This document shows, one piece after another, positions 1 through 33,580 of a DNA stretch of 33,580 nucleotides; position 1 is the first letter of the stretch, and the number at the start of each line of letters is the position of its first letter. The stretch covers positions 1-33,580 of the forward strand of contig JBFISM010000024.1 in assembly GCA_041608535.1 (NCBI GenBank), read 5' to 3'. The position numbers were made by a program, and so were the translations under genes. The DNA comes from Acidimicrobiia bacterium. Lineage in GTDB: Bacteria; Actinomycetota; Acidimicrobiia; Spongiisociales; UBA5794. Below the pieces are notes generated by a model. The model was not told the DNA's origin, ran no database searches, and saw only the letters and a list, made by a program, of their open reading frames with translations.

Positions 1-1
1 C

Positions 2-391
2 ACCTCTATCTCGTGCTACCTCCTCGGAGCGGACGACGTGCTCGGCGCCATCGAAGACGAGACCGGTACGCCGGACGGGGAGACGTCTCGAGACGGGATG
101 TTCTCGGTAGAGCACGTCGAGTGTCTCGGGGCCTGCGGTGGGGCCCCTGCAGTCCAGGTGAACTACGAGTTGATCGAGGGAGTGCTGCCGGAGAGGGGCC
201 GGGCCTTGTGCCAGTGGCTCGTGAGCGCCACCCCGGACGTGGTGATGAGCGACGAGATGCAGACGCTGTTCGGCGGGCAACGGTCGTTCGACTGGGGCCC
301 GGTCGAGCCGGAAGGCGCCATCGCTCCGGTGCCGGCCTTCGGCCCGTACGGAAGCGCCGCGGTCGGGATCTCGATCAAGGGGGCATCGTGA
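2..391 (+). CDS. nuoE: NADH-quinone oxidoreductase subunit E (24 kDa, [2Fe-2S]), 3' fragment. The gene begins upstream of the window.
   Basis: Frame-2 translation from nt 2 reads ...SCYLLGADDVLGAIEDETG...VEHVECLGACGGAPAVQVNYE.... This is the conserved C-terminal thioredoxin-like NuoE region, with the Cys ligands in CxxxxC...CLGAC. The stop TGA at 389-391 overlaps the nuoF GTG start. Confidence 0.85.
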   Translation, partial: TSISCYLLGADDVLGAIEDETGTPDGETSRDGMFSVEHVECLGACGGAPAVQVNYELIEGVLPERGRALCQWLVSATPDVVMSDEMQTLFGGQRSFDWGPVEPEGAIAPVPAFGPYGSAAVGISIKGAS

Positions 392-1680
392 CCACCGAGC
401 TGATCCTGACCTCGCACATGGTGGAACGGCGGCGAGACTCGAACACGCTCGAGGCATACCTCGCTTCAGGTGGATACGAGGCTTTGCGCACGGGCCTCGA
501 AATGGAACCCGCGGCGATCGCCGAGATCGTGAAGACCTCCAACATCCGGGGGAGGGGAGGAGCCAACTTTCCCACGGGTGTGAAGTGGGGGTTCCTCGCC
601 CCGGTGAAGCCGTCGTATCTCGTCATCAACGCCGACGAGTCCGAGCCGGGCACGTTCAAAGACAGACAGCTTCTCGAACGCGACCCGCATCAACTCCTCG
701 AAGGAGTGGCGCTCTCCGCGTACGCCCTCGGGTGCAACCACGCCTTCATCTACATTCGGGGTGAATACCCCCGCCCGGCACGTCGGGTACAGCGCGCCAT
801 CGACGAGGCTGGCGCCGCCGGTTATCTGGGCGAGGACATCCTCGGCTCGGGATTCGATCTCGAGGTGACGGTCCATCTCGGTGCGGGGGCCTACATCTGC
901 GGCGAGGAGACCGCACTGCTCAACTCCCTCGAGGGGCGGCGTGGCGAGCCGCGCTTGAAGCCGCCGTTTCCCGCCGTCGAGGGTTTGTATGCCAAACCGA
1001 CCATCGTCAACAACGTCGAGACCATCTCCAACGTGCCGTGGCTGGTGCTGCACGGTGGCGAGGCGTACGCCAACATGGGTCCGGAGACGTCGGCGGGGAC
1101 CCGACTGTTCTCGCTCTCGGGCCACATCGTGAAGCCGGGCAACTACGAGGTCGTGATGGGCATGACGTGGCGCGAGTTCATCTACGACCTGGGGGGCGGC
1201 ATCCCAGAGGATCGAGCGCTGAAGGCTTGGATCCCCGGTGGCGCCTCGGCGCCGTGGTTCGTTCCCGAGGAGCACATCGATCTCCCGGTGACGATCGACG
1301 ACACCGGGGTCAACGGCTCGATGCTCGGTTCGGGTGCAGTGGTGATCATGGACGAGACGACCAACGTGGTGGGCGCTGCCCACCGCATCGTGAAGTTCTT
1401 CGCCCACGAGTCGTGCGGGCAGTGCACCCCGTGTCGCGAAGGGACGACCTGGCTGGAGAACATGCTGTGGCGGATTCTCCACGGCTACGGGCGACCCAAG
1501 GACATGGAGATGTTGCTCGACGTGTGCGACAACATCTCACCCGGGTTGCGCTGGCCACCGGCCCAGACCACGATCTGTCCGCTCGGTCCCTCGGCGGTGT
1601 CGCCGGTGCGATCGCTCATGACGCATTTCCGAGACGAGGTGGAGGCGATGATCGTCGCAGCGGAGGTGGGCGTTGGCTGA
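388..1680 (+). CDS. nuoF: NADH-quinone oxidoreductase subunit F (51 kDa, FMN/NADH-binding, [4Fe-4S] N3)
   Basis: GTG at 388 in a GTGA overlap with the nuoE stop. The N-terminus VTTELILTSHMVERRRDSNTLEAYLASGGYEAL aligns with canonical NuoF N-termini. GRGGANFPTG is the FMN site. ESCGQCTPCREG is the N3 cluster motif. The upstream in-frame extension (13..387) is RG-rich and overlaps nuoE. Confidence 0.9.
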   Translation: MTTELILTSHMVERRRDSNTLEAYLASGGYEALRTGLEMEPAAIAEIVKTSNIRGRGGANFPTGVKWGFLAPVKPSYLVINADESEPGTFKDRQLLERDPHQLLEGVALSAYALGCNHAFIYIRGEYPRPARRVQRAIDEAGAAGYLGEDILGSGFDLEVTVHLGAGAYICGEETALLNSLEGRRGEPRLKPPFPAVEGLYAKPTIVNNVETISNVPWLVLHGGEAYANMGPETSAGTRLFSLSGHIVKPGNYEVVMGMTWREFIYDLGGGIPEDRALKAWIPGGASAPWFVPEEHIDLPVTIDDTGVNGSMLGSGAVVIMDETTNVVGAAHRIVKFFAHESCGQCTPCREGTTWLENMLWRILHGYGRPKDMEMLLDVCDNISPGLRWPPAQTTICPLGPSAVSPVRSLMTHFRDEVEAMIVAAEVGVG

Positions 1681-4144
1681 CGTAGCGAGCAACCGGGAAT
1701 CGGCTCCTGCGGAGACGGTGACGATCACGCTCGACGGCCGGGAGCTCAGCGTCACCCCTGGCGAGCTGGTGATCAAGGCAGCCGAGGACGCCGGAACGTT
1801 CATTCCTCGTTTCTGCTGGCACCCGCGGATGAAACCCGTCGGTATGTGCCGCATGTGTCTCGTCGAGATCGAGACCCCGCGAGGCAGTCTCCTCACCACG
1901 GCGTGCACGACTCCGTGCACCGACGGGCTCAGCGTCGACACCCAGAACGACGTCGTCACCAAGGCCCAAGAGGGCATCCTCGAGTTCCTCCTCATCAACC
2001 ACCCGCTCGATTGTCCGGTGTGCGACCGCGGTGGCGAATGTCCGCTGCAGGATCAGACCATGGCCTATGGGCCGGGGGAGAGCCGTTTCGTCGAGGAGAA
2101 GCGTCACTTCGAGAAGCCGATCGAGATCAGTGACCTCGTGCTCCTCGACAGAGAGCGGTGCATCTTGTGTGCCCGCTGCACCCGGTTCTCGGAGGAGATC
2201 TCGGGCGATCCTCTGATCGAGTTCAAAGAACGCGGCGGGATGACCCAGGTGCTCAACTTCCCGGACGAGCCGTTCGCCTCGTACTTCTCCGGCAACACCG
2301 TCGAGATCTGCCCCGTGGGCGCACTCACCGCAAAGCCCTACAGGTTCCGGGCCCGACCGTGGGACCTCGAAGCCGTGGAGAGCGTTTCGCTGGTTGACAC
2401 CGTGCACTCGAAGGTGTCGCTGCAGTCGTCGCAGAACGAGATGGTGCGGATCAACGGGGTCGACAACGACGCCACCAACCAAGGATGGCTGTCGGACAAG
2501 GACCGCTTCATCTTCCAATACCTCGTCTCGGAGCGCAGGCTGACCTCGCCCTTGATACGGACCAACGGCGGGCTCGTCGAGGCGAGCTGGGGTGAGGCGC
2601 TCAACCTCATCGCCGACCGGCTCGGGGGGTACCGCGGTGATGAGGTCGCCGGTCTCGGGGGAGCGCACGCCACCAACGAGGAGGCGTTCGCCCTGGGCAA
2701 GTTCTACCGAACCGTCGTGGTCACGCCACACATCGACTGTCAGCTCGCCGATGGGCTCGAGCCCCACTTGCTGGCGGGCATCACGCCCCGAGCGCGCATC
2801 GACGATCTGGAGAGGGCCAGGACCATCCTGCTGTGGGCGGGTGACCTCAAGGAAGAGCTGCCGGTGTTGTATCTGCGGGTGCGTCGCGCCGCCACTGAGC
2901 TGGGGGCAACGCTGATTGTCATCCATCCCCGGCGCACCGGCCTCGACGGGGTAGCCACCCACAAGATCAACTACCGGCCCGGCTCCGGGCCGGATCTGCT
3001 CCGCAAGCTGGCCGCGGCCGAGGAGCCGTACGGCGACATCCGAGCGGCGCTCGACGATGGACCGGTCGTCGCCATCGTGGGGCGTACCGGGCTCGCGGAG
3101 GACCCACGTATGGCCGAATCGGTAGCCGCATTCGCCAGGGATCTGCCCGGCGCCATGCTGCTCCCCGTCGTGCGCCGGGCCAACACCTACGGAGCGCTCG
3201 ACATGGGGCTGGCTCCCACCTTGCTGCCGGGGCGGGTGTCGGTGGACGACGCCGTCGGTGCTGCTGCGCTGGAAGACGCCTGGGGGCCGATCCCGCCCGG
3301 TTCGGGCAAGGATGCGACGGGGATCCTCGAGGCTCTGGTGTCCGGTGAGATCAAGGCGTTGCTGCTTCACGGTGCCGATCCGGTTCGGGACCATCCGTCC
3401 CCCACGCTGGCGCAGCGCGCCCTCGAAGCAGCAGAGTTCGTCGTGGCGTTCGACCTGTTCCTCACCGACTCGTCGACGACCGCCGATGTGGTGCTCCCGG
3501 TCGAAGCGTTCGGCGAGTCGGAAGGTACCGTCACCAATCTGGAGGGACGGGTGCAGAAGGTCAATCGCCTGCTCCCCGGACCGGGCCAGACCAGGGCCAC
3601 GTGGTCGGTGCTCGATGATCTGTCCCGGCGTATGGGTGCCGAGCTCGGTGCGCCCTCGGCCGAGGCGCTGATGAAAGAGATCGCCACGCTGGCACCCGCC
3701 TACGCGGGTGTCGGGTGGGAGTTGCTCGACTGGGGTGAGGGCCGTGAGGGCGTCGTGCTACCGCTCGAGGAAGGCAGCCAACCGCTCGAGTACATCCCCA
3801 CCAACACCGGGCTTCTCGCCGGGGGAGGGCGGATCGGGCTGCACCTGGGACGATCGCTGTACGACGACGGTGTCCGGACTCGGATGTCACCGTCGCTGGC
3901 CCCCCTCGCCCCCGAACCGGTGGCCGGCCTCCACCCTCGTGAAGCCGGAGCGCTCGGTTTCGGCGACGGTGAGGTGGTGCGTGTGTCGAGCGAGGAAGGC
4001 TTTGTCGAGCTACCGGTCGCATTCGATGACTCGCTGGCGATGGCGACGGTCCATGTGGTGGGCAACCTGGCGGAGACGTCGCCGCTCGGCGCTCCGGATT
4101 CGGTGGAGATCCATTCGGTCGAATCCGGCGAGGAGACGGTGTGA
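1673..4144 (+). CDS. nuoG: NADH-quinone oxidoreductase subunit G (75 kDa, Fe-S/molybdopterin-like domain)
   Basis: 823 aa. The N-terminal 2Fe-2S ferredoxin fold (ITLDGRE...CWHPRMKPVGMCRMCLVEIE) is followed by the HPLDCPVCDRGGECPLQ and CILCARCTRF 4Fe-4S motifs. The TTG start at 1673 overlaps the nuoF stop by 8 nt. An alternative in-frame start lies about 15 codons downstream. Confidence 0.88.
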   Translation: MADVASNRESAPAETVTITLDGRELSVTPGELVIKAAEDAGTFIPRFCWHPRMKPVGMCRMCLVEIETPRGSLLTTACTTPCTDGLSVDTQNDVVTKAQEGILEFLLINHPLDCPVCDRGGECPLQDQTMAYGPGESRFVEEKRHFEKPIEISDLVLLDRERCILCARCTRFSEEISGDPLIEFKERGGMTQVLNFPDEPFASYFSGNTVEICPVGALTAKPYRFRARPWDLEAVESVSLVDTVHSKVSLQSSQNEMVRINGVDNDATNQGWLSDKDRFIFQYLVSERRLTSPLIRTNGGLVEASWGEALNLIADRLGGYRGDEVAGLGGAHATNEEAFALGKFYRTVVVTPHIDCQLADGLEPHLLAGITPRARIDDLERARTILLWAGDLKEELPVLYLRVRRAATELGATLIVIHPRRTGLDGVATHKINYRPGSGPDLLRKLAAAEEPYGDIRAALDDGPVVAIVGRTGLAEDPRMAESVAAFARDLPGAMLLPVVRRANTYGALDMGLAPTLLPGRVSVDDAVGAAALEDAWGPIPPGSGKDATGILEALVSGEIKALLLHGADPVRDHPSPTLAQRALEAAEFVVAFDLFLTDSSTTADVVLPVEAFGESEGTVTNLEGRVQKVNRLLPGPGQTRATWSVLDDLSRRMGAELGAPSAEALMKEIATLAPAYAGVGWELLDWGEGREGVVLPLEEGSQPLEYIPTNTGLLAGGGRIGLHLGRSLYDDGVRTRMSPSLAPLAPEPVAGLHPREAGALGFGDGEVVRVSSEEGFVELPVAFDDSLAMATVHVVGNLAETSPLGAPDSVEIHSVESGEETV

Positions 4145-5199
4145 TGCTCAGCGGTTGGGAGATCTTGCTCGAAGCGGTGATCAAGGTCGTGATCATCTTC
4201 GGTCTGTTGCTCAACGTGACCATCCTCCTCGTGTGGATGGAGCGCAAGATCGTCGCGGACATGCAGAATCGGGTCGGGCCGGACCGTGCGGGTCCCTGGG
4301 GGATCCTGCAGACCCTCGCCGACGGTGTGAAGCTCATCTTCAAAGAGAACGTCACACCACGTCGCGTCGAGTTCCTGCTCTACATCGCCGCCCCGGTTGC
4401 GGCGCTCGTCCCGGCGCTCCTCATCTTCCTCGTCATCCCGGTGGGCAGGCCCTTCACCATCGGTGACCGGGTGATCGATCTGAGCGGAGCCGATCTCAAC
4501 ATCGGTCTGCTCTACATCCTGGCCCTCAGCTCTCTCGCGGTGTACGCCGTGGTGCTGGCGGGATGGTCGTCCGGATCGAAGTACCCGCTGATCGGTGCGG
4601 TGCGCGCCTCGGCACAGATGATCTCCTACGAAGCCGCGATGGGTCTGGCACTGGTGCCCGTCATCCTCTTCACCGGTACCGCTTCGCTGTCTGCCATCGT
4701 CGACAGCCAGGCGGGCAACGTCCTCGGGTTTCTCGGCGTGTGGAACGTAGTGCTGCTGCCCAGCTTCGTGATCTTCTTCATCGCCGGAGTCGCCGAAACC
4801 AACCGTCCCCCGTTCGATCTCGTCGAGGCCGAGTCGGAGATCGTCGGCGGCTACCACACCGAGTACTCGGGATTCCGCTTCGCGCTGTTCTTCTTGGCCG
4901 AGTACATCAACATGTTCAACATCTCGGCGATCACGGTGACGGTCTTTCTCGGGGGCTGGCACGGCCCAGACTTCGGGCTGGGAGCCCCGTTCACCTGGAT
5001 CCTGCCGCTCGTGTGGTTCTTCGCCAAGACCTTTGCCCTGGTGTTCGTGTTCATCTGGATCCGGGCATCGCTGCCGCGCATGCGATACGACCAGCTCATG
5101 GCCTTTGGGTGGAAGCGGCTCATCCCCATCAGCTTGGCGTGGATCGTGCTCGCCACGGTCGCGGTCGGATTCCGCCGAATGGGGTTCCCATGGGCGTGA
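4141..5199 (+). CDS. nuoH: NADH-quinone oxidoreductase subunit H (membrane, quinone-binding)
   Basis: GTGATG sits at 4141-4146 and overlaps the nuoG TGA. The protein is polytopic. The conserved NuoH/ND1 segments are [25 protein letters not shown] and [26 protein letters not shown]. Confidence 0.9.
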
Positions 5200-5212
5200 G
5201 AGGAAGTCGCTG

Positions 5213-5902
5213 ATGGGCGTGCTGGGTGACATGTTCGCCGACTTGCTCGGGCCCTTCCGCGGGTTTGCGGTGACGCTGCGCCAGATGACGAGACCGCGCG
5301 TCACCACCAGCTATCCGCAAGAGAAGCGACCCAAGCCACAACGGTTTCACGGCCGGCATGTGCTCAATCGCTATCCGGACGGAATGGAGAAATGCATCGG
5401 CTGCGAGCTGTGTGCCGGGGTGTGCCCGGCGCGCTGCATCTACGTACGCGGCGCCGACAATCCGCCGGATGCTCCGGTCAGCCCGGGAGAGCGGTACGGC
5501 TTCGTCTATGAGATCAACATGCTGCGCTGCATCTTCTGTGGTCTGTGTGTCGAGGCGTGCCCCACCGAAGCGATCACGATGACCCAGCTCTTCGAGTTCT
5601 CGGTCGACAACCGCGAGGACGCGATCTACACGAGAGACGAGCTCCTGGTGGGCCCGGATGGCACCCCGGCGCACCCCCAACCCGACAATCCGCTCATCGA
5701 CCTCGCCGAGCTCAAGCTCGCCGACGGGTGGATGCGGGCGACGTCGCCGTCGGGCCGAGCGGTGTATGAGGGCGTGGTGGCGTGGACCCCGTCCGCCGGG
5801 GTGGGGCTGCGGCCTGCCGAGCAGGGTCAGGCTGCCTCGATCGAGCTCGCCGGCGAAGAGCAGACCTCGAGTGAGGAAGACACGAGCGAGGAAGAATCGT
5901 GA
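5213..5902 (+). CDS. nuoI: NADH-quinone oxidoreductase subunit I (2x[4Fe-4S] ferredoxin) with an acidic C-terminal extension
   Basis: ATG at 5213 lies 7 nt after the GAGGAAG RBS (5200-5206). The two CxxCxxCxxxCP motifs are [12 protein letters not shown] and [12 protein letters not shown]. An 80-90 aa C-terminal tail ends in the Ser/Glu-rich [15 protein letters not shown]. Confidence 0.9.
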
Positions 5903-6480
5903 GCCCTGAGGTCGTCGTCTTCATCGTTTTCGGAGCTGCTGCACTCGCCGGTGGGGTGGCGATGGTGCTCGCCAGGAATCCCGTGTTCTCGGCGATGGGG
6001 CTCCTGCTCTCGATGTTCTCGGTCGGTGTCTTCTACGTGCTCAACAACGCGCACTTCGTTGCCGCGGTCCACGTGCTGATCTATGCCGGAGCGGTGATGA
6101 CGCTGTTCCTCTTCGTCATCATGCTCATCGGCGTCGACAAGAGCGAAGACACCGAGGAGCAGATCCCTCACCAGCGGCCGCTCGCGATCGCACTCGGGGT
6201 CGGCTTGCTGGCGCTGGTGCTGGTTGCCGGGCGAGCTGCCTGGGTCACCGGGAACGCGGCTCTGGAGACGGCGGTCCCCATCGGAACCATCGAGAACATC
6301 TCCGGAGAGCTGTTCGGTACGTGGCTGCTCCCCTTCGAGGCAACGGTGCTCCTCCTCACCATTGCCGCCGTCGGCACCATCGCCCTCGCCCAGTTCTCCC
6401 CGCGTCGACGGGGCGGAGATGCTGTCGAGGCGGTCACCGCCGCAGACGAGGACGCAGCAGAGAGTGTCGTGGGCTCGTGA
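5899..6480 (+). CDS. nuoJ: NADH-quinone oxidoreductase subunit J
   Basis: GTG at 5899 in a GTGA overlap with the nuoI stop. Hydrophobic ND6/NuoJ-like sequence: [47 protein letters not shown]. Confidence 0.85.
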
Positions 6481-6791
6481 GCGATCTCGTCGTCACTCCC
6501 GGCTGGTACATGGCGTTGGCGGCGGCACTGTTCGTCATCGGTGGGAGTGGGGTGCTGCTGCGCCGCAATGCGCTCATCATGTTCATGTCGATCGAGCTGA
6601 TGCTGAACTCGGTCAACCTCACGTTCGTTGCCGCCGGTCGCCAGCTCGGATTGCTCGAGGGACAGATCTCCGTGTTGTTCGTGATGGTGGTTGCCGCCGC
6701 CGAGGTCACCGTTGGGCTGGCCATCATCATCGCGGTCTTCCGCAAGCGGGCCACCGCCTCCGTGGATGCGCTCGCCGGGATGCGAGGCTGA
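6477..6791 (+). CDS. nuoK: NADH-quinone oxidoreductase subunit K
   Basis: GTG at 6477 overlaps the nuoJ TGA. The 105-aa product carries the NuoK/ND4L signature [29 protein letters not shown]...[12 protein letters not shown]. Confidence 0.85.
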
Positions 6792-6792
6792 C

Positions 6793-8667
6793 GTGGAGCT
6801 GTTCCAGGACCTGATCTGGCTTTCGATCGCCCTACCGCTCGTCAGCGCCACGGTCTTGCTGCTTGGGGGCAAACGGATCGGGGAGCCGGGTGCCGGCTAT
6901 CTGGCGACCCTCATCGTCGGCGTGGCGTTCGTCATCGCTGCCGGTGCCTCGCTGGACGCCTTCACCGGCGACCTGCACGCTCACCATGTGCATCTGTTCT
7001 CGTGGATGCCGGCGCTCGGTGTCGAGGCATCGTTGCTGTGGGATCCGCTCTCGGTGTTGATGACGCTGGTGGTCACCGGCGTCGGTTTCTTGATTCACCT
7101 CTATTCGATCGGGTACATGCACGGCGATGAGCGATACGGCCGATTCTTTGCGTACCTGAACCTGTTCATCGCCTCGATGCTCATCCTCGTTCTCGGGGAC
7201 AACTTCGCAGTGCTGTTCGTGGGATGGGAGCTCGTCGGTCTCAGCTCATATCTGCTGATCTCTTTCTGGTTCGTCAAGCCGTCGGCCGCCGCCGCCGGGA
7301 AGAAGGCGTTCGTGGTCAACCGAGTGGGCGACTTCGGGTTCCTCATCGCGCTCATGATCATCTTCGCCAACGCGGGAACCCTCGCCTTCGATCACGTGCT
7401 CGAGGAAGCGCCCTCGTTGTTCAACGAGGGAACCGCCACCGCGATCACCCTGCTCCTCCTGGTGGGTGCGGCAGGCAAGTCGGCGCAGATCCCGCTGTAC
7501 GTGTGGCTGCCCGACGCCATGGAGGGCCCGACCCCGGTGTCCGCCCTCATCCACGCCGCCACCATGGTCACCGCAGGGGTCTACGTGGTCGCCCGGACAG
7601 CGGAGCTGTACCAGCTCGCTCCGGTGTCCGCCGGGGTGGTGGCGACGGTGGGTGCGGTCACCGCGCTGTTCGCCGCCACCATCGCCGTCGCCCAGCGCGA
7701 CATCAAGCGAGTCTTGGCGTATTCGACGATCTCGCAGCTCGGTTACATGTTCATGGCGGTCGGCGCCACCGCCTACGTCGCCGGCATCTTCCATCTCTAC
7801 ACCCACGCCTTCTTCAAGGCGCTGCTCTTCCTCGGCGCCGGCTCGGTGATCCATGCCATGGCCGACGAGCAAGACATGTGGAAGATGGGCGGGTTGCGCA
7901 AGGTGATGCCGATCACCTTCGCCACGATGGCGATTGCCTGGCTCGCCATCTCCGGGATCCCGCCGCTCGCCGGGTTCTGGTCGAAGGACGAGATCCTCGC
8001 CGTCACGTTTGGGCGGGGCGGCGCCTGGGTGGCGTTGTGGGCCATCGGTATCGTCACGGCCGGTCTCACCGCCTTCTACATGACCCGGCTGCTCGTACTC
8101 ACCTTCTTCGGTGAGCCGCGCTGGGCCGAGGGTGCGCATCCCCACGAGTCGCCGGCCACCATGACGCTTCCGTTGGTGGTGTTGGGTGGTCTGTCGGTGG
8201 TGGCCGGGTTCGTCAACACGCCGTGGCTGCCGGCGCTGGAGCACTTCCTCGAGCCGGCGTTCGAGCTGGTCGAGCAGGCTCATCTGCCTGCCGGCGGCAC
8301 CCAGCTGGTGCTTGCGGTGGTCTCGGTGGCAGCCGGGGCGCTGGGGATCGTTGCGGGATGGCGCCGGTATGGGGCCCTCCCCGACGAGAGCGGTGCCCGG
8401 TGGGATCTGGTGGAGCATGGCTATCGGGTGGACGACCTCTACGGGAGCACCATCGTGATTCCCGGCCGCAAGGGAGCCGAGGCGCTGGCCTTCTCTGCCG
8501 ACGAGAGAGGCATCGATGGCGTGGTCAACGGTGTGGGGGTGGTGGTCGCCGCAACCGCCCGACTGCTGCGCCCGCTGCAGACAGGCTTTGCCCGGTCGTA
8601 CGGAATCGGGATCATGCTCGGCGCCGTCGGGCTCGTGTTGTGGTTCGTGACGAGGAGCGGGTTGTGA
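6793..8667 (+). CDS. nuoL: NADH-quinone oxidoreductase subunit L (antiporter-like)
   Basis: GTG at 6793 is 1 nt after the nuoK TGA. The 625-aa protein has the NuoL/ND5 motifs VGWELVGLSSYLLISFW and LYVWLPDAMEGPTPVSALIHAATMVTAGVY, plus a C-terminal amphipathic-helix region. Confidence 0.9.
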   Translation: MELFQDLIWLSIALPLVSATVLLLGGKRIGEPGAGYLATLIVGVAFVIAAGASLDAFTGDLHAHHVHLFSWMPALGVEASLLWDPLSVLMTLVVTGVGFLIHLYSIGYMHGDERYGRFFAYLNLFIASMLILVLGDNFAVLFVGWELVGLSSYLLISFWFVKPSAAAAGKKAFVVNRVGDFGFLIALMIIFANAGTLAFDHVLEEAPSLFNEGTATAITLLLLVGAAGKSAQIPLYVWLPDAMEGPTPVSALIHAATMVTAGVYVVARTAELYQLAPVSAGVVATVGAVTALFAATIAVAQRDIKRVLAYSTISQLGYMFMAVGATAYVAGIFHLYTHAFFKALLFLGAGSVIHAMADEQDMWKMGGLRKVMPITFATMAIAWLAISGIPPLAGFWSKDEILAVTFGRGGAWVALWAIGIVTAGLTAFYMTRLLVLTFFGEPRWAEGAHPHESPATMTLPLVVLGGLSVVAGFVNTPWLPALEHFLEPAFELVEQAHLPAGGTQLVLAVVSVAAGALGIVAGWRRYGALPDESGARWDLVEHGYRVDDLYGSTIVIPGRKGAEALAFSADERGIDGVVNGVGVVVAATARLLRPLQTGFARSYGIGIMLGAVGLVLWFVTRSGL

Positions 8668-10208
8668 TCGACTTTCCGGTGCTCGCTCTGCTCGTGGTCG
8701 CTCCGGCGGCGGGAGCGATCGTCGTGGGTCTGCTGCCACGACATCGCACCGAGCTGATCACCCCGATCACGACGCTGGTCACACTGGTGCCCCTGGCCAT
8801 CGCCGGCTATCTGGTGTGGGCGTTCGAGACCGGCACTGCGGCGTTCCAGTTCACCGAGCGGGTCGTCTGGTACGAGCCGTGGGGTCTCGCCTGGGACATG
8901 GGTGTCGACGGGATCTCGTTGCTGCTCGTGGCGCTGACCGCCTTCTTGTTCCCGATCTCGGTGCTGGCGTCCGCGTCGATAACGGACAACGTCAAGATGT
9001 ACATGGTGAGCATCCTCATCCTGGAGGCGGGGTTGCTCGGCGTCTTCCTGGCCCTCGATCTCATCCTCTTCTTCGTTTTCTTCGAGGTGACCCTGGTCCC
9101 GATGTACCTGCTCATCGGCATCTGGGGCTCCGCCAACCGGGTGTATGCGGCGATCAAGTTCGTGCTCTACACCGCGCTCGGATCGGCGTTCATGCTCGGT
9201 GGGATCATCGCCCTCGGGGTCATCGCCGGGGACCAGACCGGATCGATCAGCTTCGCCTTCATCGATCTGCTCGGTCTGGAGCTGTCGGCCAACGCCCAGC
9301 TGTGGTTGTTCCTCGCCTTCGGGATCGCCTTTGCCATCAAGGTGCCGCTCTTCCCGTTGCACACGTGGCTGCCCGACGCCCACACCGAGGCGCCCACCGC
9401 CGGGTCGGTGCTGCTTGCCGGCGTGTTGCTGAAGTTGGGTACGTACGGCTTCGTGCGTTTCAGCCTGACGCTGTTTCCGGACGCGGCGGTGCGGCTGGCG
9501 CCGTGGATCGTCACTCTCGCTGTCGTCGGCATCATCTACGGGGCACTCGTCGCCATCGTCCAGCCCGACGTGAAACGGCTCATCGCATATTCCTCGGTCA
9601 GCCATCTCGGATTCATCGTGCTCGGCACGTTTGCGCTCACCTCGCAGGCTCTCCAGGGCGGAGTCATCCAGATGGTGAACCACGGGCTCACCACCGGGGC
9701 GCTGTTCCTTCTCGTCGGCATGATCTACGACCGGCGGCACACCCGGCAGATCGCCGACTATGGAGGCATCGCAAAAGTGATGCCCGTCTTCGCCGGGGTG
9801 TTCCTGTTCTCGGCGTTCGCGTCGGCCGGGCTACCCGGACTCAACGGGTTCGTCGGCGAGTTCATGGTGCTGCTCGGTAGCTACCTCACGTATCCGGCGC
9901 ACACCATCGTCGCTGCCTTCGGGGTGGTGCTTGCAGCCGTCTACCTGTTGTGGGCGTACGAGCGGGTGTTCACCGGTCCCATCACCAAGGCGGAGAACGA
10001 GAAGCTGGTCGATCTCAGCTTGCGTGAGGTGGCGATCCTGGCTCCGATGGCGGTGTTCATCGTCCTGCTCGGCGTGTATCCGAAGCCGGCGCTCGACATC
10101 ATCGAGCCGTCGGTGGAAGCGGTCATCGATCGGGTCGAGGCGACCACGGACTATGTGGCGCCCGAGTTCGGTCGCGTGGCGGACATCGTGGCCGAGCCGG
10201 AGGAATAG
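8664..10208 (+). CDS. nuoM: NADH-quinone oxidoreductase subunit M (antiporter-like)
   Basis: GTG at 8664 overlaps the nuoL TGA, with a GAGGAG RBS at about 8653. NuoM/ND4 motifs: LFPLHTWLPDAHTEAPTAGSVLLAGVLLKLGTYGFVRF. Confidence 0.9.
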   Translation: MIDFPVLALLVVAPAAGAIVVGLLPRHRTELITPITTLVTLVPLAIAGYLVWAFETGTAAFQFTERVVWYEPWGLAWDMGVDGISLLLVALTAFLFPISVLASASITDNVKMYMVSILILEAGLLGVFLALDLILFFVFFEVTLVPMYLLIGIWGSANRVYAAIKFVLYTALGSAFMLGGIIALGVIAGDQTGSISFAFIDLLGLELSANAQLWLFLAFGIAFAIKVPLFPLHTWLPDAHTEAPTAGSVLLAGVLLKLGTYGFVRFSLTLFPDAAVRLAPWIVTLAVVGIIYGALVAIVQPDVKRLIAYSSVSHLGFIVLGTFALTSQALQGGVIQMVNHGLTTGALFLLVGMIYDRRHTRQIADYGGIAKVMPVFAGVFLFSAFASAGLPGLNGFVGEFMVLLGSYLTYPAHTIVAAFGVVLAAVYLLWAYERVFTGPITKAENEKLVDLSLREVAILAPMAVFIVLLGVYPKPALDIIEPSVEAVIDRVEATTDYVAPEFGRVADIVAEPEE

Positions 10209-10226
10209 GTGGAGAGCGTGGAGTAG

Positions 10227-11744
10227 ATGGAGAACGTCGCTTTTCTCCCCATTGCACCCGAGGTGGTGTTGCTGGCGGGGGCCCTCGTCGTGCTGCTCGC
10301 CGATGTGACGTTGGGATTGGGCCGTCGGGTGGGAGTGTGGATCGCCGGAACGTCGTTGGTGGCTGCGGCGCTGCTCGCCGTGGTCCAGTGGCGGACGGTC
10401 GACACGATCCTGGCCATCCCCGTGCCGGAGGACTTGCTCAGCTTCTCGGCGCGCGGGGTCGCCACCCCGCGACTTCCAATGGTGGTGATGGATCACTACT
10501 CGGCGTTCGCCGGGATCGTTCTCTTCACCGTTGCCGCGGTGGCGCTGCTGGGTGCGTGGCGCCTCATCGACATGCTCGAGGAACGGGCGACCGAGTTCAT
10601 CGTGCTCTTCGTGCTTGCGGTTGGCGGCCTCCACGTCATGGCGATGAGCGCCAACTTGATTTTGCTCTTCATCGGTCTGGAGACGGCGTCGATCAGCCTG
10701 TACGTCATGGCCGGGTTCACCCGAGGCAAGGAGCGGTCCGACGAGGCCGCCGTCAAGTACTTCTTGCTCGGCTCGTTTGCGTCCGCCGTGTTTCTCTACG
10801 GAGTCGCACTGACGTTCGCTGCGACCGGATCCACCTCGCTCTACGGCGTCCAGGGGATACAGGCTTTTTTCGCCGAGAACATCCTGTCGGCTTCGGGTAT
10901 CGGCTTGGCGGGACTGGGGATGATCATCGTCGGTCTCGGGTTCAAGGTGTCGGCCGCTCCGTTCCACCAGTGGGCGCCGGACGTCTACCAGGGAGCTCCG
11001 AGCGGTGCGGTTCCCATCATGGCGGCGGGGGTGAAGATCGCCGGCTTCGCCGCGATCGGCCGCATCCTCAACGTCGGGTTCCCGGCCCTGGCCGACGACT
11101 GGATGCCGGCCATCGCCGCGCTGGCCGTCGTGTCGGTGGCGGTTGGCACCCTGCTTGCCATCGCTCAAGACGATCTGAAGCGGATGCTGGCGTACTCGGG
11201 TGTCGCCCACGCCGGATTCATCCTCACCGGGGTCGTTGCCGGGGTCGCCGGGCTTCCCGGGATGTGGTTCTATGTATCGACCTACGCGTTCCAGCTCGTC
11301 GGTGCGTTCACCATCGTTGCGGTCGTCGCCGGCAGTCGCTCCGACCGGGCGCCGTTCGACCTCTTCGCCGGTCTGGGGGCGAGATCGCCCTTCGTTGCGG
11401 CGATGCTGGCGCTCTTCATGGTCGCCATGGGCGGGATCCCGTTCACGGCCGGGTTCATCGGCAAGATATCGGTCTTCACCGCCGCGGCCGATGCCGGCTA
11501 TCTGTGGCTCGCGGTGGCAGCGCTGGTGCTTGCCGTTGCGGGTCTGTTCTTCTACCTGCGAATCATCGTGCTGATGTACTTCCAGGAGCCGGTGTTGGCC
11601 GAGGCCCCGGGCACGGCGACCGCCCCACCTGAGCTGATGTGGTCCACCCGTACCGTGGTGGCGATCTGCGCCGCCGTCACGGTGTTGTTCGGCATCGTGC
11701 CGTGGCCCCTGCTGAACTTCGTGGGCCATGCCCTCCCGTTGTGA
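10227..11744 (+). CDS. nuoN: NADH-quinone oxidoreductase subunit N (antiporter-like)
   Basis: ATG at 10227 follows GGAGGAATAGGTGGAGAGCGTGGAG. The 505-aa NuoN/ND2-like protein contains FHQWAPDVYQGAPSGAV. It is the last nuo gene of the first operon. Confidence 0.9.
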   Translation: MENVAFLPIAPEVVLLAGALVVLLADVTLGLGRRVGVWIAGTSLVAAALLAVVQWRTVDTILAIPVPEDLLSFSARGVATPRLPMVVMDHYSAFAGIVLFTVAAVALLGAWRLIDMLEERATEFIVLFVLAVGGLHVMAMSANLILLFIGLETASISLYVMAGFTRGKERSDEAAVKYFLLGSFASAVFLYGVALTFAATGSTSLYGVQGIQAFFAENILSASGIGLAGLGMIIVGLGFKVSAAPFHQWAPDVYQGAPSGAVPIMAAGVKIAGFAAIGRILNVGFPALADDWMPAIAALAVVSVAVGTLLAIAQDDLKRMLAYSGVAHAGFILTGVVAGVAGLPGMWFYVSTYAFQLVGAFTIVAVVAGSRSDRAPFDLFAGLGARSPFVAAMLALFMVAMGGIPFTAGFIGKISVFTAAADAGYLWLAVAALVLAVAGLFFYLRIIVLMYFQEPVLAEAPGTATAPPELMWSTRTVVAICAAVTVLFGIVPWPLLNFVGHALPL

Positions 11745-12915
11745 TCAGCCAACCCATCGTCTGCTGAAGCGTCGCACCGTCTGGATCGCCGGCCTGGTGG
11801 CACTCGTCGTCCTCGTACCCATCGGGGGGGTCGCTGCCGATGTCATCTCGACGGGCCAGTTCGTTGTCCTCGAAGGCGACACCCAGGAGGAGGACGCATA
11901 CGTGGCGGCGTCGAGCGGCAACGTCGCGGGTACGGTCGATGGCGATCTCGTCATCGCCACCCCCCGGCTCACCATCTCGGGGGTGGTGACGGGAGACGTG
12001 CTGGTCGCCTCCCAGGGCACGGTGACGGTATCGGGGAGGATCGACGGCTCGCTGCGGGGGGCGGCGGTCGCCTTCGACGTGAGCGGCACAGTTGGCGACG
12101 ACATCGTTGTAGCCGCTGTGGACATCACGGTGACCGGCGAGGTCGGCCGGGACGTCGTGGTTCTCGGCAACGGCCTCAGCCATCGAGGTGCGGTCGGTAG
12201 GGATGTGTTGGGTCGGGCTCGGACGGTCGAGGTTGCCGGCGAGGTCGGCCGGGACGTCGACATGGCGGTCGATACCATCGAGGTGGTCGCAACCGGGTCG
12301 GTTGGCGGGGATGTCGTCTACCGCTCGAGTCGCCCGGTTGTCGTCGCCGACGATGCCTTCATCGGCGGACAGGTGATCGATCTGCCCACCCGGGCGCCCT
12401 TCTTCGTCAACTTGGTGCTGCGGCTGGTCCTGCTGCTAGGTGTGCTCGGCTTCCTCGTTCTGGGTGTCGTGGTGCTCGCCGTGTTTCGGGGCACCGCCGA
12501 GCATGCTTTTGGGGCACTGGTCTCGCACCCGTGGCGTTCGCTCCTCGTCGGGGTTGGGCTGGGTGTGGTGGTGCCGCTTGTCGTGGCCCTGCTGACGGCC
12601 ACTCTGGTGGGGATCCCACTTGCCGTCGTCCTGCTCGTCGGCGTGATCCTCGCGCTGCTGGGCGGAGCCATACCTGTGGTGACCGTCGTGGGAGCCCGGC
12701 TCCTGTCCGGTCGGGGAGGCGCCGTCGGCGGATTCCTGCTCGGCGGGTTGCTGTGGGTGGCGGCGATGCTGCTGTTGCCGGTGGTCGGCGCCGTGCTCGG
12801 CGTGCTGGTGGTGGCTCTCGGAACCGGGGCTTGGGTGCTCGGTGCCTGGTCCTCCCGGGATCCTCACGGGTGGCCGACGGTTCCGGTGCGAGGTGACCGC
12901 AACGCTAATCGATGA
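11728..12915 (+). CDS. Bactofilin-repeat (DUF583/CcmA-like 'polymer-forming cytoskeletal') polytopic membrane protein, hypothetical
   Basis: The N-terminus has basic residues and a TM segment (KRRTVWIAGLVALVVLVPIGG). About 170 aa of degenerate beta-helical repeats follow (G[ED]VGRDVVV / VSGTVGDDIVV / VTGDVLVASQG). Then come 5-6 Gly/Leu/Val-rich TM helices. The ATG overlaps the 3' end of nuoN by 17 nt. The stop TGA is at 12913-15. Confidence 0.6.
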   Translation: MPSRCDQPTHRLLKRRTVWIAGLVALVVLVPIGGVAADVISTGQFVVLEGDTQEEDAYVAASSGNVAGTVDGDLVIATPRLTISGVVTGDVLVASQGTVTVSGRIDGSLRGAAVAFDVSGTVGDDIVVAAVDITVTGEVGRDVVVLGNGLSHRGAVGRDVLGRARTVEVAGEVGRDVDMAVDTIEVVATGSVGGDVVYRSSRPVVVADDAFIGGQVIDLPTRAPFFVNLVLRLVLLLGVLGFLVLGVVVLAVFRGTAEHAFGALVSHPWRSLLVGVGLGVVVPLVVALLTATLVGIPLAVVLLVGVILALLGGAIPVVTVVGARLLSGRGGAVGGFLLGGLLWVAAMLLLPVVGAVLGVLVVALGTGAWVLGAWSSRDPHGWPTVPVRGDRNANR

Positions 12916-14197
12916 TGTAGAACTCGAGCAGGTCGGTGCCGAACGGCGGGAGGAGCGCGGCTTCGTCGCCGGATGTGAGCATGCCGGGATGGAGTGCGTA
13001 GAAGGTCACCGCACCGATCTCGCTCCCCACTCCGCCGGGGACGCTCAGGAATTGGCCGTAGTCCTGGTCGGGGTCGGCCGCCAGCGCCGCATCGTCGTAG
13101 ATGATGGTGTGGAACCAGACGAGGGTCTGATCGTCGAAGATGACCGGGTCGGCCGGATCGGAGTCGCTGTCGACACCGAATCCGAAGCGGGGGGAGCCGA
13201 TAATGGAATCGGCGAAGATGCGCGGCTTGCTGCCGCTGGCGTTCCAGGACTGGAGACAGCTCCGCATCCTTCTGCTCAGCTGCTCGAGGATCAGTGTGGG
13301 ATCGTTGAAGTTGCTCTCATGGCATTGGGCGATCCCACTCGGGGCCGGAAGGAGGTGGTCCCACAGGCCATCGGCACCGAGGAGCGGGCTGCCTGCCCCG
13401 CCAAACGCCTGAGTGAGCAAGGTCGTGCCGGCGGGGAGGGGGATTCGGTTCGCCTGGTTGGGGAGGGTGAGGATGTGACCGCTCGCACACGCATCGGCCT
13501 CGTGTCGCACGCTCTCCGTGTCGATGTCGATCATGTGGTCGACCCCGTCCTGGATGTTGGCCACGGTGGCGGCGTCGCTCGTCGAACAGTCGAGCGGGTC
13601 GAGCCCGGTCATCTGGATGAGCCGGTTCTGCAGGCCGCTGGCGCTGGTGCACACCAGTGGTGTGGGGTCGGGTGGGCTTGCGGGCGGGGAGTACGCGGGT
13701 AACGAGGCACGCATGCACTGGTAGGGCTGCCCGCTTGGATTGTCGACCCCGACCGGGACCAGCTTGTCGAGGACTTCGGGTAGCTCGATCTCGGCGACGG
13801 AATCGGCACCTGTTTCATTGGTCGCCGCGGCGCCCATGGCGCGGGCGAACGAGTTGCGGGACACCGCGTTGACCTGGAGCGTCACCTGGAGGTAGTCAGC
13901 GCTGATGGTGGCGACCGTCCCTGCACCGGGAGAGTTCACCCCGGTGAGCGAGTCGACGAGTGCCTGCACCTCGTCTTGTGCGATCGGTCCGACCGGGGAG
14001 CCGGCGGCGAAGGTCCGGGGGATGGCCTGCAGGGCTCCCACCGCACCGACGTCGGAGGCGGCCTGGGCGCGGCGCCGGTTCGACCAGGCATTGCTCAGAT
14101 CGACGGCGATGGCGGCGACTCCCACCAGCACGAGCAGCACGATGGCGGTGAAGATGAGGATCGCGCCGCGTTCGCTGCGGCTTCGGGTCAGGGGCAT
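12905..14197 (-). CDS. TadG-like Flp-pilus assembly pseudopilin with a large Cys-containing extracellular C-terminal domain
   Basis: The start ATG (plus-strand cat at 14195-97) is preceded by GGAGG 6-7 nt upstream on the minus strand. The N-terminus MPLTRSRSERGAILIFTAIVLLVLVGVAAIAVDLSNAW matches the Tad/TadE-TadG N-terminal signature, ERG + TM. An approximately 380-aa domain with at least 6 Cys follows. The upstream in-frame 317 codons of the 747-aa ORF are Ser/Arg-rich junk overlapping the tadE frames. Confidence 0.7.
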   Translation of the reverse strand: MPLTRSRSERGAILIFTAIVLLVLVGVAAIAVDLSNAWSNRRRAQAASDVGAVGALQAIPRTFAAGSPVGPIAQDEVQALVDSLTGVNSPGAGTVATISADYLQVTLQVNAVSRNSFARAMGAAATNETGADSVAEIELPEVLDKLVPVGVDNPSGQPYQCMRASLPAYSPPASPPDPTPLVCTSASGLQNRLIQMTGLDPLDCSTSDAATVANIQDGVDHMIDIDTESVRHEADACASGHILTLPNQANRIPLPAGTTLLTQAFGGAGSPLLGADGLWDHLLPAPSGIAQCHESNFNDPTLILEQLSRRMRSCLQSWNASGSKPRIFADSIIGSPRFGFGVDSDSDPADPVIFDDQTLVWFHTIIYDDAALAADPDQDYGQFLSVPGGVGSEIGAVTFYALHPGMLTSGDEAALLPPFGTDLLEFYIID

Positions 14198-14676
14198 GCG
14201 AAGCCTCCGCTGGAGCCGCCCCCTCCGTAGCTGTCCGGCCACCACGTCGTTGCCGCATCGAGCGGCTGCTCGACCACGAAGTCGACCGTATGGGAGACGG
14301 TGATCGAGGAGTAATCGAAGAATCCGGTGATGCTGGGCAGCTCCATCCACACGATGGCGCGGCCGATCGAGCCGCGCGACCCGACAGGATCGGCGGTGCC
14401 CGGGTCCTGCGGGCTGCGGCTCACGTCGACGCGCACCCCGGCGAACTTCGACGCCTCGAGATCGTCGCAGACGAAGCCGGCGATCTGTGTGGAGTTGAGC
14501 GTGCCGCCGGTGGTGGCGGCGTAGCGGGCGGCTCCATGAGCGACACCGCGCAGCTCGTTCTGCAACGCATAGGCCTGGGAGAACTCGACGATGCCGAACA
14601 GCAACAACATCAGGAAGGGGAGCACGAGCGCCGCTTCCACGGAGGCCACACCCTGCTCGCGACGACGCCGGCTCAC
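14188..14676 (-). CDS. TadE-like pilus assembly protein (minor pseudopilin)
   Basis: Motif RRRREQGVASVEAALVLPFLMLLLFGIVEFSQ (TadE-like, PF07811-type). The likely start is GTG at 14676..14674, in a GTGA overlap with the upstream tadE-like stop and with GAGGAAG 6 nt upstream. The alternative ATG at 14712 would give a 40-nt overlap. The 3' end overlaps the tadG-like start by 10 nt. Confidence 0.65.
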   Translation of the reverse strand: MSRRRREQGVASVEAALVLPFLMLLLFGIVEFSQAYALQNELRGVAHGAARYAATTGGTLNSTQIAGFVCDDLEASKFAGVRVDVSRSPQDPGTADPVGSRGSIGRAIVWMELPSITGFFDYSSITVSHTVDFVVEQPLDAATTWWPDSYGGGGSSGGFACP

Positions 14677-15200
14677 GAGCACTTCTTCGGAGGCGTGGGG
14701 AAGCTCCACCATGCCGGAGCCGCATCTCGGGGTTCCTCGACGTAGAACCGGGCCGAGGATGCGAGATCGAACCCGAGAGAGTCGAACCACCCGGTGATCG
14801 TGCGCACCTGGCTCGTCCGGGCTTCGGCGACGCCGATGGCGCCCGTGCTTCCCTCGGGATCGCCACCGCTGCCCGGGATACCGTCGGCACGGAACTCGAA
14901 ATTGGCGGGATCGATGACACCGAGTCGTCCGCACAGGATGTTGGTGATCTGTTGGCTCGACAGGTTCTCCACCGCGGCGATCCTCGCCCCTTCGCGGGCG
15001 AGATGGCGGAGCTCGCTGTTCTGGGCGAGCACGAAGCTGAATTCGATGATCCCGATGATGAAGAGGAGGAACACCGGGAACACCAGGGCGAACTCGACGA
15101 GCGAGCCCCCCCTCTCGTCGCCACGCAACCCCCGACGCCGCACGCCAAACGCCGCAGGCCCGCTACGTCGCCGGGCGCTCTGGCTGGTCACATGCGGCAC
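14673..15200 (-). CDS. TadE-like pilus assembly protein (minor pseudopilin)
   Basis: Motif GGSLVEFALVFPVFLLFIIGIIEFSFVLAQN. GTG start as in the ORF track, with a GAGGGG RBS upstream on the minus strand. The true start may be a downstream in-frame codon. The ORF-track ends were kept because the printed sequence looked 1 nt out of register in this line. Confidence 0.6.
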   Translation of the reverse strand: MPHVTSQSARRRSGPAAFGVRRRGLRGDERGGSLVEFALVFPVFLLFIIGIIEFSFVLAQNSELRHLAREGARIAAVENLSSQQITNILCGRLGVIDPANFEFRADGIPGSGGDPEGSTGAIGVAEARTSQVRTITGWFDSLGFDLASSARFYVEEPRDAAPAWWSFPTPPKKCS

Positions 15201-15321
15201 GACTCACCCCTCTGGTGCTGACCCTCTGGCTGTCGAGGCCCCCTGAGCGCGCCGCTCAGGCCCGCAAAGGGTACACCCATTGGACGTCGCGAGCGACGTC
15301 GGTCTTACGGGAAACACCGGG

Positions 15322-16419
15322 TCAGATCGTCCGCACCAGCAGCGGAACCCGCCGTTCCTCGGCCGTCAGGCCCCCGTGGTTGCCGATCATCCGGTCGTCG
15401 CTGTGCTTGTGCAGGAGGAAGAATCCATCGTCGGCGACGAGTACGCCGTCGGGAAGCCGCTCCGGATGGCGGAAGCCCCGTGGTGCCGGGCCCCACCAGT
15501 GCCGCATGTCATCGACCGGCACCCAGGTGGCGGGCACGGTGCCGGCGATGGCCGCTCCGTCGCCCTTGACGAACATCACCCTGCCGTCCCCGTAGAGAAT
15601 CCGTCCGTCGTGGAGCGAGCGGGGGATTCGTATCTGGCGCTCCTTGGGGAAATCGACATGCCCGTGGTCTGCGGTGCCCACCAACGTCGCATCCGGCGGC
15701 ACCTGCCACGACAGAGCCGACCACACGTTGTCGACCACCCGGATTGCGCCGGCATACTCGGGGGTGCGCTGGCCGTGGACGTGGGCTGCGTAGTCGACAT
15801 TCGCCACGTACGTGAGGATCAGCCGTCCCGGTGCGGACGCCAGGTCGGCGGTGGCCGAGATCAGCTCGCCGATCGTGGTCACTCCCTCGAACCGGCACCC
15901 CCGGTAGAGCAGACGAGTCAGGCTGCTGGTGCGGAAACCCTCCGGTTGCACCGTCACCGTCTCGACACCGGCCGCGGCGAGCCGTTCCCACAGGTTGGGG
16001 GCAGGGAGGAAAGCGGTTGTGTCGTAGTCGAGCGGGTCGCCCCACAGCGTGGTCCACTTGATGGTGTTGGCGACCACGTCGAGTTCCGGAATCCACAGCT
16101 GATATCCGAAGAGACCGTGCTGGGACGGTGGCATGCCGGTGGCGATGGTGGCCAAGCTCACCGTGGTGGTGGTCGGAAACGGGGCATCGAGCTCGGCGAC
16201 CTTGGATGCACCGAGCGTGGCGGCCCCAGGGTGATCCACCTGGGCGGCGCCCAGGCCGTCGAACACCACGAGGACGACCGTCTGCCCGGGGGTCAGCAGC
16301 GACCGCAAGCGTTTGTCGAGGCGTGGAGCCGGCGCGGCTCCGGCAAGGCGAAACTCCAGCTCCGCAACCAGGTTCAGCAGCGATCCACCGTCATAATCGG
16401 GGGCCGCCGCAGCCGTCAT
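15322..16419 (-). CDS. Alkaline-phosphatase-superfamily protein (type I phosphodiesterase / nucleotide pyrophosphatase-like)
   Basis: Motifs VVLVVFDGLGAAQ (metal-ligand Asp region), TVSLATIATGMPPSQHGLFGY, DHGH and IGNHGGLT are typical of AP-core phosphodiesterases/phosphatases. The ATG at 16419..16417 has no obvious RBS, so the transcript may be leaderless or short-leader. Confidence 0.7.
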   Translation of the reverse strand: MTAAAAPDYDGGSLLNLVAELEFRLAGAAPAPRLDKRLRSLLTPGQTVVLVVFDGLGAAQVDHPGAATLGASKVAELDAPFPTTTTVSLATIATGMPPSQHGLFGYQLWIPELDVVANTIKWTTLWGDPLDYDTTAFLPAPNLWERLAAAGVETVTVQPEGFRTSSLTRLLYRGCRFEGVTTIGELISATADLASAPGRLILTYVANVDYAAHVHGQRTPEYAGAIRVVDNVWSALSWQVPPDATLVGTADHGHVDFPKERQIRIPRSLHDGRILYGDGRVMFVKGDGAAIAGTVPATWVPVDDMRHWWGPAPRGFRHPERLPDGVLVADDGFFLLHKHSDDRMIGNHGGLTAEERRVPLLVRTI

Positions 16420-16440
16420 GAGCAGCGACGGTAGTGAACT

Positions 16441-16468
16441 TTGAGGGCCATACCCGCCTTCCTATACT
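16441..16468 (+). promoter_or_regulatory. Putative sigma-70-type promoter for the nuoA2 operon: TTGAGG, a 16-nt spacer, then TATACT
   Basis: In the 93-nt divergent intergenic region, TTGAGG (16441-46) is followed 16 nt later by TATACT (16463-68). That is about 45 nt upstream of the nuoA2 ATG. The inverted repeat CTCGCCC-c-GGGCGAG (16467-16481) overlaps the -10 element and TSS. Confidence 0.35.
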
Positions 16469-16512
16469 CGCCCCGGGCGAGGGCTGCACCCAATGAGAGA
16501 GGTCACTACGTG

Positions 16513-16899
16513 ATGGATTCGTATCTGGGGGACTACATCACGGTCGCCGTTTTTCTGGCGGTTGGGGCGCTCCTCGTTGGCGGCGGGATCTTCGCTTCCT
16601 CCCTGCTCCGGCCCGACAAACCCTCCCGGGTGAAGTCCGAATCGTACGAATGCGGCATCGATCCGGTCGGTGGGGGCTGGTCGCAGACCCAGATCCGGTA
16701 CTACATCTTCGCCTTGCTGTTCCTCATCTTCGACATCGAAGCCGTCTTCATCTTCCCGTGGGCGATCAAGCTGGAGGACTTCTCGGCACCTGCGGTGGGC
16801 ATGGGTGGTTTCGTGCTCGTCGAGATGGTGATCTTCATCGCCATCCTCGTCGTCGGTTTGGTCTACGCCATCCGCAAAGGGGTGCTGCGGTGGGAGTGA
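16513..16899 (+). CDS. nuoA: Complex I-like subunit A (second operon)
   Basis: ATG at 16513, with GTG at 16510 also possible. It lies 11 nt after the GAGAGAGG RBS. NuoA/ND3 motifs: [43 protein letters not shown]. Confidence 0.85.
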
Positions 16900-17387
16900 T
16901 CGAGAAGTTCGGGGTTCCCAAGCCTGTGTCGTGGCTTCTCAACTGGTCTCGCAAGTATTCGCTGTGGTTCTTCCAGTTTGGGCTTGCGTGCTGCGCCATC
17001 GAGATGATGGCGGCTTCGGCTCCTCGCTACGACTTCATGCGTTTCGGGATCATCCCACTGCCGGCATCCCCCCGGCAGGCCGACCTGATGGTGGTGGCCG
17101 GCACCGTCACCGACAAGATGGCTCCTGCGGTCCGCAGGCTCTACGACCAGATGCCCGAGCCGAAATACGTGATCTCCATGGGTTCGTGCTCGAACTGCGG
17201 CGGTCCCTACTGGGATTCGTACTCGGTGACCAAGGGCGTCGATCAGGTCATACCCGTCGACGTCTACGTTCCCGGGTGCCCACCCCGCCCCGAGGCGCTG
17301 ATGGAGGGCATCGTGCTGCTTCAAGAGCAGATCATGAATGAAGACGTACGCGAGAAGTGGACCCAGCGTGACCGACAGCCCGTCTGA
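16896..17387 (+). CDS. nuoB: Complex I-like subunit B (N2 [4Fe-4S] carrier, second operon)
   Basis: GTG at 16896 in a GTGA overlap with the nuoA2 stop; GTG at 16890 is also possible. The N2-cluster Cys ligands are all present in [24 protein letters not shown] and VYVPGCPP. Confidence 0.85.
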
Positions 17388-18027
17388 AACGAGCACCGCC
17401 GAGGAAGGCACCGCAGCGACGCCGGAGGACACCGCAGGCGATGAGCTGCTGGCCACGGCCGAGCGGCTCGCCGCGCGCGTCGGATCCGAGCACTTCACTG
17501 CCGATCTCGGGACCGTGAAGATCACCGTCGACCGGGACGGCTGGGTGGGCGCCATCACCACGCTGCGCAGCGAGTTGCCGTTCTTCTCCTGGCTGTCTGC
17601 GGTGGATTGGGCGCAGGAGGTCGCAGTCGGCGAGCCGGCGGAGAACGCCGAGGAGCTGGAGGAGCGCTACGAGGTGATGTGCCGCGTCTCCTCGGTGACC
17701 GATGCTTCGGCCGCCATCGTCAGTACCACGCTCTCCAAGGACGACGCCTGGATCGATTCGCTCGTGCCCTTCATCGCCGGCGCGGAGTGGCACGAGCGGG
17801 AGGCCGCCGAGATGTTCGGCATCGACTTCCGCGGCAACCCCAACCTGACACCGCTGTACCTGCCCGACGGTTTTGTCGGGCACCCGCTGCGCAAGTCGTA
17901 CCCGTTGCTCAGCCGTGAGGTCAAGCCGTGGCCGGGCACCGTCGACGTCGAGGGTATGCCGGATGAGGAGGGTGGCGACGAAGCTGCCGGCGCCCCGTCG
18001 ACGACGAACCCCGAGGCCGGCGTATGA
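17338..18027 (+). CDS. nuoC: Complex I-like subunit C (30 kDa, second operon) with an acidic low-complexity N-terminal extension
   Basis: Conserved NuoC core ([13 protein letters not shown]...[25 protein letters not shown]). The ATG at 17338 overlaps nuoB2 by 50 nt. The alternative GTG at 17368 gives a 20-nt overlap. The N-terminus [23 protein letters not shown] is low-complexity. Confidence 0.8.
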
Positions 18028-19232
18028 CCCAGCTCGACGAGGCCAGGATCGACCCGCGAACGGCGATGCATCTGTCCGAGGCAGCTGTCTCTGTCGAGCT
18101 GGAGACACCCGACATGACCCTCAACATCGGGCCACAGCACCCGTCGACCCACGGGGTGCTCCGGCTCGTCGCCAGAGTCGATGGCGAGCGGGTGGAGGAG
18201 GTCGAGCCGGTCATCGGCTACATGCACCGTGGCTACGAGAAGCTGGCAGAGGTGCGCACCTACGCCCAGACGATCGCACTGGTCAACCGAATCGACTGGG
18301 TCTCCGGCTTTGCCAACGAGATTCCCTTCGTGGTTGCCGTGGAACGGCTCACGGGTATCGAGCCCCCGGACCGGGCGCAGTACATCCGTCTCATTCTCAC
18401 CGAGATGGCCAGGATCGCGTCGCATCTCGTCTTCATGTCGTCGTACCCGCTCGAGCTGGGCGCCGCCACACCCCTCATGCATGCGCTGCGCGAGCGGGAA
18501 CGGGTGCTCGAGCTCATCGAGAGCGTCACCGGGGGCCGCTTCCATCCCAATTTCAACCGGGTGGGCGGGGTCAAGCCTGTATACGGTGGCGGATCGAGCA
18601 CGAAGAAGCAGAGTCAGGATCTCCCGGCAGGTTTTCTCCAGGGCACCCGTGATGCCATGGAGAAGATCATGGCGATCACAGACGATCTCGACCAGCTCGT
18701 GACCGGGAACGAGTTGATCCAGGCCCGCACGGTCGGAGTCGGTGTCATCCCGGCCGACAGAGCGCTCGAGTACGGCCTGTCGGGACCGAACCTGCGCGCC
18801 TCCGGGGTCAATTTCGACCTCCGCAAACACGAGCACATCCTCCCGTACGCCAACTTCGACTTCGAAATCCCGCTTGGCTCCAACGGCGACTGCTACGACC
18901 GCTATGTGGTTCGTAACGAGGAGATCCGCCAGAGCGCCCGGATCATCCAGCAGGCCGTCGATGGCATTCCCGCGGGCCCGCTCCAGGCGAAGGTTCCTCG
19001 CATCCTCAAGGTTCCCGTCGGTGAGACCTACGTTCGCGCCGAGAACCCGAAAGGCGAGATGGGCTATCACGTCATCTCGCAGGGAGGACGCATCCCGTAC
19101 CGGGTGAAGATCCGCTCGGCCTCGTTCTCCAATCTCTCGATCCTGCCGTGGATCCTGGAGGGACAGCTCATCCCCGATCTCGTCGCAATCATGGGCAGCC
19201 TCGATTTCGTCCTGGGCGACGTGGACAGGTAG
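18024..19232 (+). CDS. nuoD: Complex I-like subunit D (49 kDa, second operon)
   Basis: ATG in an ATGA overlap with the nuoC2 stop. The 402-aa protein has NIGPQHPSTHGVLRLV and the conserved quinone/N2-proximal IGYMHRGYEKL (Arg codon at 18228-30). Confidence 0.9.
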   Translation: MTQLDEARIDPRTAMHLSEAAVSVELETPDMTLNIGPQHPSTHGVLRLVARVDGERVEEVEPVIGYMHRGYEKLAEVRTYAQTIALVNRIDWVSGFANEIPFVVAVERLTGIEPPDRAQYIRLILTEMARIASHLVFMSSYPLELGAATPLMHALRERERVLELIESVTGGRFHPNFNRVGGVKPVYGGGSSTKKQSQDLPAGFLQGTRDAMEKIMAITDDLDQLVTGNELIQARTVGVGVIPADRALEYGLSGPNLRASGVNFDLRKHEHILPYANFDFEIPLGSNGDCYDRYVVRNEEIRQSARIIQQAVDGIPAGPLQAKVPRILKVPVGETYVRAENPKGEMGYHVISQGGRIPYRVKIRSASFSNLSILPWILEGQLIPDLVAIMGSLDFVLGDVDR

Positions 19233-19246
19233 GGGGCGGGTACATC

Positions 19247-20269
19247 GTGGAACTCAACTTCTGGCTGGCGCTGCTGCTCAAGGTTGCACTCATTCTGGGC
19301 GTGATGCTGCCGGGTGCTCTCGTGATCATCTTCGGCGAGCTGAAGATCTCGGCTCACATGCAGAGCCGCATCGGTCCGTACTTCGCCGGGGGCCGTTTTG
19401 GCTGGGCGCAGCCGCTCGCCGACGGGCTCAAGTTCATGCAGAAAGAGGATCTCGTACCGGCGCAGGCCGACGCCACGGTCTACAAGCTGGCGCCGTATGT
19501 GGTCATGATGGGGACGCTGGCCACCTTCGTCATCATCCCGTTCGGGCCCGATCTCGTGGCGGAGAACCTCGATCTCGGTGTGTTCTACCTGCTCGCGGTG
19601 TCGTCGCTGTCGACACTCGGGGTGCTCATGGCCGGCTGGTCCTCGGGCAACAAGTACTCGCTCATCGGAGGCCTGCGCGCCGCGGCACAGCTCATTGCCT
19701 ACGAGCTGCCGCTGGTGCTCGCCGTCGTGGGGGTCGCCATCATGGCCGGGACCCTTTCGCTCAATGGCATAGTCGAGGCGCAAGCGGAGTGGCGCTGGTT
19801 CGACGTCGCCCCCGAGTGGATCAACATCATCCCGCCGTACCTGATCCTGCAAGGTGCCGGGTTTGCGATCTTCGTCACCGCCAGCCTCGCCGAGCTGAGC
19901 CGGATCCCTTTTGACATGCCCATTGCGGAATCGGAGCTGACGATGGGCTACCTCACCGAGTACTCGGGTCTCCGGTTCACCATGTTCTTTCTCGGCGAGT
20001 ATGCCGGGATGGTCGCGATGTCGGCGGTCGCGGCCACCCTGTTCCTCGGTGGCTACTGGCTTCCGTTCGTCTCCGAAGACGCCCTCAACTTCCTCGGCCC
20101 GGTCGTGCTGCTCACGAAGGTGGGGCTGCTCGCCTTTGTGTTCATCTGGTTCCGGTGGACCTTCCCCCGGCTGCGCGAGGACCAGCTGCAGAGCCTCGCC
20201 TGGAAGTGGCTCATCCCGGCTGCCCTGGTCAACATCGTCGTGACCGCAACCGTGAAAGTGTTGGTGTGA
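19247..20269 (+). CDS. nuoH: Complex I-like subunit H (second operon)
   Basis: GTG at 19247 lies 7-9 nt after the GGGGGCGGG RBS. The N-terminus [21 protein letters not shown] matches NuoH. It has the NuoH motifs [11 protein letters not shown] and [27 protein letters not shown]. The upstream in-frame extension (19148-19246) overlaps nuoD2 and is Arg/Gly junk. Confidence 0.88.
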
Positions 20270-20273
20270 AGCG

Positions 20274-20759
20274 ATGACGATGACGAACCGCCGACCCAAC
20301 ATCTCCATACCCGTCAAAGGCTTGATGCGGGGGTTGGCCCTCACCCTGAAGACACTCTTCACCAAGCCGGTCACGGTCAACTACCCCCTGGTCAAGGAGG
20401 TTCCGGTCCCTCGCGCCAGGGGCGTGATCGCACTCGATCCCGAAGCGTGCACCGTGTGCATGCTGTGCGCCCGGGAATGTCCGGACTGGTGCATCTACAT
20501 CGAGGGACACAAGGAGGAGGTTCCCCCCGCCAAGGAGGGGGGCCGGGTGCGCACGCGGGCCACACTCGATCGGTTCGACATCGACTATGCGCTGTGCATG
20601 TACTGCGGGATCTGCGTGGAGGTGTGCCCGTTCGATGCGCTCTTCTGGAGCCCCGACTACGAGTACTCCGAGTACGACATCAGCGAGATGCTGCACGACC
20701 AGAACCGGCTCACCGACTGGCTGAAGACGGTCCCCGAGCCGCCCCCGCTGGAGACGTAG
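20274..20759 (+). CDS. nuoI: Complex I-like subunit I (2x[4Fe-4S], second operon)
   Basis: 161 aa. The cluster motifs are [12 protein letters not shown] and [12 protein letters not shown]. It has no C-terminal extension, unlike first-operon NuoI. Confidence 0.9.
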
Positions 20760-21314
20760 ATGACGGTCGGCGACTTCTTCACCACGACCGAGAACTGGGT
20801 GTTCCTGCTCATCGCACTCCCGATGCTCTTCGCCGGATACAAGGTGGTGACTACGAACAACGTGGTCCACGCCGTCCTGGCTCTCGTGGGTGCGCTCGCC
20901 GGTTCGGCAGCGCTGTTCGTGCTGCTCGGGGCGGAGTTCGTGGCGTGGACTGTCGTGCTCATCTCGATCGGCGCCGTCATCGTTCTGTTTCTCTTCGGAA
21001 TCATGATCACCAGGGCGCCGATCGGGCTCGAGGTCGATCTCAGCCATCCCCGGAGCGCGAGGATCTCGGCGGCGGTGGCATCGGGCGGTCTCTTCGTCTT
21101 GCTCGGCTCGGCCATGCTCGCTGAGTTCGGTGACGAGGTGATTCCAGAAGCGGCCGATGCCACCCGTACGGATGCGCTGGGGCTGCTGCTCTTCCAACGC
21201 TATGTGGTTCCTTTCGAAGTGGTCTCGGTCGTGCTGCTGGCGGCTCTGATCGGAGGCATCGTCATCGCACGGCGTGATCCCAGTCCGGACGAACCGGCAG
21301 GGACCAGGCTCTGA
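20760..21314 (+). CDS. nuoJ: Complex I-like subunit J (second operon)
   Basis: ATG immediately after the nuoI2 TAG (TAGATG). The 184-aa protein is hydrophobic and NuoJ-like. Confidence 0.85.
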   Translation: MTVGDFFTTTENWVFLLIALPMLFAGYKVVTTNNVVHAVLALVGALAGSAALFVLLGAEFVAWTVVLISIGAVIVLFLFGIMITRAPIGLEVDLSHPRSARISAAVASGGLFVLLGSAMLAEFGDEVIPEAADATRTDALGLLLFQRYVVPFEVVSVVLLAALIGGIVIARRDPSPDEPAGTRL

Positions 21315-21619
21315 TGCTTATCAACGGCTTCCTCCTGCTCGGCGCCGCCCTCTTCTCGCTGGGTGTCTACGGCCTCCTCGTGCGCCGTAACGCAGTGCTC
21401 ATCCTGCTGTCGGTTGAGCTGATGGTGGCCGCCGTGAACATCAACTTCGTCGCGTTGGACCGGTTCCTCGGTGACGACCTCGCCGGTGGCCAGGTCTTCG
21501 CCCTCTTCAGCATCGCCGTGGCGGCAGCCGAGGTCGGGATCGGTCTGGCGATCATCCTGCTCGTGTTTCGCAACCGCCAGTCCGCCAACGTCGATGAGCT
21601 GGATCTGATGCGGCTATGA
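21314..21619 (+). CDS. nuoK: Complex I-like subunit K (second operon)
   Basis: ATG overlaps the nuoJ2 TGA (cTGATG). The 101-aa protein has LVRRNAVLILLSVELMVAAVNINFVAL...AAAEVGIGLAIILLVF. Confidence 0.88.
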   Translation: MLINGFLLLGAALFSLGVYGLLVRRNAVLILLSVELMVAAVNINFVALDRFLGDDLAGGQVFALFSIAVAAAEVGIGLAIILLVFRNRQSANVDELDLMRL

Positions 21620-23718
21620 GCCTGCTTGCCGCACTGTCGACGGAAGTGCCCCTGCTGCTGGCCGCGGCAACGGAGGAAGGCGGGCATGCCGAGCTCGGCG
21701 ACGGTGGTGGGCTCGCTGCGGCCGCGTGGCTCATCCCGCTCGTCCCGATGGTGGCCGCTTTCGTCATCGCATTGTTCGGCAAGCACTTCCCGTACAGAGG
21801 GTGGGACATCGCCACGGCGGTGATGGGCTTCGAAGCGGTGTACGGCACCTTCCTGCTCATCGCCCACCTCGCCCGCCCGATCGCCTACGAAGGTGCGATC
21901 GAAATCGCGCGAATCGGGAGCTTCCCCATCGAGTGGGGCTGGGTGGTCGACGGGCTCAGCATCATGATGTACTTCGTCGTCGGTGTCGTCGGCTTCTTCG
22001 TCTTCCTCTACGCCAAGGGCTATATGGAAGGCGACATTCGCTACACGTGGTTCTTCGCCTCGTTCACGCTGTTCGCCGGTGGCATGCTGGTCCTGGTCTC
22101 CGCACCCAACCTCATCCAGCTCATCGTGGGTTGGGAGCTGGTCGGCGTGGCGTCATGGTTGCTCATCGGTCACTACTGGGAGGATCACGCCAACAGCTCT
22201 GCGGCGATCAAGGCGTTCCTCACGAACAAAGTGGCCGACGTGGGTCTCTTCATCGGCGCCATCATCCTGGCCCTGTCCGTCGGGTCGTTCCGTTTCTCGG
22301 ACATCCTCCACGCCGTCGAGGAGGGAGTGCCCGCGCTGGCTCAGTTCGCCTTCTGGGCCGGGCTCGCCGTGTTCATCGGGGCGATGGGCAAGAGCGGGCA
22401 GTTCCCCCTTCATGTGTGGCTCCCCGACGCCATGGCCGGTCCCACTCCCGTGTCGGCCCTCATGCACGCCGCCACCATGGTCACGGCAGGGATCTATCTG
22501 GTGGCCCGTCTCTTCCCGCTGTACCTCACCGAAGGGTTCGCCGATGAAGTGCGCTCGGTGATCATCATCATCGGGGCGCTCACGCTGTTCCTCACCGGGC
22601 TCATCGCACTGGTCCAGGACGACATCAAGAGGGTGCTGGCATACTCGACGCTGTCCCAGCTCGGCTACATGATGGCGGCGCTCGGGGCGGGGGCGTACAC
22701 GGCCGCTCTGTTCCACCTCTTCACCCACGCCTTCTTCAAGGCGCTGCTCTTCCTCGGCGCCGGCTCGGTGATCCATGCGGTGCACTCGAACAACATGTCC
22801 GACATGGGTGGGTTGCGGAAGTACATGCCCTGGACGTTCCGCACGTTCGTCATCGGTGCGCTGGCGCTCGCCGGGATCGCTCCTCTGGCCGGCTTCTTCT
22901 CCAAAGACGAGATCCTCGCTTCGTTCCGCTACGCCGGGAGCGCCGAATCCGGATTCAGTGCGGCGCAGGGTGGCGCCGGGCTCGCCAACATCGTCCTGGT
23001 GCTGGGCATTGCCGCAGCATTCGTGACCGCCTTCTACATGGCGCGGGCGGTGTTCCTCACGTTCTTCGGCGAGTACAAGGGGCACGGCCATCCTCACGAG
23101 TCGCCCGCCGTCATGTGGATTCCGCTGGTGGGGCTCGCCGTCGGCTCAGCGTTCGCCGGCTTCCTCAACGTCCCAGGTGTCACCGAGTTCTTCACCGAGC
23201 TGGTTGGCGGCCGGGCAGTGCCGGTTCTCGATCACCACGCCGAGAGCTTCGATGTCGTCGTGGTGGTGCTGGGTCTCGCCGCCGCGCTGCTCGGCATCTT
23301 CTTCGGCTACCGCATCTGGTATCCCGACAAAGCAACCCAAGCGGAGCGAGACCGGTTCCACGTTCGTGGTCTCTACCCGTTGCTGGAGAACAAGTATTAC
23401 ATCGACGATCTGTACTTCGACGGCATCATCCGTCCGATCCGGGGCCCGGTGGCGGCCGGAGTCAACTGGTTCAACGGCCACGTGATCGATTTCGTCGTCA
23501 ACGGCGCCGGATTCCTCGCCCGTGGGCTCGGCAAGCTCGTCTATGCCTTCGACCAGAACGCCGTCGACGGCGCCATCAACGCCTCGGGCGCCTTCACCGG
23601 TGGGTGGGGGGAGCTGCTGCGCAAGGTACAAACCGGTCGAGTGCAGCAATACGCAACGATGATCGTGGCGGGAACGGTGCTTCTCGTCGCCGGGATCGTC
23701 ATCGCAGGCATCATCTGA
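21616..23718 (+). CDS. nuoL: Complex I-like subunit L (antiporter-like, second operon)
   Basis: ATGA overlap with the nuoK2 stop. The 700-aa protein has VGWELVGVASWLLIGHYW and LHVWLPDAMAGPTPVSALMHAATMVTAGIY, plus a long C-terminal helix region. Confidence 0.9.
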   Translation: MSLLAALSTEVPLLLAAATEEGGHAELGDGGGLAAAAWLIPLVPMVAAFVIALFGKHFPYRGWDIATAVMGFEAVYGTFLLIAHLARPIAYEGAIEIARIGSFPIEWGWVVDGLSIMMYFVVGVVGFFVFLYAKGYMEGDIRYTWFFASFTLFAGGMLVLVSAPNLIQLIVGWELVGVASWLLIGHYWEDHANSSAAIKAFLTNKVADVGLFIGAIILALSVGSFRFSDILHAVEEGVPALAQFAFWAGLAVFIGAMGKSGQFPLHVWLPDAMAGPTPVSALMHAATMVTAGIYLVARLFPLYLTEGFADEVRSVIIIIGALTLFLTGLIALVQDDIKRVLAYSTLSQLGYMMAALGAGAYTAALFHLFTHAFFKALLFLGAGSVIHAVHSNNMSDMGGLRKYMPWTFRTFVIGALALAGIAPLAGFFSKDEILASFRYAGSAESGFSAAQGGAGLANIVLVLGIAAAFVTAFYMARAVFLTFFGEYKGHGHPHESPAVMWIPLVGLAVGSAFAGFLNVPGVTEFFTELVGGRAVPVLDHHAESFDVVVVVLGLAAALLGIFFGYRIWYPDKATQAERDRFHVRGLYPLLENKYYIDDLYFDGIIRPIRGPVAAGVNWFNGHVIDFVVNGAGFLARGLGKLVYAFDQNAVDGAINASGAFTGGWGELLRKVQTGRVQQYATMIVAGTVLLVAGIVIAGII

Positions 23719-23734
23719 CAGGAGGAACCGAGAC

Positions 23735-25312
23735 ATGTTCGACAATGGGCTGGCATTGAGCCTCGTCGTGATCCTCCCGCTCATCGGGGCGGGAGTGGTC
23801 ATGGCCGTGCCCAAGGCAAACGAGTCGGCCCAGAAGATGACGGCGCTCGTGTTCACCGCGGCAGCCTTCGTGCTCTCCGTCGTCCTGGCGATCCAGTTCG
23901 ATTACGGGGACGCGAGCGCGTTCCAGTTCGGCACCGACCTCGATTGGATCGGCGCCATCAACTCCCGGTACCACATCGGGCTCGACGGCATCAGCCTGCC
24001 ACTGCTCGTGCTGTCGACGTTTGTGACGCTGCTGTCAGTGATCTACTCGTGGGAGCACTGGCCCGAGCCGCACAATCCCAAGGCCTTCATCATCCTCATG
24101 TTGGTGCTTGCGACCGGGATGAACGGCACGTTCGTCGCCCTGGACCTGATCTTGTTCTTCGTCTTCTTCGAGGTCGTGCTGCTCCCGATGTACTTCATGA
24201 TCGGGATCTGGGGTGATCGGGCCGAGACCGAGATTCCGGTGTTCAAACGGGTCACGGAGATGCGGCTCTATGCGGCGATCAAGTTCTTCCTGTTCACCCT
24301 GTTCGGCTCGGCGTTCATGTTGCTCGGTTTCCTCGGGCTCTACTTCCGTTCGGGTGACGCCGGCGGGATTCGCACGTTCGACATGCTGGCGCTCAGCGAG
24401 CTGGGTCGGGCCGGGGTGTTCGCCGGGTCTTTCGGGATGTGGGTGTTTGCCGCGCTCTTCCTCGGCTTTGCCGTGAAAGTGCCGATGTTCCCGTTCCACA
24501 CCTGGCTCCCCGACGCCCACACCGCGGCGCCGACCGTCGGCTCTGTGCTGCTGGCGGCGATCCTGCTGAAGCTGGGCACCTACGCCTTCGTACGGATCTC
24601 CCTCCCCATCCTCCCGGAGGCGGCGCAGCGCTGGGCGCCGACGATCGGCATCCTCGCCGTCATCGGGATCATCTATGCCTCGCTGGCGTGTCTCGCCCAG
24701 ACGGACATGAAACGGCTCATCGCCTTCTCCTCTGTCGGCCACATGGGATTCGTCATGCTGGGCATCGCCACGCTCACCGACATCGGGATCAACGCCGCCA
24801 TCATCGGGATGGTGGCGCACGGAGTGATCACCGGGCTGCTGTTCTTCCTCGCCGGGTCGATGTCGCACCGCTACCACACGAGGGAGATGGCTCGGTTGGG
24901 CGGCAACCAGCAGCTCATGCCGATCATGGGGGCCATCCTCGGCTTCACCGCCATGGCTTCGCTCGGATTGCCCGGTCTCGCCGGGTTCTGGGGTGAGTTC
25001 ATGGCGCTGCTCGCATCGTTCAACCCGCTCGAAGGTCTGAGCACCGGGCTGTTCCGCACGCTGATGGTGCTCGGTGCGGTGGGGACGGTGCTTGCCGCCG
25101 GCTACCTGCTGTGGATGCTGCAACGGGTCAACTTCGGCGAGCCCAAGGCCGAGTGGGAGGGCCATCACTTCCACGACGTCGACGGGTACGAGATGGCGGC
25201 GTGGGCACCCATGATCCTCGCCATCATCGCCATCGGCGTGTTCCCGCGTCTCGTGTTCGGGTCCACCAACGACGCCGTCGTCGCTCTCGTCAACGCAGCA
25301 TTCGGGGGTTAG
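23735..25312 (+). CDS. nuoM: Complex I-like subunit M (antiporter-like, second operon)
   Basis: ATG lies 9 nt after the AGGAGG RBS (23720-25). The 525-aa protein has FPFHTWLPDAHTAAPTVGSVLLAAILLKLGTYAFVRIS. Confidence 0.9.
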   Translation: MFDNGLALSLVVILPLIGAGVVMAVPKANESAQKMTALVFTAAAFVLSVVLAIQFDYGDASAFQFGTDLDWIGAINSRYHIGLDGISLPLLVLSTFVTLLSVIYSWEHWPEPHNPKAFIILMLVLATGMNGTFVALDLILFFVFFEVVLLPMYFMIGIWGDRAETEIPVFKRVTEMRLYAAIKFFLFTLFGSAFMLLGFLGLYFRSGDAGGIRTFDMLALSELGRAGVFAGSFGMWVFAALFLGFAVKVPMFPFHTWLPDAHTAAPTVGSVLLAAILLKLGTYAFVRISLPILPEAAQRWAPTIGILAVIGIIYASLACLAQTDMKRLIAFSSVGHMGFVMLGIATLTDIGINAAIIGMVAHGVITGLLFFLAGSMSHRYHTREMARLGGNQQLMPIMGAILGFTAMASLGLPGLAGFWGEFMALLASFNPLEGLSTGLFRTLMVLGAVGTVLAAGYLLWMLQRVNFGEPKAEWEGHHFHDVDGYEMAAWAPMILAIIAIGVFPRLVFGSTNDAVVALVNAAFGG

Positions 25313-25318
25313 CCGGCG

Positions 25319-26836
25319 GTGATCGACTACCACGCCATCGCTCCCGAGATCATCCTCGGTCTCACGGTGCTCGCCGTGCTGATAGTCGATCTGCTGCCGG
25401 TGCCCAAGTACTTCACGGCAGTGGTGGGGCTGCTCGGCCTCGCGGCAACCGTGGTCCCGCTGCTCACACTCGGGTTGTGCGAATCCCTGGCGTTCTGCAC
25501 TGAGACCGGCGACCGCGTCATGTTGGGCAACAGCTACGTCATCGACGATTTCGCTCTCGTCCTCAAGGGACTGTTCTTGGCAGCCACATTCGTGGCCCTG
25601 TTGCTCTCGGTCGGCTACATCGAGGATGACCGTTACTGGCAGGGTGAGTTCTATTTCCTCATGCTCGCTTCGGCGTTCGGCGCCGTGGTGATGGCGTCGT
25701 CTCGCGACCTGTTGACGCTGTTCGTCGGGCTCGAGCTGGTGACCGGGCCGACCTTCCTGATGGCCGGCTGGCGCAAGGGCGATCCGAAGTCGAATGAAGC
25801 TGCGCTGAAGTACTTCGTCATCGGTGTGCTCTCGGCGGCCATCTTGTTGTTCGGGATGTCGCTCGTCTACGGGGTCACCGGTGATCTCACGTTCTCCGGG
25901 ATCCGGGCGGTCACCGCGGCGAGCACCGAGCCGGGCACGCTGTTGTCGATCGGGGTGATCCTCACGCTGCTCGGCTTCGCCTTCAAGGTGTCGGCGGTGC
26001 CGTTCCACTTCTGGACCCCGGACACGTATGAAGGGGCCCCGATCCCGGTGACCGCTTATCTGTCGGTCGTGTCGAAGACGGCCGGGTTCGTCGGGCTGTT
26101 GTCGCTGTGCTATCTCGCCTTCGCCGAGCTGCGAGACCTGTGGGGCCCGATGCTGTGGATCCTGGCAGCCCTGTCGATGACAGTGGGCAACCTCATCGCG
26201 GTCCGTCAGGACGACATCGTCCGGCTCCTCGGGTACTCCTCGATCGCCCAGGGCGGCTTCATCCTGGTGCCCTTTGGGGCGGCGGTGGCTGCCGATCTCA
26301 CCGGCGCGGATCTGGAGCAGATGTTCTTCGCCACGGTGGCCTATCTGGTCATCTATGCGGTGATGAACTTGGGGGCGTTCGCCGTGGTGATCGCCGGCGC
26401 CAACCGCATCAAGAGCACCGCCATCGCCGACTGGGCCGGAACGAGCACCTATGCCCCGGTCCTGGCCGGGTTGCTTGCCCTGTTCTTCGCTTCGCTTGCC
26501 GGCATCCCTCCGATTGCCGGTTGGTTCGCCAAGCTGGCCATGTTCGCGTCGGTGCTGGGTGTCGACAGCGGCTGGGCGACGGTGCTCGCCGTGATCGCTG
26601 TGATCAATTCGGTGGTGGCGTTCTATTACTACGCCAAGGTCATCAAATCGGCGTGGTTCGATCCGGTTCCCGCCGCCATCCCCGCAGCGGAGCTCCGCGA
26701 CACCGATCGCCGAATCGCCCCCTCGCTCAAGCTCGCTCTGGCCCTCACCGCGGTCCTGGTGCTGGTGCTCGGTTTCTACCCTGAACCCGTCGGCCTCCTC
26801 AGCGAAGTCTCCAGTACGTTTGCCAGCGGCTTCTGA
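25319..26836 (+). CDS. nuoN: Complex I-like subunit N (antiporter-like, second operon)
   Basis: GTG at 25319 is 7 nt after the nuoM2 TAG. The 505-aa protein has FHFWTPDTYEGAPIPVTAYLSVVSKTAGF. Stop TGA at 26834-36. Confidence 0.88.
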   Translation: MIDYHAIAPEIILGLTVLAVLIVDLLPVPKYFTAVVGLLGLAATVVPLLTLGLCESLAFCTETGDRVMLGNSYVIDDFALVLKGLFLAATFVALLLSVGYIEDDRYWQGEFYFLMLASAFGAVVMASSRDLLTLFVGLELVTGPTFLMAGWRKGDPKSNEAALKYFVIGVLSAAILLFGMSLVYGVTGDLTFSGIRAVTAASTEPGTLLSIGVILTLLGFAFKVSAVPFHFWTPDTYEGAPIPVTAYLSVVSKTAGFVGLLSLCYLAFAELRDLWGPMLWILAALSMTVGNLIAVRQDDIVRLLGYSSIAQGGFILVPFGAAVAADLTGADLEQMFFATVAYLVIYAVMNLGAFAVVIAGANRIKSTAIADWAGTSTYAPVLAGLLALFFASLAGIPPIAGWFAKLAMFASVLGVDSGWATVLAVIAVINSVVAFYYYAKVIKSAWFDPVPAAIPAAELRDTDRRIAPSLKLALALTAVLVLVLGFYPEPVGLLSEVSSTFASGF

Positions 26837-26841
26837 TGGCT

Positions 26842-26865
26842 TCGAGCCAAGCAGGCTTGGCTCGA
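26842..26865 (+). terminator. GC-rich hairpin (11-bp inverted repeat TCGAGCCAAGC-ag-GCTTGGCTCGA) between nuoN2 and the methyltransferase gene; no U-tract
   Basis: A perfect inverted repeat starts 6 nt after the nuoN2 stop. It is followed by CTTGACGG rather than a T-run. It could act as a partial (factor-dependent or I-shaped) terminator, or as an RNA-stability or processing element. Confidence 0.35.
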
Positions 26866-26887
26866 GCTTGACGGACCCTGGAGTCGC

Positions 26888-27943
26888 GTGACTCACCTCA
26901 AACCACGCATCGTGGAGCGGATCACGGCTGAGGGGCCGATGGCGTTCGAGGAGTTTCAGCGGCTGTGTCTGTACGACCCGGATGGAGGGTTCTTTGCCAC
27001 CGGGCCGTTGCGGTCCACGAAGAGCGGCGACTTCCTGACCAGTCCGGAGGTGTCCCCGTGGTTTGGGCGGATGCTGGGCAGGTACGTCGCTCAGGTCGAC
27101 GAGCGTTTGGGGCGTCCGGGTGACATCGTCGAGGTGGGCGCCGGCTCCGGCTCGCTTCTCGCAAGCCTCATGGACGAGCTGGGGGAGCGGCCACTGTGGG
27201 CGGTCGAGGTCGCTCCGGCAGCGCAAATCGCATTACGGGAGCTTGGCGATCATGTCCAAGTCGTGGAGAGCATGCACGATCTCCCCAACGCCATCGCGGG
27301 AACGATTCTCGCCAACGAGTTGCTCGACAACCTCCCGGTGGCTCTGGTGCGCTGCGAGGGCGGCAGCTTCTACGAGCAGTGGGTGGAATACGACGGGGAG
27401 TCCTTGGAACTGGTACCCACCCCGATGCGCCCCGCGGTCGCCGAATGGGTCGACATGTACGCGGGACCGGTCATCGACGGTGGGCTGGTCGAAGTGCAGC
27501 TGCAAGCCGCGACCTGGACGAGAGAGGTGCTGGCAAAGCTGGAGCATGGCGCTCTCGTCGTGATCGATTACGGCGGGACCACAGAAGAGCTGGAGCCGCG
27601 TCGTTCTGCGGGAACGTTGCGCACCTATCGGGCGCACCATCTGGGGCCGGATCCGCTTCTCGAGCCGGGTGCCACCGACATCACCGTCGATGTGAACTTC
27701 ACGGCCCTGGCCGACGTCGCCGCTGCGGCGGGCGCAGAGGTGGATGTGGTTCGCCAAGACGACTTCTTGGAAAGGCTCGGATTGCGCACCGTCATCGGCG
27801 AGCTGCGGGGTCGCGAGCTGGAATTGGCCCGCTCTGGAGACGACATGGCGCGGCTGGTGGTCCGCAGCGAGCTGAAGGATGCCGAGACGCTTCTACACCC
27901 CCGTGGTCTCGGCGACTTCCGGGTTCTCATCGCCACGAAGTAG
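26888..27943 (+). CDS. SAM-dependent methyltransferase, MidA/NDUFAF7 family (COG1565, DUF185)
   Basis: GTG at 26888. Diagnostic blocks of the family are the N-terminal FEEFQRLCLYDPDGGFFATG, the SAM-binding IVEVGAGSGSLLASLM, then GTILANELLDNLPVALV, VVIDYGGT and DITVDVNFTAL. Its start lies 51 nt downstream of nuoN2, and it is on the same strand. Confidence 0.8.
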   Translation: MTHLKPRIVERITAEGPMAFEEFQRLCLYDPDGGFFATGPLRSTKSGDFLTSPEVSPWFGRMLGRYVAQVDERLGRPGDIVEVGAGSGSLLASLMDELGERPLWAVEVAPAAQIALRELGDHVQVVESMHDLPNAIAGTILANELLDNLPVALVRCEGGSFYEQWVEYDGESLELVPTPMRPAVAEWVDMYAGPVIDGGLVEVQLQAATWTREVLAKLEHGALVVIDYGGTTEELEPRRSAGTLRTYRAHHLGPDPLLEPGATDITVDVNFTALADVAAAAGAEVDVVRQDDFLERLGLRTVIGELRGRELELARSGDDMARLVVRSELKDAETLLHPRGLGDFRVLIATK

Positions 27944-27977
27944 CCCGCCTCTGCCCCGAGAGCGCGAAAATCATCTC

Positions 27978-28012
27978 TTGACTATTGCGTGTGAAGTAGT
28001 AGTGTTTTATAC
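27978..28012 (+). promoter_or_regulatory. Putative promoter of padR, probably a leaderless transcript, in a local AT-rich island
   Basis: TTGACT (27978-83), a 16-nt spacer, then TAGTGT (28000-05, TANNNT) place the TSS at about 28012-13, at the A of the padR ATG. This is the only AT-rich stretch in the 3' half of the window. A weak inverted repeat ATGGT-N17-ACCAT spans the start. Confidence 0.3.
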
Positions 28013-28354
28013 ATGGTACTTGACGATGTCAGTCACCATACCCAGCTGCTCAAGGGGCTCATCGACATGTGTCTGCTGGCCGTGATCGACAGGAACCCGA
28101 GCTACGGGTACGAGATGGTGCGCAAGCTCGAGGAACAGAATCTCGAGATCGCAAGCGAAACCTCGATCTACCCGGTGCTGAAGCGGCTGGGGCGACGGGG
28201 ACTGATCGAGAGCTACCTCGTCGATTCAGACGCAGGACCGGCTCGCAAGTACTACCGCATAACGCCCAGCGGGCGAGAAACACTGGGCGAATGGGTGCGT
28301 GACTGGCGCACCGTGAGGAACGGAGTCGATGATGTATTGGGGGGTCAGCACTAA
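28013..28354 (+). CDS. PadR-family transcriptional regulator
   Basis: Winged-HTH PadR signature: LLKGLIDMCLLAVIDRNPSYGYEMVRKL...SETSIYPVLKRLGRRGLIESY...ARKYYRITPSGRE. Confidence 0.85.
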   Translation: MVLDDVSHHTQLLKGLIDMCLLAVIDRNPSYGYEMVRKLEEQNLEIASETSIYPVLKRLGRRGLIESYLVDSDAGPARKYYRITPSGRETLGEWVRDWRTVRNGVDDVLGGQH

Positions 28355-28387
28355 AACCCATGCTCGTGCGCGTTGTGGGGGTGCGCG

Positions 28388-29005
28388 ATGATCTGGGTGT
28401 ACGTGGCGGCAGCCATCTTCGGTGGCGGATTCATCATCCCGATGCTGTTGGGCGGTCTCGACTTCGACACCGATGCTGAAATCGAATTCGACACCGACGC
28501 CGATCTGGATCTGGGAGAGGGTGATTTCGACACCGACACGGACGGCTCGTTGAGCCAGGCAGCCGGCGGCATCGGCGACTTCGTCGCTTCGCTGCTCAGC
28601 TTCCGTACGCTCGTGTTCTTCCTGGCGTTCTTCGGGATCGTCGGGATCGTGCTCACCCTGTTGGGTTACTCCGAGCCGCTGCCATTGGCTACGGCGCTAC
28701 CGCTCGGCCTTTTCGCCGGCACGGTGAACGCCAGGCTGGTGGATTACGTGAAGCGCTCCGAAGTGTCGTCGCACATCACCAGCCGGGAGCTGGGTGGATC
28801 TCGAGCCAGGGTGGTGCTTCCCATCGCCGCCGGTCGCAAGGGACGGGTGGAAGTGAGTCTGGGTGGCCAGCCCACCTACATGGTGGCCCTGCCGTACAAA
28901 CAAGACGCACCCGAGATCGATCGGGGCGCAGAGGTCGTGGTCGTAGAGGTACGGGAAGGAACGGCGTACGTCGCTCCGCTTCCCGCATTCGAGGAAGGAA
29001 AGTAG
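28388..29005 (+). CDS. NfeD-like membrane protein (OB-fold; SPFH/flotillin partner) with an acidic DFDTD repeat insert
   Basis: ATG at 28388; the track's TTG at 28373 is less likely. It has an N-terminal TM, a second TM after the acidic segment, and a C-terminal NfeD OB-fold (RARVVLPIAAGRKGRVEVSLGGQPTYMVALPY...GAEVVVVEVREGTAYVAPL). The unusual acidic segment is GGLDFDTDAEIEFDTDADLDLGEGDFDTDTDG. It sits directly upstream of the flotillin gene, as in yuaF-floT. Confidence 0.75.
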   Translation: MIWVYVAAAIFGGGFIIPMLLGGLDFDTDAEIEFDTDADLDLGEGDFDTDTDGSLSQAAGGIGDFVASLLSFRTLVFFLAFFGIVGIVLTLLGYSEPLPLATALPLGLFAGTVNARLVDYVKRSEVSSHITSRELGGSRARVVLPIAAGRKGRVEVSLGGQPTYMVALPYKQDAPEIDRGAEVVVVEVREGTAYVAPLPAFEEGK

Positions 29006-30301
29006 ATGGAGTTTCTTGCACTCATTGCGATCTTCTTGGTCGTGATCGTTGCGGTGGCGTTCTCCGCCATCAAGAGCCTGATCGTGATCTGCCCGCCCAA
29101 CCAGGTGGCAGTGATCTCGGGTCGGAGCCGGCCGGTCGACGACGGGCGCACCGTGGGCTACCGGGTGATCAAGGGTGGCCGCACCATCCGAATCCCGGTG
29201 CTGGAGAAGGTCGACTACATGGATCTCAACACGATCCCCATCGACGTCTCCGTGAGCAATGCGTATTCGAAGGGCGCCATCCCGCTCGACGTCCAAGGTG
29301 TGGCCAACATCAAGGTATCGAGCCGTGAGGGCATTCTGGAGAACTCAGTGGAGCGGTTCTTGGGTCGCGATCCTGCGTACATCCAGCAGATCGCGAAGGA
29401 GAACCTCGAGGCCAACCTACGTGGCGTCCTATCGACGCTGACGCCGGAGGAGGTCAACGAGGATCGTCTCAAGTTCGCCCAAACGCTCATCGAGGAGGCC
29501 GACGACGACATTCGCACGCTGGGGCTGGAGCTCGACGTGCTGAAGATCCAGAACGTCACCGATCAGGTGGGCTATCTGGAGGCAGTGGGCCGCCGCCGCA
29601 CCGCCCAGGTGCTCAAGGAGGCTCGCGAGTCCGAGGCGATGCAAGAGGCCGAAGCTGCCGAAGCCGAGGCCGACGGCCGCAGGCGGGCCGAGCTGGCCCG
29701 AGTCGAATCGGACCTTGCCATCGCCGAGGAGCAGAACAAGCTCCGGGTGCGTCAGGCAGAGCTCGAAGCAGCCGCGCTGGCCGAAGAGGAGCGAGCTCTC
29801 GTATCCGGCGCCAAGGCGAAGGTAATCGCCGAGCAGGATCTCGAGCTGCAGCGGATCCAGCTCCAAGATCGGCGTCTCGAAGCCGACGTCATCGCCCCGG
29901 CGCGGGCCGAGAAGGAGGCGCTGGAGCTGAAGGCGAAGGGTGTCGCTGCCAAGATCGTCGAGGACGGCGCCGCCCAGGTGCGGGTCCTCGAACAGCTCGC
30001 CGGCCACTTCGAGGCGGCCGGGGAGGATGCCCGCGACATCTTCGTCCTGCACATGCTTCCCGAGCTGGTGCAGCACATCACCGACACGGTGAGTGGGATC
30101 GATGTGGAGAGGATCACTGTGATCGACAACGGTCAAGGTGGTTCCGGCAAGGGTCTGCCCAGCGTGGCGTCGCAGATGCCGGCGGCCGTGATCTCCATCA
30201 CCGAACAGATCGAGGCGGCGACCGGGGTCAACATCCTGTCGGCGCTCAACAAGGAGGTGAACCGGAAGGCCCGCCCGGAGCCGGTGGAGGTCACCGAGTG
30301 A
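29006..30301 (+). CDS. Flotillin-like SPFH/Band-7 domain protein
   Basis: ATG lies 8 nt after the GAGGAAGG RBS. It has an N-terminal TM, an SPFH domain (QVAVISGRSR...RVIKGGRTIRIPVLEKVDYMDLNTIPIDVSV), and a long EA-rich coiled coil (EAMQEAEAAEAEA...ELEAAALAEEERA). This is the typical FloT/YuaG architecture. Confidence 0.85.
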   Translation: MEFLALIAIFLVVIVAVAFSAIKSLIVICPPNQVAVISGRSRPVDDGRTVGYRVIKGGRTIRIPVLEKVDYMDLNTIPIDVSVSNAYSKGAIPLDVQGVANIKVSSREGILENSVERFLGRDPAYIQQIAKENLEANLRGVLSTLTPEEVNEDRLKFAQTLIEEADDDIRTLGLELDVLKIQNVTDQVGYLEAVGRRRTAQVLKEARESEAMQEAEAAEAEADGRRRAELARVESDLAIAEEQNKLRVRQAELEAAALAEEERALVSGAKAKVIAEQDLELQRIQLQDRRLEADVIAPARAEKEALELKAKGVAAKIVEDGAAQVRVLEQLAGHFEAAGEDARDIFVLHMLPELVQHITDTVSGIDVERITVIDNGQGGSGKGLPSVASQMPAAVISITEQIEAATGVNILSALNKEVNRKARPEPVEVTE

Positions 30302-30343
30302 CCATGCGGGAACCATGACCAGCCGGTGGGGCGTCTCAATCAT

Positions 30344-30916
30344 ATGAGCGCACCTCTGGTGAGACGCTGGGACGTGCTCCGTCGCACCGCGGCCGCACTG
30401 CTGGCGATGACGTTGTTCATCGCAGCGTGCGGCGCCGATTCCACGGGTGACGGGGCCGACCCGACCATCACCGACCCACCGGTCACCACACCGGCGCCGG
30501 ACACGACGGCGCCGTCCGATCCAGGAGAACCAGTGACCGACAGCACGCCACCGAGCAGCGAGCCGCCCGGGAGCGGAGACACGACACCGCCCACCGGCAA
30601 CGTCGCCTTCGCCATCGCCGATCTCGCCGAGCTGATTGGGGTCGATCCCGCTGACATCGTCGTCGTCTCCCAAGAGGACGTGACGTGGCGGGACGGTTCG
30701 CTGGGGTGCCCTCAATCCGGCATGATGTACACCCAGGCCCTGGTCGACGGGTACAAGATCATCCTCGAAGTGGACGGGGTGCAGTACCCGTATCACGGCA
30801 AGGGCACCCAAGAGCCGTTCTTGTGCACCAACGATCTGCCGATCGACACGCCGACACCGACCTTCCTCGAACCGAAGGAAGAAGATGCCGAGGAAACCGG
30901 TTCTCTCGACTATTGA
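30344..30916 (+). CDS. Predicted lipoprotein with a Pro/Thr-rich linker and a C-terminal domain of unknown function
   Basis: Signal peptide plus lipobox (RRTAAALLAMTLFIAAC|GADS). A PT-rich linker follows (TITDPPVTTPAPDTTAPSDPGEPVTDSTPPSSEPPGSGDTTPP). Then comes a globular domain of about 95 aa with 2 Cys and no motif I recognise. ATG 30344 is preferred over GTG 30326. Confidence 0.6.
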   Translation: MSAPLVRRWDVLRRTAAALLAMTLFIAACGADSTGDGADPTITDPPVTTPAPDTTAPSDPGEPVTDSTPPSSEPPGSGDTTPPTGNVAFAIADLAELIGVDPADIVVVSQEDVTWRDGSLGCPQSGMMYTQALVDGYKIILEVDGVQYPYHGKGTQEPFLCTNDLPIDTPTPTFLEPKEEDAEETGSLDY

Positions 30917-30976
30917 CGGGCGTTTTCACCGCAGCCGAGCGGGTAGATACCGCCCAGCGAGGAATATCATTTCATC

Positions 30977-31849
30977 ATGACCAACAACCTCAAGACCGTT
31001 GCACTGCTCGCCCTCCTGGGTGGTCTTTTCATCGCGGTCGGAGCCGCACTCGGCGGCCAGAACGGTGCCCTCGTCGCTCTCGGGTTCGCCGTCCTCTTCA
31101 ACTTCGCCATGTACTTCTTCTCCGACCGGCTGGCGCTCGCCGCCTCCCGGGCCAAGGAGCTGCAACCGGGGCAGCTCCCCGAGGTGGAGCAGATCGTGGC
31201 TTCGCTGGCCCAGCGAGAGAACATGCCGATGCCGCGGCTGTATGTCATCAACTCTCCCCAGCCGAACGCTTTCGCAACTGGACGCAGCCCGCGCCACGCA
31301 GCCGTTGCGGTCACGTCGGGCATTCTGGAGGTCCTGACTCGGCAGGAGCTCGAAGGCGTGCTCGCTCATGAGCTGTCCCACGTGCGCAACCGGGACATCC
31401 TCATCGGCACCGTCGCCGCCACCATCGCCGCAGCTCTGTCGTTCCTCACCAGGATGGCGTTCTGGGGCGGACTCGGGGGCGACCGGCGTGATAGCGGGCC
31501 GCTCGGCGCCATCGCCGGCATCATCGCCATCATCGTGGCCCCGCTGGCTGCCATGATCATCCAGATGGCCATCTCCCGCTCCCGTGAGTATCAGGCCGAT
31601 CGCAGCGGCGCCGAGATGACCGGGTCCCCGCTGGCGCTGGCCAGTGCTCTGCGCAAGCTGGAGATGGGGACCAGCCGAGTACCCATGCCGGTGAACCAAG
31701 CAGTTGCCCAGCTGTACATCGCCGATCCGCTGAAGGCGTTCGGGCGCCGCAGTGGTCGCGGTGGAGGGTTTGCCAAGCTGTTCTCGACCCACCCGCCGAT
31801 TCCCGAGCGCATCGAGCGACTCGAGAAGATGCAGCTGGGGATTCGCTAG
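30977..31849 (+). CDS. htpX: Zinc metalloprotease HtpX (M48 family)
   Basis: HELSHV zinc-binding motif, TM helices flanking it, a downstream EYQADR Glu ligand region, and a C-terminal FSTHPPIPERI. RBS GAGGAA sits 12 nt upstream. The track end was kept. Confidence 0.88.
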   Translation: MTNNLKTVALLALLGGLFIAVGAALGGQNGALVALGFAVLFNFAMYFFSDRLALAASRAKELQPGQLPEVEQIVASLAQRENMPMPRLYVINSPQPNAFATGRSPRHAAVAVTSGILEVLTRQELEGVLAHELSHVRNRDILIGTVAATIAAALSFLTRMAFWGGLGGDRRDSGPLGAIAGIIAIIVAPLAAMIIQMAISRSREYQADRSGAEMTGSPLALASALRKLEMGTSRVPMPVNQAVAQLYIADPLKAFGRRSGRGGGFAKLFSTHPPIPERIERLEKMQLGIR

Positions 31850-31910
31850 GACCGGGCTCGGCTCCTGGCGCACAGGGATGCAGCGAAGGAGCACGTAGGC
31901 TCGCAGCCTC

Positions 31911-32741
31911 ATGGCTGTTCTTCTCGCCTTGGCATCCTCGATCGCCATCGGCACCTCGGACATGCTGGGAACGCTGGCGGGCCGGAGGGGTGGCGTGCTG
32001 GCGGCTGTTCTTGCCAACTTCGCCCTCGGCGGGGTCTTGCTCGTCCCGGTGGCCGCAGCCTTCGGGGGCACTCCCTCACTGACGGATCTCGCCGTTGGCG
32101 CTGTGGCCGGGGTGCTCGGTGGCGTTGGTCTGCTGGCGCTCTACGGAGGGTACGCCACCACGACCGTCGGGATCGTGGCGCCCATCGCCGCAGTGCTCGG
32201 AGCCGTCGTGCCGGTATCAGTGGGGCTCATCGTGGAAGCGGTGCCCGGGCCGCTGGGTCTTGGTGGAATCGCACTCGGCGTGGCCGCCATCGGACTCCTT
32301 GCCGTGGCGCCGACCCACGAGACCGCCATCGAACCGACGCGTGCTGTCATGTACGGAGTTGTCGCCGGTCTCGCTCTGGGGGTGATGGTGACTCTGCTCG
32401 GGCTCACCCGCTCCGAAGCCGGGCTGTGGCCACTCATCCCGGCCCGCGTCTCGAGTGCGGTGATCCTCATTCCCATCGCTCGCTTCCGCGGCGTCGGATT
32501 GCACGCCACGGGCGGAGCCTGGCGGCTGCTGCCCTTCGTGGGCATCCTCTCGGCGGGGGGCATGGCACTGTTCGTGCTCGCTGCTCAGGAGAACCTCATC
32601 GTCGCCGGGCTGCTGCTCAACATGGCCTATGCGGTGACGGCCGTGCTCGCCATCCTGCTCTTCAAGGAGCGCTCCACCCTGTTGCAGCGCTACGGATTCG
32701 CTCTGGCGGCCCTGTCCATCACCCTCCTCGCCGTGGGTTAG
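31911..32741 (+). CDS. DMT-superfamily (EamA-like) transporter, roughly 8-10 TM helices
   Basis: 276 aa, rich in Gly/Ala/Leu/Val. It shows two-fold internal repeat organisation typical of EamA/DMT permeases and has no soluble domains. Confidence 0.6.
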   Translation: MAVLLALASSIAIGTSDMLGTLAGRRGGVLAAVLANFALGGVLLVPVAAAFGGTPSLTDLAVGAVAGVLGGVGLLALYGGYATTTVGIVAPIAAVLGAVVPVSVGLIVEAVPGPLGLGGIALGVAAIGLLAVAPTHETAIEPTRAVMYGVVAGLALGVMVTLLGLTRSEAGLWPLIPARVSSAVILIPIARFRGVGLHATGGAWRLLPFVGILSAGGMALFVLAAQENLIVAGLLLNMAYAVTAVLAILLFKERSTLLQRYGFALAALSITLLAVG

Positions 32742-32784
32742 CGCTACCGGAATTAGACGCTGCGATCGAATATGATCCACGACG

Positions 32785-33375
32785 ATGGACTCCGAGCGCA
32801 AGGCGAGGTCGCGGCACCACATCCTCGACGTCGCCGAGAACCTCATTGCCGACATGGGATTCGGCGCCGTGTCGCCGGCTGATGTGTCGGCCTCTGCCCA
32901 CATGGGCAGGACGACCTTCTACGAGTACTTCGCAGACATGGAGGACCTGCTGTGTGCGCTCGTCGAGCAGCGTCTGCCCGAGGTGACGCAGGCTCTGCTG
33001 GCCGATGTCCCCAGAGACGTCTCGTTCCGTGACCAGCTGAGCGAGCTTGCCGTGCGGCTCGTTGAGTTCTCGGTCACCGACCACGTACTCGGTCTCGAGC
33101 TGCATCAGGGCGCCCCGCTGCTCTCGGCTGCGGCGCAGCGACGGATCGCCGATGCGCATCGCGAGCTCTCCGGCGAGTTCGCACGTATCTACACCGCAGG
33201 AGTGCGAGCGGGTGAGTTCCGCAGCGTCCCCGGCGATCTCGCCGGACTCTTCATCCAGGACCTCATCATGGCGGCGGCGAAGTCGCTGATGCGGCTCGCC
33301 GAGCCCAAGGCCCGTCTCCACGAGGTGTCCGACGAGCTGACCAAGTTCCTCTTGAACGGGTTGAATCCGAGCTGA
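32785..33375 (+). CDS. TetR/AcrR-family transcriptional regulator
   Basis: N-terminal HTH (RSRHHILDVAENLIADMGFGAVSPADVSASAHMGRTTFYEYFADMEDLL) with an all-helical C-terminal ligand domain. Confidence 0.8.
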   Translation: MDSERKARSRHHILDVAENLIADMGFGAVSPADVSASAHMGRTTFYEYFADMEDLLCALVEQRLPEVTQALLADVPRDVSFRDQLSELAVRLVEFSVTDHVLGLELHQGAPLLSAAAQRRIADAHRELSGEFARIYTAGVRAGEFRSVPGDLAGLFIQDLIMAAAKSLMRLAEPKARLHEVSDELTKFLLNGLNPS

Positions 33376-33401
33376 CCCCTTCGACTATTCTCCAGCGCTC
33401 T

Positions 33402-33486
33402 GCCGGGATGCCCGAGCGGCCAAAGGGAGCAGACTGTAAATCTGCCGGCAATGCCTTCGGAGGTTCGAATCCTTCTCCCGGCACCA
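33402..33486 (+). tRNA. tRNA-Tyr (anticodon GTA), class II with a long variable arm, CCA encoded
   Basis: Acceptor stem GCCGGGA/TCCCGGC. D-loop GCCCGAGCGGCCAAAGGG. Anticodon loop CT-GTA-AA. Variable stem-loop CGGCAATGCCTTCGG. T-arm GGAGGTTCGAATCCTTC. Discriminator A, then CCA (33484-86). Confidence 0.85.
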
Positions 33487-33497
33487 GCTATCCGCTT

Positions 33498-33530
33498 ACG
33501 AGCCCTGTTCGGGCTCGTCGCTTTCTGATT
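33498..33530 (+). terminator. Hairpin ACGAGCCC-tgttc-GGGCTCGT followed by CGCTTTCTGATT, a probable terminator after tRNA-Tyr
   Basis: An 8-bp GC-rich stem with a 5-nt loop starts 12 nt after the CCA end and is followed by a T-rich tract. Confidence 0.45.
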
Positions 33531-33580
33531 CGGTGTGGTCTTGTGGTGCGCGGCGAGCCTGCTGCCTCGGGATCGTGGCG

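What the first reader, a model, noticed from the sequence alone, without database searches (positions are those of the whole stretch)
11728..12915. Bactofilin-repeat polytopic membrane protein fused onto the end of the nuo operon
The ORF starts inside the last 17 nt of nuoN, which suggests translational coupling or co-transcription with complex I. It combines an N-terminal signal-anchor, about 170 aa of degenerate bactofilin/CcmA-type beta-helix repeats, and a C-terminal bundle of 5-6 TM helices. Canonical bactofilins are soluble cytoplasmic polymers. A membrane-integral bactofilin-repeat protein physically linked to respiratory complex I genes is unusual. It could be a scaffold, a localisation factor, or an unrelated beta-helix protein of similar composition.
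Basis: partly seen in the sequence, partly recalled or inferred. Interest (0 to 1): 0.55.

Follow-up and report, generated by a model that had tools for sequence, protein, structure and literature searches.

The report
Exported bactofilin-like membrane protein after nuoN
The last gene of this actinobacterial complex I operon encodes a membrane protein with a bactofilin-like beta-helix on the outside of the cell; the protein type (HalB/DUF8173) is already described, but its conserved, overlapping coupling to nuoN has not been reported and suggests an accessory role for complex I.

Summary
A 395-aa ORF (11728-12915, +) starts with an ATG inside the last 17 nt of nuoN. It encodes a signal-peptide-like N-terminus, about 10 windings of a 17-residue beta-helix repeat, and five TM helices plus one short helix.

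The bactofilin call is right for the family but weak for this protein. It scores 20.1 bits against a Pfam cut-off of 27.9. 34 of 40 relatives match PF04519, and the only PDB sequence hits are bactofilins.

Two points need correcting. Charge bias across 40 homologs places the beta-helix outside the cell, not in the cytoplasm. The architecture is also not new: it matches HalB (halofilin B) of Haloferax volcanii (PNAS 2024), whose family is mostly bacterial, and relatives carry Pfam DUF8173. I could not compare directly with the HalB sequence.

The nuo linkage appears unreported.
- All 20 related genome loci place the gene after nuoN.
- 18 of 18 informative metagenome loci with NuoN at least 52% identical have it; 0 of 59 with NuoN at most 43% identical do.
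- About 29 of 45 loci keep a start codon 17 or 20 nt inside nuoN.
- Five relatives outside this clade sit in unrelated contexts.

Best reading: a HalB-type outer-face scaffold recruited as a lineage-specific complex I accessory protein. Physical association is untested.

The parts
10227..11744 (+). nuoN, the last core gene of the 14-subunit-type nuo cluster (G, H, I, J, K, L, M, N lie upstream).
   Evidence: Pfam Proton_antipo_M at 201.7 bits. Gene calls and Pfam hits on the identical public contig show NuoG-H-I-J-K-L-M-N followed by the target.
11728..11744 (+). 17-nt overlap. The target's ATG (11728-11730) lies inside the 3' end of nuoN in the +1 frame. This is the inferred site of translational coupling.
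   Evidence: Read directly from the sequence. An ATG at -17 or a GTG at -20 relative to the end of the nuoN stop recurs in about 29 of 45 nuo-linked loci. No promoter-like site lies in 11400-13300. The two terminator-like matches (11528-11543 inside nuoN, 12485-12501 inside the target ORF) are within what shuffled sequence gives, 0.7 +/- 0.9.
11728..12915 (+). The whole ORF: 395 aa plus stop. HalB/DUF8173-type membrane protein.
11728..11841 (+). aa 1-38: positively charged n-region (5 K/R), hydrophobic h-region, and an AxA-like c-region (GGVAA|DV). Predicted Sec signal peptide, or an uncleaved N-in anchor.
   Evidence: Hydropathy and charge count. The same n/h/c pattern occurs in 40 homologs. 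No dedicated signal-peptide predictor was available.
11845..12384 (+). aa 40-219: right-handed beta-helix of about 10 windings of a 17-residue repeat (G-x-V-G-[RD]-D-V...). Bactofilin-like, net acidic, predicted extracytoplasmic.
12400..12852 (+). aa 225-375: C-terminal membrane domain. Five TM helices (225-252, 268-290, 295-325, 331-349, 351-375) and a short helix (254-266) in a positively charged cytoplasmic loop. Conserved G and P residues (P268, G275, P283, G295, P297, P316, G322, G365, G367). This region corresponds to Pfam DUF8173 in relatives.
   Evidence: AF2 DSSP. Hydropathy. Invariant columns. Loop charges +3.0 (253-270) and +2.2 (323-331), with none in the two hairpin loops. Precomputed PF26514 = DUF8173 in many relatives.
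12853..12912 (+). aa 376-395: short cytoplasmic tail. Many relatives instead have long acidic, proline-rich tails with DWEPPLAP and DDWGLP motifs.
   Evidence: Alignment A1.
12905..14170 (-). Convergent TadG-like pilus gene whose 3' end overlaps the target's 3' end by 11 nt. The 5' coordinate is approximate. This marks the end of the nuo transcription unit and is not part of the system.
   Evidence: ORF list. Pfam Tad PF13400 at 28.6 bits.

Best explanation
The ORF is a real gene for a HalB-type ('halofilin B', Pfam Bactofilin + DUF8173) envelope protein. A Sec signal peptide exports a beta-helix of about 10 windings that is bactofilin-related. The helix is held on the outer face of the cytoplasmic membrane by a C-terminal bundle of five TM helices, and the C-terminus is in the cytoplasm.

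In one lineage of Actinomycetota (Acidimicrobiia and relatives), this gene was recruited once to the 3' end of the 14-subunit nuo operon. It has been kept there with its start codon 17-20 nt inside nuoN. It is therefore co-transcribed with NuoN and very probably translationally coupled to it.

I infer that it works with complex I. The most likely role is a lineage-specific accessory protein: either a supernumerary membrane subunit or an outer-face scaffold or assembly factor. In this model its TM bundle contacts the membrane arm. Its acidic beta-helix, possibly self-associating as HalB does in vitro, stabilises or positions the complex in the membrane.

Shown here: gene reality, architecture, family assignment to the DUF8173/bactofilin group, predicted topology, and conserved synteny and overlap. 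Inferred: co-translation, physical or functional association with complex I, and polymerisation.
For: Gene reality and family:
- 191 full-length homologs.
- 6,471 50%-identity clusters at E<=1e-30 in a 1.84-billion-protein library.
- Coding GC pattern.

Architecture:
- AF2 pLDDT 91.3.
- 17-residue periodicity.
- PF04519 in 34 of 40 relatives.
- PDB sequence hits at E<0.01 are bactofilins only.

Topology:
- Positive-inside pattern across 40 homologs: N-terminus +2.5, loops +3.0 and +2.2, beta-helix about -12.

Match to HalB as published:
- HalB is described with a Sec signal peptide, an extracellular bactofilin domain, five TM helices plus a short sixth helix on the inner leaflet, and a variable cytoplasmic tail. 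Homologs have up to 10 windings and most family members are bacterial (PMC11459167).
- The external location of the HalB bactofilin domain was confirmed experimentally with HaloTag labelling.

Linkage to nuo:
- 20 of 20 genome loci have the gene after nuoN. 18 are directly adjacent and 2 have 2-3.7 kb inserts.
- Reverse test: 18 of 18 informative metagenome loci with NuoN >=52% identical carry it. 0 of 59 with NuoN <=43% identical do.
- Distant members at 29-34% identity (P0093, P0110, P0097, P0170) are still nuo-linked. Their NuoN is 44-51% identical to the window's.
- A start codon at -17 or -20 occurs in about 29 of 45 loci. The start lies within about 150 nt of the nuoN stop in 42 of 45.
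- In a crude NJ tree, every verified nuo-linked member falls in one clade and every verified non-linked member falls outside it.
- No promoter-like site lies in the scanned 11400-13300 region.

Precedent:
- In another actinobacterium, the non-core nuo-operon gene MSMEG_2064 proved to be a structural subunit of complex I by cryo-EM (PMC10068793).
- In this same window, the second nuo cluster is followed by an NDUFAF7/MidA-family methyltransferase, a family known from complex I assembly.
Against: - No direct evidence of physical or functional interaction with complex I. No multimer prediction could be run.
- The broad family is not nuo-linked. Five sampled members (P0095, P0102, P0185, P0301, P0378) lie in unrelated contexts.
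- The only characterised member, HalB, acts in cell-shape and envelope mechanics, not respiration.
- The catalytic and regulatory parts of complex I face the cytoplasm, whereas this beta-helix is predicted outside.
- Two loci (L012, L017) tolerate 2-3.7 kb between nuoN and the gene, and L035 about 0.7 kb.
- This protein itself is below Pfam's bactofilin cut-off and has no precomputed DUF8173 hit (row P0001).
- Homology to HVO_1237 was not tested directly.
- The sampled loci include near-duplicates (L024/L025, L032/L033, L037/L038), and all come from uncultured MAGs.
Confidence: 0.5

Rival explanations
1. It is a HalB-type envelope scaffold with no specific role in complex I. The gene sits at the end of the nuo operon only to borrow its strong, growth-linked transcription. 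It acts on cell envelope or shape mechanics, as HalB does in Haloferax.
For: - The only experimental data for this architecture concern cell shape and envelope curvature.
- The wider family is found in many unrelated contexts.
- The beta-helix faces away from the cytoplasmic arm of complex I.
- L012, L017 and L035 tolerate separation from nuoN.
Against: - Hitch-hiking rarely keeps a start codon at the same overlapping position (-17 or -20) while protein identity drops to 30-40%.
- 18 of 18 informative loci carry the gene and 0 of 59 outside the clade do.
- The nuo-linked members form a single clade.
- The downstream neighbours differ between loci while the nuoN junction is kept.
Confidence: 0.3
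2. It is an envelope-state sensor or regulator. The external beta-helix senses wall or membrane status and signals through the TM bundle and cytoplasmic tail to adjust respiration.
For: - Some relatives fuse an N-terminal anti-sigma zf-HC2 domain to the same module (PF13490 + PF26514/PF04519: P0120, P0350, P0351, P0353).
- The non-linked member P0102 lies 1-2 kb from an ECF sigma and zf-HC2 gene pair.
- Long-tailed relatives carry conserved short cytoplasmic motifs, DWEPPLAP and DDWGLP.
- Mycobacterial complex I binds a response regulator.
Against: - The window protein has no zf-HC2 domain and only a 20-aa tail without the WGLP motif.
- No sigma factor or regulator gene is adjacent.
- No signalling domain is detected.
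Confidence: 0.1
3. The beta-helix is a generic secreted right-handed beta-helix (adhesin, TPS or Toastrack-like) whose bactofilin match reflects G/V/D-rich repeat composition. The bactofilin label would then be misleading.
For: - The window protein is below Pfam's cut-off (20.1 vs 27.9 bits).
- Foldseek ranks bactofilin 6RIA only 48th at E 3.6.
- Weak FapA hits occur in relatives.
Against: - 34 of 40 relatives match PF04519, best E 4.4e-11.
- Some pass the gathering score: P0010 at 29.8 bits and P0025 at 29.7.
- A family profile searched against all PDB sequences finds only two bactofilins at E<0.01.
- HalB's domain was linked to TtBac by HHpred at E 1.8e-15.
Confidence: 0.07
4. It is not a translated gene but a chance ORF in a GC-rich region at the operon end.
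For: High-GC genomes produce many long spurious ORFs. Several overlap this region on both strands.
Against: - Full-length conservation in 191 or more proteins down to 25-30% identity, with invariant G, D and P columns.
- Thousands of clusters in the representative library.
- AF2 pLDDT 91.
- Coding GC3/GC2 pattern.
Confidence: 0.01

Closest known systems
HalB (halofilin B, HVO_1237 / D4GX31) of Haloferax volcanii and its family (Curtis et al., PNAS 2024, PMC11459167). Probably equivalent to Pfam Bactofilin + DUF8173 (PF26514) proteins.
   Same: The order of parts is the same: Sec-type signal peptide, N-terminal extracellular bactofilin-like beta-helix, five TM helices plus a short helix on the inner leaflet, and a cytoplasmic C-terminus with a variable tail. 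The published family is mostly bacterial and includes forms with up to 10 windings. The window protein has about 10.
   Different: HalB itself has 5 windings and a long disordered tail. The window protein has about 10 windings and a 20-aa tail. HalB was studied for archaeal cell shape beneath an S-layer. The paper's main text contains none of the words operon, neighbor, synten*, genomic context, Actinobacteria or Actinomycetota. Here the gene is translationally coupled to nuoN in a monoderm actinobacterial lineage. Sequence homology to HVO_1237 was not tested directly because the sequence could not be obtained.
Canonical bactofilins (PF04519): BacA of Caulobacter (2N3D), TtBac (6RIA), CcmA.
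   Same: A right-handed three-faced beta-helix with windings of about 17-18 residues, glycines at the turns and hydrophobic strand residues. Sequence-level relationship at family level.
   Different: Canonical bactofilins are cytoplasmic, have about 6 windings, bind the inner face of the membrane through a short N-terminal peptide, and mostly lack TM helices (PMC12448750). This protein is exported, has about 10 windings, and is anchored by a polytopic C-terminal domain joined directly to the C-terminal end of the helix. That end is therefore not free for end-to-end contacts (inference).
Lineage-specific supernumerary subunits of bacterial complex I: MSMEG_2064 in Mycobacterium smegmatis, Nqo15/Nqo16 in Thermus, and the NDUFS4/S6/A12 homologs in Paracoccus.
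   Same: MSMEG_2064 is a non-core gene encoded with the nuo operon in an actinobacterium and restricted to one lineage. It was shown by cryo-EM to be a subunit (PMC10068793; PMC12361115).
   Different: MSMEG_2064 and Nqo16 were placed next to NuoB on the enzyme. To my knowledge all of these subunits are soluble cytoplasmic-side proteins on the peripheral arm. The present protein is polytopic with an extracytoplasmic domain, which has no known counterpart in bacterial complex I. Association is untested here.
Gamma-carbonic-anhydrase beta-helix subunits of plant and protist mitochondrial complex I.
   Same: A beta-helix protein attached to the membrane arm near ND2 (the NuoN homolog). This is recalled from general knowledge and was not tested here.
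   Different: Those are left-handed beta-helix trimers on the matrix (N) side, unrelated in sequence. Foldseek hits to gamma-CA-like CcmM were not significant (E about 2-4). This is an analogy only.

Membership tests
Bactofilin (Pfam PF04519) | The protein itself scores above Pfam's gathering cut-off. | tested here: not met
   20.1 bits against a cut-off of 27.9, E 7.9e-4, aa 70-144.
Bactofilin (Pfam PF04519) | Family-level sequence homology of the beta-helix to bactofilins. | tested here: met
   34 of 40 relatives match at E<=0.01, best 4.4e-11. P0010 and P0025 pass the cut-off. The family profile finds only 6RIA (4.7e-4) and 2N3D (7.8e-3) at E<0.01 among PDB sequences.
Bactofilin (Pfam PF04519) | Right-handed beta-helix with windings of about 17-18 residues. 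| tested here: met
Bactofilin (Pfam PF04519) | Cytoplasmic location with a short N-terminal membrane-targeting peptide and no TM helices. | tested here: not met
   Signal-peptide-like N-terminus, five C-terminal TM helices, and a positive-inside pattern that places the helix outside.
Bactofilin (Pfam PF04519) | Nucleotide-independent polymerisation into non-polar filaments. | not testable with these tools
   Needs purified ectodomain with EM, or multimer modelling.
HalB / halofilin B (Bactofilin + DUF8173) | Sec/SPI signal peptide. | tested here: inconclusive
   An n-region with 5 K/R, a hydrophobic h-region and small residues at -3/-1 (V-A-A|D) are present here and in relatives. No SignalP-type predictor was available, so cleavage is not established.
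HalB / halofilin B (Bactofilin + DUF8173) | N-terminal bactofilin-like domain (5 to 10 windings) on the extracellular side. | tested here: met
   About 10 windings, aa 40-219. Predicted outside by charge bias across 40 homologs. This is prediction only.
HalB / halofilin B (Bactofilin + DUF8173) | Five TM helices plus a short sixth helix along the inner leaflet. | tested here: met
   AF2 helices 225-252, 268-290, 295-325, 331-349 and 351-375, plus a short helix 254-266 in a +3 loop. Compare the description in PMC11459167.
HalB / halofilin B (Bactofilin + DUF8173) | Sequence homology to HVO_1237, or a match to PF26514 (DUF8173). | tested here: inconclusive
   Many relatives carry a precomputed PF26514 hit. 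The window protein's own entry shows none (row P0001). The local Pfam copy appears to lack PF26514, because relatives with the precomputed hit did not match it. The HVO_1237 sequence could not be obtained.
HalB / halofilin B (Bactofilin + DUF8173) | Polymerises and forms foci at negative curvature on the outer surface. | not testable with these tools
   Experimental property reported for HalB only.
Complex I supernumerary subunit or assembly factor | Encoded in and co-inherited with the nuo operon. | tested here: met
   20 of 20 genome loci, 18 of 18 informative metagenome loci, and a conserved -17/-20 start overlap.
Complex I supernumerary subunit or assembly factor | Physically associates with complex I, or is required for its assembly or activity. 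| not testable with these tools
   Needs complexome profiling, cryo-EM or genetics.

The most novel reading that the evidence does not exclude
An extracellular, polymer-forming bactofilin (HalB-type) is a true membrane-embedded supernumerary subunit or outer-face scaffold of respiratory complex I in Acidimicrobiia. It would be made stoichiometrically with NuoN through a conserved overlapping start codon. It would organise or stabilise the proton-pumping membrane arm from the P side, for example by arraying complexes or tying them to membrane curvature or the cell wall. This would be the first polytopic and first P-side accessory subunit of a bacterial complex I. It would also be the first assigned function for a bacterial HalB/DUF8173 protein.
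Probability: 0.3. Interest if true: 0.75.

Novelty: new variant of a known kind. Interest (0 to 1): 0.5.

Why it matters
DUF8173/HalB-type proteins form a very large family: more than 6,000 50%-identity clusters at E<=1e-30. Only one member has been characterised experimentally, an archaeal one, and no bacterial function is known.

A clade that has stayed translationally coupled to nuoN while protein identity fell to about 30% gives a concrete, testable lead. It suggests that an outer-face bactofilin-like scaffold works with a respiratory complex.

For complex I research, it nominates a candidate lineage-specific subunit of a new type: polytopic and facing the P side. Another actinobacterium has already yielded an unexpected operon-encoded subunit.

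If the link proves to be only co-expression, the finding is still a useful annotation correction. These proteins are exported HalB-type proteins, not cytoplasmic 'CcmA/bactofilin cytoskeletal proteins' as databases label them.

Tried and rejected
- NCBIfam scan: no family.
- Foldseek against PDB with the full-length model: nothing at E<=0.001.
- The afdb50 fold library was not available.
- The first search for related loci attempt with the 40-sequence alignment failed because no conserved stretch was found. It was rerun with 11 closer sequences.
- Literature searches returned nothing relevant: 'DUF8173' gave 0 papers, 'bactofilin' + 'NADH dehydrogenase' gave 1 irrelevant paper, and Acidimicrobiia + complex I + nuo gave nothing on this gene. 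A genome survey of nuo operons does not mention it.
- Attempts to obtain an archaeal HalB sequence for a direct comparison all failed. No supplements are held for the paper. A search seeded with a Thorarchaeota-binned member returned only bacterial or unnamed relatives. tblastn against plasmids gave one Peptoclostridium hit. Cluster look-up gave almost no taxon names.
- A NuoN-target fusion by frameshifting was considered and rejected. The downstream frame starts with its own conserved start codon and a signal-peptide-like N-terminus in all relatives.
- A paralogous copy after the second nuoN in the window was considered and rejected. tblastn finds only one copy, and that position holds a Methyltransf_28 gene.
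- An own promoter was considered. No promoter-like site lies in 11400-13300, and the two terminator-like matches (one inside nuoN, one inside the target ORF) do not exceed what shuffles give. This is a weak consensus scan only.


Full report

Yes. The ORF listing gives an ATG-initiated ORF at 11728..12915 on the + strand, 395 aa. The upstream ORF 10227..11744 is NuoN (Pfam Proton_antipo_M, 201.7 bits). The ATG therefore lies 17 nt inside nuoN, in the +1 frame.

The identical protein is in the public collection on contig JBFIUB010000039.1 of MAG GCA_041607735.1. There it follows called genes for NuoG, H, I, J, K, L, M and N.

The ORF has a coding signature. GC at codon positions 1/2/3 is 0.775/0.47/0.80, and nuoN gives 0.65/0.46/0.86. 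It is conserved over its full length in 191 database proteins, with invariant glycine, aspartate and proline columns. A chance ORF is excluded.

**2. Anatomy**

- The N-terminus has five K/R residues followed by a hydrophobic stretch and a small-residue motif, GGVAA|DV.
- Residues ~60-215 show a sharp 17-residue periodicity. BLOSUM autocorrelation is +0.68 at lag 17 and at most -0.37 at every other lag between 10 and 33. The unit is G-x-V-G-[R/D]-D-V.
- AlphaFold2 with a 40-sequence alignment gives mean pLDDT 91.3. The model has a helix at 10-38, continuous beta-strands at 40-219, and helices at 225-252, 254-266, 268-290, 295-312/315-325, 331-349 and 351-375.
- That is five membrane-spanning helices plus one short helix in the first cytoplasmic loop.
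- Nothing matches the TM bundle. Foldseek on the whole model was uninformative.

**3. Is it bactofilin-like?**

For this protein alone the Pfam match is below threshold: PF04519 at 20.1 bits against a cut-off of 27.9.

For the family the match is sound.
- 34 of 40 aligned relatives hit PF04519 at E<=0.01, best 4.4e-11.
- Some relatives pass the gathering score.
- A profile of the family searched against all PDB sequences finds exactly two significant chains. Both are bactofilins: TtBac 6RIA at E 4.7e-4 and BacA 2N3D at 7.8e-3.

I conclude that the beta-helix is a divergent, extended bactofilin-type domain of about 10 windings, compared with about 6 in canonical bactofilins.

**4. Topology**

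Mean charges over 40 homologs follow the positive-inside rule.

| Region | Mean charge |
|---|---|
| N-terminus | +2.5 |
| Loop 253-270 | +3.0 |
| Loop 323-331 | +2.2 |
| The two short hairpin loops | essentially uncharged |
| Beta-helix region | 14 K/R against 26 D/E |

This gives N-in, beta-helix out, five TM helices, C-in. The N-termini of the relatives all look like Sec signal peptides with small residues at -3/-1.

[quoted passage not shown] No dedicated signal-peptide or topology predictor was available, so cleavage is not established.

**5. What is already known**

Full-text search led to Curtis et al. 2024 (PMC11459167). HalB of Haloferax volcanii is described there as follows:
- a Sec/SPI signal peptide;
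- an extracellular N-terminal bactofilin domain;
- five TM helices plus a sixth, shorter helix parallel to the inner leaflet;
- a disordered cytoplasmic tail.

The external location was confirmed with HaloTag labelling. The HalB cluster holds 2,304 UniProt proteins, 1,813 of them bacterial. Homologs have up to 10 windings and variable or absent tails. HalB polymerises in vitro, forms static foci at negative curvature on the outer surface, and affects cell shape.

The window protein matches every architectural feature of HalB. Many of its relatives carry precomputed Pfam DUF8173 (PF26514) plus Bactofilin. The family is very large, with 6,471 50%-identity clusters at E<=1e-30.

I could not obtain the HVO_1237 sequence. 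Membership rests on shared architecture and on PF04519/DUF8173, not on a direct alignment. A membrane-integral bactofilin-repeat protein is therefore a known kind.

**6. The link to complex I**

This is the part that appears new. The HalB paper's main text contains none of the words operon, neighbor, synten*, genomic context, Actinobacteria or Actinomycetota. No held paper mentions DUF8173, and none connects bactofilins with NADH dehydrogenase.

Forward test. All 20 loci recovered from GTDB representative genomes are mostly Acidimicrobiia MAGs, with 40-53% protein identity to the query. All have the gene downstream of nuoN on the same strand. 18 are directly adjacent, and two have 2.0 and 3.7 kb in between.

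Reverse test. I searched metagenome contigs with NuoN as the query.
- 21 loci have NuoN >=52% identical.
- 18 of them have at least 300 nt downstream, and all 18 carry the gene there.
- The other three have 180 nt or less of downstream sequence and are uninformative.
- None of 59 loci with NuoN <=43% identical carries it within about 4 kb.

Depth of the linkage. Members only 29-34% identical (P0093, P0110, P0097, and the arbitrarily sampled representative P0170) are still nuoN-adjacent. Their NuoN is 44-51% identical to the window's.

Junction. An ATG 17 nt, or a GTG 20 nt, before the end of the nuoN stop codon recurs in about 29 of 45 nuo-linked loci. P0170's locus L110 has exactly -17. In 42 of 45 loci the start lies within about 150 nt of the nuoN stop. 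The exceptions are L012, L017 and L035. Some loci are near-duplicates (L024/25, L032/33, L037/38).

No sigma-70-like promoter lies in the scanned 11400-13300 region. The two terminator-like matches, one inside nuoN and one inside the target ORF, do not exceed the shuffle expectation (weak evidence).

Outside this group the family is not nuo-linked. P0095, P0102, P0185, P0301 (Chloroflexi) and the 5-winding form P0378 all sit in unrelated neighbourhoods. In a crude NJ tree, all verified nuo-linked members form one clade and all verified non-linked members lie outside it (no bootstrap, midpoint root).

The simplest history is one recruitment of a HalB-type gene to the end of the 14-subunit nuo operon, followed by long vertical retention with translational coupling.

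**7. Mechanism**

Shown: the gene is real, the domain architecture, the predicted topology, the family relationship, and the conserved co-location and overlap.

Inferred, step 1: co-transcription and translational coupling with nuoN. This would give co-ordinated, near-stoichiometric insertion next to the last-made membrane-arm subunit.

Inferred, step 2: a function together with complex I. I consider a lineage-specific accessory membrane protein most likely, with confidence about 0.5 for the whole chain. It could be a supernumerary subunit or an outer-face scaffold or assembly factor. In this model the TM bundle contacts the membrane arm, and the acidic beta-helix, possibly self-associating as in HalB, stabilises or positions the complex.

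Two precedents support this.
- In Mycobacterium smegmatis, the non-core nuo-operon gene MSMEG_2064 proved to be a structural subunit by cryo-EM (PMC10068793).
- In this same window, a second nuo-type cluster (NuoB, C, D, H ... L, M, N at 16650-26836) is followed directly by a Methyltransf_28 protein. That is the family of the complex I assembly factor NDUFAF7/MidA.

Against it:
- There is no interaction evidence.
- The only characterised family member acts on cell shape.
- The helix faces away from the catalytic arm.
- Most of the family is not nuo-linked.

The main rival (about 0.3) is an envelope scaffold that merely shares nuo transcription. A sensor or regulator role (about 0.1) is suggested by zf-HC2 anti-sigma fusions to the same module in other lineages. 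A generic beta-helix misassigned as bactofilin (about 0.07) and a non-gene (about 0.01) are unlikely.

**8. Verdict**

- The protein is a bacterial member of the recently described HalB/DUF8173 type, with an exported rather than cytoplasmic bactofilin-like domain.
- Its conserved, overlapping coupling to nuoN in an actinobacterial lineage is a new variant of that known kind, and it gives a testable hypothesis.
- Interest is moderate (0.5). It would rise to about 0.75 if physical association with complex I were shown.

Noticed in passing
window 16650-27943 (+): A second complex-I-type gene cluster: NuoB 16650-17387, NuoC 17338-18027, NuoD 18024-19232, NuoH 19148-20269, NuoL 21616-23718, NuoM 23735-25312, NuoN 25319-26836. 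No E/F/G-type genes were seen among the ORFs scanned. The 20.3-21.6 kb stretch (expected I/J/K) was not resolved. The cluster is followed at 26888-27943 by a Methyltransf_28 (PF02636, 133.6 bits) protein, the family of the complex I assembly factor NDUFAF7/MidA. NuoN2 is only about 34% identical to NuoN1.
   Followed up: partly
window 12905-15200 (-): A convergent Tad/Flp pilus module: a TadG-like ORF (Tad PF13400) whose 3' end overlaps the target's 3' end by 11 nt, then two TadE-like ORFs (14188-14934, 14673-15200). A type I phosphodiesterase lies at 15322-16419 (-).
   Followed up: no
alignment A1 (relatives P0010, P0030, P0037, P0049, P0052, P0061, P0067 and others): Many nuo-linked relatives have long acidic, proline-rich cytoplasmic tails with two conserved short motifs. 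DWEPPLAP sits just after the last TM helix and DDWGLP sits at the extreme C-terminus. The window protein has only a 20-aa tail without WGLP. These motifs suggest a cytoplasmic binding partner.
   Followed up: no
proteins P0120, P0350, P0351, P0353; locus L027 8221-9515: In other lineages the same beta-helix and DUF8173 module is fused to an N-terminal anti-sigma zf-HC2 domain (PF13490). One non-nuo member (P0102) lies 1-2 kb from an ECF sigma and zf-HC2 gene pair. This hints at a signalling use of the module.
   Followed up: no
L021 10001-10674: The homolog after nuoN in MAG contig CAWBYA010000007.1 matches in two frames (query aa 1-174, then 151-224). This is a frameshift, either a pseudogene or an assembly error.
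   Followed up: no
L012 7889-9914; L017 6232-9914; L035 5527-6188: In three related loci, 2.0 kb, 3.7 kb and about 0.7 kb of extra DNA separate nuoN from the homolog. The content of these inserts was not examined.
   Followed up: no
window 29006-31849 (+): An SPFH/Band 7 (flotillin/stomatin-type) protein at 29006-30301 and an M48 peptidase at 30977-31849 lie downstream of the second nuo cluster. These are membrane-organisation and quality-control genes near two respiratory clusters.
   Followed up: no
L109 4822-5559: A non-nuo family member (P0185) has a DUF2807 gene immediately upstream, encoding another predicted beta-helix-type envelope protein.
   Followed up: no
whole window: The only public contig found to carry the identical protein is 12,442 bp (JBFIUB010000039.1) and ends soon after the gene. 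The window is 33,580 bp. The window must therefore come from a longer or different assembly of the same or a nearly identical organism.
   Followed up: no
L007 (CAXMRC010000070.1); protein P0284: Two taxonomic labels look out of place for this family. A nuo-linked locus is binned as 'uncultured Gemmatimonadales', and a family member is binned in 'Candidatus Thorarchaeota archaeon SMTZ1-83'. These may be mis-binned contigs or real wider distribution.
   Followed up: no

What the first reader, a model, noticed from the sequence alone, without database searches (positions are those of the whole stretch)
16441..26836. Second complex I-like operon lacking the NADH-dehydrogenase module (no nuoE/F/G), placed 4.7 kb behind a canonical nuoA-N operon
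The window holds two paralogous sets of the membrane and Q-module genes. The first set includes E, F and G, and continues upstream of the window. The second set, A2-B2-C2-D2-H2-I2-J2-K2-L2-M2-N2, has intact N2-cluster ligands in NuoB2 and both 4Fe-4S motifs in NuoI2, but no electron-input module. By established knowledge, such 11-subunit complexes (cyanobacterial and archaeal NDH/Fpo, Campylobacter Nuo) use ferredoxin, flavodoxin or F420H2-linked donors instead of NADH. Its donor here is unknown. NuoC2 carries an acidic low-complexity N-terminal extension, and first-operon NuoI carries an acidic Ser/Glu C-terminal tail. Either could be a docking surface.
Basis: partly seen in the sequence, partly recalled or inferred. 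Interest (0 to 1): 0.55.

Follow-up and report, generated by a model that had tools for sequence, protein, structure and literature searches.

The report
Second, NADH-module-less complex I operon
This Acidimicrobiia contig carries an ordinary 14-gene complex I operon followed by a complete, intact 11-gene complex I-like operon with no NADH-oxidising subunits; this kind of enzyme is known and the same layout has been reported in related bacteria, but its electron donor is still unknown.

Summary
The window is a whole 33.6-kb contig of an Acidimicrobiia MAG. It carries nuoE'(3' end)-F-G-H-I-J-K-L-M-N, a 4.8-kb spacer that includes minus-strand genes, and then a tightly packed nuoA2-B2-C2-D2-H2-I2-J2-K2-L2-M2-N2.

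No second nuoE/F/G exists in the window or within 10 kb of NuoD2 in 80 related genomes. All 11 genes are under purifying selection, and their Fe-S and proton-pump motifs are intact.

This is a NUO11-type complex I-like enzyme, a kind known since 2011. A 2021 preprint already describes the same layout (nuo11 + NDUFAF7 + htpX beside a 14-subunit nuo) in Ca. Actinomarinales, also Acidimicrobiia. So it is a new member of a known kind, and the donor remains unknown.

My analysis adds four points:
- Nuo2 is an old, separate lineage. NuoD2 is 39% identical to NuoD1 and is of the short type.
- The quinone-ligating Tyr87 of NuoD is invariably Trp in this clade.
- An NDUFAF7-like arginine methyltransferase follows nuoN2. 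Its expected target Arg is present in NuoD2 but absent from canonical actinobacterial NuoD.
- The sister clade consists of orphan Trp-type NuoD genes paired or fused with the same methyltransferase family in Nocardioidaceae.

The parts
2..391 (+). nuoE1, 3' fragment (129 codons, contains ECLGACGGAP 2Fe-2S motif); contig starts inside the gene
   Evidence: (82% id to NuoE of L161)
388..4144 (+). nuoF1 (388-1680) and nuoG1 (1673-4144): NADH-oxidising N-module of the first, canonical operon
   Evidence: Pfam; 82% and 74% id to L161 F/G
4141..11744 (+). nuoH1 (4141-5199), I1 (5213-5902), J1 (5899-6480), K1 (6477-6791), L1 (6793-8667), M1 (8664-10208), N1 (10227-11744)
   Evidence: Pfam; starts refined
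11728..16419 (.). 4.8-kb spacer. It holds a TM/bactofilin-like gene X395 (11728-12915, +), three Tad-like pseudopilin genes (about 12905-15200, -), and a cytoplasmic NPP/alkaline-phosphatase-superfamily gene 'PDE' (15322-16419, -) that diverges from nuoA2.
   Evidence: Pfam; PDB; PDE(-) upstream of nuo2 in 60 of 61 loci
16441..16468 (+). promoter-like site TTGAGG-16-TATACT, 45 nt upstream of the nuoA2 ATG
   Evidence: It is the only site in 16.8 kb, and the count is not above chance, so position is the only argument.
16513..16899 (+). nuoA2
   Evidence: PF00507 3e-34; 37% id to NuoA1
16896..17387 (+). nuoB2: N2 ligands CC...C...CPP present; one extra Cys (GSCSNCGG)
   Evidence: PF01058; NF005012 241 bits; sequence; start
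17368..18027 (+). nuoC2. The conserved N-terminus VTDSPSE is followed by a variable acidic linker. The conserved C-terminus KPWPGxVDVExMP(S)TENxEA is followed by an acidic tail. The alternative ATG start at 17338 is less likely.
   Evidence: PF00329; orthologue alignment
18024..19232 (+). nuoD2, short type. His43 = Thermus H38. Arg69 (18228-18230) = bovine NDUFS2 Arg85. Trp92 (18297-18299) replaces Thermus Tyr87. Glu144 replaces D139. It has a 13-aa insertion after GGVK and lacks Thermus residues 314-336.
19247..21619 (+). nuoH2 (19247-20269), nuoI2 (20274-20759, two CxxCxxCxxxCP motifs), nuoJ2 (20760-21314), nuoK2 (21314-21619, both TM Glu present)
21616..26836 (+). nuoL2 (21616-23718, 700 aa with C-terminal lateral-helix region), nuoM2 (23735-25312), nuoN2 (25319-26836): antiporter-like subunits with the conserved TM5 Glu and TM7/TM8/TM12 Lys motifs
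   Evidence: NuoL equivalog 619 bits, above cut-off; sequences
26888..27943 (+). COG1565/PF02636 SAM methyltransferase (NDUFAF7/MidA family), 51 nt after nuoN2; probably the 12th gene of the operon
   Evidence: PF02636 1e-38; PDB 4f3n 5e-29 and 5ztz (NDUFAF7 homologue) 1e-14; synteny; pairing and fusion with Trp-type NuoD in other actinobacteria

Best explanation
Shown:
- nuo2 (16513-26836) is a separately placed, translationally coupled operon. It encodes a complete Q-module (NuoB2, C2, D2, I2) and P-module (NuoA2, H2, J2, K2, L2, M2, N2) of a complex I-like enzyme, with no NADH-oxidising N-module of its own.
- It is a NUO11-type enzyme of an old lineage, distinct from the organism's canonical actinobacterial complex I.
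- It is conserved across Acidimicrobiia and is under purifying selection.

Inferred mechanism:
- A low-potential cytoplasmic donor, most likely a ferredoxin, delivers electrons to the exposed cluster N6a of NuoI2.
- Electrons pass N6a, then N6b, then N2 (NuoB2), and reduce menaquinone at the NuoD2/NuoB2/NuoH2 pocket.
- This drives proton pumping through NuoH2 and the three antiporter-like subunits, as in cyanobacterial NDH-1.
- The quinone site is modified. His is kept, but the canonical Tyr ligand is an invariant Trp. The same change occurs in mutants and in piericidin producers, where it leaves some quinone reduction and gives resistance to Q-site inhibitors.
- The NDUFAF7-like methyltransferase encoded right after nuoN2 probably methylates Arg69 of NuoD2 during assembly of the Q-module, as NDUFAF7 does for NDUFS2 in mitochondria.
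For: Gene content and motifs.

Operon structure: junctions overlap or are at most 16 nt apart. nuo2 is separated from nuo1 by minus-strand genes and has a promoter-like site at 16441-16468.

Conservation: gene order A2..N2 is the same in all 80 D2-centred loci from Acidimicrobiia-type MAGs that extend far enough. dN/dS is 0.02-0.38.

No E/F/G near nuo2.

Separate lineage:
- Set 2 is 25-60% identical to set 1.
- NuoD1 groups with Corynebacterium NuoD, while NuoD2 forms an isolated clade whose next relatives are at most 50% identical.
- NuoD2 aligns in one stretch with the short NuoD/FpoD/MbhL type and lacks Thermus residues 314-336.

Q site: H43, R69, W92, S140, E144 and D394 are invariant in 120 family members.
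- Y144F/W/H mutants keep inhibitor-sensitive Q1/Q2 activity (PMC9120487).
- Natural Y87W occurs in piericidin-producing Streptomyces (PMC4758237).

Donor by analogy:
- NUO11 enzymes function without EFG in D. hafniense, with ferredoxin proposed there as donor (PMC11238625).
- The ferredoxin-dependent cyanobacterial enzyme is cited in the same paper.

Methyltransferase:
- Family assignment.
- It lies immediately after nuoN2 in 12 of 41 informative loci and within 2.1 kb in 20 of 41.
- Canonical actinobacterial NuoD has HTG, whereas every Trp-type NuoD has HRG.
- Methyltransferase-NuoD gene pairs and one fusion occur in the sister clade.
- NDUFAF7 methylates NDUFS2 Arg85 (PMC3829151).
Against: - No candidate donor gene (ferredoxin, flavodoxin, FpoF-like) is in the window or conserved next to nuo2. 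Downstream neighbours vary between lineages.
- The genome also encodes NuoEFG a few kb away, so a borrowed N-module is not excluded.
- Acidic NuoC2 tails would repel an acidic ferredoxin.
- Trp cannot donate the proton that Tyr87 donates in canonical complex I, so the acceptor chemistry might differ.
- The methyltransferase link is absent within 2.5 kb in about half of the loci.
- Nothing here is biochemical.
Confidence: 0.6

Rival explanations
1. Hybrid isozyme. Nuo2 has no donor of its own. Its Q/P-modules dock the single NuoEFG module encoded by nuo1, giving a second NADH:menaquinone oxidoreductase with different quinone-site or pumping properties, for example inhibitor-resistant because of Trp92.
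For: - nuo1 and nuo2 lie on the same contig here. nuoN1 is upstream of nuo2 in 15 of 39 loci that have a full 10-kb upstream flank. The contig lengths listed suggest that more than a dozen contigs carry both NuoG1-type and NuoD2-type genes.
- Spero et al. note genomes with one nuoEFG and two copies of the rest, which 'could potentially' make two isozymes (PMC4453560).
- A hybrid machine is also suggested for Streptomyces nuo2 (PMC9239103).
- NuoC termini contact NuoG in Thermus and M. smegmatis (PMC3144371; PMC10068793), and NuoC2 has conserved terminal motifs.
Against: - The subunits that would bind NuoG are the most diverged from set 1: I 32%, C 37%, D 39%.
- NuoD2 belongs to the short NuoD type, which it shares with N-module-less enzymes.
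- nuo2 is a separate transcription unit.
- NUO11 enzymes elsewhere work without EFG.
- 24 of the 39 full-flank loci show no nuo1 within 10 kb.
Confidence: 0.2
2. F420H2:menaquinone oxidoreductase (Fpo/Fqo-like). An unlinked FpoF/FqoF-type subunit oxidises F420H2, a cofactor common in Actinomycetota, and feeds NuoI2.
For: - NuoD2 is of the short type also seen in FpoD (single-stretch alignment, 341 bits).
- The actinobacterial F420 metabolism is general knowledge and was not tested here.
Against: - Every Fpo 'exception' model scores far below its cut-off and below the Nuo models (FpoD 341 vs 600, FpoL 372 vs 1050, FpoH 268 vs 475).
- No FpoF/FrhB-like gene is in the window or in conserved flanks.
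- No FpoO.
Confidence: 0.07
3. Not a quinone reductase in the canonical sense. Loss of the Tyr87 proton donor means Nuo2 uses another acceptor or works mainly in reverse, with menaquinol plus proton-motive force reducing a low-potential carrier.
For: - Trp92 is invariant.
- Biochemical data and simulations are taken to show that both His and Tyr must ligate the headgroup for coupled reduction (PMC9120487).
- Trp-type NuoCD also occurs in MAGs assigned to Methanonatronarchaeales and Methanofastidiosia.
Against: - His43, D394, the tandem-Cys N2 site, NuoH2 and all pump residues are conserved.
- Y144W mutants still reduce short quinones.
- Y87W occurs naturally in Streptomyces strains that presumably still rely on that enzyme.
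Confidence: 0.1
4. Decaying duplicate or non-functional remnant.
For: None beyond the missing N-module.
Against: - All 11 ORFs are intact here, and the gene order is kept in every related locus that extends far enough among the 80.
- dN/dS is 0.02-0.38 with dS near 1.
- All catalytic motifs are present.
Confidence: 0.01

Closest known systems
nuoABCDHIJKLMN-NDUFAF7-htpX cluster of Ca. Actinomarinales (TMED189, Acidimicrobiia), next to a 14-subunit nuo (bioRxiv 10.1101/2021.02.01.429150)
   Same: - Same class of bacteria and the same 11-gene order.
- Same NDUFAF7/PF02636 gene after nuoN.
- A 14-subunit nuo lies close by.
- An HtpX/M48 gene is downstream: here at 30977-31849, and directly after the methyltransferase in L001, L012, L039, L047 and L062.
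   Different: - Upstream there is a divergent NPP-superfamily gene instead of heliorhodopsin and an iron ABC transporter.
- PadR, a membrane protein, SPFH and an unknown gene are inserted between the methyltransferase and htpX.
- That report only lists the gene context. It does not mention the Trp92 site or the Arg logic.
NUO11 / 11-subunit complex I-like enzymes of Firmicutes, Chlorobi and others (Moparthi & Hagerhall 2011; Degli Esposti 2015; D. hafniense study 2024)
   Same: - Gene set and order, and absence of NuoEFG.
- No NiFe cysteines in NuoD.
- Tandem-Cys N2 site.
- NuoD2's best NCBIfam model is the short 366-aa NuoD, NF008974.
- Donor unknown.
- Terminal extensions on NuoC, as in Bacillus.
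   Different: - NuoD2 is at most 50% identical to any non-actinobacterial representative.
- Tyr87 is Trp. The nearest representatives outside the Trp-type clades (P0125, P0127 and Limnochordaceae P0128) keep Tyr.
- It coexists with, and lies beside, a full 14-subunit operon in an aerobe-type context (a cbb3 oxidase lies upstream of nuo1 in L161).
Cyanobacterial/chloroplast NDH-1 (ferredoxin:plastoquinone oxidoreductase)
   Same: - 11 core subunits without an N-module.
- Electrons enter at NdhI.
- NdhH is the second-best solved homologue of NuoD2 (328 bits).
- The HRG arginine is present.
   Different: - No NdhS/V/O-type ferredoxin-docking subunits are encoded nearby.
- NdhH keeps Tyr87 and has the segment that NuoD2 lacks.
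- Genes form one operon rather than being scattered.
- NdhH, NdhI and NdhF models score below their cut-offs.
Streptomyces coelicolor nuo2 (SCO4599-4608)
   Same: A second nuo cluster a short distance behind the canonical nuoA-N in an actinobacterium; function unknown; a hybrid with nuo1 has been proposed (PMC9239103).
   Different: The Streptomyces cluster lacks C, D, E, F, G and L and cannot form a Q-module on its own. The cluster here has C2, D2 and L2 and is self-sufficient apart from the donor.
Archaeal Fpo/Fqo (F420H2 dehydrogenase)
   Same: Short NuoD/FpoD type; no NuoEFG.
   Different: No FpoF or FpoO; all Fpo models score far below cut-off.

Membership tests
[quoted passage not shown] | Contiguous nuoA,B,C,D,H,I,J,K,L,M,N genes | tested here: met
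   Pfam hits above gathering cut-off for 10 of the 11 subunits; NuoI2 is identified by 4Fe-4S Pfam domains and its position. One strand, junctions at most 16 nt apart.
[quoted passage not shown] | No nuoE, nuoF, nuoG in or next to the cluster | tested here: met
   tblastn of E/F/G finds only the set-1 copies in the window. No F or G hit in 80 D2-centred loci.
[quoted passage not shown] | NuoD without the NiFe-ligating cysteine pairs (separates it from membrane-bound hydrogenases) | tested here: met
   The N-terminal site reads NRIDWVSG and the C-terminal site reads SLDFVLGDVDR; neither has Cys. NiFeSe_Hases scores only 19 bits, below cut-off.
[quoted passage not shown] | Cluster N2 ligands in NuoB (tandem Cys + 2 Cys) and two 4Fe-4S motifs in NuoI | tested here: met
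   [17 protein letters not shown] and PGCPP in NuoB2; two CxxCxxCxxxCP in NuoI2.
[quoted passage not shown] | Works without an N-module (alternative donor) | not testable with these tools
   Needs biochemistry. NuoEFG of nuo1 are present in the same genome.
Canonical complex I quinone site (Thermus Nqo4 numbering) | His38 and Tyr87 ligate the quinone headgroup; Asp139 partners His38 | tested here: not met
   His is present (H43). Tyr87 is Trp (W92). Asp139 is Glu (E144). All three are invariant in 120 family members.
Canonical 14-subunit actinobacterial complex I (applies to set 1) | nuoA-N with E, F, G; NuoD groups with actinobacterial NuoD | tested here: met
   The window has E'-N. A relative, L161, has all 14 genes. 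NuoD1 groups with Corynebacterium NuoD.
Fpo/Fqo F420H2 dehydrogenase | FpoF (and FpoO) subunit; subunits reach the NCBIfam Fpo cut-offs | tested here: not met
   No FpoF-like gene in the window or its flanks. FpoC, D, H, I, J and L all score well below cut-off.
Cyanobacterial NDH-1 | NdhS/V/O ferredoxin-binding accessory subunits; NdhH/I/F equivalog scores | tested here: not met
   The operon has no room for accessory genes (junctions). NdhH scores 358 vs a cut-off of 583, and NdhI 70 vs 302.
Streptomyces-type nuo2 | Truncated set lacking C, D, E, F, G and L | tested here: not met
   C2, D2 and L2 are present. Description of the Streptomyces cluster is from PMC9239103.
NDUFAF7/MidA (COG1565, PF02636) arginine methyltransferase (gene at 26888-27943) | PF02636 domain with a SAM-binding GxGxG motif | tested here: met
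   PF02636 scores 134 bits vs a cut-off of 23. Motif VEVGAGSGSL is present. PDB 4f3n 5e-29; 5ztz 1e-14.
NDUFAF7/MidA (COG1565, PF02636) arginine methyltransferase (gene at 26888-27943) | Substrate arginine in the HRGxEK motif of the 49-kDa/NuoD subunit | tested here: met
   NuoD2 reads GYMHRGYEK. Canonical NuoD1 of relatives reads GYLHTGMEK. The equivalence with bovine Arg85 rests on my own count of the bovine sequence, recalled from memory.
NDUFAF7/MidA (COG1565, PF02636) arginine methyltransferase (gene at 26888-27943) | Dimethylates that arginine and is needed for assembly | not testable with these tools
   Needs mass spectrometry or genetics.

The most novel reading that the evidence does not exclude
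Actinomycetota carry a conserved two-part module: a Trp-for-Tyr87, short-type NuoD together with a dedicated NDUFAF7-like arginine methyltransferase. In Acidimicrobiia the module sits inside a full NUO11 operon. In Nocardioidaceae and Kineosporiaceae it survives as an orphan gene pair or a single fused protein outside any nuo operon.

If the module is a functional unit, it defines a previously uncharacterised quinone-site chemistry: an Arg-methylated, Tyr-less site, perhaps tuned to menaquinone or intrinsically resistant to piericidin- and rotenone-class inhibitors. The orphan copies might swap into the canonical complex I. It would also extend NDUFAF7-type complex I arginine methylation beyond the proteobacterial and mitochondrial lineage.
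Probability: 0.3. Interest if true: 0.6.

Novelty: new member of a known kind. Interest (0 to 1): 0.35.

Why it matters
The electron donor of N-module-less complex I-like enzymes has been an open question since at least 2011. This locus does not answer it, and the layout has already been noted in a sister order.

Its value is as a well-defined, class-wide and strongly conserved example that sits beside a canonical complex I in the same genome. That makes Acidimicrobiia a natural system for asking three questions:
- Is the N-module shared between the two complexes?
- What does an invariant Trp at the quinone-ligating position do?
- Does complex I arginine methylation by an NDUFAF7 homologue operate in Gram-positive bacteria?

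The methyltransferase-NuoD fusion in Nocardioidaceae is independent genomic evidence for that last link.

Tried and rejected
- I looked for a donor gene among conserved neighbours. Clustering of all ORFs within 3 kb downstream of nuoN2 in loci lacking the adjacent methyltransferase gave only lineage-specific genes: beta-lactamase-like, GNAT, NUDIX and MoxR/VWA. Upstream, only the NPP-superfamily gene is conserved, and it has no obvious redox role.
- A six-frame scan for further ferredoxin-type Cys motifs found none.
- Rfam found only a tRNA.
- The promoter and terminator scan gave counts at or below chance. The site at 16441-16468 is suggestive by position only.
- The metagenome scan with NuoF1 returned mostly distant phyla because NuoF is so conserved. 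Only L081 and L082 were close, and L082 was used just to confirm the canonical A-G order.
- Cluster look-ups gave few organism names for the nearest NuoD2 representatives. The sister clade was identified only through the third protein search.
- I considered Fpo, NDH-1 and Streptomyces-nuo2 membership and rejected each on tested features.
- I did not run structure prediction. Only single chains can be modelled and no coordinates are returned, so neither the NuoG-docking question nor the Trp92 geometry could have been settled.
- Whole-genome presence or absence of nuoEFG in nuo2-bearing genomes could not be tested with the available scans.
- The NJ tree is a distance tree without support values, made from unnamed 50%-cluster representatives. 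I use it only for the coarse statement that D1 and D2 are not sisters.

Full report
WHAT IS IN THE WINDOW

The window is GC-rich (63-68%) and is a complete contig. The NuoD2 protein is found at 100% identity on a contig whose longest length is 33,580 bp, and its close relatives are labelled Acidimicrobiia.

Pfam scans of the long ORFs give this layout:
- First, on the + strand: the last 129 codons of nuoE (2-391, with the ECLGACGGAP motif).
- Then nuoF, G, H, I, J, K, L, M, N (388-11744).
- Then a 4.8-kb spacer. It holds a membrane/bactofilin-like gene (11728-12915, +), three Tad-like pseudopilin genes (about 12905-15200) and an NPP/alkaline-phosphatase-superfamily gene (15322-16419), the last four on the minus strand.
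- Then, back on the + strand: nuoA2, B2, C2, D2, H2, I2, J2, K2, L2, M2, N2 (16513-26836).
- Then a PF02636 methyltransferase (26888-27943), PadR, an unknown membrane protein, an SPFH protein, an unknown gene, an M48/HtpX peptidase, EamA and TetR.
- A tRNA lies at 33402-33483.

CHECK OF THE OBSERVATION

- NuoB2 has the tandem cysteines and the two further N2 ligands ([22 protein letters not shown]).
- NuoI2 has [12 protein letters not shown] and [12 protein letters not shown]. A six-frame regular-expression scan finds such motifs only in NuoI1 and NuoI2.
- The conserved Glu and Lys residues of NuoK2, L2, M2 and N2 can be read directly in the translations.
- tblastn with NuoE, F and G of a relative finds only the set-1 copies.

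Corrections are small:
- The nuoA2 start is most likely the ATG at 16513, not 16441.
- nuoB2 starts at GTG 16896 and nuoH2 at GTG 19247.
- nuoC2 most likely starts at GTG 17368, because the peptide VT(D/S)SPSE that begins there is the conserved N-terminus of the orthologues.
- Gene junctions overlap or are at most 16 nt apart, which fits translational coupling.

The only sigma-70-like site in 16.8 kb lies at 16441-16468, just upstream of nuoA2. The number of such sites is not above chance, so this is a positional hint only.

IS IT REAL AND FUNCTIONAL?

A scan of one genome per species returned 80 loci, nearly all labelled Acidimicrobiia or Acidimicrobiaceae. A few carry other bin labels. NuoD2 identity is 73-86%.

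Mapping the window's proteins onto them shows:
- The order B2-C2-D2-H2-...-N2 is the same in every locus that extends far enough.
- The NPP-superfamily gene lies divergently upstream in 60 of 61 informative loci.
- nuoN1 lies upstream in 15 of 39 loci with a full 10-kb flank.
- No NuoF or NuoG hit occurs anywhere in these loci.

Pairwise dN/dS against three relatives is 0.02-0.38 for all 11 genes, with dS about 0.7-1.5.

THE FIRST OPERON IS CANONICAL

A NuoG1 orthologue (74% identity) lies on the same 2.37-Mb contig as locus L010. Its neighbourhood (L161) shows nuoA-B-C-D-E-F-G-H-I-J-K-L-M-N, preceded by a geranylgeranyl-reductase-like gene and cbb3-type oxidase genes, and followed by the X395-like and Tad-like genes. 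L161 overlaps L010, which continues into nuo2. A more distant contig (L082) has the same A-G order.

RELATIONSHIP OF THE TWO SETS

Set 2 against set 1 identities:

| Subunit | Identity |
|---|---|
| A | 37% |
| B | 60% |
| C | 37% |
| D | 39% |
| H | 41-42% |
| I | 31-32% |
| J | 25-30% |
| K | 53-55% |
| L | 42% |
| M | 42-44% |
| N | 34-36% |

- A search of 1.84 billion cluster representatives shows that the NuoD2 family collapses into essentially one 50% cluster (representative 69% identical). The next full-length relatives are at most 50% identical.
- In a neighbour-joining tree of those representatives, NuoD1 groups with Corynebacterium NuoD. NuoD2 sits elsewhere with a small sister group. 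This is a distance tree without support values, so it is used only coarsely.
- NuoD2 aligns in one piece with the short 366-aa NuoD model NF008974, with FpoD, and with MbhL and the MBS subunit. It aligns in two pieces with Thermus Nqo4, NdhH and TIGR01962, because it lacks Thermus residues 314-336.
- By NCBIfam bit score it is Nuo-like (451, 427) rather than NdhH-like (358) or FpoD-like (341). All Fpo models are far below their cut-offs.

So nuo2 is not a recent duplicate that lost E, F and G. It belongs to the old N-module-less lineage.

A MODIFIED QUINONE SITE

The alignment to Thermus Nqo4 has no gaps around the active-site motifs.
- His38 is kept (H43).
- Tyr87 is Trp (W92, NRIDW).
- Asp139 is Glu and Thr135 is Ser.
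- Asp401 is kept.

All of these are invariant in 120 family members. Among 130 aligned sequences, almost all of them cluster representatives, 95 have Tyr and 18 have Trp. The Trp group is the NuoD2 clade, its sister clade and a few archaeal NuoCD from MAGs.

The literature treats His and Tyr as the two proton-donating ligands of the quinone. It also reports considerable inhibitor-sensitive Q1/Q2 activity for Y144F/W/H mutants of Yarrowia (PMC9120487). Degli Esposti notes that piericidin-producing Streptomyces naturally carry Y87W, a change that in mutants severely lowers decylubiquinone activity and gives strong inhibitor resistance (PMC4758237).

The substitution therefore has a precedent and is compatible with a working enzyme. 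Its invariance in a whole class is still a real departure from the canonical site.

THE METHYLTRANSFERASE

The gene 51 nt after nuoN2 is a PF02636/COG1565 protein (134 bits). Its solved relatives include the Dictyostelium NDUFAF7 homologue. NDUFAF7 dimethylates Arg85 of NDUFS2 during complex I assembly (PMC3829151).

By my own count of the bovine sequence, recalled from memory and not a tool result, that arginine is the R of LLHRGTEK. NuoD2 reads GYMHRGYEK. NuoD1 of relatives and Corynebacterium NuoD read GYLHTG(M/I)E, as does Thermus. In this genome the expected substrate therefore exists only in NuoD2.

The gene lies immediately after nuoN2 in 12 of 41 informative loci and within 2.1 kb in 20 of 41.

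Independent support came from the sister clade. Its members are NuoD-like genes of Aeromicrobium, other Nocardioidaceae and a Kineosporiaceae MAG. In four of five neighbourhoods examined they are not in a nuo operon.
- In three of them the gene sits directly behind a PF02636 gene in the panC-folK region.
- In one contig the two are a single 692-aa fusion.
- The fifth neighbourhood (L166) shows no PF02636 gene. The NuoD reading frame there is split into two calls, which suggests assembly errors.

These orphans share Trp92, the HRG arginine and the 25-aa deletion with NuoD2.

NuoC2 TAILS

Across the class, NuoC2 has two conserved terminal peptides:
- N-terminal VT(D/S)SPSE, followed by an acidic linker of 7 to more than 250 residues.
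- C-terminal KPWPGxVDVExMPSTENxEA, followed by a further acidic tail.

NuoC termini contact NuoG in Thermus and in M. smegmatis (PMC3144371; PMC10068793). Moparthi and Hagerhall already suggested that NuoC extensions in NUO11 enzymes contact partner proteins. The acidic tail of NuoI1 differs in L161 and belongs to the other complex.

WHAT IS KNOWN

- 11-subunit complex I-like enzymes are widespread, including in actinobacteria. No common partner protein has been found (PMC3144371; PMC4758237).
- In D. hafniense the enzyme is needed for growth on cytoplasmic donors, and ferredoxin is the favoured donor (PMC11238625).
- Spero et al. note genomes with one nuoEFG and two copies of the rest.
- Streptomyces nuo2 lacks C, D, E, F, G and L and is thought to form hybrids.
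- Most directly, a 2021 preprint on heliorhodopsins describes in Ca. Actinomarinales an 11-subunit nuo operon followed by NDUFAF7 and htpX, with the 14-subunit operon close by.

The present locus is another member of that arrangement.

VERDICT

- The kind is known and the specific layout has been reported in the same class. I file it as a new member of a known kind.
- Best mechanism (confidence about 0.6 overall): a self-contained ferredoxin-type-donor:menaquinone oxidoreductase and proton pump with a Trp-modified quinone site, assembled with the help of an operon-encoded arginine methyltransferase.
- Main rival (about 0.2): the N-module of nuo1 is shared between the two complexes.
- No donor gene could be identified.
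- The Trp92/Arg69/methyltransferase module and its orphan or fused relatives in Nocardioidaceae are the parts most worth following up.

Noticed in passing
L162 7597-11143; L164 9000-11203; L165 5562-9143; L163 4519-6597: Orphan NuoD-like genes (380-400 aa) occur in Aeromicrobium, other Nocardioidaceae and a Kineosporiaceae MAG. They have Trp at the Tyr87 position, the HRG arginine and the same 25-aa deletion as NuoD2. They lie outside any nuo operon, directly behind a PF02636 (NDUFAF7-like) methyltransferase in the panC-folK region. In L163 the two are fused into one 692-aa protein.
   Followed up: partly
window 26888-27943: An NDUFAF7/MidA-family methyltransferase lies 51 nt after nuoN2. Its expected target arginine is in NuoD2 (GYMHRGYEK), while canonical actinobacterial NuoD reads HTG.
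   Followed up: yes
window 18297-18299 (NuoD2 Trp92): The quinone-ligating Tyr87 (Thermus numbering) is Trp, invariant in 120 family members. The same change is described as natural in piericidin-producing Streptomyces.
   Followed up: yes
window 15322-16419 (-): A cytoplasmic NPP/alkaline-phosphatase-superfamily gene lies divergently upstream of nuoA2 in 60 of 61 related loci, about 90 bp from it. No link to complex I is known.
   Followed up: partly
window 11728-12915 (+): A membrane protein with a weak bactofilin-like repeat region overlaps the end of nuoN1 by 17 nt. A homologue follows nuoN1 in 19 of 39 relatives with a full flank, so it may be the 15th gene of the first operon.
   Followed up: partly
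window 12905-15200 (-): Three Tad-like (TadE/TadG) pseudopilin genes lie between the two nuo operons. They are present in only 5 of 39 relatives, so they are probably an insertion in this lineage.
   Followed up: no
window 28013-31849: PadR, an acidic membrane protein (28373-29005), an SPFH/Band-7 protein, an unknown gene and HtpX/M48 form a membrane-quality-control-like group. In L001, L012, L039, L047 and L062 the M48 gene follows the methyltransferase directly, as reported for Actinomarinales.
   Followed up: partly
window 16896-17387 (NuoB2): The third N2-ligand motif carries an additional cysteine (GSCSNCGG, versus GACASTGG in NuoB1 of L161).
   Followed up: no
L005 (NuoC2 orthologue): The N-terminal acidic Glu/Ala/Pro-rich linker of NuoC2 is about 250 residues there, against about 25 in the window. 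The C-terminal acidic tail is also repeat-expanded in L005, L036 and L040.
   Followed up: no
L038, upstream of the NPP-superfamily gene, minus strand: Weak hits (27-42% identity) to NuoA, H, K, L and M suggest a third nuo-, Mrp- or hydrogenase-like membrane cluster next to nuo2 in that genome.
   Followed up: no
L161 6615-8051: The canonical NuoD1 of a relative is 478 aa, with an acidic N-terminal extension of about 95 residues that is absent from Thermus Nqo4.
   Followed up: no
window 33402-33483 (+): A tRNA gene (Rfam RF00005, 54 bits) lies near the contig end.
   Followed up: no

Follow-up and report, generated by a model that had tools for sequence, protein, structure and literature searches.

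The window, by which we mean the whole 33,580-nt stretch of Acidimicrobiia DNA analysed here, contains an operon for a reduced, complex I-like enzyme followed by a methyltransferase gene. The operon, nuo2, comprises nuoA2, B2, C2, D2, H2, I2, J2, K2, L2, M2 and N2 (16441–26836, plus strand), and according to Pfam it has no nuoE, nuoF or nuoG. The Pfam scan covered 10 of the 11 products; NuoM2 (23735–25312) was assigned from its sequence and its orthologues. Some of the ORF starts are probably set too far upstream, for example that of nuoB2 at 16650. A full nuo1 operon, encoding the 14-subunit Nuo1, also lies in the window; its nuoN1 gene stops at 11744, and the ORF that comes next is unrelated. 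Eleven-gene nuo operons that lack the N module (nuoA, B, C, D and H to N) occur in other Actinobacteria under the label nuoA2–N2, and their gene content and order are the same as those at 16441–26836.

The candidate substrate is encoded by nuoD2 (18024–19232, plus strand), the homologue of the 49-kDa subunit or NDUFS2. The initial annotation stated that NuoD2 keeps the target motif IGYMHRGYEKL, and this reading was upheld: the target motif is VIGYMHRGYEKL, and the CGT codon of Arg69, within GYMHRGYEK, was read at 18228–18230 (plus strand). The position is equivalent to that of the dimethylated Arg85 of NDUFS2. The peptide of the candidate substrate that carries the arginine is VIGYMHRGYEKLAEVR. 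The HRGxE-type arginine of NuoD2 was kept in all 13 of the related nuo2 operons sampled. We discarded the motif as evidence for methylation, because HRGxE is near-universal, its strong conservation extending over complex I and, in part, to NiFe hydrogenases (PMC8042128), and because the equivalent arginine of Escherichia coli NuoCD is kept and unmodified (PMC3750175).

Behind the operon, the ORF at 26888–27943 (plus strand) clearly encodes a class I SAM-dependent methyltransferase of the MidA/NDUFAF7 family (PF02636/COG1565). It begins with GTG and specifies 351 aa. A GGAG motif resembling a ribosome-binding site (26880–26883, plus strand), as read from the sequence, is located 4 nt 5′ of the GTG. 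The 334-aa database gene call (P0001) is less well supported than the GTG start, because homologues conserve residues 4 to 17, with alignments beginning at residue 4 and no variation at L4 or G16. The HMM search that the initial annotation had proposed for the 351-aa product matched Pfam PF02636 (Methyltransf_28) with E = 1.1e-38 and 133.6 bits, against a gathering cut-off of 23.3 bits, over profile positions 1–246 of 249. Sequence matches in the PDB were 4f3n (5e-29), 1zkd (2e-23) and 5ztz, Dictyostelium MidA (1e-14). The profile match, the MidA-type PDB matches and the fold matches described below agree, and bear out the earlier view that the protein is a genuine member of COG1565/DUF185. 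An NCBIfam scan of the protein matched zero families, so a curated bacterial name is absent. With 9785 cluster representatives, the PF02636/COG1565 family is very large, and hardly any of its members are characterised. The closest homologues come from MAGs of Acidimicrobiia (Actinomycetota). An identical gene is carried by source samples such as SRR29257475, SRR29257476 and SRR29257484.

The methyltransferase has the family fold and every active-site block that is invariant in the family; by active-site blocks we mean columns that are invariant across the family subgroups, not residue-level published definitions. Family alignment places the GDFLTSPEVS block at aa 47–56 (27026–27055, plus strand), with D, F, T, P, E and S invariant among aligned alpha-, Burkholderia- and Acidimicrobiia-type members. 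Motif I, VEVGAGSGS, is the glycine-rich SAM-binding loop (aa 81–89; 27128–27154, plus strand), and the ANELLDNLP block (aa 142–150; 27311–27337, plus strand) has N, E, D and P invariant among aligned family members. The same alignment places IDYGG, the insertion EPRRSAGTLRTYRAHH and PGATDITVDVNF within 27563–27700 (plus strand). The invariant columns of VEVGAGSG, GDFLTSPEVS, ANELLDNLP, IDYG and PGATDITVDVNF are common to 1ZKD, the Burkholderia homologue P0136 and the Acidimicrobiia members. The insertion is common to the Burkholderia 4f3n type and is shorter in the alpha/MidA type. An AF2 model of the protein had a pLDDT of 80.5 and a pTM of 0.84, with low confidence over residues 240–251. Its top structural matches were all six COG1565/MidA structures (TM 0.71–0.77, E 1e-21 to 1e-24); the next best methyltransferase structures followed at E 1e-6 and a TM of about 0.36.

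Comparison with known members of the family showed both kinship and distance. Dictyostelium MidA (5ZTZ, 5ZU0) and human NDUFAF7 belong to the same PF02636 family and have the same fold (TM 0.72, E 2e-21), and the motifs GDFxTxPExS, GxGxG, NExxDxxP, DYG and PGxxDxTxxVxF are all shared with the window protein. NuoD2, encoded nearby, has the residue that is the known substrate of MidA/NDUFAF7, namely the HRGxE arginine of NuoD homologues. In structural alignment, the window protein and MidA (5ztz) were only about 21–22% identical, and the sequence match was split and weak (1e-14). Unlike MidA/NDUFAF7, the window protein has an extra RRxxGTLxxYRxH insertion, and its gene adjoins the operon of the presumed substrate, for an 11-subunit enzyme without the NADH-oxidising module. 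The best match by sequence (5e-29) and by fold (TM 0.75–0.77) was a Burkholderia thailandensis COG1565 protein (4F3N/4G67), which shares the RRxxGTL insertion; Rhodopseudomonas palustris DUF185 (1ZKD) matched at 2e-23 and TM 0.71. The window protein was about 29–32% identical to proteins of the 4F3N and 1ZKD types. These proteins come from structural genomics and are functionally uncharacterised, so that the resemblance transfers no substrate. The Burkholderia gene sits between an SDR/folB pair and DUF2905, without nuo genes nearby. The alpha/mitochondrial clade was not the closest, as the window protein scored higher against Burkholderia 4F3N than against 1ZKD or 5ZTZ. Judged by these sequence scores, the window protein is best treated as belonging to a separate bacterial subgroup outside the NDUFAF7 orthologue group.

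Between nuoN2 (25319–26836, plus strand), which is the last operon gene and the conserved upstream neighbour of the methyltransferase, and the GTG codon there are 51 nt. The initial annotation had placed the methyltransferase at this distance, on the same strand, behind an N-module-less nuo operon, and had described a hairpin lacking a U-tract in between; the sequence and the Pfam assignments agree on the gene order, and the hairpin was found as described. It is formed by a perfect 11-bp inverted repeat, TCGAGCCAAGC / GCTTGGCTCGA (26842–26865, plus strand; arms 26842–26852 and 26855–26865), with a folding energy of -29.9 kcal/mol (z = -2.6) and no T-tract 3′ of the arms. Attenuation, termination and RNA stabilisation are all conceivable roles for it. 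A repeated element was ruled out, as only the two arms themselves matched within the window. Many relatives carry long, non-homologous hairpins at the same junction. We found no sigma-70-like promoter at the junction with a scan that is ill-suited to the phylum of Acidimicrobiia. Rfam and tRNA scans gave nothing at the junction; the sole match was tRNA-Tyr at 33402–33486.

The initial annotation had also proposed a survey of synteny in related genomes. Among the informative loci of the closest Acidimicrobiia clade, nuoN2 lay 5′ of the methyltransferase gene in 27 of 57. The two genes were directly adjacent in 19 of these, with gaps of 9–15 nt in L006, L008, L015, L017 and L046; the other eight junctions were interrupted by unrelated, independent insertions, several of them on the minus strand. 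Synteny is general in this region, and the downstream neighbours were more constant than nuo2: of 50 loci, 43 had a lipoprotein gene and 39 had M48. Within the window, the downstream gene at 30326–30916 was considered as the source of an alternative substrate and rejected, as its product looks like a secreted lipoprotein, with a signal peptide, an AACG lipobox-like site and a Pro/Thr-rich linker. A set of 26 loci, here called the B clade to set it apart from the nuo-linked A clade, had the methyltransferase gene next to groEL and no nuo gene within 10 kb. The B clade is a single nested clade in the methyltransferase tree and keeps the same chromosomal address, with groEL upstream and lipoprotein, S8, M48 and tuf downstream. 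Alignment of A- and B-clade methyltransferases gave 91 columns in which both clades have one and the same residue at a conservation of 95% or more, and zero fixed differences.

Pairing with nuo was also seen in three of the five loci sampled from two deeper Acidimicrobiia-type clades (L172, L173 and L176). At L173 and L176 (both ‘Acidimicrobiales’), the nuoN2–methyltransferase gaps were 7 and 14 nt, the nuo operons were orthologues of nuo2 and not of nuo1, and the downstream genes were unrelated to those in the window. The methyltransferases at these two loci shared 35–37% identity with the window protein, only slightly more than it shares with Burkholderia (30–32%). At L172, the pairing had one small gene inserted. 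No pairing with nuo was seen at L170 and L171, which are on the side of a cox operon, and nuo linkage was found in neither of the two ‘Actinomycetota’ loci (L174, L175). The Burkholderia locus and 80 alpha-type metagenome loci had no nuo gene near the methyltransferase gene (0 of 81 proteobacterial-type loci; within 10 kb for the alpha-type), which rules out linkage as a hallmark of the whole family. The survey shows that, in several deeply diverged lineages of Acidimicrobiia, the methyltransferase gene repeatedly follows the 11-subunit nuo2 operon on the same strand. The linkage for which the annotation had proposed a survey was present in 27 of 57 and three of five loci, and absent in the B clade and at L170 and L171. 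The view that the linkage is mere inherited synteny was softened by pairing at 35–37% identity where no other synteny is shared. The recurrence at L173 and L176 lends real comparative support to a link with complex I, and the interpretation offered in the initial annotation is supported in part.

Several precedents bear on the possible function. Human NDUFAF7 methylates Arg85 of NDUFS2 (PMC3829151). Symmetric dimethyl-arginine was found in Nqo4 of Paracoccus denitrificans by mass spectrometry in 2013 (PMC3750175), and was seen as cryo-EM density at Arg65 in 2024 (PMC11522691). The initial annotation was not aware of any characterised arginine methylation of a bacterial complex I; these two reports supply such a case. 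In P. denitrificans, the NuoD homologue thus bears the very modification proposed here for NuoD2; this alpha-proteobacterium has an NADH-oxidising enzyme of 14 core subunits, whereas the DNA of the window comes from an actinobacterium of the Acidimicrobiia. According to the passage of PMC9006661 that cites Shahul Hameed 2018, a role for bacterial MidA homologues was proposed in silico, with the alpha-proteobacterial homologues proposed as the Paracoccus-type enzyme. The function of prokaryotic MidA is described as ‘only inferred in silico’, no bacterial enzyme having been assigned experimentally (PMC12455994). Arg methylation was not reported for the one actinobacterial complex I structure (PMC10068793). 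The candidate roles of the dimethyl-arginine beside cluster N2 are assembly, redox tuning or both (PMC8042128). A survey of bacterial complex I mentions no methyltransferase (PMC4453560), and we came across no published case of a MidA-type gene joined to N-module-less nuo operons.

We give about even chances to the explanation we favour, namely that the MidA/NDUFAF7-family methyltransferase acts in the manner of NDUFAF7 on the HRGxE arginine of a NuoD-type subunit, a substrate that we infer. Since the pairing with a reduced complex I operon recurs in distant relatives, a complex I subunit is probably what the enzyme methylates. As with NDUFAF7 and the enzyme presumed for Paracoccus, it would bind a NuoD-type subunit that is still free and convert the HRGxE-loop arginine to the symmetric dimethyl form, that is, Arg69 of NuoD2 and possibly also the corresponding residue of the NuoD encoded by nuo1. 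Dimethylation would precede docking of NuoB, the carrier of cluster N2, and may affect Q-module assembly, the environment of cluster N2 or both. In lineages with gaps of 7–15 nt, the methyltransferase would be expressed probably by read-through from nuo2; in the window, read-through may be modulated by the intergenic hairpin, a separate promoter may be used, or both. The more specific proposal, that in Acidimicrobiia the MidA-type enzyme is inherited together with the 11-subunit Nuo2, serves its maturation and dimethylates Arg69 of NuoD2 close to cluster N2, is put forward tentatively and may well be wrong.

How closely the enzyme is tied to nuo2, and whether its substrate belongs to complex I at all, can be weighed against the comparative data. 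It is possible, if somewhat doubtful, that this MidA-family methyltransferase has a different protein substrate and that its position after nuoN2 reflects inherited order at an operon boundary. The B clade speaks for this, since its 26 loci keep the gene at the same address without nuo2 and its proteins share the 91 conserved columns with the A clade, with no fixed differences. The steadier downstream neighbours, the acceptance of unrelated genes at eight of the 27 linked junctions, the strong hairpins after nuoN2, which suggest a transcript end, the lack of nuo linkage at all 81 proteobacterial-type loci and the size of a family with almost no characterised representatives point the same way. 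Pairing at L173 and L176 nevertheless persists at 35–37% identity, with gaps of 7–14 nt and no other synteny, and those family members whose function is known all have the NuoD homologue as their substrate (PMC3829151). Of two bacteria examined for the modification, moreover, Paracoccus had it and E. coli did not (PMC3750175).

The opposite extreme would be a strictly dedicated twelfth nuo2 gene, a Nuo2-specific maturation factor that is always co-transcribed and does not act on the 14-subunit Nuo1. We consider this unlikely. The gene does lie behind nuo2 and not behind nuo1, the spacing is 7–15 nt in seven loci and the pairing is deeply conserved, but lineages without nuo2 within 10 kb keep the methyltransferase with unchanged constraints, minus-strand insertions break co-transcription in several lineages, and a hairpin occupies the junction in this window. 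The epithet ‘dedicated’, used in the initial annotation, goes beyond the evidence in view of the B clade, the junction insertions, the steadier lipoprotein and M48 linkage and the lack of proteobacterial linkage. Methylation of a nucleic acid or a small molecule instead of a protein arginine seems very improbable to us. DNA adenine and cytosine methylation has been reported for Wolbachia MidA produced in E. coli (PMC12455994), and the more distant structural neighbours of the window protein are small-molecule methyltransferases; those structural matches, however, are far weaker (TM about 0.36 versus 0.72–0.77), all invariant blocks common with the arginine methyltransferase MidA are kept, and the window has no DNA-binding or restriction–modification context.

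The novelty lies in the actinobacterial context and in the association with an operon that encodes an N-module-less enzyme. This is an incremental advance, since the enzyme family, the residue targeted and the occurrence of the modification in a bacterium had been reported before. Complex I has few conserved post-translational modifications; one of them is the dimethyl-arginine beside cluster N2, documented so far in mitochondria and one bacterium (PMC11522691). The pairing of MidA-type and nuo genes provides independent genomic support for the idea that family members beyond the alpha-proteobacteria serve complex I, and it widens the question to N-module-less, complex I-like enzymes. The 2018 MidA structure paper (Shahul Hameed) reportedly proposed the modification as a proteobacterial invention. 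If NuoD2 Arg69 is dimethylated, arginine methylation of NuoD would occur outside the alpha-proteobacterial and mitochondrial lineage, in a complex I-like enzyme that does not oxidise NADH, and the modification would be an ancient trait of the quinone module and not one that arose in proteobacteria.

The methyltransferase gene lies at 26888–27943 on the plus strand, exactly where the initial annotation had placed it, and encodes 351 aa from a GTG start; a GGAG motif, read from the sequence, precedes the GTG by 4 nt. In the public database the protein is called as P0001, 334 aa long, which begins 17 codons later at internal Met18 and thus omits 26888–26938. The GTG start of the initial annotation is to be preferred over that of P0001 because homologues align from residue 4, with L4 and G16 invariant. 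As residues 4–17 are conserved in the homologues, the deposited gene model probably lacks 17 codons at its start.

The product matched PF02636 (Methyltransf_28) over nearly the full profile (Pfam, E = 1.1e-38), which bears out the family assignment made initially; no NCBIfam model was matched. Among solved structures, the sequence matches were 4F3N (Burkholderia COG1565, 5e-29), 1ZKD (Rhodopseudomonas DUF185, 2e-23) and 5ZTZ (Dictyostelium MidA, 1e-14). An AlphaFold2 model obtained with 16 homologues as input (pLDDT 80.5, pTM 0.84) resembled the same three structures with TM scores of 0.71–0.77, and the next methyltransferases scored ∼ 0.36. All invariant family blocks are kept (GDFxTSPExS, the GxGxG SAM loop, NExxDxxP, DYG and PGxxDxTxxVxF). 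With high confidence, we predict from these data that the ORF encodes a functional MidA-family methyltransferase. Its nearest homologues are from Acidimicrobiia MAGs (55–70% identity), and its subgroup resembles the Burkholderia type, itself uncharacterised, more closely than the alpha/mitochondrial one. In a single representative, P0257 (534 aa), a MobA-like NTP_transf_3 domain is fused to the MidA-family domain.

The nuo2 operon upstream (16441–26836, plus strand) encodes NuoA, B, C, D, H, I, J, K, L, M and N in that order, without E, F and G. Pfam matches were obtained for 10 of the 11 products; NuoM2 (23735–25312) was assigned by its own sequence and by orthologues. The mechanical ORFs of nuoB2 (16650–17387) and nuoH2 (19148–20269) overlap the preceding genes by ∼ 250 and ∼ 85 nt, and the actual starts of both are probably further downstream. 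The tail of a second, full operon, nuo1 (nuoF, G, H, I, J, K, L, M and N; 1–11744), lies on the same strand ∼ 4.7 kb away. Between the operons are a weak bactofilin-like ORF (11728–12915) and, on the minus strand, a 747-aa Tad-like ORF (12905–15148) and a type I phosphodiesterase gene (15322–16419). NuoD2 carries VIGYMHRGYEKL, in which Arg69 is encoded by CGT at 18228–18230. The HRGXE motif was kept in 13 of 13 related nuo2 operons sampled; its presence there and in NuoD2 is necessary but says little.

The methyltransferase gene is followed by genes for a PadR regulator, a membrane protein with a faint NfeD-like C-terminus, an SPFH/Band-7 protein, a lipoprotein-like ORF, an M48 peptidase, an EamA transporter and a TetR regulator, and by tRNA-Tyr (GTA; 33402–33486) at the end of the window. 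The first three (28013–30301) include a membrane protein of 210 aa with an acidic DFDTD-rich stretch (NfeD-like C-terminus, E 0.17); as a trio between the methyltransferase and the lipoprotein/M48 genes they were found in the window only (0 of 82 related loci). The lipoprotein-like ORF (30326–30916) combines a signal peptide and an AACG lipobox-like site with a Pro/Thr-rich linker and a C-terminal domain that contains Cys; it gave no Pfam match.

The stop codon preceding the methyltransferase gene, that of nuoN2, ends at 26836, leaving a gap of 51 nt. As noted initially, this spacer holds a hairpin without a U-tract: a perfect 11-bp inverted repeat that folds at −29.9 kcal/mol (z = −2.6). Among relatives, the junction measures 9–15 nt in five loci and 50–170 nt in many others, the longer ones holding long perfect hairpins that are non-homologous and have stems reaching 24 bp. 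Four such hairpins (L001:9928–10000, L025:8325–8422, L019:9936–10000 and L082:6751–6831) have stems of ∼ 18–24 bp and energies of −36 to −52 kcal/mol. Those of L001 and L025 have the core CGTTCTTGCGTAG in common, pointing to either a dispersed palindromic element or a conserved type of terminator. Co-transcription with nuo2, considered plausible in the initial annotation, is likely in lineages with gaps of 7–15 nt; in the window itself, with its 51-nt gap and hairpin, it may or may not occur.

We then consider the linkage among relatives. A genome scan with one genome per species gave 80 loci, all of the Acidimicrobiia type and 53–64% identical to the window methyltransferase. Loci were classed by tblastn with the window proteins and by clustering of crude gene calls. 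With the window counted, this gave 83 non-redundant loci; 57 were informative, and in the other 26 the upstream sequence was too short. NuoN2 was encoded directly upstream on the same strand in 19 loci, and upstream with 1–4 unrelated genes between in eight; these insertions vary between loci, several being on the minus strand. The genes tsaE-tsaB-rimI-tsaD-groES-groEL stood upstream in 26 loci, with nuo absent within 10 kb, and other genes in four. When the methyltransferases were placed in a neighbour-joining tree, those of the groEL-side loci fell into a single nested clade and those of the nuo2-linked loci made up the remainder; the split is therefore accounted for by one gain or loss event. 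Both groups have the same residue at 91 columns conserved to ≥ 95%, and no differences are fixed between them; the function of the enzyme does not depend on adjacency to nuo2. Downstream neighbours are steadier than nuo2 in both groups: 43 of 50 loci have the lipoprotein-like gene, the most constant, and 39 of 50 the M48 peptidase gene.

The family is very large (9785 cluster representatives at E ≤ 1e-3, 537 at 1e-30), and further clades were reached with a 43%-identical representative as new query. Within that representative's clade, locus L172 has nuoH to nuoN, a small minus-strand gene and then the methyltransferase gene. At L170 and L171 the gene lies 3' of a cox/xdh-type (molybdenum hydroxylase) operon ending in a MobA-like gene (L170:6862–7479, L171:6853–7470), with M48 and tuf still downstream; together with P0257, this may represent a second, unrelated recurring neighbourhood. 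The more distant 'Acidimicrobiales' loci L173 and L176, whose methyltransferases are only 35–37% identical to the window's (hardly above the 30–32% of window versus Burkholderia), have nuoD, H, I, J, K, L, M and N followed by the methyltransferase gene at 7 and 14 nt; their downstream genes are unrelated to the window's. NuoH of L172, L173 and L176 is 57–69% identical to H2 versus 41–44% to H1, and NuoN 44–57% to N2 versus 34–37% to N1; by these identities, the three operons are orthologues of nuo2, not nuo1. L174 and L175, from another 'Actinomycetota' clade, have the gene flanked by aldolase and HSP20 genes. A small ORF there (L174:7696–8004, L175:3728–4066; 102–112 aa, weak TPR-like matches) shares 4 nt with the methyltransferase start, an overlap suggesting that the gene is translationally coupled to an uncharacterised partner. 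Nuo genes were absent from the Burkholderia locus examined, and tblastn with 15 Nuo queries gave zero hits in 80 alpha-type loci (43–78% identical to 1ZKD). In the survey of relatives proposed initially, the linkage thus holds for 27 of the 57 closest-clade loci and for L172, L173 and L176; it fails at the groEL-side loci, L170, L171, L174, L175 and the proteobacterial loci. The pair is not family-wide, because the other lineages sampled show no nuo neighbour.

NDUFAF7 symmetrically dimethylates Arg85 of NDUFS2 and is needed for complex I assembly (PMC3829151). Mass spectrometry detected this modification also in Nqo4 of Paracoccus denitrificans; E. coli NuoCD keeps the arginine, with the modification not found, and Thermus thermophilus has Thr at the equivalent position (PMC3750175). 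Conservation of HRGXE is high across complex I and extends in part to NiFe hydrogenases (PMC8042128). From structure and bioinformatics it was proposed that NuoD homologues are methylated by the bacterial homologues of MidA (Shahul Hameed 2018, as cited in PMC9006661). According to a 2025 paper, the function of prokaryotic MidA has so far been deduced in silico only; the same paper reports that Wolbachia MidA methylated DNA in E. coli (PMC12455994). Arginine methylation is not mentioned in a mycobacterial complex I structure paper (PMC10068793), nor a methyltransferase in a survey of bacterial nuo operons (PMC4453560).

Family precedent and the deep pairing with nuo2 give, in our estimate, an even chance that the enzyme would methylate the arginine of the HRGxE motif in a NuoD-type subunit, of Nuo1 and/or Nuo2. 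The main rival is that this bacterial subgroup acts on another substrate and that adjacency to nuo2 is historical. Its nearness to the Burkholderia type speaks for this, and the closest-clade data by themselves are explained equally well by functional coupling and by gene order inherited at an operon boundary. Across Acidimicrobiia, the pair outlasts all other surrounding gene order with operon-like spacing, the pattern expected for functional coupling. We regard a different substrate as possible but less likely. That the enzyme is a dedicated Nuo2 maturation factor is likewise a less likely reading.

The initial premise that arginine methylation of a bacterial complex I is uncharacterised is out of date, because the family of the enzyme and the residue targeted are already established, as is the modification in a bacterium (P. 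denitrificans). What is new is the actinobacterial member, the conserved pairing of its gene with a nuo operon and the N-module-less nature of the enzyme which that operon encodes. If the methyltransferase were a dedicated Nuo2 maturation factor, the modification would be older than the proteobacteria.
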